This document shows positions 1 to 64,000 of a DNA stretch of 64,000 bases, piece by piece. The stretch comes from Amphiscolops sp. MND2022 (Eukaryota). Location of the stretch: NCBI GenBank assembly GCA_964187785.1, contig OZ076415.1, positions 15,252,001-15,316,000 of the forward strand, in the 5' to 3' direction. Position numbers and translations under genes: made by a program. The notes under the pieces are model-generated. The model did no database searches, had not been told where the DNA came from, and saw only the letters and a program-made list of their open reading frames with translations. Numbering within the stretch: position 1 is the first letter of the stretch; the number at the start of each line of letters is the position of its first letter.

Positions 1-12479: not shown

Positions 12480-13017
12480 GTCCCCGGCTTTCAGGAGCGT
12501 GCAATAAGGGGGGAAGTGGGGAAGGTTGCCTGAATTGAGACGATATTGGCAGAAGGAAGATAGATTGAATTTGTGAGTCATAAGTAAACCACGAAGATTC
12601 TGATAATGAAGACCAGTCGCTGCCCGAGAAATACCCAATCGAATTGTATTGTTTGATACAGGGCTCATTTCTGCCTCATTCGGGCTGTGGAACCACCTGT
12701 TCATGTTTTCGTAGTGGTGGGCTCATAAAGACGTCGTCTGGTATAATTGGGTTAATAGTAGTGAATCTTCTGATTGGTAATGTGTTCTGTTCCGTCATTA
12801 TTATAGATGTCGGGGCTGCTTTATGGTAAAGAACAATGTGTTCTTCCCCTGTATTTATGAGCTCATATACGTCTTGAATAATAGATACGTGCTTGTTATC
12901 TTCATGATTCTCCGGCGTCTTGGGTGTTGATTGTGCCGCGGGGGTTTGTAGAAATGCGTCCTGGTCGTGTTCCAGAATAAAGCATCCGCTCGACAAGTTG
13001 AAATCTAACGAAGTCAT
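12403..13017 (-). pseudogene. Element B small sense ORF crossing the PPT into U3
   Basis: ORF 12676-13017 continues in the same frame past one TGA to ...PESRGLSQPQRCFEEIDQLRTPEEESGEGD* at 12403. Confidence 0.45.
12480..12491 (-). promoter_or_regulatory. Polypurine tract of element B
   Basis: Minus strand AAAGCCGGGGAC directly precedes the TG of the LTR. Confidence 0.65.
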
Positions 13018-13259
13018 TGTATTAGCGATGAAAGTAAGCTAGGTGTGATCATGAGGTTGAGAATTGCGTGTGATGCTGAGCGACTGTTGCAGGAATGGCT
13101 GATTAATTGAATAATAATGCTGTTCTTTTCATAATTGTTCACGTCCCTTGCGTGATTGGGAAAGTTTTCAGCAGGCAGACTGATTGACTTCCATTACGTC
13201 ATAGAAGTAGTAGCTAATATTAATATTCTTCGTTGGTTTTACGCCACCTCTTCGAGTGA

Positions 13260-14930
13260 ATGGTATTTTCAGATTGTTTGTGGAAAAAAGGGATGGCTGA
13301 GTCGACTGATGAGGATGCTGCGCGATTTATGCGTTCGCAAGAAATTGGAGTGTTGGAAAGTGAGTTCGAGTCAGGGGACAATGATGGAGAGAACACTGAG
13401 ACTGAGTTGACTTCTGGAAGAGAACAGGAAGTGGGCAAAGACAATTCTGCTACTGAGGGTCACTTGAGGATCGCAGAGGAGTCAGACGATGCTAGACGTG
13501 AGACGGTAGCTCAGTCCCCTGTGGTTTCTGGGTCTGTTGGTCGACTCGTAGCTGGTTTCGGCCGTATTGACGAGAGTGATAGCGAGCAAGGTGATGTTGA
13601 AGGAGAGGGAAACTGTGACAATTCAGACCATTCTACTGAGAGTGACAATAGACATTCTTTGGACTATCTTTGCGACCGACAGGGTAAGTCACTTAGCTTT
13701 TTCTTAGTTTATGCAGTTTTATGCTAGGCAATCTGGAGCAAGACGGAGACGTTGGTGATAATTGGTCAGACTCTATACCCCCGTGTTCTTCGCCGAGTTC
13801 AAGGATGGGTGAAGGATTCCTTCTTCAGTGTGAGCCTGCGGGAAGACCAGGATGGTTTGCGCTTTTATGTGCATTGTTTTGCTAATGGCACTCTGCGTGA
13901 AGTTTGCGTCTTATGGAATCCCAATTTTCCGGGCCTCTGTGATTCTGAGATTGTTGGTCTGTCGCGGATATTTGCCATCCTACCTGCCGGACAGTCGCCT
14001 GTTTGCCTGCGGGGGTTTTCATTGACTCTCTTCAATGTGGTGACCACTGAGTGGTGTGTTTCGCAGTGTCGGCCCAAACCTGTGTCCATTTCTGAGTACA
14101 CTCCAAAGGTGTTCAAAGAGCATGTCCAGGAAGCGAGCAAAAATGGTTTTAGTGCTTTGGACTGCTTCGCTCTTCTTGAGTATCTGCTATTGCGCTTACA
14201 CCGTGCCTTGAATTAGTCCTGGATGCTTGGACTTTCAACATTGCGGCGATGTATTCAACAGCGAGACCATTTGTCACGAGTTGTTCAAGTGTCCTCAATT
14301 CTGATGGTGCCTCGCGAAGTGTCGTATCCTGAATTGAACATCTCATTGAGTGGTGTGGCTGTTCCGTCGAAGATAGATTCTTACTTCGGCTATTCTGTCT
14401 GTGCAGTCCTACGTTTCCTTCTCTGGCTTCAGTTCTGGGGAATTGTTAACGAAAGACTGTCTGGATGATCTAAAGATCAATCTTCCCGCTGGGAAAAACT
14501 TTATTGAGGATGCTATTTTCTCTCCGTGGACTTCGGTGTATTTAGCATTGCCACCAGGAGTTGTACCGTGGTTTACAGGATTGCTTTGATGCGTAGTTTC
14601 TGGAGCAGATGGACGACTGGCGTCATCGTTTGGGCACCTTGTCGAAATTGTCAATTGCAGGCACTGGTGGTTCGAGCGTTTCTCCATCTGCTGACGCTGC
14701 TGTTGCTGACCCGTAGGATGCTGCCAAGGTGAAAGGGGTTTCTCCGAGAACGCTGCCTCCTTCAAGTGCTGTTGCTGTCAATAAGTCGCTACTGATATGT
14801 AGTCCAGTGAGGTCAAGTGACGTCTTTCGAGTTTCACAGCAGAGACTTCAGGAACGAAAAGAAATGTTGTCCTCTGGTCAGTCGTCGTCGAATGTCTCCA
14901 AGGACAAGAAGAAGGGCAGCAAGCGGTGAT
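13260..14930 (+). pseudogene. Element B antisense accessory gene, hAT-transposase-like core, degenerate
   Basis: An acidic N-terminal ORF (13260-13727), a GTAAGT..TAG intron-like segment (13684-13727), then FSVSLREDQDGLRFYVHCF...CLRGFS...LDCFALLEYLLLRLHRAL, which aligns by eye with the antisense genes of C and D. Confidence 0.55.
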
Positions 14931-15244
14931 GGCTCGTGAATTTGCTGAAACATTGGGCTGTATATTCTTTGTAGTCTGATATTTTATTATTGTTGGCTTT
15001 CGTGGACTTCTTTGTTACGTAGTATGTATGTTTTTGAATGAGCCGAATGTGTGTTAATCGCTTGTAGTTAGTATTGAAGCGAAAAAAAGAAAAATGAATT
15101 TTCGTCCAAAGTGGGCGTGGAGCGTCTTTTAGTATGTTTTGCTCCTTGTATTGTTTTTCTCTCGAGTTCGTGGTTGAGTTTAAAGATTATCCTTCAGAGT
15201 AATTGAATATTCAGTTTTGTAAGATAGCTTCAACGTTTATCGGA

Positions 15245-18200
15245 TTATAATAAGCATAATCCTTTTTCCAGTTCGATGGAGTGTTTGTTGTAATTTGTAT
15301 TTGTTTTTGCGTGGCGAATTGGGTGGCGGGATTTCGTTTTCGGGGTTGTCTGAACCGACGCTAGGTGTTTTGTCATTTGGGTGTTCATCTCGGTGTTCAT
15401 CTCGGTTAGGTGCCGAGAAGGGTTCTCCTGGATCGGGGTGTTAGTGCATCTTTTTGATTGATTTGTTCTTCGGGTGTCACCGGGATGGTTACTGTAGTTC
15501 CTGCTTGAAATGGGGGGTTGGGTATGGTGACAAAATCTTCGGAGTTTGACTGCCATGCTTGGGCGTATAGGTCATCGTGGAAGACATCTACTTCTTTGTC
15601 TGGTATGTAATCTTTAGGTAAGACGGGTTTTTCCGGTAGCGATTTGTCGGTCGGGCATGGTTTCAGACGGATCCTGTGAAGTATTTGCGTATAATTGGTC
15701 TGTAATTTTTGGATAGGGTAATTGTTGTTTGGAAGCACTTTGACGACGACGCATGGACCTGTCCAGAGGTATTCTCTGAATGGGATTTTAGTACTCTGGG
15801 TATTCGCTTTGGGATGTAGTGCGTAGCAGTATTCGTTGACGTGAAGGGGATGAGTTTTTGCTTTTTTGTCGTAATACTGTTTGTATCGTATGTAGGATTG
15901 CATTATGTTTTTGCTCACTGTTTCTTTGATCTGCTGCGTTCTGTGTAGGATGTCCTCTCCTGGGTTTGTTATCGGTGTCGAGTTTCGTCCACTTCGGATG
16001 CCAAACTTGATGTCCAGCACATTGTATGGGATTCTCCCGTGGAACACTCTACTGGGTTCACAACCCAGTGCGGAGTGATACGATGTGTTGTAGTTAAGTG
16101 TTGCTATAGCTACATACAGGTGCCACATCGTTCTCCGTTCGCCCGTTGAGATCTTCAATGACTCGTTTAGGGAGGCGTGACATCGCTCCAAGATTCTAAT
16201 AAATTGGGCGTGTTTGGTTGTGGCATATGTAAGTTGTATGTCTAGGATCCTGGTAGGGTCATGATATCTACAAGGACTCGGGCTACAGTGGGGGCATCCG
16301 TTTTTACTACATTGTACGTGAAAAGGTAGCGAGAGAAGACGTCCATTGCTGTGACGATTGCATTATATTCTCCGGAGGTTTCGTCGAAGGGGACAATATC
16401 CATCTGGAGGGCGTCCTCTGGGCCTAGCGCCACTTTGGACGTGTCGATCATTGGTGGTGTGATGGACCGTTTGTCCGTGCGTTTTGTCTGCATGCATTCG
16501 GTGCATCTGGAGATGTGATGAGCTATCTTGGCTGCCATACCAGGGTAGTAGTACTTTTCCCGACATTGTTGTATCACTTTGGCTTTTCCTGGGTGTTTGC
16601 CTGCTTGTCCATGGTGCGCTAGGATGAATGAGTTGATTAGGTGCTCAGGTAACAGGATCTGTAGGAATTTGACTTTTCCTGCGTGATCGTAGTACTGCCG
16701 GTATATCAGTCCATCTTTTAAGACTATTCTGCTGTCCTGGGCAATGTATCGAGCTGCGCGGGGTTGGCTTGCTAGGAGCTGCTCGTTGTAAGGTTCTTTG
16801 AGCAAGCGGAGTTTTCAGTTTCTCAAGATGTTGTCTTGGTCTTGTTGATGTCGCATAGTTTTTGGTGGGCCGTTGTCTTCACTGGTAGTTTCGGAGTTTG
16901 TTTGGGTTGCTAGTACTTCCGTTTGAAATATGGTGACTTCTTGGTCACTGCCCGTTGTTTCGGTGGTTGTTTCATCTGTATGGGGTTTGGTACTGCTGTT
17001 TTCTTCGATTTTCTTGCGTGCCTGACGTTTGCGTTCCCAGATTTGTTCCTCGGTTTCCGTATCGTCTTTGGGCATGAAGAAGAACTGCTCCTCTTCTGTG
17101 ACGTCGGAGGACTGGATGTTTACCTGAATAGGTGTGGTACGTATGTCTTCTCGTATCATGAGATGGACCTTGTCTTTCGACTGTATGTCGAGGCGGGACA
17201 GAAAGTCCGCGGCTGTGTTCATTTTTCCCGGGACGTGAGCAATGGTGAAGTGGAATTGGAGGACAAAATCGCACGCGTTCCACAAAACTGGAGGGATGAT
17301 TTCTGTCTGGAAAAAGCATGAGGACGACAACCGGTTTGGTTGATTCCCAAAGGATTTGGGTGTATTCCATGAAGGCGAAATAGATGGCCAAGAATTCTTT
17401 CGCGTATATTGACATTTTAATCTGAGATGGCGTGAACATTTTGTAACCGAATGCTACAGGTGCATAAGTTTTCCTGACTGAGGTGACCTTTTCATCTCCC
17501 ATCTCTTCAATCATGAGGGCGTAACCCTCATTTTTGAAGTTGGCATCGGTCATGAGTATGTATTGTCTGTTGGGCATGGGTTGCTTGAGCTACAGGCCGC
17601 GCGCGTTGTCTAAGGGTTTGTTAATATTGTTGAAACTAGTCATGATCTCGTTTGTGATCTTGATGGGTTTTTCGGATCGATGAGTTCGTGGAACGGGGCT
17701 ATTTGTTCGGAAAGTCTTGGGATGTAATTCCTGTATTAGTTAACAAATCCGATGTAGCGTTGGAGGCCTTTTTTTGGTTTTTGGGAATGTTAATCTTTGC
17801 AAATAATTCTTGATCTCATGATCTTATGGAGCGATCCCTTCAGGTGATACTGTTCGCCCAAGGAATTGGACTTGTCAAACGCAATCCTGTATCTCGGACG
17901 CACTGAAAAACCGCACGCAGGTTGGTCTTCAGCTCCTCGGCGTTGTGAGTGGCAATCCCGATGTAGTCGACGTACTGAGCGCATTTGTCAGCTTTGATGA
18001 CTCGATCGAGGTATTTTCTCATGAAGCTCGAGAAGGAGGAGAGGGACCTACTGAGCCCTTGTGCGAGTCGCAGGTACGTAATTGTTCGACTGGCGAAATT
18101 GAAAGCTAGTAGTTCTACCGACTTTTTGTCTGCCATTTGCAAGACGCGATAAGCCTGGGAGCAGTCTAGCTTGCAAAATAACTTCTTTCGGCGAGGTGTT

Positions 18201-20190
18201 GTGCTGCGTCGGAAAGGGTGCTGACTGGGTGGTTGTTGTTCATGTAATCGTCAGCTATTAGATTGGTGATCTTTCTAAGGTCAACTAACAGTCGAAGTCG
18301 CCCATTTGGCTTTCGTTGAGCAAATATGGGGCTAGCGTATTTGCTGAACGGTAGTGTGGTTATGATGCCGTAGTAGTGCATCAGGGGCTAGTTCCACTGT
18401 GAGGTCTTCTTTGAGGTTTACAGGGCAGGGTAGGCTCTGCGTGTAAGCCGGTTGGGCGTTCTTTGGTGCCAGTTTTATTTTAAAGTCATGGTTGACGCCA
18501 ATGTCCAGGCGGTGGCGGGCGAATATGTCATGGTATTCGACGAGTATGTCTTAGATATCTTTTCGGTCTTGGTCGTCTTATTGAGAATCATCCCTTCAAA
18601 ATATTCGAGGAATTTTTGTCTGTCTTCTTGGCAGGTTGTGGCGTTCAGTTTCTGGATTTCTTCCAATTCTTCTATCTCCCTTAGGATCCTTTTTTGGACG
18701 GGAGTGTGAGAGGAGGGGTCACCAGGATTTTCCGTGTCCGGGGTTGGGAACCAGAACTGTTGGGACGTTTTGGGTTTTTCCGTAGTTTTCAGGAGTTCAT
18801 TGACATATGCAAGTGCTTGTTCCGAATCGTCCTCAGTTAGGAATTTTAATGCTGCTACGGAAAAAGGTTTATTGTTTTTAGCTTCATTTGGTGTTGTAAT
18901 GTGGAATTCGGTCACGACTGAGTTCTTCTTGATGGTGAATGGTGTGGGTGAGGTAATTGTAATTCGGATGTGCATTTTCATCTCGTGGGCTGTGGATAGC
19001 GAGCTGGCTAGCACTATTGGTTTGTCTTCTGCATAGGCTGGCGTTGGGTGGTGTCTTCAATTGATTTGATGTTGAACAGGGCTTCGACAGTGATGCATTG
19101 GTCAGGGGCCAACGTTGTTTGGTTGAGGATGATCACTTTGAGTGGTTTTGTTGGCTGCTCGTCAGATGCAGGGTTTATTGCGTAGGTTAAGTGGGAGAAA
19201 TTTAGGAGTCCCTGGCTGGCATCTAGGATGCCGCTGTTGTTTTTTAGGAAGGTAAGGCCTAGGATGGGACCTGTGATCTTACTGGTTACGGTGAACGTTT
19301 CTTTGAACGTCCAGTCGCCAATTTCAAACTGTACTTCAATTGTTTTAGTTGGGGTTCTATATCGCCATTTGAGACTTGCAGTTTGAAGGGCGGTGGGTCA
19401 GTTGTTGGGACTCATGTTTTTTTTATTTTTTGGTATTCATTCTCGGGCATGCAGTTGACCAGGGCTCCCGAGTCATTGCGAGCGTCCATCGAGAAGTGTT
19501 GGAAATCCATTGGTGCAAATAGCATGCGTCTCTTCGGTTTTTCTGTTTAAGGGCGATTGCGGAGAATAGCGGTAGATATTGTTCCCCTGTTGTATTGTTT
19601 GTGGTGGTGATGTTTGCTAGTTGGCTTGGATCTAGCTGTAGTACCGAGTTGTGATCATCTTGTTGAATATTTCAAGGTTTGGAGTCATTGCTGGTATTGG
19701 GCTGAGGTTTCTGGTCGAACTCGCATGTTAGTGCCATTTGATGCGCCTTGTTTATCGGGTTGGGGCGGCAATGGTTTGATTTGCAGGGGTGGTGGGGGAG
19801 TCCCCGGCTTTGTGTGCGTCTGGCACTTTGGTGTTTGAGATTTCTGGTTGTTTTGTCCTTTCGTTTATCAGGTGTTCTGGACTTTGGGGAGATAAAGGTG
19901 ATGATGTCATCGCTGCCAGGTTTTCGTTTATGTGTGAAAGTGGTGACCTCTTCTCGGTTAGGCGGGAGATGTGCGGTTTGAGTATTGACCTGTGTTGTAC
20001 CGCAGGTCGTGTGACAATAACTTGTATCTGTGTATCTCCGGATCGTTGTCCTCAGTTTGGTATGCTGGTGAATGACTATCATTGTCGACATCTTTCCTCT
20101 CGGTGATGTCTAAGTTCATGTTCGTTTTCTTAACGAAATCAGGGAAGGGTACGTTGATCGTCTCTTTGAAGGCTAGAGTCACTTGGTCAT
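15245..20190 (-). pseudogene. pol: Element B pol (PR-RT-RH-IN), multiple frameshifts
   Basis: AFNFASRTITYLRLAQGL...QYVDYI; TDANF..SIYAKEFLAIYFAFME; HGQAGKHPG..CTEC; QMDIVP; ERCHASL; WTGPCVVVKVL; C-terminal SPRKNKY motif. Confidence 0.92.
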
Positions 20191-20191
20191 A

Positions 20192-21557
20192 TTAGTCAGG
20201 GTTGTGGTACGGGTCACAGCCGTAGTCTGGACCATGTATGTAGGTGTCAGGAGCAGAACAAGGTGGAAGGGGGCGTCTAGTTGAGTTGTACAGTTGACGG
20301 TTCTCGTGGTACCATTCTGGGTATTGTAGTTTGTTGATGGTGGATTTATTGAACTTTATGAGGCGCCTTATGAGCCATCTCCGCTGCCAGTCGGTCGATG
20401 GCTCACCGGAACACTCTGCGAACATTTCTAAATCATGGTTCTTCTGGGGTTCAGATATGGTGTAGTATCTGTAGTCGATGTAATCCCCGAAGCGAAGACG
20501 TGGCTTTAGAAGTTCATTGGTTCGGTATCTGTTGGTGCCATGGTTTGTTGCTGCTGCATTGGGGTGGCTTGTGATTGTTGGGGGTATCGGGATATTGTTT
20601 GGTGGTGTTGTCTTGTGTGTTTCCCACCACGGGCGGTTTGCCCAATTTGCTCCGGAGTAGCAACCTTTGGTCTCATGGCTCATTTTTCCACATGTTTCAC
20701 ACGGTGTAGTTTGGGCTGGGTTTTGATTCCTTTGGGATCGTTTGTCCCTGTTGGTCTTGCGACAGGGTCGTAGCAAGTATCCTGGGTTGCCACACGCGAA
20801 ACATGTTCCTGTTGTCTTGGGAGGTTTCTCTTGTTGTTGTTGTTGTAGGTTTGGTTCGAGGTTGTGTAACCCTTTAATGAACGGGCTGCCAGTAGTGGCC
20901 AGTCCGTTGAGTTCCATATCCTTCTCCAGATGTTGTACCATGGTTTCGTATGATTCTGTTTCGAGTCGGGCTTGGTTTAAAACTCTCTTGATGTGGGGTG
21001 GCATCTTGGCATAGAAGGAAGTCTCTATGAAACGGGGGGCATCTTCTCCAGAGGCCTCCTGGGCCAACTTCTGATACTGTTTTAAAAAACCTGGAAATGT
21101 TTGTTGGCTTGGGTTGAATGACAATTTTTCCCATTTGCAGCGGGCTGTTGCCACTGATTGTTGTCTCACGTATCGACAGCGGAAGCCTGCGAGGATGTCG
21201 TTGAGGTGTCCTTGTGTTGATTTGGTCATATTTCTGACTGTTTTCAATGCTTCGCCCCTCAGGAGGGAATGGAAATAATGTATTATTTCTTCTTCTGTGA
21301 TGTTCGGCTATACTTTGAGGCTTTCTGAAAAAGGTCCTCAAAGTGCTCAAATTTGTCTGTTTTACCGTCGAATGTTGGCATGGTGGTGGACATGGCCTTG
21401 GGTATCCTGGGGACACCAGAGTTGTGGTTGGTTGCCGTTTGCAACGATTGTAGTAATTTGTCAATGATATCATCGGGGTACCTCTAGTTTGGAGGTGGTA
21501 GGCTTGATGATCGTTGATGGTTGTTTCCTTGATTGTTCGTGGATACTCCTGTCACCA
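20192..21557 (-). pseudogene. gag: Element B gag
   Basis: YVRQQSVATARCKWEKL..FYAKMPPHIKRVLNQARLE..HLEKDMELNGL, with two knuckles CFACGNPGYLLRPC and CETCGKMSHETKGC. Confidence 0.9.
21546..21557 (-). promoter_or_regulatory. PBS TGGTGACAGGAG of element B
   Basis: Directly follows the terminal CA of the LTR and is read in frame as NEYSN-MVTG-VS. Confidence 0.85.
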
Positions 21558-23703
21558 TGTTGGAGTACTCGTTACTTGGTCCGGGAATATCGACTCGTTC
21601 CGGTGTAGTAACTCCTTGCAAATTGCTGTTAATTGCGGTTCTACAGCTGAGGCAGTCAGGTTCCAATGATCTCGGGTTAGACAAACTGTCTCCTTTCGCA
21701 GACAAGTTTTCTATTAGTTTGAGGATTCCCCTCTGAGAATGTTCAGTACCCTCTCAAGCGCTTAAACACTTTATTCTCAACTTTGCTAGATATATCTTTG
21801 AAATCTTGCTCTGAGATACAATTGTTTTCGTCAGTCTGTAAACTAGACTCATCTGCTAACTCATGATCATCTGGAGGATCTCTTCTCAGTTTTCTTTTCT
21901 GAGACCTTTCAAGCGTATTGACGGAAACTGTTTAGTTATCAAGATTTTAATTACCCAACGGGTTCCAACTGGTCGAAAAATTCTGAAGGTTTCTCAAACG
22001 ACTATTTCAAAAGGACAAGTTTGCTTGATTAGGGTGAAGCAACAAAATATAAACAACTTGGAGTTGACAAAATAACAAACAAGGTTGAAGTGAAATATCA
22101 TCGCTAGCAATTTCAAAAGAGTTGCCTTTTAGGACAAAAACTGCTCCCAGAGAGTGAGGCTTTTCAAAACGAAATTCAACAAATAACACTTTTAACCAGC
22201 GTCGGGTATATTTATACTTTTCGCTAGACACACGGGATAAATCCCGCGCGTGAACTCACACCTCGTTCCACTCGGCTTCCTTCCAAGGCGGGAAAAATTC
22301 GAATTAGTAAAGGTTCCTCGGGATTCGGCATTCGGCTTCATCTCACTTCAAGAAAAGTGGGAATTCACTTCCTGCCGAAATCCCGATTCTGCGTTCCTTC
22401 TCCTTCATTTTCCGCCAATTTTTGACGTTGAGTACAAAGTTGGCAATGGAAGTTCATGAACCTAGCAACTGACGCGGGAAAAGCTACTAAGTTTACATCG
22501 AAACAGAATGGGAATTAATCACAGATATCAAAAATTATGAAATAAGTACATTTTCCAATTCAAAATGTTAATCAAATACTCTTCAGAACCAAAATTTCTA
22601 TACTAATTGAACATTTAATTATCTTGGTCACACACCCGGTAGTCCATTCTAGTCTAAGTCAACTGAACGGTCGACTAGAATGTTGACTCAGAATTGCTAG
22701 AACGAGTTTCACTATTAGTAGAACGTTTAACAAAACGGCACATTAGGGTGGGTAATACGTAACGGGGGAATAGTAGTACTGCATTGGTGATTGTGAGTAA
22801 CGTACATGTTTAAATTACCTGGTTTCATCACTTCTACGAAAGAATGAAGTTTAAATCGCCGGGGAAGGAACTGGGGTGTCATTCTGGATTCAAGCAAATG
22901 TATTTCACACTTGGTATCTCATGAATAGTATTACGGCACATTTGACTACTTACAAATTCAATTAGGATCGTATAAGTATTACACATTGTACATGGATCAT
23001 AACAAATCTTTAGGACAGTGATATAGGCAACTGAGAGTTATTTTCAAATTTGTATAGTTGTGGGGTTGCCTGGGTGGTTGACTCAAAATTAGTATTATTA
23101 AGTCTGTTCATTAGCGTCGATTTTGCATAATTAGGTGATTATTCCATCGTTTACATGCAAGTTCTATCGTATTTCAGCTTCTTTTAAGCTGGGATTGCAT
23201 TACGGTTAGCACAGAATGTCGATTATCGAAGCCAACTTTATTAAATATTATTTCGAGCGACTGGGCGGTCGTCCAAGATTTCGGTCGACTGGAGAGTTGT
23301 CTAGGATGATTACTCCGCTAGCGCTGTTCATTTGCGCTAATCGCTGATTAGTTGATTTATGAGAGATTGAAAATTGATTCGTTTAGCTCCGCTGTTATTG
23401 AGGCAGTAAGTTAGTCCGGTATGCTGATTGGATTAATTCCACTCGTCGCACCGGCTATTGTACTGTAAACAAATCACTTTTATAGCACTTAATATTATTT
23501 AGGTTCTTGCATATTTTATGTATTTTAGGTATCGCACTGGGATCGATTTGTTAATATTATTTAAATAAATGTTTAGTTGTTCTATGTGTTAGTGGATGTT
23601 TGTTGGTTTAGTTGTTTCAGGTTCTCATGTTGTTATTTTAGTCATCTTCTCCACTTTCCTCCTCAGGCGTTCTCAACTGATCTATTTCCTCACAGCACCG
23701 CTT
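21558..23703 (-). repeat. Element B 5' LTR (outer ~11-20 bp altered)
   Basis: A visibly diverged copy of 10335-12468. Homology stops at GCACCGCT (23703); a possible terminal ctatgaca lies at 23718-23725. Confidence 0.88.
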
Positions 23704-23774
23704 CGGGAGAAGTTGCACTATGACAAAAAATATTAAGGTGGCGTTTTTGCCTGCAAATTCTTTCGTTTCTGATG

Positions 23775-25555
23775 TGTCAGCCAGCTACCCTTGCGAGGTG
23801 TCCGGAGTGCAACATCGCTGAGCAGATCAACTTCCTGCACGCAATCACCAAACACCCTACAGCAAACAATTATGGCCCAAGAGACATGAACTTTCAAACC
23901 TTTTTACAAACTTTCATGTTCATTTTAAATATGTGTCCATTTGGATATTGTGTCCATTGCCTTAATTTTGAAGCCGAAGATTTCGGCAAAGTATGTAAAA
24001 GTTGATGTTCTTTGTTGTGTTGATTTTGTAGCCTAATTCTGTTGATGATCGACTCTAAAAAGAGCAAAGTGTATGAATCAATTAAAAAATAACTAAATAG
24101 CGACTTAACCGTTGCCTGAAACGAACCCATTCCCAGTTTTATTACACGAATTAGCGATATGAAGTTATGATTGATGTATTTACTGTCTCCTGTAATGCTA
24201 CAGCATATATGCAGTAATTATGCAGAAAATACCCAAAACCAGTATATTGATGTACCTTGGATGTAGTATAGTGAACATACACAAATTGTGCTGACAAGTT
24301 ATACTGCACTATGCAGTTTGCATAAAACAGTATATGCGCTTTTAATGGGAAAACAGTATGATGATTACACATGTGTTCAAGCATCCGTTCCACTCTGCCG
24401 TATGAGGAAATTCTACAAAACCAGCATGATGGAAATACAGGACTCAAACTGGTGCTCAAGTGTTCTGACGTACTATGAAGATTATGCAGAAATATCAGGA
24501 GAACGGAATGATGATTAAAAATTAGACCAGCATGAGAACAACCTGTGCAGCGGCGCTAGTTCATTATACTGCACTATGCCATTTTTATTAGACAGCATAT
24601 GCGGAATTATAGTAACAAGCAGAATAAATCGCATATTATGCTACGGTATTCCGAATGCAATACAGTGCTATATTTAGACTTTCCAGGGACATGACGTAAT
24701 GATGTATTATTAACCTCTGACCCTAGAAATATGACGTTATGATGATTCAGATAAAATTGGTGGTCATGCTACCAAATATAACACCCAATGAAGTCATTTT
24801 TTGAAGGAACTTCAAAATTAGTTTTCCATATAGTCATTCAACAAAAATCTCTTGCACCATACAGTCACTCAATTCCGTAAACAACCCACAAGTCCCCAAA
24901 TTTTGCAGTTCTCTTGCTCTGTAAAGATAACTTCTACAGTTTCTTTCCACCCAAATATCTTTGTAATTCAAAGGTTTACACACACAACACCATTTTCATC
25001 ATGGGAAACAAGAGAAAAAGACGGCCAAGGAGAGTAGAATCTCAGTCATCAGACAGAGACGAAAATGTTTCAGAAGCAAGCTTCACTCAAGGTAACGCGA
25101 CTTTAGTTGATGTATCTGAAAATGTTAACAACATTTTGACAGGAACTTAGGTAGCGAATTAACGGAACCGTCACAAATCAGCAACGAGATAGAAATAATT
25201 ACCGAGAGATTGTCTGAACAAAACAGTCACAAGATGACACAAATTGAACAACAACTGAATAGCAAACTCGAAAAAATTCTTAAAGAAATTGAAACAAACA
25301 AAGGGAGCAATTTAGGAGATGATGAAGAGGATGCCGAGGATGATAGGCCTAGCACTTCAAAGTCAGGAAATAAACATCTCAGGAGAAAACACGCATCAAA
25401 CAACGAAATTAATAGAGATAAAAATCAAGATAATCGCTTTCAGTCCTCAGAGATGCATGAACTAAGGCAACCGCCAACCCCATTTGGGATCGCAAACGTA
25501 ACACTAGATGATAAAATCATCATAAGCAAAAATGGACAGGAAACCGAATATCACA
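23775..25555 (+). repeat. Element C 5' LTR
   Basis: Starts TGTCAGCCAGCTACCC, ends TATCACA, and is homologous to 41088-42772. Confidence 0.85.
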
Positions 25556-26669
25556 CGGTGACAGGACCTACCAAGAACATCCTTAGACAAAGTTCCACTA
25601 ACTCTAAGACAACAAATGCACCTGGACCAAATACAGGACTACTTGTCGAGCATCCTGAACCAACAGACCCTGTAAGTCAGATTGCCCAAGCAATCGAAAA
25701 ACTCGCACGAAAGAACACAAAACCTTCTCTTTTTCACCCGAAAAACACCCTTACCTTCAATGGCAAACTAGAGAAGAACGAGAAGTTCGAATACTTCAAA
25801 GATCTGTTCCATACAACACTTACAATGCAGCCACATCTCACTGTAGAGATGAAAATTAATCACTTCCACGCCCATCTCAGAGGATTAGCACTGAAAACTT
25901 TTAAGAACATACAAAGAACCCCCTTAACAACACTTGAAGACATCTTAGTATTCTTCCGCAGAAAGTATGTTAAGCCCGAATCTAGTGCTTGGGCAAAACA
26001 TAGATTCAACAGGCTAATGATCCAACCTGAAAACCAGAAACTACCCGACTTTCTTGAAGACCTACAAGAAAGCGCGGAAAAAGCCTTTGGGGAAGCAGCA
26101 CCTCAGATGATCGAAAACCTGATATACGCCAAAATGCCTTCTCATCTTAAAAAGTCAATCAACCACGCGTACCTCGAAAATGGTACATATGAACAAATTG
26201 TACGACATTAGAACGAGAAATGGAACTCAATGGACTCGAAGCAGACAAGCCCCTAGTAAAGACGAAAATGACAGTTGTCAAACAACAACCTAGCGCACAA
26301 AACACTAAACCAACGTCACAAATCACTAAATCAAAAACCAAAACTCCAAACACAGTTCCCAACAACACACTTCAGAACAACCAATGTCGATATTGCAAAG
26401 AAGAAGGTCACATAGCAGAAGAGTGCCCTAAACTTGTAAAACTACTGAAAATGGACGAAGATCCAGACGCACCAAGATGTTCACACTGTAACACCCCAGG
26501 TCATGAGGAACCTAATTGTAATTGTTATTTTGGAGCAAACATGGGAAACCGTCCTCCCAAGTGGACCTTAACTGAAACTCAACAAAAACTCATTGAGGAG
26601 TATAAAAAGTCCAACAAGCCCATTAATCCACGGAACCCAAAACCTTCGTCATCGAAGGATTTAAACTAG
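25001..26669 (+). pseudogene. gag: Element C gag, copy 1 (starts inside the LTR; frameshifts)
   Basis: MGNKRKRRPRR...; TFNGKLEKNEKFEYFKDLFHTTLTMQP..INHFHAHLRG..RKYVKPES; knuckles CRYCKEEGHIAEEC and CSHCNTPGHEEPNC. Confidence 0.9.
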
Positions 26670-27556
26670 TTAAGCCACGCCTTCCAACAACATCACCACA
26701 ACAACAAAACTCAGTAGATGACTGGCAGCATCCTCTGAGCCCAAAACCAATAAAAACGACTTCACTGCAAAACGACTCAACGACTACAAAACCACAACCC
26801 CCAACACCTGACACCACCACTGAGGACCTGTATGAAATATACCAGTACGCCCCAGACAATTACAAATTACGATAAGTTTTTGAACCCGAATTTGAACATG
26901 AAACTCAGCAACAAGACATTACCACTACACAACCCAAAGAAACACAAACAGAACACCTGAACCTACATGATGGAAACCAGCATGATGGAAATACAGGACT
27001 CACACTGGTGCTCAAGTGTTCTGACGTACTATGAAGATTATGCAGAAATATCAGGAGAACGGAATGATGATTAAAAATTAGACCAGCATGAGAACAACCT
27101 GTGCGGCGGCGCTAGTTCATTATACTGCACTATGCCATTTTTATTAGACAGCATAAGCGGAATTATAGTAACAAGCAGAATAAATCGCATATTATGCTAC
27201 GGTATTCCGAATGCAATACAGTGCTATATTTAGACTTTCCAGGGACATGACGTAATGATGTATTATTAACCTCTGACCCTAGAAATATGACGTTATGATG
27301 ATTCAGATAAAATTGGTGGTCATGCTACCAAATATAACACCCAATGAAGTCATTTTTTGAAGGAACTTCAAAATTAGTTTTCCATATAGTCATTCAACAA
27401 AAATCTCTTGCACCATACAGTCACTCAATTCCGTAAACAACCCACAAGTCCCCAAATTTTGCAGTTCTCTTGCTCTGTAAAGATAACTTCTACAGTTTCA
27501 TTCCACCCAAATATCTTTGTAATTCAAAGGTTTACACACACAACACCATTTTCATC

Positions 27557-29225
27557 ATGGGAAACAAGAGAAAAAGACGGCCAAGGAGAGTAGAATCTCA
27601 GTCATCAGACAGAGACGAAAATGTTTCAGAAGCAAGCTTCACTCAAGGTAACGCGACTTTAGTTGATGTTTCTGAAAATGTTAACAACATTTTGACAGGA
27701 ACTTAGGTAGCGAATTAACGGAACCGTCACAAATCAGCAACGAGATAGAAATAATTACCGAGAGATTGTCTGAACAAAACAGTCACAAGATGACACAAAT
27801 TGAACAACAACTGAATAGCAAACTCGAAAAAATTCTTAAAGAAATTGAAACAAACAAAGGGAGCAATTTAGGAGATGATGAAGAGGATGCCGAGGATGAT
27901 AGGCCTAGCACTTCAAAGTCAGGAAATAAACATCTCAGGAGAAAACACGCATCAAACAACGAAATTAATAGAGATAAAAATCAAGATAATCGCTTTCAGT
28001 CCTCAGAGATGCATGAACTAAGGCAACCGCCAACCCCATTTGGGATCGCAAACGTAACACTAGATGATAAAATCATCATAAGCGAAAATGGACAGGAAAC
28101 CGAATATCACACGGTGACAGGACCTACCAAGAACATCCTTAGACAAAGTTCCACTAACTCTAAGACAACAAATGCACCTGGACCAAATACAGGACTACTT
28201 GTCGAGCATCCTGAACCAACAGACCCTGTAAGTCAGATTGCCCAAGCAATCGAAAAACTCGCACGAAAGAACACAAAACCTTCTCTTTTTCACCCGAAAA
28301 ACACCCTTACCTTCAATGGCAAACTAGAGAAGAACGAGAAGTTCGAATACTTCAAAGATCTGTTCCATACAACACTTACAATGCAGCCACATCTCACTGT
28401 AGAGATGAAAATTAATCACTTCCACGCCCATCTCAGAGGATTAGCACTGAAAACTTTTAAGAACATACAAAGAACCCCCTTAACAACACTTGAAGACATC
28501 TTAGTATTCTTCCGCAGAAAGTATGTTAAGCCCGAATCTAGTGCTTGGGCAAAACATAGATTCAACAGGCTAATGATCCAACCTGAAAACCAGAAACTAC
28601 CCGACTTTCTTGAAGACCTACAAGAAAGCGCGGAAAAAGCCTTTGGGGAAGCAGCACCTCAGATGATCGAAAACCTGATATACGCCAAAATGCCTTCTCA
28701 TCTTAAAAAGTCAATCAACCACGCGTACCTCGAAAATGGTACATATGAACAAATTGTACGACATTAGAACGAGAAATGGAACTCAATGGACTCGAAGCAG
28801 ACAAGCCCCTAGTAAAGACGAAAATGACAGTTGTCAAACAACAACCTAGCGCACAAAACACTAAACCAACGTCACAAATCACTAAATCAAAAACCAAAAC
28901 TCCAAACACAGTTCCCAACAACACACTTCAGAACAACCAATGTCGATATTGCAAAGAAGAAGGTCACATAGCAGAAGAGTGCCCTAAACTTGTAAAACTA
29001 CTGAAAATGGACGAAGATCCAGACGCACCAAGATGTTCACACTGTAACACCCCAGGTCATGAGGAACCTAATTGTAATTGTTATTTTGGAGCAAACATGG
29101 GAAACCGTCCTCCCAAGTGGACCTTAACTGAAACTCAACAAAAACTCATTGAGGAGTATAAAAAGTCCAACAAGCCCATTAATCCACGGAACCCAAAACC
29201 TTCGTCATCGAAGGATTTAAACTAG
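27557..29225 (+). pseudogene. gag: Element C gag, copy 2
   Basis: Duplicate of 25001-26669 carrying the same frameshifts. Confidence 0.9.
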
Positions 29226-32200
29226 TTAAGCCACGCCTTCCAACAACATCACCACAACAACAAAACTCAGTAGATGACTGGCAGCATCCTCTGAGCCCAA
29301 AACAAATAAAAACGACTTCACTGCAAAACGACTCAACGACTACAAAAACACAACCCCCAACACCTGACACCACCACTGAGGACCTGTATGAAATATACCA
29401 GTACGCCCCAGACAATTACAAATTACGATAAGTTTTTGAACCCGAATTTGAACATGAAACTCAGCAACAAGACATTACCACTACACAACCCAAAGAAACA
29501 CAAACAGAACACCTGAACCTACAATCAACATCAGCAACGCAAACCGACAATGAAACTATGTCGGAATTGACAAAAACTCTTTTCTGTGCATAACCTGGAA
29601 ATCAACCCCTTCTTAACAATGATGTTTCCAATCACCTCACGACAGATGAAGGTAATAACATCGTGTACCTGAACCTCTCCACAAATCTCACACTCAAAAA
29701 GAAACGTCACATTTACTAATTCCCACTGGATTTCGAAAAACTCAGTCTGGATGGACTCTTTGATACAGGAGCCCTGACCAGCGCAATTAGAGACATTGGC
29801 CCAGCACCAAATTTTCGAATTATGGTGGCAAACGGTCAACTCGAACGTCCCATAGGAACTGTTCTCCTTGAATTTGAGGTGGCAGACTTTCAATTTCAAG
29901 AGAATTTCATAGTAATGAAAACACTACCGAATCCACTCATTTGTTTGTGTTTCTTACAAAGACACGATGCTCTTTTTGACATTCGGCAGAGGATCATAAC
30001 AATCCCATACTTGTCAATGCAATTACGACCCGAACACACAACAAATACCTGTGCAGCAACACCTTTGCTGACAGAAACCACCTACACCCTTCAACCCGGA
30101 GAAACTTTAGCAATATCCAGCAAAATGCCACACTTGATAGACCACAACGCAACAGGAATTGTTACCCCGTCTTCTCATATGGAGGAACGCAAAAGTATTT
30201 ACATTACCTCTTCACTCAGTACGGTCAATAAGAGCGCAGCGGGTTGTCAAGTTATCAATTTCTCGGACATGCCTTACACTCTTCCAGTGGATACACACAT
30301 GGCAGATTTCCGAGTAATAACCCCGGAACAAATCAAACACATCAAACCAGTTGATCCATCAACTCTCACCTTTATGATGCACCAACACGCCGAAAACACT
30401 GATCTATACCTCAACCAACTGATGAAAACCAATCCACCATCGGACGAACAAGAAACCTATTGGTTCCCGACATCGGAACAACCCGGGGATCCGGACACAT
30501 ACACACCCATACAACAACGCATCTATGACGAACTCATGGAACTCAACGAACTTGAACAACTGAACCCAACAGACAACGAAGAATCAAGAAAGAAATCCCT
30601 TGAGCATTTCCACTGGACAGACACCACCCTCACCCTATTTGAAAAACAGCACATTAAAGACATTCTGGTGCAATATCACGATATCTTCGCTGGACATCAT
30701 TTTGATAATTGCAGTAACAGAGAACTCAAGGTTAAACGGACACCAAACGATGATAGACCAACCTACAGCCAAAGTCTCCCTACTCCAATCGATCTTAAGG
30801 ACGACCTAACTGTTGAACTGGCTCTACTCCATCGTTATGGAATCATCACGAACTTACCCTTCTCTAATTACGCAAGCCCTGTTTTTGCTCAGAGGAAACC
30901 AATTGGACGTCTTCGCCTTTTGGTGGACCTGCGCAAAATAAATAACATCATTTCACAAGACTGTATAAATAACAACCACCCAGTCAACACGTTGTCGGAG
31001 GCAGCTCAGCTTATGGCCGGTAAGAAGCTTTGTTTGCAAACTTGATTGCTCCCAGGCATACCATTGTTTGCAAATGGCCGACTACCAGTCAATACAGATG
31101 CTGGCCTTTAATTTTGCAAGCCGAACGTTTGCATACCGACGACTTGCCCAGGGTTTGAGCCGTTCTTTGTCCGTTTTCTCATCTTTTATGAGAGAGTACA
31201 TAGACAAGGCTATTAAAGCTGACCAATATGTCGACAACATTGGCATAGCAGCAAATGACTCAACACAACTCTGCATCAACAATAAAACAGTTTTCGAATG
31301 CATTAGAAAAGCGGGCCTAAAACTCACCATGGCTAAATGTCATTTTGGAGTCAAACAAGTTGACTTCTTGGAACGAACAATCACCCCGGAAGGAGTTTCT
31401 CCACAAGCAGAAAAAGTCAAACAGTTTTTTCAAAAACTCAAATTTCCGAAGTCCGAAAAAGCCTTTCAAAGATATATTGGGTTTCCTAACTACTACAGAA
31501 ACTATATCCCTCGTTTATCGGAAAAACTTTCGCATTTTTTAAAACTGCTTAAAGATACATTACAGTTTAGTATACCAAAAACAATTTTGGACACATTCAT
31601 CGAACCAAATCAACAACTGGACAAAATGTGCAGTTTGGCACTGAAACAATCTAAAGAACAAACATTTCATCCTAAAGACTGATGCCAGGTTCACAGCGGC
31701 CGACAATGCCATTATGATCGAGGATGACTCAAACCAAAAACTCCAATTGAGAAGGAAAACTTATGCCCCGATCGCTTTTGGCTCAAAAACATTCAACCCA
31801 ACCAAACTCAAAATGTCAATATACGCAAGTTTTATACGCGAAAGAATTGTTGGCAATTTATTTTGTGTTCACTGAATTTTGACACCTAATGTGAAGAAGC
31901 GTCTTTCCTGTTATCGTTTCCACAGATAACCGTTCAGTAACACGCTTCTTTCAAACTAAAATAATACCACCACCCCTCTGGAGCGCATGTGACTATGTAC
32001 TACAATATAACTTCGTCATAGTACACGTTGCAGGAGCTATGAACAGAGCTGCCGATTTCCTTTCAAGAGCGGAAGTAAACCCGACTGAAAAACTTGAAAT
32101 GAACATCCGAAATGATGTTGCAACCAAAGCAATTGAAGTCAAGATACAGTCAAAAGGAGTTGCTGAGGAAGAACCTCGCTACATCCTTCCGGAAGAAACT

Positions 32201-33994
32201 CCCACAGAACAACAACTATGGGAAGAGAAGGAAACACTACGTAAAAGAGCGAAAATGGAAACTCACAATGACCCAAAAAACGAAGTGTCGGAACTCCAAA
32301 ACTTCCATAAATCCACAGCAGGAACAATCGACTATAGAGAAGGACACTTCAAAGACAACGGAAAAAACTGTTTAGAACAAAACAACGACCCAGTCCTACG
32401 AAATCTCTGATACAAAATCGGAGGCGAATCCTATGATGAATCTGCACTCACCCAGGATTACCGATACAAACACTTTCTACAGAGTATAATGAGAATTGAA
32501 ATTAGACAAGATGTTCTAACAAGGAAATACTACAATGACACGGGTATGATCTCTCATTATCAAGTTCTCTTACCCAAACAACTCTTAGATGAATTCCTAC
32601 ATGCTCTCCATGGGCATAACGCAAACCACCCAGGAATCACAAAGATGATCCAAGAAGCAAGACAAAAATATTATTACCCATGTATTGCTAAATACATCCG
32701 AATTTGGGTCACCAAATGTCAAATGTGTATCCAAAACAAACGAATCAATAATGACCTTCTAAAACTGAACTACTCAATTGTCCTGAATGGGACTCAGGTC
32801 CTGAGGACATACTACAAATTGATATTCTTCCGAACCTTCCCCCAGGTGGAGGTTATGACAATATTATCACAGCAAGAGAAGTAGCCGCTGTAGTGAAAAT
32901 AGAACTCAAACACGCCACAACAAAACATGCTCAAACAATCGGACTGTTAGAACGTACACACGCATCAGTCAAAAGGCATCTTAAAGCAGCCACATGAGAC
33001 TTCAGAAACAACTGGCACAGGTTTCTACCTTTGGCGGTTTTAAACCACAACACAACGCACCATGCAACACTCGGATGCGAACCAACACGAGTCTTCCATG
33101 GACGATTCCCGCATAATATTTTGGTTTTTAAACTTGAATACAACCCAAATCCCCGCTACCAACCCCAAACTGAGGTAGCAGAAGAAGTCCAGCGACGTAT
33201 TGCATTACTTCACGACAAAACGAAGAAAAACATAATGCAATCGTACCTCGAATATAAAGCATATTATGATAGGAAAGCAAAAGCGGCACCTCTAACAACT
33301 GAGGACTACTGTTTTATCTAGAACCCGAAAGCACACACTCAAGCAACAAAAATACCTTCTCGAGAATTTCGATGGGTTGGTCCGTACAAGGTCGAAAAGG
33401 TCCTACTGAACAATAACTATATTGTTCGCAGACTTGGCACAAACAAAACCCAACGTTCTTCATCGTAATAGATTACGCAAATACATACCACAGGCCCCTC
33501 TCGCAGATACTTTTGTCAGAGAGACGGAATAGCAAAAGGAAGATACACTTATCTCGCAAGCTGACCTGTATGCCCACACTTGGAACACAAATTTTAGATC
33601 TATTCCATTTGAAACAACACTAGAAAGTTGTGACCAACAAGAGGACACGGTTGAATATGAACCTACATCTAAAACTTGATGTATACAGCACTCCCGCCCA
33701 CAATAATTTTGAAAACAGTGGGGGATCCCAGCAGAACAATCTGCTGCGAATAACGAAGAACCCCAGTTGATTGAAAAAACCCCTTCAGAAGACGAAATTC
33801 ATGAGCCTATACCAGAAACTTCAAGAAATCCAGAAAATTCCCAACATATCCCTTCCCAAATTTCCCCACAAACTCCCGAAAACAACCCAGAAATTGATGC
33901 ACAAGAAGTAGAAGAAATTGTTGTTACAAGAAGTGAAAAATACAATTTACGTCCAAACCCTAATCCTAACTACTCAGACTCATACAGATATTAA
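29226..33994 (+). pseudogene. pol: Element C pol (PR-RT-RH-IN), degenerate
   Basis: LFDTGALTSA; LRLLVDLRKINN; AFNFASRTFAYRRLAQGL; QYVDNI; HGHNANHPG..CQMC; C-terminal KYNLRPNPNPNYSDSYRY. Confidence 0.93.
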
Positions 33995-34345
33995 AGGAAA
34001 TGACAAAGATGGAGACTCAAAGACTTCAACTACATACGACTTTCTCTTGTCTCTTTACTTTTCTTAACAGTTTCATGATTTTTCTTTTCTCGGCCTTTCG
34101 ACAAAAGCGAAAGCCACCTTTTAATACAAACAAATAGACTAGAACATACGAACTCAGGTGTATTCAACCTGGAACGCAAAGGAAATTGCACTAACAACGT
34201 CAAGAATCAAACAGAAATTAAATATGCAACTAGGAAATGCAGATGATTACTATAACAAAGTAATGTACAAAGTGTCAATTTGGGTGACGGGAGCACAGCT
34301 AATTGTCACTAGAATCCTTCTTTTTAACAAGGAGCTTCCTGGAAC

Positions 34346-37300
34346 TCACGTTTTTCCCGTGGGTGGAAACGGAACTGCAGTAGGAAACCAGGGAAAAGAC
34401 AAAGTTGCAGTTGCCAAAGACGGAAACTCAACTCTTGTTTTTCCAGCCTGATCCTGGGATTTAGAACCGGTTCGGATGGGCCCCGGAGTTACAAACTTTG
34501 GCTTTGAACAGGAAGCAGCTTTTGACTCTGGCAATGAACTAGTAGGACTAGGAGTCTTCAGATTACAATCAATGGAAGTCCATGATCTCTCCTCATCAGT
34601 AACAGTGCAATTATAGCGAGCTTCAACACGATCGAGGAGTAATTGTCTACGTGAGAGACAGGAAGAGGTAACATGCCATACCGAAAAATCTTCGTCCTCC
34701 ACTAGAGTACTGCCTTTTCCCAACAAAGAAAAATGGGATCCACTGTCCTAGGGTTATTGAATAGACCCGACATATTTGGTACTCCAATTAGGGCAGATTG
34801 GGTACTGCGAACGCAAGAATGGAACTCATCATAATCAGAGGACAATTGGAGTGAGGATAGATTGAAAGAAGGAGGGATGTTGGAGACAACTAACAGACTA
34901 AGGCAACACAATTTGAAGACCGTGAATAAATTCTCACGGCTATGCAATTCGTAATACCCAGATAGGAAGTCTATCCAGGTACCATCATAGACTGGGCTGC
35001 AAGATCTGAATATTTCCACAAAGGAACGATACTAGCTCTTTAGCAAAGGTTTCGAAGTGGCAGAGATCCAGTGTTGCTGAATCAAGTAATCATACAACAA
35101 TTCGGCGTCATGACAGTAGTTAGTTTCTTCTCCGTGGCGGATAACTCTGTCGTCAAAAATAGATGACGCACGAACCAATTTTGACTTTCGAATCACATGC
35201 TTGAGGAGTAGGGCGCAAAGATTCTTCTGGAAGCAAATCACCTGCTTCACAAAATGCGTAGGTGTTGTAATTTCTCCTTCAGCAACCAAGGCAGCAAATT
35301 CCTTGTTTCGCAAAAACACAGTAGGACTCTTACGGGGCAAGTCAGGAGAAGAAAGGTCGATAGAAAGATATCTGTCCCAATCTGAGATGCCGCCAAGGTA
35401 GGAGTCCGGCAGAATACACTGTAACTGGCTGTACACGAAGACTGCAAAAGAATTGTACAAGCGAAAGTTGATAGAAGCAACTCCATTGAATGCTGACTCG
35501 TCTAAACATAAAAGAAATCAATCGAAGGAAAAGGAGGAAAATAACACAAAATACGGAAGAGAGGACTTACAATCCAACAACACATTCCTGACCAGAAACA
35601 ACTTGGCGGGATACGTTTGTCCCTATAGAAGGTCTCGTCAAGACTTCGTGACTGAAAAAATGATAAGGGGTTTTAGGAGAAAGAATTATACAAGCAGATA
35701 GAACATATGAATAACAAAGTCACCTCATTCATATGATATTTGAAAGCCTTGAGGCAATCAGCAAGACGAAGATGTGAGATGATTCGGGTCTAATTCCTGT
35801 ACAATTGCTCGAGAATCACTACCGACTCAGCAAAATTAAATTGAAGAGTGACAATGGCCTGAAACACAACAACTAGACTATAACAGCGTCAAAGCACAAT
35901 TAATAGATGCTAGGTGGATCAGGAATTATGATGCTGTAAGCGGTTTTCCGAACTCAGCATAAGAAGGCATGCAGGATACAGCATAAGCTCGGTGGATGAT
36001 GCAGATTCCAAATGAAAACAGCATCACGCAGAGAGTATTATGCAGAAATGAAGAAAAAACCTCATGATCATGCTGTGATGAACGGACGTAGTGTAGCGTA
36101 CTGTAAAGCATCATAACACTACATTAGAGGGAGTTCAGCTTAACGGAACGAAATTATGCGGTTTTGCAAAACAGACAGAATGACGGAACGATTTTATGCA
36201 GTTTCTAGTGAAAATCAGCATAAAGAACCATGGTATGTTCACAAGATAGTAGCATGACAAAGTGTCATATGCGGACTTCAGCGAGAAACAGCGATGCTAA
36301 CATGATCAGGAGGTATTTCAGAGGAAAACAGTATGATAAAAAGCCCCATGCGGTTTGCAACATGAAACAGCATTGAGGAATAATCTTATGACGTTTTGAG
36401 ATGAAGACATCATACGGAAGCAGAACTATGCGGTTTTAGAAGAAAAACAGCATATGTGGGTGGCTTGTTCAGATTCGGAAAAACAGCCTAATAGAAGAAC
36501 ATTATGCAGTTTTTAACAAACACTGTATACGGAAATACGAAAGAATCGGAACAAAAGCATGTAGAGTATGCGGAATGGCAGAATGAAATTGATACAAGAT
36601 AACGTGACAAATTATGATGCATTATGACGTTTTCTTAAGACAGTACAAAACAGAAGCAAGTGTAGATAACTTTTTCAGCTAACAAATTTCGGGATGAAAT
36701 GGAAAATACAAAGAAACCGACAAATTTGGTAAACCAACCTTACGTAACTCAGATTATTGTTGAGCCAGGCAGCTTCCAAAGCGGGTTTCAGCTTCATCAG
36801 TAAGAATTGAAGAATACTGTGATAGTCGAACCTATCCAGAATCTTGACTGTGGGCCCAGCTAGAACCTTGTATAGATCACAGTGACCAAATGTAGGAACG
36901 ACGCAAACTGAAGGGATCTGATTTATTTCAACAGTGAGAGTTTTGGCCGATTGCGCATCAAATCCAAAGAGAGAGTAGACTGGAGGTGGTTTACTCGGGA
37001 CAGAAAGATAAGAGCAAACTACTTGAAGAGCCTTTTTAGCGGACAATTGAGCGTCAGGAAATTCAGCAAGACAAAAGTAGTTGAAAACGTTGCCGGCCCA
37101 AAATGTGATGACGACACGAATGCAACCATTCAAGGTCTGTAACTGCAACGAACATTGCCCAGACTGACTGATAGAAGCAATGGAGTAAGACAGCAATCCG
37201 CGGAACATGTAGACCAAGATTCCCTGTTCAACAAAATAAGAACATTCAGGAATGAACAGAATTAGTATAGTAATTTCAAAAATTAAAGACACTTACGAAA

Positions 37301-38657
37301 ACGCGTTCCGGGTTCCAGTTGAACTGTGGTACCTTTGTGGTTTCTCGGACTTCCAAACTGAGGTTAGCCCAAAGTGAAGTCAGGACTTCTGATTCCCCAT
37401 GTTGAAGGCCAGTGATCAGGATACGGACTTGGGAGCAAATGACAGCAAATGGATCCAGGATGTCAGTGCGGGGTAATTCTTTTTGCCCTGGTAGTAAGTA
37501 ACATTCGCCAAGGACGTTTGCAATGGGGAAAGTTTATTCTGCTTTCTCACGGGCTTCGTCAACGAAGGTCCGACCAACTCCAGTTCGTCACGACCTTATA
37601 AAGGCAGTCCTGGGGTCTCCATTCTGATCCTATGCTCCCGTATCAAGTGCGCGTCAGTTCTATAATGAGACAAAATCTCTAGTGAACCTTTAGTCTTGAA
37701 AGACAATTCAGTGTGAAACACCCTACAGCGCCACTTGTGTGAGTCTCTGTCAGCATCGGCGGGGGCAGTCACGAAGAACTTGAAAACAGAGTGTTTTCGA
37801 TACATCTGGACGTTCAACTGAATGCGGGGGCGAGGTCGTTTCTGAGTCCCACTGCGGTCGTCTGAGGAAGCGGGCTGAGTCTTCTCCGCTTAACCCTGAT
37901 AGGATTTCTTCTGAGTTTCTTTCTGCACTGTGTGAAGAGTGAGGTACTATCGGAAGTTCCAAGGGTAACCCTTGCAGCCAACGAACCACTCGCTGTCCCA
38001 CGAGACTCAGGTTCAGGGTCGTTGACGGAAGGTCCCGTTTGTGGTTGGGGGAGAGTTTCCATCAATTTAGAATTGATTGCAGTCGTGGTCTCAGTGACCA
38101 TCGCTCTGATTCTCCTCTCTAATGCAAGTAGGTCTAGAATTGTAGCGTAACTACTGCTTTGCTGAGGAAGTTCATTAGTTACCTCATTGTTGACGACTGG
38201 TGTTTCCTTGCTCTCAACTGCGTCGCCAGATTGCCGCAAGTCAGTCAGGAAAACAGAGAAGGGAGAACCATGAGTAGTGTCTGCTGATCATTTAGGAGTA
38301 TTTTCGACACCTGAGGTCCCAATGATTTCAACAGTCTCTTGAAAATTGTCATCAGAAGCGGCAAATGTTTGAGCTTGATTGGATTTTTCTCCTGCTGGGT
38401 TTGAAGTGTCAACCTTCGCGAGGAGTAAGAAACTGGCACGTTCTATCGGAGAAGGGACTGTTTGGCTGATGGAGATCATGCTCCTATCGAAAGAATGTTT
38501 GATACCGTCTAAATCAGCTGTGGGCTCTATCCCTTCAGGTATTTCCGCGAAGCGTTCTGGCGTAGACTGGTCAAAACGTCTCTCAAAAGGGACAAGTAAC
38601 GCAAAATCAGAGGAAGAGGTTGGCTTGGAAGTGGAGCACGTGGACCAAGAGGGAGAC
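34346..38657 (-). pseudogene. Element C antisense intron-containing gene: zinc finger + hAT-transposase-like fold + hAT C-terminal-like region
   Basis: S/T/E-rich N-terminus; finger WRCRV(F)HTELSFKTKGSLEILSHYRTDAH; GT-AG introns at 37296-37224, 36743-35859, 35723-35652 and 35570-35502; C-terminal SKLVRASSIFDDRVI...WIDFLSGYYELHSRENLFTVFKLCCLSL. Several frameshifts and stops are present. Confidence 0.75.
35900..36660. repeat. Degenerate CAGCAT/TTATGC(G) minisatellite-like tract (inside the long intron)
   Basis: Dense recurrence of cagcat and attatgc/tatgcgg motifs. A similar texture occurs at 39300-39720 and in the element C LTRs (~24150-24700, ~41450-41950). Confidence 0.5.
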
Positions 38658-40194
38658 TAAAACACAAGGGAAACCAGAAATTGCGAGAATATATCAGAAT
38701 CGGAAGTTATCTGAGCGAAATCGTGAGAACCTGATCAATTCTCACTTTAAACACTGGAGTTAACTCAAAAAATTTGTTCACCAATTGCTACAGGAAACCC
38801 GAAAATGGATCTGCGGTTATTTTCGTGGGAAATAGAAATCTGTTCATGACTTCAAACAGGAAATCCGAAAAAGGACGGTTCAGAGTTGATGAAAAATGAA
38901 GAAACCTGGTCTCTATTTTGTACTGAAAGCTCAAACTTAAACTTGTATAAATATGGAGTCCAAAGAAAATACAGAACACGTTTCCGTTTACTGAAACTAA
39001 TCGAAAATGTTTGAAACACAGACCTTGTGTTGACGTTTCTGGCTCCCCGTTCTTCTCAGTCATCTCTGCTCGTAAATTAGTTGCAACAATTATCGCCGGA
39101 AATGAAAGTAACGTCTGATGAAGGAAAGTTGAAGGAAATGGAAATGGTGTAACCAATGGTGTTCAGCGACTGAAAAATGATGTAAAACTGTGTAGAGGCT
39201 GAGAACAAGAAGACTATAGACTAACGAATACACTTGTCAAAATTGGAAATTACCTGTGCAAAAAAAAGATGATGGAAGACGTGGCGTTTACCGAAGGCAA
39301 AGAAGCAAATAATAGATGTTAGTTTGCAAAGTTTGCAGCAGATCTCAATTCTGATTGGTTAATAAATGTGCAAAGTTTGGGAATATCTGCCAGTATGACC
39401 AAAGAAAACATGAACACTCTTACATGTAGGCGAGGACAGCTTGTGCAAACACTGGGCAAGACAGCGTGTGCATAAAAGGAAGTGTGAATGAAATTATGCG
39501 GGAAGTGTGATGAAACAGCATAATTGTGTGATATATTATGCTGTACAGGAAATAAATGCTGCATAACGACAACGCAAACGGAGAACAAAACTAATGCAAT
39601 ATGTTAACTGTGCTGATTATGTAAAACTATGATGCAATATGATGTTTTCAGTAAACGTCTTATAATGTAAATTACCGCTGGTAGTGCTGTATTAGTTGTT
39701 ATGCGTTGGCAGATGTATGAATGGAAACTCATTAATTGGAAAAGTAATGAGTAATACTATGAAGGCGTGAAAACTTTCACTTTATGAACCTGAATAAACC
39801 CGTGACATATTTGCTTACAAATAATTAAAATTGGCATGACCAAAATGGAAGCACAAAAATCAAATCATAAAGAACACAAAAATAAAATTACAAGTCTGAT
39901 GTTTGTTTATATGGAATTAATTGATTTAGCGGGGCTTTATCTCTCAGATTCTACGATGATGTGCCCGCGAAATCGGGGAAAACGGGTATTTCAAGAAATG
40001 TTTTGATGTAATATATATAAAAACTTCATAACCCTATAAAAATCTAGAAAACTTCACCATTTAGGTCTAAATTCTTACAAAAACAGTTGCTACCTTGACT
40101 TTGATTCTCTCAGTTCAACTGCTATTTTGATAAATTCATATTTCTAATTTTTTCTTGTCATCCTCAATATTGAGTTCGGATCATTAAATAAAAC

Positions 40195-41212
40195 ATGACC
40201 GATACACACGTGGGAAGGAACAGCAACATGATCACCCCCATGATCACGAGTCCTGCTCTGGAGCTAATAAACATTTCAAGCAGCTCAGGAGAAGAATTTG
40301 TTGTGGAGCCTTTCTCTCTAGCAGAACTAGAAGACAGATTCAGGGTACCTCGCTCTCATCTAGCTGACTTGCCAACGGCCTTCGTGGGAGCAGCTGAGGC
40401 AGTCCTGTTCGCGCGAGAAATTGAGATGGGAAATGATTCGGAGCACCATGTTGATACCAGAGGGTCAAACATTGAAAATGACCTTATGGACTTACTGGAC
40501 GAAGCCATAGATGTGTCCCCGCTTACGTTTATTGGCTCATCGGAAGACAAAGTGGACCCTTTCCTAGATGCAAACTGCGCGAACGTGGAAAGAAACTCCT
40601 ACGGGCGACCAGTACTAAGGGTGGCACCAATACCTAGACAACCGTAAGTGATCAGACCACTTGCAAACCCACCAAAAATTCAGAGTAACACGAGCGCGTT
40701 CACAGCAGTTATGCCTACGATACAGGGACCACAGGAACCAGCTGCGCGCCCATTCCTCCAGGCAATTTGTTTACCCATGCAGGTCCCTTTCTACCCGAAC
40801 AGTTGGAACAACGGAGGTTACTATCAGACAGATCCTAATATGCAGGCGAACCAAGGACACCAAGCTTTCCAAGGGGGTCCCGCGAACAGTTAACCGATAC
40901 TACAGATGAACCCATCAGTAATGCCCGAAGTGGCTGGATACTGCTCAGGGTGTAACAAGACAAACGACCAGATAGCTGTTGAAACTCTAACTCACTTTGT
41001 AGCGTGGTCGGAGATCAAACATTCAGAGATCGTAATGTGAGATAGATGGATTTGGTGCGGCGTTTATCTGCTTTAAAAATGCTGGACTGTCGGCAAGCTA
41101 CCCTTGCGAGGTGTCCGGAGTGCAACATCGCTCAGCAGATCAACTGCCTGCACCCAATCACGAAACACCCGGATGTACAATACAGCAAACAATTATGGCC
41201 CAAGAGAGATGA
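40195..41212 (+). pseudogene. Element C small sense ORF with CxxC motif running into U3
   Basis: ORFs 40195-40647 and 40648-40893, then GYCSGCNKTNDQIAVETL and IDGFGAAFICFKNAGLS, matching the element D ORF (GDCIVCGRSYEQI; LEGMNQGTVLLVPRGVS). Confidence 0.6.
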
Positions 41213-42772
41213 ACTTTCAAATCTTTTTACATACTTTCATGTTCATTTTAGTAATGTGTCCAATTGGATATTGTGTCCATTGCCTTTTTTGAAGCCGAAG
41301 ATTTCGGCAAAGTATGTAAAAGTTGATGTTCTTTGTTGTGTTAATTTTGTTGCTTATTTCTGTTAATGATCGACTTTAAAAAAAAGAAAAGTGTGGTAAT
41401 CAAATAAAAAATAGCAAAATAGCGACTTACCGGTGCCTGAAATGAACCCATTTCCAGTTTTGTTACACGAATTAGCGATACGAGGTTATAATTGATATAT
41501 TTACAGTCTCCTGTAATGCTAGAGCATATATGCAGTAATTGTTCAGAAAGTACCCAAAACAGGTATAATGATGTACCTAGGATGTAGCATAGTGAACATA
41601 CACACTCTGCCGTATGAGGAAATTCTACAAAAACAGCATGATGGAAATAGCATAACGACCACTCACACTGGTGCTCAGATATTATGACGTACTATGAAGT
41701 TTATGCAGAAATATCAGGAAAACGGTATGATGAATAAAAGTTAGACCAGCATGATAATAACCTGTGCGGTGGCGCTAGTTCATTATACTGCAATATGCCG
41801 TTTTTATTAGACAGCATATGCGGAATTATAGTAACAAGCAGAATAATTCGCATATTATGCTACGGTATTCCGCATTCAATACAGTGCTATATTTAGACCT
41901 TCCAGGGACATGACGTAATGATGTATTATTAACTTTTGACCCCAGAAATACGACGTTATGATGATTTAGATAAAATTGGTGGTCATGCTACCAAATATAA
42001 CACCCAATGAAATCATTTTTTGAAGGAACTTCAAAATTAGTTTTCCATATAGTCATTCAACAAAAGTCTCTTGCACCATACAGTCACTCAATTCCGTAAA
42101 CAACCCACAAGTCCCCAAATTTTGCAGCTCTCTTGCTCTGTAAAGATAACTTCTACAGTTTCATTCCACCCAAATATCTTTGTAATTCAAAGGTTTACAC
42201 ACAACACCATTTTCATCATGGGAAACGAGAGAAGAAGACGGTCAAGGAGAGTAGAATCTCAGTCATCAGACAGAGACAAAAACGTTTCAGAAGCAAGCTT
42301 CACTCAAGGTAACGCGCCTTTAGTTGATGTTTCTGAAAATGTTAACAACATTTTGACAGGAACTTAGGTAGCGAATTAACGGAACCATCACAAATCAGCA
42401 ACGAGATAGTAATAATTACCCAGAGATTGTCTGAACAAAACAGTCACAAGTTGACACAAATTGAACAACAATTGAATAGCAAATTCGAAGGAATACTTAA
42501 AGAAATTAAAACAAACAAAGGGAGCAATTTAGTAGATGATGAAGATGATGCCGAGGATGATAGGCCTAGCACATCAAATTCAGGAAATAAACATCTCAGG
42601 AGAAAACACGCATCAAACAACGAAATTAATAGAGATAAAAATCAAGATAATCGCTTTCAGTCCTCAGAGATGCATGAACTAAGGCAACCGCTAACCCCTT
42701 TTGGGATCACAAACGTACCACTAGATGATACCATCATCATAAACGAAAATGGACAGGAAGCCGATTATCACA
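41088..42772 (+). repeat. Element C 3' LTR
   Basis: Starts TGTCGGCAAGCTACCC, ends TATCACA, and is homologous to 23775-25555 with indels. Confidence 0.85.
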
Positions 42773-42854
42773 TGGTGAAAGTCAATTGGCCACTTCCGGT
42801 GAAAAATTTCAAACTTTTAGACTAGTTCCGAAAAGGAAGCATAGAATCTCTCCC

Positions 42855-44517
42855 TGTCGCAAGCTGCCGCCTGCGACGGGAATTATTATCAAATTCCCGA
42901 GGAATGTGTGGAATCTAACCCTCAACCCGGAGTACTACCAATTTAGAAGTTTAATATTAAAACGCTTTGAAATTTCGCTTAAATTTCCTTTTGGGTTGTT
43001 ATTTTATATTTTACCGTGACGGACCTATGGTCCACACGGCTTCATCAGAAATTACGATTATATTTATCGGGGCTACATTTTACTGATTAAAATAAGTCCT
43101 GTGCCTGTTCTATTGAATGAATGAAATTGTGGTATTGCAGTACAAATGTAAAATAACAAGGAAGATGAGTCTGCTGTTAATTACAACTAGGAAACGAGTT
43201 CAAATGAACTCTTGTTGACGTCCGGTGTACGCACCGGCCTTATATTATTGTCCAATCACAGTGCTATACAATATGCTTGCTGTAGCTGCGCGGACCGAAA
43301 GTCTGCCACGGTGCTATTTACTGTCACTCAGGCAGCTCAAGTACGCTTGTTGTAGCTACTACATAGAAGTATAATATGAATGGTGTGATGTAGTTATTTA
43401 TACTCTGAGTCCACTAGAGAAATAATAATGTATGAATTGCCCTGTATAACATTCAAAAGCCATGTAAAGTTGATGCCCGCATGTATTTGTTCGTATTTAG
43501 ACATGTATGTTTCAGACTTATATAATACTTACGGTCTATCTACCAACTACTATAATTCGCTTTGATGCTATATTTAGTAGTGCAAATAGTGACGAAATAT
43601 GACGTCATGAAACCTAAAATAACTTGGGAGCTATTTTTAGTAGCATGACAACCATGAATTTGTTTGTCATGCAGGAAGGACTATATATAGCGAGACCCAA
43701 GAGACCGGAGGGACTTCTTTCTGAAAACTCCACCAGAAGACATAACGTAACTGAACCGTTTCTTTGTGTGATTGCAATTTTACCTTCAATATCATTTATA
43801 CGTTTTCCATCTGTTGTCAATATATACAATCAGTATGTTTCGTTAATACATTGTTGTTGTGTCTATTTTCTTCGATGCCTTCAACACGAAAGCAAAAGGC
43901 TAAAGAGAGACGCTCCAGGCAATTAGACATGCTGTCCGACGTAGAAAACGTCGATATAATGCTAGGAAGTTACCCTAGAGGTGATGAAGAAAATATTGTT
44001 AGCGAAGATGGAGTGAATTTGGACTCAGGGTCTAGTAGACCACAACAAAGTTCAAACCTTTTGGGAGAAGATTTAAGGTCTTTACTTAACACCAATAGTA
44101 GAGAAAATAGTGAAATTGCGACTGAGACCACTAAGTTGATAAATGAAGAAATTTCCAACCAATTGTCTAAAAAGCTCAATGAGATCAAAACTAGCCTGAA
44201 TTCTCAAATTCAGGATGCAATTACGGCCGCAATAACGGGTACAGTGCTTCCTTCTATCCAAAATACACTAGAAATGCAGGGGAGACCCGATTTCACTATG
44301 GTGGACCGAAGGTCCGAAGGGCTACATCCCAGCCCAAGACCGACTGATTTCACCATAAAGGACCGAAGGTCCAGTGGGCTACAACGGAACACCGAAGTAG
44401 GAAATTCGCAGAAAACGTGGGAAAATCGTCCCAAAACGTGCTATACTCAGAAATATAATAAACTTAGGTCTAGGGAGAGTTCAGCAGACTCAATTTATAG
44501 TGACCAAGATCACGACA
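42855..44517 (+). repeat. Element D 5' LTR (1663 bp)
   Basis: TGTCGCAAGC...GATCACGACA. It differs from the 3' LTR by scattered SNPs (roughly 1-2% by eye) and one 29-bp net indel. Confidence 0.96.
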
Positions 44518-44529
44518 TGGTGACAGGAG
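44518..44529 (+). promoter_or_regulatory. PBS TGGTGACAGGAG of element D
   Basis: Immediately after the LTR CA. It is absent after the 3' LTR, where the TSD follows instead. Confidence 0.9.
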
Positions 44530-45631
44530 CCAACCCTACCCCACATATGGTTCCTGAGTTTCTCACTGGACGTCCCATGCAATCCTGTGAGCACCTGCAA
44601 CGGCAAAATTCAAACAACAACGAGTCTCAGGATACCATTCCCCAAGGCCCTGAGACTACAGCACCAAATACTTCTTCCGACCCCATTAACCGTCTAGCTG
44701 AAGTATTAGTTGGCATGAACAACCGTCCATCAGCACAAACGCTGATGGTACGCCCAGTCAGCACAACCACACTGACGTTCGACGGCAAATCTGAGAAATT
44801 CGAACTTTTTGAAGATCTTTTTCACACAATGATAAAAATGCAACCAGATATGACTGAAACAATGAAAATAAACCATTTTCATTCATTGTTACGCAAGAAC
44901 GCGTTACAAATTTTCCGTAAAATCAATACGGCAAACAGGCAGACTCTGGAGGACATCCTAGCAGTATTCCGCCGAAAATACGTTAAACCTGAGTCCCAGG
45001 CGACAGCCAAACATAAATGGCACAGATTGGTGTTTGATCCAAACACCATGAAACTGCCAGACTTCCTTGAGGAATTAAATCAATGAACTGAAAAAGCGTT
45101 TGGCGAGAACGCCCAGGCCATGATCGATAGTCTCCTCTATGCCAAGTTACCGCCAAAATTGAAACGCTCCGTCAATATGGCTAGACTGGAAAACGCGACC
45201 TACGAGGAAATTGTTACCCATTTGGAACGAGAGCTTGAACTCAATGGACTTGAGGAGGGGGATGACATTCCGGTACCAACAATGTCCACTGCCCCTACAG
45301 CAACACGACCGGGAACTGGCCTTCTTTCCTCTGGCATTGATCCAATTATTACTTGCAACTGCTGCAAGAAACCTGGACATGTCAAAGACGATTGCCGCAA
45401 ACTCAAAAGAAAGGAGGAACAACGCCGCAATGAAGGGCAGGATACTAAGAAAGAATATCCCAAATGTCCAACTTGCGACAAAACGAACCACCCGGCGGAA
45501 AGATGTTGGAAAGGCGCTGGAGCCCACCTCAAGCCCAAAAACCTTAAACTGGATGACACCACGGTCACCGATAAGTCCACCAGCCAAGACGAAGCGAAAA
45601 ATAAACAAACCACGTCCATTTTAAAGAATCC

Positions 45632-45638
45632 AAAAAAC
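45632..45638 (+). promoter_or_regulatory. Candidate -1 ribosomal frameshift heptamer A AAA AAC at the gag-pol junction
   Basis: An X XXY YYZ heptamer directly before the gag stop, with pol in the -1 frame. Element C has T TTA AAC at the same position (26660-26666). Confidence 0.7.
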
Positions 45639-45643
45639 TAGAT

Positions 45644-48600
45644 TTGCCACGACTCCAGATAAATGAAACACTCCGTGTCCGACAATACATAAGATCTGAC
45701 CCTTCAAACGTCTATTACACTGAATACTATACAGGTCTTAAAGAAACTTCATCAGCTGACTGGCAGCAGCAGATGAAAACTCCACCTAATTTCCTTCCCA
45801 CTTTGGACCCTATGTCCAACAGACTACAAACGGATACTTCGACGATCCGACTTATACCTCTTGTCGACGATTATAACCCATATTACCCTGACCCTGACTA
45901 TGGTTTTGACCCTTACTGGGACGCTAATTGCTACGATCAACATCATCTAAACTTCTACCGAAATTTTAATAAACCGAATTCGAATATAGAACCAGACTCC
46001 TTTGAAATTGACCGAGCCTTAAATATGGTCCTTGCGAAAGCCCGAGCGGACCCATGGCAACACGACGAAGCACCAACACACCAAATGCCTCACACTCAGC
46101 CTCACAATGAATCTCACAGTACGGGACCACAGGTCTCTTTGACTACAGCAGTTGCCGCACGCTTCGTGAACACACTAGTCACCAGAACCGGCGAACCAGA
46201 TTATGTGCCACTGACAACCAATCTTGGCCTCAAATACAAACGACGAATGCTCTATTTTCCGATGGATTTTGGCGAACTAACTTTAGATGGCCTTGTAGAC
46301 ACGGGTGCTCTATCTAGTGCAATCCCAGAAGCTGATCTACGTAAAATCCGATTATTAGCCCCTCAGTCTATTGTCAAAGAGGGCCCAGCACCCAACTTCC
46401 AAATTATGGTCGCTAATGGACAGCTGGAGACTCCAAAGTGCACTGTCGAACTGAAATTTGAAGTCGGCGACATAGAATTTCACGAAATATTCATCGTCAT
46501 GGAAAAACTTACCAGTCCATTGATTGGTCTTTCGTTCCTTCAAAGGAACAATACCATCCTAGACATGAGACAAGGTGTCTTAAATTTCCCTTTCTTTTCA
46601 ATGCAACTGAAAACTGCTGATCACAAATATACTAATGTCATGGAACCCATTTGCATTAGCGAGGATGTTATCATCCCACCTAATGGCCGACAATCGGTCC
46701 TTATGACTTCACAACTGTACGAGAACACTACAGTTACTGGGATCCTTCAACCAAGCAACAATCTTACAGATGAAGGCGATATTGCATTCTGCGCTGCTCT
46801 ACTCACCCTGACCAATGGTCAGGTATCAGTTCATCTGAACAATTTTACTGATAGTCCGTACATCCTCAAGAGGGGTACACAGGTGGCTAATTTCACAGTC
46901 CTCACGCCAGAACAGATGAAATATGTTAAGCCCATTGACCCGGTGACCACATGGCACCTCCTACAAGATAACCCCGAAAACGCTGCTCATTATGCAAGTA
47001 GCTTGATCAAATCTACCAAACCTGAGGACCTCAAGGAAAACTACTGGTTTCCAACACCAGAAGACCCTGGGGACCCTCAATATCACACGCCGATTCAGAA
47101 ACGGATCCTGTCAGAACTTATCAACCTTCAGGAATTAGAAAAACTTAATCCTCAGGATGACCCCGAGTCACGACGCCAATTTTTGTCCAACTTTGATTGG
47201 ACCGACTCCATGCTACAGCCAGCCGAAATAGCTCGCATAGAAGATTTACTTGTCGAATTCCACGACATATTCGCTAGACACCGATTCGACATCGGCATGA
47301 ATGAAGACTTCAAGGTCAAATTGACCCCGAAAGATGACTCTCCGGCCTACAGTCAGAGTTTACCAACCCCAATTAACCTCAAGGAAGACATCCTTGTGGA
47401 ACTAGCTTTATTACATCGCTATGGGATCATTACAACACTCCCATTTTCCAAGTACGCAAGCCCCATTTTCGCACAAAAGAAACCCAATGGCAAACTGCGA
47501 CTTTTAGTCGACTTACGCAAAATAAACAACTTGATATCAGATGACTACATCAATAATAACCATCCAGTAAGTACCCTTACAGATGCCGCCCAACACATGG
47601 CCGGGAAAAAGCTATTCTGTAAATTGGACTGTTCGCAAGCTTACCATTGCCTACAGATGGCGGACCAGAGGTCCATCGAAATGCTTGCTTTCAACTTCGC
47701 CAGCAGAACTTTCGCATACAGACGTCTGGCACAAGGTCTTAGTAGAGCCCTATCGGCCTTTTCAAGCTTTATGCGAGAATATTTGGACGAAGTCATTAAA
47801 GCAGACCAATGTGCCCAATACGTCGATGATATTGGCATCGCTGCCAACGATGCCGAACAACTCATCAACAACCTGAGGGCCACTTTCCAATGCATACAAC
47901 AGGCTGGTCTCAAACTTACTATGCACAAATGCCATTTTGGGGCAACGGAAATCGACTTTCTGGGACGTACCATCACTCCTGCTGGAGTGAAGCCGCAGAG
48001 ACCTCGGGTCCAAAATTTCCTAGAAAATACGAAATTCCCAAAATCCAAGAAAGCACTACAGCGTTACTTGGGATTTTTGAATTATTATCGGAACTACATT
48101 CCAAGACTATCAGAAAAACTAACGCCGTTTTTCAAACTGCTCACTAAAGATGAAAAAGTCCTGGTGACACCGGACCTATTGGAAAAATTTACCGAAATAA
48201 ACAAGGCTCTTGATCGATGTTGCGAACTGGCACTCAAACAACCCTTACCGAACAAGCAAATAGCCCTCATTACTGACGCCAGCTTTTCGGCCGCAGGGTA
48301 CGCAGTTCTCATCGAAGACGATCCACTCGAGAAGTACACTTCCACGAGGAAAGCTTTCGCACCAGTAGCTTATGGATCCAAGACTTTTAGTCCTACCCAA
48401 TTGAAAATGTCCATCTATGCCAAGGAATTCTTAGCAATTTTCTTTGCCTTCAAAGAATTTGGACATATCTTTTGGGGAACCCCAAAACCGGTAATTATAC
48501 TCACAGACAACAAGTCCGTCACACGCTTTTTTCAAACTAAAATTATTCCGCCGACATTATGGAACGCTTGTGATTATGTGATCCAGTTTAACTTCACAAT

Positions 48601-50742
48601 AGCACATATCCCAGGCAAAAACAACACAGCGGCTGATTATCTGTCACGTCTAGAAATCTCTCCAAAAGAGAAATTAATCCTCAGAATCAGAGAAAACATC
48701 CCCACAACGCCAATTGAACTACACGTCCAATCGGCCGGAGTTTCGGAAGAGGAACAAATCTTCTATACAGAGGACGATGACGAGACTGAAGAACAACTTT
48801 TACAGCGTAAAAAAGACGCCAGGGACCACCCGACAAACCAATTACCTGATATTTTATTCGAAAAGTTTACCACACACAAAAGTGATTATCACCGACTCTC
48901 CCCACTCCAAAAACTATCCTACACGAACTCTATAGCAGTAGAGCAGAATAACGACGTCATTTTACAACAATTGCGCCTAAAAATACTGAAAGAGAGCTAC
49001 TCTGAGACCATTCTCCTGCAAGATACTCGTTACCAACATTACTGTCGCCAAATGGACCGACTGTCCGTAGTAGACGAAATTATTACTAGACAGTATTTTG
49101 ACGAAACCGGAGCTGTCAAATACAATCAAGTGCTTTTACCTAAACATCTGGTCGATGAATTACTCGAATCCCTACACGGCAAAGCCAATAAACACCCGGG
49201 AATATCCAAGATGCTCATCGAAATTCTCCAAAAATATTACTATCCTGGCATCGCAAAAATTGTCAAAAAAAGGGTTCAAGGCTGCGAAATTTGCATTAAA
49301 GATAAAAGAGTTCCAAGCTCATCCATAACTCCCGAATTACTAACTTGCCTGAATGGGATTTAGGTCCAGAAGATGCAATGCAAATTGATTTGTTACCGAA
49401 CCTGCCCCCCAGTGGAGGTTATGAAAACATCATAACTGCAATGGATGTGCTCTCAAGATATCTTTTTGCATATCCAGTTATCGACGCTTCGGCCACAAAC
49501 ACAGCAAAGGTTATTATAGACATAATGACCAAACATACTTACTTGCCCACTACCTTGATCACGGACAAAGGCACGGCTTTTACATCCAGACTAGTCGCCG
49601 AAGTGGCTCAAATTCTCGGAATTCGCATTAAATGCGCAACTACAAAACACCCGCAAACAATTGGCAAACTAGAACGTACTCATGCCAGTCTCAAAACAAA
49701 CCTCAAGATGGCCTCAGGGGACTACAGGCGACAGTGGCATAAACATTTGCCTTTAGCCGTATTGAACTACAATACGACTTACCACGCCACCCTGGGTTGC
49801 GAACCATCCAGAATTTTTCACGGACGAATCCCATATAATATTTTGGATCACAAATTGGGCCTTAACCCTAACCCGAAGGTCCTACCGACTACAGATTTTG
49901 CTGACGAATTCCAGCGCCGCACACAGCTACTACTAGACTCCACAAAGAAAAACATCATGCAATCCTATTTAAAGTACAAAGAATATTACGACCGGAAAGC
50001 CAAAGCGGCTCCTTTGAAACAGAACGACTACTGTTTTATATTGCAACCTATCGCTGACCACCAAGGATCGAAAATTCCTTTCCGTGAATACAGATGGACG
50101 GGACCCTACATTGTAGAAAAGGTCTTACCAAACGAAAACTACATAGTTCGGAAATTGAGTTCTAACAAAACGCAAATTCTTCACCGTATTAGACTTCGTA
50201 AATATGAACTGAACCTTGTCCCACAAGACAACAGACCGGAAGGCAATTTGCAACCGGATGATGAAATAATCATTCCACAGGACGACCTCTATGTTATTAC
50301 TTGGGAAACCAATTTTGGAGAATTTCCCGATTCAACTGAAGAAAACACATTTCCTACGTATCGAGACGCTCGCGATGCTTCTACTGATTACGCCAAGGAC
50401 GCCAGAGCGCCGGACGAAATTTCCACCGACATGGACCTTACGTCCACCGGGCCTCAAGAAAATGACACGAGAGTGCCAGACGGCATTTCAAATGACGGGG
50501 ACCTTAGGTCTACCGGGCCACATGAACAGGATGACTTGGCAACGCTTGGAAAAACTCCTTCAGAGCGCACAAATGATTGGAATGACGGTCAAGAATCGTC
50601 AGGAGTAAGCGATACTATCGTGCCCGAAGTATTAGATGATGAAAACGATGATATGATTGTAGAAAATGAAAGTCCTAGGGGAGGAAAATATAACCTTCGT
50701 CCTAACCCCACCCCCAACTTTACTGATGAATACAGATACTAG
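45644..50742 (+). CDS. pol: Element D pol polyprotein PR-RT-RNaseH-IN (single frameshift at ~49345)
   Basis: LVDTGALSS; QYVDDIG; TDASFSAAG..SIYAKEFLAIFFAF; HGKANKHPG..CEIC; QIDLL/TDKGTAF/LERTHASLK; WTGPYIVEK; RGGKYNLRPNPTPNFTDEYRY. The domain order is Ty3/gypsy. Confidence 0.96.
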
Positions 50743-50941
50743 TCAGACACTTAAATTAAAGCCCCGTCTTTGACAAATAAATACATGCATCTTTTCAGGA
50801 CTTGACTGACTGCTACTCTAGATCGGTAATAGAATAAATAATAATAAACACAAAAACCAAAAGAAGACATCAGAAGATTTTACAACATGGAAGATGTTTA
50901 TTTCACAATTGTACAATTTGTACAATTAAAACTTGTCACAA

Positions 50942-53900
50942 TTAAATCACCTTCTCAGCCTTCTGTTTACACCCGACAGCAAGTCTGGCGCCCAGTTTAG
51001 AACGACTGATGAAATCTTCTACGGATAAGGCCCTAGCGTCTGGAAAGGAGAGTTTCATGATGGCTTGGAAATCATTCTCGGCGGGGAGGCTGTTGGTCCT
51101 TATACATCTGCGGCCAAGCTTTAGGAGGAACCGACAAAACTCCTTGTACACATGGAACCCACGATCTCTTCTGGATTTCAAGTTCAACGAGAAACTGGAT
51201 GTATCTGAAACAAGAACCTTGAAGACCCGTACCTAAGGCCCTAGATGTAAAATTAATGAATAAAACTCACAATCTCTAATAAGTCGGTTGAACAACTCCA
51301 ATCTGCTGAGGAACAAGTCGTCATACACTATCGACCATTCCAAGTTTTGAGGCTAAAACGGACGACAATTAAGATCAAGCGGACCTACGGTACCGATGGC
51401 CAGACAAAGATGCGTGATTTACCTGTTTGCGAACTCCTTGATTTTCTTGGGTGGGAGCGTGTTTGCGTAGGTAAGTGATCACCTTGGACCAGTTGTCAAT
51501 GAGTTCCTGGCAGAGCGATGGTAATCCACTAATGTCAAGTTGACTCGTTCGGACAGCCTGTAGGGAAAGAAATAGGTTTAGACACTAGTGGGTCCGATCG
51601 GAGTTGTAGCAAGAAGTGAAAAATCCCAATCAAGTTCTAGACATCCGCCCAAGCAGATGACTAGGTATCTCAAGACTGAGAAGAAGTCGATTTTGCCAAA
51701 GACACTACTGCACTTCTTATGCATGAGCTGTGGCAAGTTGAGTTCCTCAAATCTAGGCGGACTTTGGACACTGAACTCACTGTATGGGCTCTGATCGATC
51801 AATTGCATTGAACGTGCGCTGCAGCCAGTTGAGCAAATGAGGTTGGGCGTAGTTGACAATACTCCCATCAAGTACGAGATAAGGCACATCTCGGCACTAG
51901 TCTGGCCTTGCAGACGACTAGTCCGCTTGAGGAAGACCCTACACAGCTCGTCTGATCTCCATAATCGAATGAAGATGAGAAGAAAGACCCCATCTGTTGC
52001 GAATTCCACTGCGTACTCGCCGTTCAAGTTCACGTGGGTAGCTATGTCAGTCACAAGTTCAAGGAACATGTGGTGGAACAGTAACTAAAATCAGACAAGA
52101 CAAGGTTTACTAACGTCTTGGGACCTTCAACTTACGAAGCTAAAATTCGGAAGACAATAGTTATGGGAACTTACACTAAGCCGTTCTTTCCCCCAGTTAA
52201 AATCGGTAAATAAAGCTTGATGGTTGAATATCACTCCGACGTCACTCCAGAACGACTTCAAGACCTCTAGGTCACCGTTGGAAGGGAGGAATTTAGCCAA
52301 CACTGACAATTGCACTCGTGCTCTACTGTTAGACGAAGAAGACATGTGGTCCTGACCAGCCATATATTCATCATAAAACGGAAGTTTTTGTCCGATTTCT
52401 ACTAATTGGGCGTTCTTGAAGAAAGGTAGCTCCAATTCCAATTGATAGGGAGTTAACAACTTCCCGTCCCTTCCGCGTACTTGGTGGACCTTTGATCGGG
52501 TGACAGGATCAATGGTATATAGGTACTCATACCTCCACCTCTGGTCTTTTCGGAGGTGTTTTTCAGTTGAGTGGTGTCGTAAAATTTCTCGGGCCCCTTT
52601 TCCGTAGATCGAGATATTGGCTTTGCAGATCTGACAATAGAACTTATAGGGGTTCCACTGTGGGTCCACCGGGCCAGAGACGAACGTTCGGGTCCATTCC
52701 ATACCTTGGAAGTAGGCCTCTTTCATTATTTTACACGATCGAGTAACTTTACGCCGTGTACCTGTACCTCGGAATGAAGAAGCTGATTTCTTCTGCTTGC
52801 TTCGAGCACGCTTAGACTGGTCGTATAGGGCTTCAGCCTTCAGTGATGCAAGGGTTTGCCCTCCTGGGCTGTCCGCGCTGAATGCCTCGGTGTTGGACTG
52901 GAGGTCTTGCCGGCTACAGGAAGCTCTCTCTCCGGCCCCGGGGGGAACGTTTATTCTGGCTATGTCAAGGTCCTCATACGAGTACCCGATGCTGGAAAAA
53001 TCATCATCACTGCGAATGGCACCGCTAGCGTCACTTAGACGTCCTGATGATCTACTGCTTGCTCTATGAGGGGATCGGCTAACTGACCTACCAGGGGAAC
53101 GAGGCTGTCTGGGTCCAGTTCCAAGATGCAGTTCGCTAGTCTTTTGGATCAGCTTCTCCATTACCCCACACGAGGCCCTCACAGCTTCATCGGCCACGAC
53201 CTTGAGGACACTACTAATCTGGTCTTCTGTGAAGGCAACAGTTGGGTGACCTTTTGGAAAGTCGAACCTTTCAGCATTACTGAAGAACTCCTTGATAAAG
53301 GCTCTACTACTAGGTCCTAGAGTGGGACTACGAGAAGAGCTGGGGAGTCCTACGGGTACAAAAGCACTATCAGAGTCATCTGTGTGAAGAGGAGGAGTTT
53401 TGGTCCTAAGGTTCAAAGCTTGTGCAATGGTAGACCCTGCTGGGTTGGTAGTAGATTCACGGTCAGTGTCAAATCCAAACTCAGAACTACTCAAGGCCTT
53501 ATGAACAGGAGGCATCTCTTGGTCCATCTCATCCGAAGAATGAACCGGGGGAACTAATGTGGATGAAGAAGTGGTTTTGGGAAGCGATTCCAGCTGAAGA
53601 GGTGCATCAGTTGTGACAACACTCCCTATTCTAGGTCTCTTATTGGCCTGATGCCCCAACTCGGATCCAGAGTCATCTTCAGTTTGCGTCTGGATTCCCA
53701 AATGGATCTCATTCGCGGGACCCGGAGTCACAGTTTCTCCACTAGATGAAGAATTTGCTGCTGGAGTAACGGCAACAGCCTCACTCTCACTTTCTTTCGC
53801 AAATGCTCTTTGGTCTTCAGTTGATGGAAGCTTACTTGTTCCCGTTTCCATGGAATTTACCCTTCGGGCAAAATAGGCCTGCACGCTCTCCTCAGAGCTG

Positions 53901-54292
53901 CTATTATCAGAAGCGAGGAGGTTTATCAAAGAAGGAGAATAATCAGGAGACTGAGACATGAGGGTGGTGGTGACCAGTTTAGCTACAGATGAAGTTGAAG
54001 TCCTCCCTGAGAGATTATTTTCGGACGAACTCTGAGATGGAATCCCTTCAATAATCTCGATGGCACTCGGTAGACGATTCAGGACAACCTCTTGTGTTGG
54101 CATGGCAGCGTTTGACGCAGCTTCTGATCCATTGGGACCGTGGGTCTTTTCAGCTACATTTGGATTATTGCTTGTAGACGTTTCTTCTGTATTACTAGTC
54201 CCTGGCAACACTAGTTTTGGTTGGCCGTTTGCTTCTTTTCCTAAACGGAAAGAAATAAATTCACGCGGCTCACTTCCTGCAAAAACATCCAT
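50942..54292 (-). CDS. Element D antisense spliced gene (~1000 aa): disordered N-terminus, C2H2/BED-like finger, inactive hAT-transposase-like core
   Basis: Exon 54292-52175 (706 codons, FYCQICKANISIYGKGAREILRHHSTEKH); intron 52174-52085 (GTAAGT..TTTTAG); exon from 52084; acceptor at 51558; exon 51557-51423; intron 51422-51353; exon 51352-51271; intron 51270-51205 (GTGAGT..TTTCAG); last exon to TAA at 50942. All resolved junctions keep frame. One donor is unresolved. Confidence 0.8.
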
Positions 54293-55432
54293 CTTGCCGC
54301 TTTGTCTAACTTCCGGAAGTGAAGTTTGTTAAAACTCAACCAAGGTTGAAAACGTTTCACGATGGAGGAAGTAAAATTAGTCGAACCTAAACCCTGATCA
54401 AGTTTAGCATAGACAAATGAAAAGAACCAACCTGACGTTACATCCATGACGGAGAACGGAATTTGTTAGCTTCAAATGTTGCGTCAAAGGGGACAATTAG
54501 CGGCTGAGGAAATATCTCTCCTATTGGCAACAACGAAGAGAGTTGTGCATTTCCCTTCCAATTGATGTGGCTGCTGAGACTACGGGTCCAATAATGAGCT
54601 GTATAGAATAGGGAAGTAGCGGAATGCTTAATCCAAATACGAATTGTAGGGCTTTAAAGAGTGAGAAATGTCGAGAACTCCAAAACAGACACAGAGACTT
54701 TAACAATGATATTCTAATAAATAATTACCAGTCCGACTTTATTAAACTTGGAGTCTAATTACATTAAAGGGCATAAAACCCATGAGTGGTTAATTACCAC
54801 TATTTGAATGGACGTCGTGGCCTATTATTTAGTTATTTCACCTACAATTACATATTACTTAACTTCACCTACAATTATCTAATTATTATCTTAATACCAT
54901 GGATTACATCTGCCAGTGAAATTCATGCCATTATTTCATGATAAGATTCATTTACTTCGAAGGCTAGTTTTAGTTTAGAGGTAAAGCCATCTTTTCAAAT
55001 TTCATCAATTTGCTATTCTTTTACCAGCGACACCCCATTGGTTGCTTCAGCTGATGTGGCCGCGCGGACCGAAGGTCTTTGATGGTGAATTTATTTACCG
55101 ACAGTTAACTCGAGTTAACACTTACTACACCTATTCACTACTATCAAGTGTTTATGCAAACAACTAGTAAGCCCCTCAAGAACCAATTAACATGAAATTT
55201 ACCTTAGTTACCAATAAGAGAAATAGAGTAAGGTTACAAATATGGAATGTTTGGCAAAACTTAGGAAAGATCAGAAAAGATGTTCCCGCCGGGAAACTCC
55301 CGCAAAAAGGGAAACCGGGGCCCTGAGTCTCTCAAAGGAAATCATTCATTCTGATTTGAAAAGCGCCAAACAGTTGATTGTCAAAACTTCAAAATTGCCA
55401 AGAAAATATTTCTACAACGATTTCTATCCAAA

Positions 55433-56251
55433 ATGGAAATGCAATTCGCTTTCGACGAGATGACAACCTCCCTTGTAAGTCCTGCTTACTTCTCGTCTGA
55501 GGTGGAAGAAATGGACGTCGACCTACTGTCAGTGTCAGTAGAAGCGACCGGACGTCACTCTGACGACAGTGACATTGAAGTTATTGCATGTTATCGTCAC
55601 GTTCCGGTGACACAACCTAATATGATCGCGCCCCGTGGGATGACGACAGACCTCTCGAGCTGTGCTGATGATGGATTTCCTGATTTCCCGTGGGAAGACT
55701 TAGAGGATCTATGGCCAGAGGAATTCCAATCCACAGAGGTTGAGCTTGGAACGGGACCGAATGCGTTAGGACAAGCAAACAATTGCCCTATCAGTCAGTG
55801 CTCCAACTTAGTCCCGTTGGTTGACACGCCTCTGTCACCTCCACTAAGTGAACAAGGCCCTAGCCATGCACGTTATGATTATTCAGGTCAGTACAATGCG
55901 AATTCCAATGCTCCCCTGAACGCACACATCCAAGGGATCAGTGTGCGGTTTGGATCACATTGTGGCGGACCGAATGCAGCAGTTTATGGCGACTGTATTG
56001 TCTGTGGACGCTCCTACGAGCAAATTCGTGAGACGGCACTTCTGGCATACCTCGAGTCAACTTCAACACGGGACGAATCGTATCAGGAACGGCAAAGACG
56101 CAGGAATGCTTACTTAGAAGGTATGAACCAAGGGACAGTACTTTTAGTCCCTAGGGGAGTGTCGCAAGCTGCCGCCTGCGACGGGAATTATTATCAAATT
56201 CCCGAGGAATGTGTGGAATCTAACCCTCAACCCGGAGTACTACCAATTTAG
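55433..56251 (+). CDS. Element D small sense accessory ORF (272 aa, acidic, CxxC) overlapping the PPT and 92 bp of U3
   Basis: Open 272-aa frame containing GDCIVCGRSYEQI...RRRNAYLEG. A homologous motif sits at the same position in element C. Confidence 0.7.
   Translation: MEMQFAFDEMTTSLVSPAYFSSEVEEMDVDLLSVSVEATGRHSDDSDIEVIACYRHVPVTQPNMIAPRGMTTDLSSCADDGFPDFPWEDLEDLWPEEFQSTEVELGTGPNALGQANNCPISQCSNLVPLVDTPLSPPLSEQGPSHARYDYSGQYNANSNAPLNAHIQGISVRFGSHCGGPNAAVYGDCIVCGRSYEQIRETALLAYLESTSTRDESYQERQRRRNAYLEGMNQGTVLLVPRGVSQAAACDGNYYQIPEECVESNPQPGVLPI
56153..56159 (+). promoter_or_regulatory. Polypurine tract of element D
   Basis: AGGGGAG immediately before the TG of the 3' LTR. Confidence 0.8.
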
Positions 56252-57851
56252 AAGTTTAATATTAAAGCGCTTTGAAATTTCGCTTAATTTTCCTTTAGTG
56301 TTGTTATTTTATATTTTACCGTGACGGACCTATGGTCCACACGGCTTCATCAGAAATTACGATTATATTTATCGGGGCTACATTTTACTGATTAAAATAA
56401 GTCCTGTGCCTGTTCTATTGAATGAATGAAATTGTGGTATTGCAGTACAAATGTAAAATAACAAGGACGATGAGTCTGCTGTTAATTACAACTAGGAAAC
56501 GAGTTCAAATGAACTCTTGTTGACGTCCGGTGTACGCACCGGCCTTATATTATTGTCCAATCACAGTGCTATACAATATGCTTGCTGTAGCTGCGCGGAC
56601 CGAAAGTCTGCCACGGTGCTATTTACTGTCACTCAGGCAGCTCAAGTACGCTTGTTGTAGCTACGCGTACCGTCGGTCCACAAAAGTGACGGCCATTTAG
56701 AAGTATAATATGAATGGTGTGATGTAGTTATTTATACTCTGAGTCCACTAGAGAAATAATAATGTATGAATTGCCCTTTATAACATTCAAAAGCCATGTA
56801 AAGTTGATGCCCGCATGTATTTGTTCGTATTTAGACATGTATGTTTCAGACTTATATAATACATACGGTCTATCTACCAACTACTATAATTCGCTTTGAT
56901 GCTATATTTAGTAGTGCAAATAGTGACGAAATATGACGTCATGAAACCTAAAATAACTTGGGAGCTATTTTTAGTAGCATGACAACCATAAATTTGTTTG
57001 TCATGCAGGAAGGACTATATATAGCAAGACCCAAGAGACCGGAGGGACTTCTTTCTGAAAACTCCACCAGAAGATATAACGTAACTGAACCGTTTTTTTG
57101 TGTGATTGCAATTTTACCTTCAATATCATTTATACGTTTTCCATCTGTTGTCAATATATACAATCAATCTGTTTCGTTAATACATTGTTGTTGTGTCTAT
57201 TTTCTTCGATGCCTTCAACACGAAAGCAAAAGGCTAAAGAGAGACGCTCCAGGCAATTAGACATGCTGTCCGACGTAGAAAACGTCGATATAATGCTAGG
57301 AAGTTACCCTAGAGGTGATGAAGAAAATATTGTTAGCGAAGATGGAGTGAATTTGGACTCAGGGTCTAGTAGACCACAACAAAGTTCAATCCTTTTGGGA
57401 GAAGATTTTAGGTCTTTACTTAACACCAATAGTAGAGAAAATAGTGAAATTGCGACTGAGACCACTAGGTTGATAAATGAAGAAATTTCCAACCAATTGT
57501 CTAAAAAGCTCAATGAGATCAAAACTAGCCTGAATTCTCAAATTCAGGATGCAATTACGACCGCAATAACGGGTACAGTGCTTCCTTCTATCCAAAATAC
57601 ACTAGAAATGCAGGGGAGACCCGATTTCACTATGGTGGACCGAAGGTCCGAAGGGCTACATCCCAGCCCAAGACCGACTGATTTCACCATAAAGGACCGA
57701 AGGTCCAGTGGGCTACAACGGAACACCGAAGTAGGAAATTCGCAGAAAACGTGGGAAAATCGTCCCAAAACGTGCTATACTCAGAAATATAATAAACTTA
57801 GGTCTAGGGAGAGTTCAGCAGACTCAATTTATAGTGACCAAGATCACGACA
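56160..57851 (+). repeat. Element D 3' LTR (1692 bp)
   Basis: Direct repeat of 42855-44517, followed by the TSD CTCCC. Confidence 0.96.
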
Positions 57852-57871
57852 CTCCCATTATCTCCCATTAA
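57209..57871 (+). CDS. LTR-encoded copy of the Gag N-terminal 214 aa, terminating in flanking DNA
   Basis: The same ATG and frame as 43875 within the 3' LTR, ending ...SDQDHD-TPIISH*. Confidence 0.5.
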   Translation: MPSTRKQKAKERRSRQLDMLSDVENVDIMLGSYPRGDEENIVSEDGVNLDSGSSRPQQSSILLGEDFRSLLNTNSRENSEIATETTRLINEEISNQLSKKLNEIKTSLNSQIQDAITTAITGTVLPSIQNTLEMQGRPDFTMVDRRSEGLHPSPRPTDFTIKDRRSSGLQRNTEVGNSQKTWENRPKTCYTQKYNKLRSRESSADSIYSDQDHDTPIISH

Positions 57872-59020
57872 ACTGTTTGCATTATTTCGAGGTTTAAACA
57901 CGCGCCCTTCTGCTGCTCAGGCTACAGGAAATCCGGTTAACTTCTCGACCAAGCGTGAGTTAGGAAATTCATTGTTTTAGTCGGGTAGCGCCGAGTGAAA
58001 AATTAGAATACGCAAAGAAAACACCAATTTTTTGGCCCTGTAGAAGGTTCTCTGGATCTCTTTAGGTAGGTACTTTGTTTTCCATGTTCAGTTGAAAATG
58101 TGTTTTTCATGAAGGATTTTCGCACTGCAATTTTTTCATTTCATTCGAAAGGTCTGATTTTTTGTTTCGTGTAGGATTTTCGGAAACTTGTTAGATTTAG
58201 CCCCTGAAAATGTCCTCGTTTGAGGGTTTGCCGTTGTTGAACGCTTGTTTTAATAACACATTTTCCTCGATCTGTCCTCCAGAGAACGGGAGGTATTGAT
58301 ATCTGGTGTTAAAGTTCTGTTTTTTTTTCAATTTTGAAAATGTCATTTTCGCTTCCTGATATGAAACTGCGCTCGATTTAACAGCTAGCTAGAACTGAAT
58401 TAACGGCCTTATTGGAGAAAATTTATTGACCGTGTCCTCGAACTGTCTCTGATGTTCGTCTCACAAGGACGACTGTGTTGTTCGACTTTGGTCAGAATGG
58501 AATTGTTATAGTATAATCAGATGGTTGGCACTGAAGATGGCAGAGACAACGCAATGGACGGGCCGAATGTGGCAGAATTGTGTGACAATGTGTACCAGGT
58601 AAATCATGTTATGCGAACAAGTTACATTGATACTTGAGACAAAAAGAACCCACAAGCGGCCGCCAGGTCACAAAACTCTCCAAGATTGGTAAAATTCGGG
58701 CAAATTCAAAAACCTCCAAATTTGAACAATGAGACTGTACCAAATTTTCGAATATTTCTAATTTCACTTGGCCAATTAGTATTACTGTCCTCATTAGCTT
58801 TCCTACAACCTAATTTCAAGCAGCAGTTAAGTGGCATGCGATGAGTGTTTCCTAGGTTGAATTTTTTCATTAAACAGGTTTCAGAGTTTCAGACTTTTGA
58901 CTCTTTCCGAGCAGACTCTATCAGAATGACGTTTTGGATTTTTTTTGAATTTCAAATCACAATTTAACAACGGGCTCACAAAACAATCGTTTTCATGCTC
59001 GCAGCTGGAGTGGGCATCAG

Positions 59021-59119
59021 AGACTACAAATTCACCGCAGACTACAAATTCACCGCAAACTACAAATTCACCGCAGACTACAAATTCACCGCAGACTACA
59101 AATTCACCGCAGACTACAA
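59021..59119 (+). repeat. 18-bp tandem repeat (AGACTACAAATTCACCGC) x5.5
   Basis: Five near-perfect head-to-tail units plus a partial unit, with no spacers. Confidence 0.95.
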
Positions 59120-60278
59120 CTCCACAGGTGACAAGATCATCTCCAGGAAGTGAGAAGAAAGGAAACGGAGGAACCTTGGAAACTGCACTGACTGTTGTTC
59201 TGTGCGTTCCGCTATTATCGTCAATGCAACTTATCTGAGGAATGGAAGGAGCAATGTTTCCTTCTCCATATAAATACCATGATGCTTGAACATCTACTTT
59301 GAACCGAAACACCAAACAATGAACATGCAACAAACGAAGCACTTTATTTTGGGGAACACTGTTGCTTCCATTTGTGGTTGTCTATAGATTGGTTATCTAT
59401 AAGAAGCCAAATTTTAGATGTAAGCAAAACTAGCTGTCCATGAAGCATTAGATCATTTATTTGGACATTGCTACATATTCAAGAATTGTGTAAAAAGTTA
59501 TTTCATTGACATCAACTCCAAAATCAAGTGCGATACTTCTTTTCACTCCATACGTGCATTTTTGCATCAGTCTTTTTTTCGGACCAGAGAAAACTTATCT
59601 TCAATAAACTGGCCTTATCTGGACAGTTGACCAAAGAAATAACTTTGAATGAAATGCAAAAATACGAATATTCTGAATGTTATTATATTTCAATGATATA
59701 TAGAAGAATAATCAATCTTATTCCAATAGATTTATTAAGTCCCAGTACCTGTTTTGAATTCCTAGAAGTCAATTTTGGGGCAAAGAATCTAAATAGTGAA
59801 ACTGAGAATTGCCACTCGAAGATAATTTCTGGCAATGCACGAGCCCCAGAATGGGCACCACATGTAAGAAGCGCAGTCAGAGAACTGAAAGATGCGGAAC
59901 TGAACTTGCTAAGTAGAAATCAAATATCTTCATCTACATGCGATAGTGTATCCAAAAATAGATAAAGTAAAGTTACGAAACAGAACTAGGTCCAAATAGT
60001 GAAAAGATATGATAGTTAATACTGATTTTTTGAACATCTGTTACTAGTTGAAAAAGATAATCTCGGAGAAAAAATACGGAGAAATTTTGTTGAGCAGCTG
60101 CAGAGTTTCAAAGTTAACTGTTGTGCGCTTCCAGTAGACATCGAGAAAATCAGTTTCTGTAATCAAGTATACCGACAGCGTAAAAACTTCGAAGATCAAT
60201 AACAGACAATGTCATGATGAACAATTGGAGTTTTGTCCACCTGTGGCACACTTTGTGTTCAATACAAACCTCGGGGGC

Positions 60279-61471
60279 TGTCATGCCCCAATGGCATGAG
60301 GAAGATACAGAAATTCTAGAAACAATTCATTTCATACCAAATCCCGGAAGTACAAATCGCCTTATAACAGTACTATAATGAATAGAATGCTAAACAGTTA
60401 TCCTAAACAAGTGACTACCGGCCTATCCAGTAGTCGAACGCAGTTTATATATTCATCAATTAACATTTCAATACTACACCTAAATAGCAACACAATAACG
60501 ACTGGAACTAACAGTCATCAACCGGTACATATACTGATAAAATAGTTATTATCCTGTATTGTTTAAATATACAAGTAATTATGACTGGAATCATCAGTCG
60601 TCAATGTCATATTTCATCAGTTTGTTAGTCTAAACTCAGCATTTAAACATATATTCCCACATGTAAGACTGGAGTACTCAGTCATCATTTTCATCTATTC
60701 GACATAGCTGTGTAGTTTATCAAGTTTCATAACGTAAATTTTCGCGCCATTACCTACATATTTAATCATAATTCATGACATCAAGTGCAGTATCAGAAGA
60801 GTTACCATGACTACCGAAATATACAGTCATTACTTTAATCCCACAGTAGAAAATGTAAAAGCAGGTGCTGAAGCCATTAAAGCGTAAAATATTATTGAAA
60901 TAGTTAGTACAAAAATTGGTTGCTATAACGACCGGTACTCGCGGTCGTCTCTTCAGTTGAAGTTGAAAGTAGTGCTCAATTAACACCTGCAAAGTGCGAA
61001 GAGCGTCTAATCCGAAAACAGCCATTACGAGTTTCCCTACCTTGCTACACGGTTGATAAAATATTAACAAAATACCAACGTTCTAACAAACAATTTTACT
61101 TGTATTCCAACTTCAGTACTCCAATAAAGTCTTAAAACTTCCTATATTTTTATCTTCCACGGTAAATACAATATCTCAGAATCACGACAATATTACGTTA
61201 GAGAGCACAAGGACGAGCGACAATGAAAGCGAAACCAGTTTCCCTGAATTCCTTACTAGGGAACAAATGATAGAGTTTGACAGTCATGATATCCTAAATC
61301 GACAAAACAACACTGAAAGGAACGTGATCGACCAGCGGTTTGATGAAATGAATAGACAAATCGGAGAACTTACTGACCTAGTTTTAGCCCTTACTTAACA
61401 GATATCCTATAATCCTAGAGAAGGGAATGGACTGAACGCTGTGACAACTAGTTCCAACAGTCGTTCCGACA
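60279..61471 (+). repeat. Element E LTR (~1.2 kb)
   Basis: Starts TGTCATGCCCC after a G-run and ends TCCGACA before the PBS. No second copy is in the window, so the start is inferred by analogy with B-D. Confidence 0.55.
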
Positions 61472-64000
61472 TGGTGACAGGAGTCCTGAACCCACAACCA
61501 TCGGTCTCACGAACCACTCCACCAAACGGGACACCCAGAAGTGATGACGCTTGCGCCCGACAATTAACCGATGTGATGACAAAAATCCATCACCTACGCG
61601 ACTCCATGGGCGACACGATTACCCAATCGAAAATTTTACAAATTCAAGTCCCGCTGTTCAAAGGAGTCAGAGAAAGTAAAAGGAGTTTGAGCATCTACTA
61701 CTCAATCATCTGCGGCCGCACGCCCACAAATTGACAGAAGAGCAGAAACTTAATTATTTCGAGAGTCTTCTGAGAGATGACACCATTGAATTTTGACAAA
61801 ATCTGACCATCACAACGGAAACTACTCTGAAAGTTATACTTGCGACTTTCAAAAAAGAGTACGCAAAAGAGGAGCTCACAAAAGTCTCAAATTCAAGTTT
61901 GATCAACTCCGATACGACCCAACCACAGACTCATTCAGCACTTTCCTCGAAAATTACAAGAAAGTAGCTAAACAAGTTTACGGAGACAAGGCACAGGAAG
62001 TTGTCAAGACATTCCTTTTCGCTAAATTACCCATTCAGCTCCAGAACGAGTGTCAATTGCTGGTAAACATGACGCCAGTATCGAAGAAATAAAAACTTTT
62101 GTACAGAGAAGATTCCAATACGCTCAACTATTGCCAAATCAACAACTCCTCCAACCATTCAACCAGGATGTCCAAACACAAGAAGCTCCGAGCAAACCAG
62201 GCACTAAGAAACAAATTGAGGCCGACACACCCCAGGCCAAGAAGAAGTTCGATGGAACCTGCCAATATTGTGCAATCTATGGCAACAAATGGGCTGAGTG
62301 CCGAAAACGACAGCGAGACGCTGCAGCAGGCCACAACAATTCCCAAGCCCACAAGACGTCTGAACCACAAACTAATGCCCAATCAGAATCACAACCAAAA
62401 TTCAACGCTAAATTAGTGTGCCAACTTTGTGGATACACAGGCCATTCCGCAAAAAGATTGCCGCTACCGAATTCCACAGACGTCAGCATACGGAAGTGTG
62501 CCCTACAACAGACAGTCCACATCAGACAATAGAGACTTTCGACGCTACTTCAGGAGAGCCCAAAATGGTCACTACCCAACCAATGAATTGACGGATCAAA
62601 CACCAACGAACCAACAAGCAGAGATGAATAATGACTACTACTAGAAATACGTCGATAACTCTTCCAACCAACCAAAAAACTTCTGAAGGCACGTCATCCA
62701 AACGACTACTACAAAAAATGCGCGCGACATAAACACCCATTACTACACTAAAAACTTTAAAACTCAGACAATTGATCATCGGCAGGATCAGGAACCTACA
62801 ACTGTAATAACTAAGAAAATGAATAACAACAGAGAGCATCCTTGTGATCCTTGCCATATGCCAACTAAAACTCCACTTCAAACGACAGAAGACTCACAAC
62901 CTCCAAATGATACTCTCATGATGAACTACCAGAAGAAAAAGACTCCGGCACGGAAAAAAGACGTGGGAAACCAACTCTTGACTGCACCACTTCAATTAAA
63001 TAAAAAGGAAAGAAAGCTGTAGGTACCTCTCCAATCTCTGCAGTACGAGAATGGTCTTCTTGACACAGGGGCAATCCAGAGCGCGATGTCCGAAGATGAA
63101 CTCAGACGAATCCTCTCAGCCCACCATGCAGCAATTCTAGAAGAGTACCCAGCATCGGTTTTCAAGGTCCAAATTGCAAACGGGATCATTGTCCCGGTCT
63201 GGAAACAGGTACTTCTTCGCTTCTTCAAAGGGGTCAAAATCTTCGAAGAGACCGACATGATCCTCCCCACCATGGGTAACATCTTGATTGGCTTGTCCTT
63301 TTTTAAGACGTACTTAGTGACACTTGACCTCGCCAAAGTGTAGTCAGATTTCCGGACATTACATTGCAAGTCAAACCAGAACGAGGACGATACAAGATCC
63401 AAATGATCGAACTGCGGACAACACAGAAGACAGTGATACAACCAGACCACCAACTCATCGTCCCTGTCCTAGCGGAAAGGGACCTCGGCACAATCCAGGG
63501 CACAATGGAGAACTTTCCTGCGTTCGAAAGAAAGACACAACTACTGGTGTCCCCAGCCCTGGCGCAAATAGCCGAAATGAAGAGTCACGTCCAAATTACC
63601 AACCTAACTAGTCACACAATTACGCTCAACCCGAACACGACAGTGGCTATATTCAGGATAAAGACTCCCAATCAAGCAAAAAACTTGCAACCAATGTCGA
63701 ATGAGCAACTCACGCTGATAACTAAATATCCAGATGAAGCCACTAATGTCATGAACCAACTGTTCCAAGAACCGGGCACAAACAATGATCGTCGTTGGTA
63801 CCCCACACCGGTGACATGTGATGACCCGTCAAAGCTGAACCGTATTGAAAAAAGGATAAACGGCGAAATCACCAAACTTCGTGAGGAAGAAAAATTAGAC
63901 CCAACAGCAGACCAACAACGCAAGGCCTTCCTTGCCAACTTCCAATGGGAGAACTCAATTTTGACTGAACAAGAACAACAACAAATAGAGAAACTCCTAA
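61200..64000 (+). pseudogene. gag-pol: Element E gag-pol 5' part, degenerate, runs off the window
   Basis: Coiled-coil-like DQRFDEMNRQIGELTDL; KFKFDQLRYDPTTDSFSTFLENYKK..LFAKLPIQLQ; knuckles CQYCAIYGNKWAEC and CQLCGYTGHSAK; protease GLLDTGAIQSAM; WYPTPVTCDDPSKLN. Confidence 0.9.
61472..61484 (+). promoter_or_regulatory. PBS TGGTGACAGGAGT of element E
   Basis: Follows GACA and is read in frame as RSD-MVTG-V. Confidence 0.85.

Follow-up and report, generated by a model that had tools for sequence, protein, structure and literature searches.

A Ty3/gypsy LTR retrotransposon of Amphiscolops sp. carries an intron-containing antisense accessory gene with a hAT-like product

The window, a stretch of 64,000 nucleotides of Amphiscolops sp. 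MND2022, contains an LTR retrotransposon, here called element D (Table 1). Its LTRs are direct repeats with TG...CA ends and were ∼99% identical in self-BLAST, except for one 29-nt indel. The perfect TSD claimed in an earlier sequence-only reading was confirmed, as CTCCC is present on either flank. The 5' LTR is followed by TGGTGACAGGAGCC (begins TGGTGAC...) in the putative PBS position. The gag ATG at 43875 is located inside the 5' LTR, which contains 214 gag codons. Pfam domains were found in the order gag-asp_proteas, RVT_1, RT_RNaseH, Integrase_H2C2 and rve, corresponding to PR-RT-RNase H-IN. By its LTRs, its TSD and this order of pol domains, element D is a Ty3/gypsy element.

Two further genes lie between pol and the 3' LTR. 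The first is an antisense gene on the minus strand, convergent with pol, with its start ATG at 54292. Upon predicted splicing, exons 3-5 join into a single open frame. The position of intron 1 is shared with relatives at ∼36% identity, and intron 3 is confined to the lineage group formed by element D of the window, L084 and L088. The stretch flanking the downstream polyadenylation signal is 97% identical in another copy (C4). The second gene, ORF3, is divergent from the antisense gene and read in the sense direction. It is conserved in other copies and in L032/L033 (dN/dS 0.09-0.12) and had no Pfam or Atlas match. The spacer between the two genes is partly conserved among copies (query 3476-3739) and, from its position, is presumed to be the internal promoter region of the antisense gene.

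Table 1. Features of element D and its accessory genes in the window (positions are those of the window).
Feature	Position	Strand	Basis or remark
Element D, Ty3/gypsy LTR retrotransposon, ∼15 kb	42855-57851	gag-pol on +	
TSD CTCCC, perfect, 5 bp	left 42850-42854, right 57852-57856		read directly
5' LTR, 1663 bp, termini TGTCG...CGACA	42855-44517	+	self-BLAST, ends read directly
gag-pol, four ORFs	43875-45086, 45120-45641, 45644-49363, 49345-50742	+	ORF list
AATAAA polyadenylation signal, downstream of antisense gene	50897-50902	-	minus-strand pattern search
Exon 5, truncated in window copy	50942-51204	-	
Intron 4, 66 nt, GT-AG	51205-51270	-	position also kept in distant lineages
Exon 4, 82 nt	51271-51352	-	
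Intron 3, 70 nt, GT-AG	51353-51422	-	
Exon 3, 135 nt	51423-51557	-	
Intron 2 remnant, acceptor retained, donor gone	51558-51619	-	alignment with 14 other copies
Exon 2, 3' end deleted	51620-52084	-	alignment, AF2 secondary structure, fold matches
Intron 1, 90 nt, GT-AG, with in-frame stop	52085-52174	-	
Exon 1, 706 codons	52175-54292	-	ORF list
Spacer between antisense gene and divergent ORF3	54293-55432		position
ORF3, 272 aa, crosses polypurine tract into 3' LTR	55433-56251	+	ORF list
Polypurine tract AGGGGAG, precedes 3' LTR	56153-56159	+	read directly
3' LTR, 1692 bp	56160-57851	+	self-BLAST and direct reading
29-nt insertion in 3' LTR relative to 5' LTR	56665-56697		

An antisense gene with GT-AG introns of 66-90 nt inside element D had been proposed from the window alone, and the reading frames together with 14 aligned copies bore this out. 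The proposed size of ∼1000 aa with three introns had to be revised, as intact relatives have 5 exons, four introns and about 1,300 codons. The window copy is a defective member of the family that carries two deletions. A 67-nt deletion, seen as gaps of 54 and 13 nt, took away the donor of intron 2 together with ∼26 nt at the end of exon 2. In the 14 other copies these 67 nt are present and include the exon end and a donor with the conserved sequence AAG|GTACGT. Thus, the donor for the acceptor at 51558, whose absence had been noticed before, was indeed deleted. In addition, ∼800 nt are missing just 3' of exon 5 (8 nt in the window compared to 808 nt in the C4 copy), where other copies continue the frame. 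Thereby ∼270 C-terminal codons were lost.

The antisense gene is present at the same place and in the same orientation in the 14 other copies, at 70-87% nucleotide identity. The layout, with the gene convergent with integrase, was shared by all further lineages inspected (11 of 11). One of these, L090, derives from the assembly of another species and matches the window's genome at 67-69% nucleotide identity, only in the integrase. The gene was therefore found in every related lineage examined, and not as the one-off insertion that had been considered as a possible alternative. All 14 aligned copies had conserved GT-AG sites at identical positions. Where protein identity drops to about 30%, splice sites and intron positions are still kept, with four introns in the gene and three in some lineages. 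The introns themselves are merely 57-60% identical between copies. A dN/dS analysis across genomic copies, which the sequence-only reading had suggested, revealed strong purifying selection, with values of 0.02-0.05 in conserved exon parts and 0.18 in the N-terminal half (dS saturated). With splice sites conserved in 14 copies and introns this divergent next to exons this constrained, the gene structure is far beyond chance.

In 4 of 13 fully analysed copies the spliced frame reached at least 1,275 codons without a stop, and 97 of 120 scored last exons, drawn from 7,839 first-look candidates, were free of stops. A second lineage group comprised 6,723 candidates. Divergence of the antisense protein tracks that of integrase (Mantel r=0.92, p=4e-4), and the antisense protein evolves 3-4 times faster. 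In four DNA runs the contigs were unspliced and intron-precise joints were not found, so there was no sign of processed copies. The database relatives of the protein are all unnamed ENA gene calls. When 1.84 billion representatives were searched with a profile that retained 248 positions, mostly from exon 1, 648 matches were obtained, and the best 150 of these 648 were all family members. Thousands of related elements conserve the antisense gene under strong selection, which makes it a genuine accessory gene of gypsy-type elements, and apparently one not described before. The earlier proposal that it was co-opted as a retroelement accessory factor is likewise supported by this selection and by the co-divergence with integrase.

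Exon 1 encodes an acidic, S/T/P-rich N-terminal region followed by a C2H2 finger (aa 553-579) and a helical region. The N-terminal half has a pI of 5.1 and contains 32% S/T/P, and basic clusters are located at aa 218, 494 and 513. The finger had been described as C-x2-C-x15-H-x4/5-H; its C2H2 type stands, and its spacing is C553-x2-C556-x16-H573-x5-H579. AF2 modelling predicted a beta-beta-alpha shape for the finger. For exon 2, the AF2 model and fold matches indicated an RNase H-like beta1-beta2-beta3-alpha1-beta4 core (YAVEFATDG...ICSTGCS), so that the core expected of the hAT superfamily appears to be present. The order of the parts, i.e. finger, helices, RNase H core and all-alpha region, is colinear with hAT. 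The x-G-[CS]-[ST] and [FY]-[SA]-[LIV] motifs are found at what we take to be the positions of hAT-type motifs. Models were mediocre (pLDDT 55 and 63.5), and in the first of them misplacement of exon-2 fragments by MAFFT led to a core modelled from about 6 sequences. Fold and language-model searches with both protein halves retrieved Hermes, DUF4371/ZBED5/ZNF862 and the hAT dimerisation domain, weakly but consistently, and AFDB matches included BED-type proteins. The structural match to hAT/RNase H-fold proteins anticipated by the sequence-only reading was thus recovered, with hAT proteins as the best fold or feature matches of both halves at low TM-scores (0.2-0.47). On the basis of these models and searches, the antisense protein probably descends from a hAT transposase.

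No hAT family of Pfam was detected in any exon or in any of the 141 and 28 alignment members, even at E values of 5-10. The finger family zf-C2H2_ZN292 appeared in 62 members below threshold, and zf-BED at E=4.1 only. A profile search of PDB sequences gave no match. A PF14291 search found no match in the window's genome and none in the controls, and is thus uninformative. In an exhaustive VIA/rigid-body comparison, the N-terminal model matched a generic RNase H-like/ASKHA fold with Hermes not above the others, and the C-terminal model had no significant match in the PDB by exhaustive VIA search. The missing hAT signal at the sequence level and the outcome of the VIA searches would fit a real accessory gene of other descent, namely a protein taken from a host gene or from a different transposase superfamily, which combines a C2H2 finger and a generic RNase H-like domain and whose hAT matches reflect a common fold plus a finger. 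Such an origin seems unlikely, since four different searches with two independently modelled halves all led to hAT-derived families and never to another transposase superfamily, and since the part order follows hAT and the motifs lie where hAT-type motifs would be expected.

The acidic N-terminal half and the basic clusters adjoining the finger resemble the architecture of a regulator. Dead transposase derivatives are often DNA-binding repressors. The antisense protein could in the same way repress its own element and limit copy number or transcription, similar to truncated or dead transposases or to Ty1 p22, and its architecture suits a repressor as well as an activator. However, the carrier families are extremely abundant and young, with 19 last-exon copies at 98-100% identity. 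Moreover, very strong purifying selection along the element lineages is more easily explained by a function that propagation requires. A repressor is accordingly an improbable reading of the gene.

In order to judge catalytic capacity, the positions of the catalytic residues were compared in 72 aligned sequences. The second catalytic Asp corresponds to the residue that precedes the invariant G behind beta4, and this residue was T, S, F or R in 72 of 72. At the beta1 position of the first catalytic Asp, A, E, Q or R was found, with Ala in the window's lineage. The claim that both positions are non-acidic consequently holds for the second in all lineages; for the first it holds in the window's lineage and fails in some others, which have E. 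The candidate for a third catalytic residue is variable between lineages. No conserved DDE triad was found across the 72 sequences, and for this reason the protein is not expected to cut DNA; judging from these residues, catalysis was presumably lost. Most lineages keep a Glu two residues upstream in beta1 (YxxE), and the window's lineage group has a D-E pair after the conserved LSCLCL motif. Both could serve a still-active nuclease or transposase with non-canonical residues, which would give the element a second DNA-level activity. We regard this as very unlikely, because the post-beta4 position is never acidic and the beta1 and C-terminal candidates vary between lineages. Furthermore, a search for a TIR pair with an 8-bp TSD around the gene, which the sequence-only reading had named as signs of a DNA transposon, yielded only inverted repeats at the level expected by chance, and in no case did their 8-bp flanks match.

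From the layout, an antisense transcript would fully complement the genomic RNA over about 4 kb. It is conceivable that this RNA alone matters, through dsRNA or small-RNA regulation, and that the reading frame is incidental. This is highly improbable, as dN/dS lies at 0.02-0.05 (dS saturated), many copies keep an open frame through 5 exons and protein motifs are conserved at ∼30% identity. A single nested hAT DNA transposon insertion, in which the gene would not be part of the retroelement and which is suggested by the hAT-like appearance alone, was rejected on account of a position, orientation and intron structure that are fixed across all lineages examined and thousands of copies, the co-divergence with integrase and the lack of a TIR pair with an 8-bp TSD.

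We therefore favour the reading that the antisense gene encodes a dead, hAT-derived nuclear DNA-binding accessory protein. Element D belongs to a large gypsy clade in which the interval from pol to the 3' LTR contains two conserved accessory genes. An internal promoter would drive transcription of the antisense gene, in the direction opposite to the genomic RNA. Its introns, being inverted in the genomic RNA, would never be spliced out of it and hence would survive retrotransposition. The ∼1,300-aa product is predicted to consist of an acidic disordered N-terminal half with NLS-like basic clusters, a BED-like C2H2 finger and a hAT-colinear body of helical region, RNase H-like core and all-alpha C-terminal part. 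We infer a nuclear, sequence-specific DNA-binding and oligomerising factor that may act in trans on the element's own DNA. Most likely it would control the transcription that starts at the LTR or at the internal promoter, or else tether the integration complex, and it appears to be needed for propagation of the lineage. More tentatively, a large gypsy clade that is at present very successful may have domesticated a dead hAT transposase as an essential trans-acting factor, either a promoter activator or an integration tether. The fast evolution of this factor would then stem from DNA recognition that differs between lineages, or from an arms race against silencing by the host.

Little is understood of the accessory genes that LTR retrotransposons carry, and antisense ones have been described mainly in plants, with functions and origins unknown. 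The gene in element D has a traceable origin, probably a hAT-like transposase, and is under clear selection. It offers thousands of natural variants for comparative analysis, and its conserved introns are able to persist only in antisense orientation. The antisense gene family would also explain thousands of "orphan" multi-exon gene models inside repeats. If the proposed reading is true, this would be the first retrotransposon that co-opted a DNA-transposon protein, and a natural system in which to follow how a retroelement keeps, gains or loses spliceosomal introns over long times. Should the protein bind the DNA of its own element, it would show that proteins of DNA transposons can be domesticated by retroelements as they are by host genomes, and the family would be a tractable model for the rise of complex retroelement regulation of the Tat, Tax or HBZ type.

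The closest parallel in layout is the antisense aORF-3R of plant Ty3/gypsy elements, known from Retand (TRP28/PF04195), Grande (gene23), RIRE2 and PvRetro13, and from the fungal Boty (PMC7264820, PMC11963269). It is present in most copies of a lineage, has its own promoter as shown for Grande, and is predicted to be a nuclear DNA-binding protein of unknown function (PMC7264820, PMC11963269). The gene in element D likewise lies between pol and the 3' LTR, runs antisense to gag-pol and is present in most copies of the lineage. In contrast, it encodes a different protein, very long (∼1,300 aa) and hAT-like, in a host that is not plant-like, and Transposase_28 (PF04195, TRP28) was not found in it at Pfam E values up to 10. 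A further accessory ORF, on the sense strand, accompanies it. It also contains four conserved spliceosomal introns, whereas the main text of PMC7264820 and PMC11963269 makes no mention of introns. The literature search found plant, fungal and retroviral antisense genes and, for gypsy elements, no antisense gene that is hAT-like or contains introns, in agreement with the earlier statement that no description of this chimera was known.

Among retroviral genes, the spliced HBZ of HTLV-1 (deltaretroviruses) likewise lies near the 3' end of its element, in antisense to the genomic RNA, and encodes a regulatory protein. HBZ is a small bZIP protein expressed from the 3' LTR, while the gene described here is large, transposase-like and has a putative internal promoter upstream of the 3' LTR. 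Hermes and the hAT or domesticated hAT proteins ZBED1/DREF, ZBED5, ZBED6, ZNF862, FAM200 and DAYSLEEPER, which provided the best fold or feature matches, are built from a BED-like C2H2 finger, helices, an RNase H-like core and an all-alpha C-terminus, an order of parts that the antisense protein appears to share. Many domesticated hAT proteins have lost catalytic residues too. The antisense protein differs from this group by the lack of a sequence-profile match to hAT Pfam families and by its added long disordered N-terminal half. In addition, the co-opting "host" would here be a retrotransposon with thousands of copies and not a cellular genome. Elements of one class carrying a protein of another are known from Ginger, DNA transposons with a gypsy-type integrase, and from Teratorn, a piggyBac-herpesvirus fusion. 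In element D the direction would be reversed, with a retroelement carrying the apparently non-catalytic derivative of a DNA transposase.

Element D is a 15.0-kb Ty3/gypsy element, as follows from its LTRs, its target-site duplication (TSD) and the order of its pol domains. Self-comparison of the window revealed direct repeats that are ~99% identical except for one 29-nt indel, the sole large difference between the two LTRs. The perfect TSD of the sequence-only reading was borne out by the pentamers on either side. The plus strand between the LTRs encodes gag and a pol whose domains follow the gypsy order (protease, RT, RNase H, integrase). The start codon of gag falls within the 5' LTR, so the 3' LTR contains a second set of 214 gag codons, and the gag frame runs on through the presumed PBS, TGGTGACAGGAGCC. 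Between protease and RT there is a weak, sub-threshold resemblance to dUTPase (PF00692, E = 0.004). The sense-strand accessory frame ORF3 (272 aa) crosses the PPT into the 3' LTR. ORF3 is kept in other copies, with ~33% identity in distant elements (L032, L033), is always divergent from the antisense gene, has a dN/dS of 0.09-0.12 and gave no match in Pfam or the Atlas.

Features of element D and of neighbouring gypsy elements (window coordinates)
Feature	Position	Strand	Remark
5' LTR, element D	42855-44517		starts TGTCG, ends CGACA (read directly)
3' LTR, element D	56160-57851		same termini
29-nt insertion	56665-56697		in 3' LTR
TSD	either side of LTRs		CTCCC, perfect
TGGTGAC...	directly after 5' LTR
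gag start, 5' LTR and presumed PBS	43875-44531	+	ATG at 43875
gag codons in 3' LTR	57098-57871		ORF
pol ORF	45644-49363	+	dUTPase match at aa 336-420
ORF3	55433-56251	+
Purine tract	just before 3' LTR		AGGGGAG
Antisense gene, start ATG	54292	-	opens 706-codon exon 1
Intron 1	52174-52085	-	90 nt; GTAAGT donor, TTTTAG acceptor; in-frame stop inside; then exon 2
Downstream exons	51557-51423, 51352-51271, 51204-50942	-	GT-AG introns of 70 and 66 nt between
Intron 3	51353-51422	-
Antisense-gene homologues, other elements	36675-37292, 37617-37775	-
Antisense-gene homologue, other element	13752-14216	+
pol, other elements	29666-32791	+
pol, other elements	20503-16446	-
Element B LTR pair	10334-12467 / 21557-23702		2.1 kb, 91% identity
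Tandem duplication	24418-26967 / 26974-29523		2,550 bp, 99.7% identity

The intron-containing antisense gene was confirmed, with corrections. Its three downstream exons join into a single open frame, and the two introns between them preserve frame as proposed. The finger reads C553-x2-C556-x16-H573-x5-H579, one residue longer than the x15 spacing given before. The window copy is damaged by two deletions. One of them had been suspected from the missing donor for the acceptor at 51558; indeed, all 14 other genomic copies in the alignment carry 67 extra nt at the exon 2/exon 3 junction, which comprise the final ~26 nt of exon 2 and the donor AAG/GTACGT, itself conserved. In the second lesion ~808 nt at the gene's 3' end are replaced by 8 nt, compared with a copy on another chromosome, and the last exon extends ~270 codons further in other copies. 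With the longer last exon and the restored donor, the intact gene therefore has five exons, four introns and ~1,300 codons; the sequence-only reading was right about an intron-containing gene, but its ~1000 aa and three introns fall short of the intact size. The stop codon of the window copy is followed 40 nt later by an AATAAA, ahead of the pol end. The gene and the divergent ORF3 are 1.1 kb apart, and this spacer would be an obvious place for a bidirectional promoter.

When the window's own 1.07-Gb genome was searched with the region of element D between pol and 3' LTR, many copies were found at 66-88% identity. The eight splice-site dinucleotide positions are conserved across 14 aligned copies (single exceptions in degenerate copies). 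Of the 13 copies analysed in full, 4, belonging to two subfamilies, have a stop-free spliced frame of 1,275 codons or more. The proposed comparison of genomic copies gave a strong purifying signal: between these two subfamilies, with dS saturated, dN/dS is 0.18 for the N-terminal half and 0.02-0.05 for everything from the finger onwards; intron identity is no more than 57-60%. Searched as protein, the last exon returned 7,839 first-look candidates (97 of 120 scored were stop-free), and the last exon of a distant lineage 6,723 further ones, almost all open. At least 19 last-exon copies (L021 and relatives), spread over many chromosomes, are 98-100% identical at the protein level, which points to a very recent burst of this subfamily. 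The window itself is a nest of gypsy elements and also contains a tandem duplication. Two others, B and C, bear diverged homologues of the antisense gene, both with the exon-2 core and converging on pol; element C also retains the finger.

Database relatives of the gene are unnamed ORF calls from ENA assemblies. The contigs of eleven relatives (27-50% protein identity to the window lineage) were inspected; ten come from an assembly with elements nearly identical to those of the window's genome (up to 97% protein identity) and one from a second assembly. The order was the same in all eleven, with the ORF3 homologue divergent from the gene and the gene converging on the gypsy integrase end. The second-assembly locus matches the window's genome only at 67-69% nucleotide identity, within integrase, so the element type also occurs in another species. 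Across lineages the exons are bounded at identical residues, and introns 1, 2 and 4, all with canonical GT-AG ends, occur in every one. In some database ORFs intron 1 is read through in frame, an independent marker of its position. Intron 3 was seen only in the group of the window lineage, L084 and L088; exons 3 and 4 are fused in the other lineages compared (L082, L083, L085), a case of intron gain or loss within a retroelement lineage. Pairwise divergence of the gene follows that of integrase: the Mantel correlation is r = 0.92 with exon 2 and 0.88 with the finger region (p = 4e-4), and the gene changes three to four times as fast. It has therefore been passed on together with pol for a long time. 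The common layout and the tracking of integrase rule out a one-off nested insertion, and no TIR pair with an 8-bp TSD was found around the gene.

Pfam assigned the protein to no hAT family and reported C2H2 fingers below threshold only (zf-C2H2_ZN292 in 62 of 141 members; zf-BED, E = 4.1), and a profile search of PDB sequences returned nothing. Two natural contiguous pieces were folded: finger-to-exon-2, from a relative reading through intron 1, and the last exon. The first model (pLDDT 55, partly owing to misalignment of exon-2 fragments in the MSA) has a finger of beta-beta-alpha shape and, as its core, beta1-beta2-beta3-alpha1-beta4. Its top Foldseek match in the PDB was Hermes transposase (E 2e-3 to 1e-2). 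Among AlphaFold DB clusters most informatively named matches were hAT-derived (HAT C-terminal dimerisation, BED-type, DUF4371, ZMYM1-like, DUF659, SPIN-DOC finger, TTF-type; E 8e-7 to 3e-4), and the Atlas shape search gave ZNF862-like and ZBED1/5/8-like proteins. Language-model features lead to the same clan (scores 0.79-0.84, a lead only). The last-exon model (residues 15-233) is all-alpha, with pLDDT mostly 70-93 and two lower 10-residue blocks. It had no PDB match; its best Atlas rows were Dimer_Tnp_hAT and FAM200-ZBED5_RNase-like (TM 0.42-0.47), and its AlphaFold DB matches include two HAT C-terminal dimerisation proteins (E 0.12-0.13). The hAT resemblance suggested earlier was found with both halves by fold and features, but not by Pfam or PDB sequence. 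Since both halves independently point to the superfamily in the right order, these models make hAT descent quite probable, not proven.

To compare the catalytic positions, 72 exon-2 sequences covering all lineages were aligned locally. After beta4 these read x-G-[CS]-[ST], where hAT proteins have D-G-A-S; none has an acidic residue at x, which is T, S, F or R. In mid-beta1 the window lineage has Ala and distant lineages have Glu; elements C and B have Gln or Arg there. In the last exon, the window group has D-E-P-R-F-S after an invariant LSCLCL, reminiscent of the hAT motif S-E-R-x-F-S; conservation of the acidic residue does not extend to other lineages. With a non-acidic position after beta4 and variable beta1 and last-exon positions, the canonical DDE site is absent. 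Loss of both catalytic Asp residues, as read from one copy, held after beta4 in all 72 sequences and for the beta1 Ala of the window lineage, but not for the Glu of distant lineages. A conserved Glu two residues earlier in beta1 leaves a small doubt about lost activity.

The introns are inverted in the genomic RNA and therefore persist; their conservation is evidence that the gene always travelled in antisense. In the protein, a fast-evolving N-terminal half, acidic and rich in S/T/P (pI 5.1), is joined by basic NLS-like clusters, a single finger and the body of a dead transposase. ZBED-type transcription factors are built in this way, which favours a nuclear DNA-binding factor on the element's own DNA. 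The predicted factor would regulate a promoter there or, failing that, tether integration, a role we infer and favour. The main rival of this role is a copy-number repressor. The interpretation as a co-opted, probably hAT-derived accessory protein is supported.

The sequence-only reading knew of no description of such a chimera, and likewise, within the full-text literature that was searched, no gypsy element turned up whose antisense gene was hAT-like or had several introns. [quoted passage not shown] The antisense gene of element D adds to this known class of antisense accessory genes of retroelements and, like the spliced antisense genes of deltaretroviruses, is predicted to be spliced.
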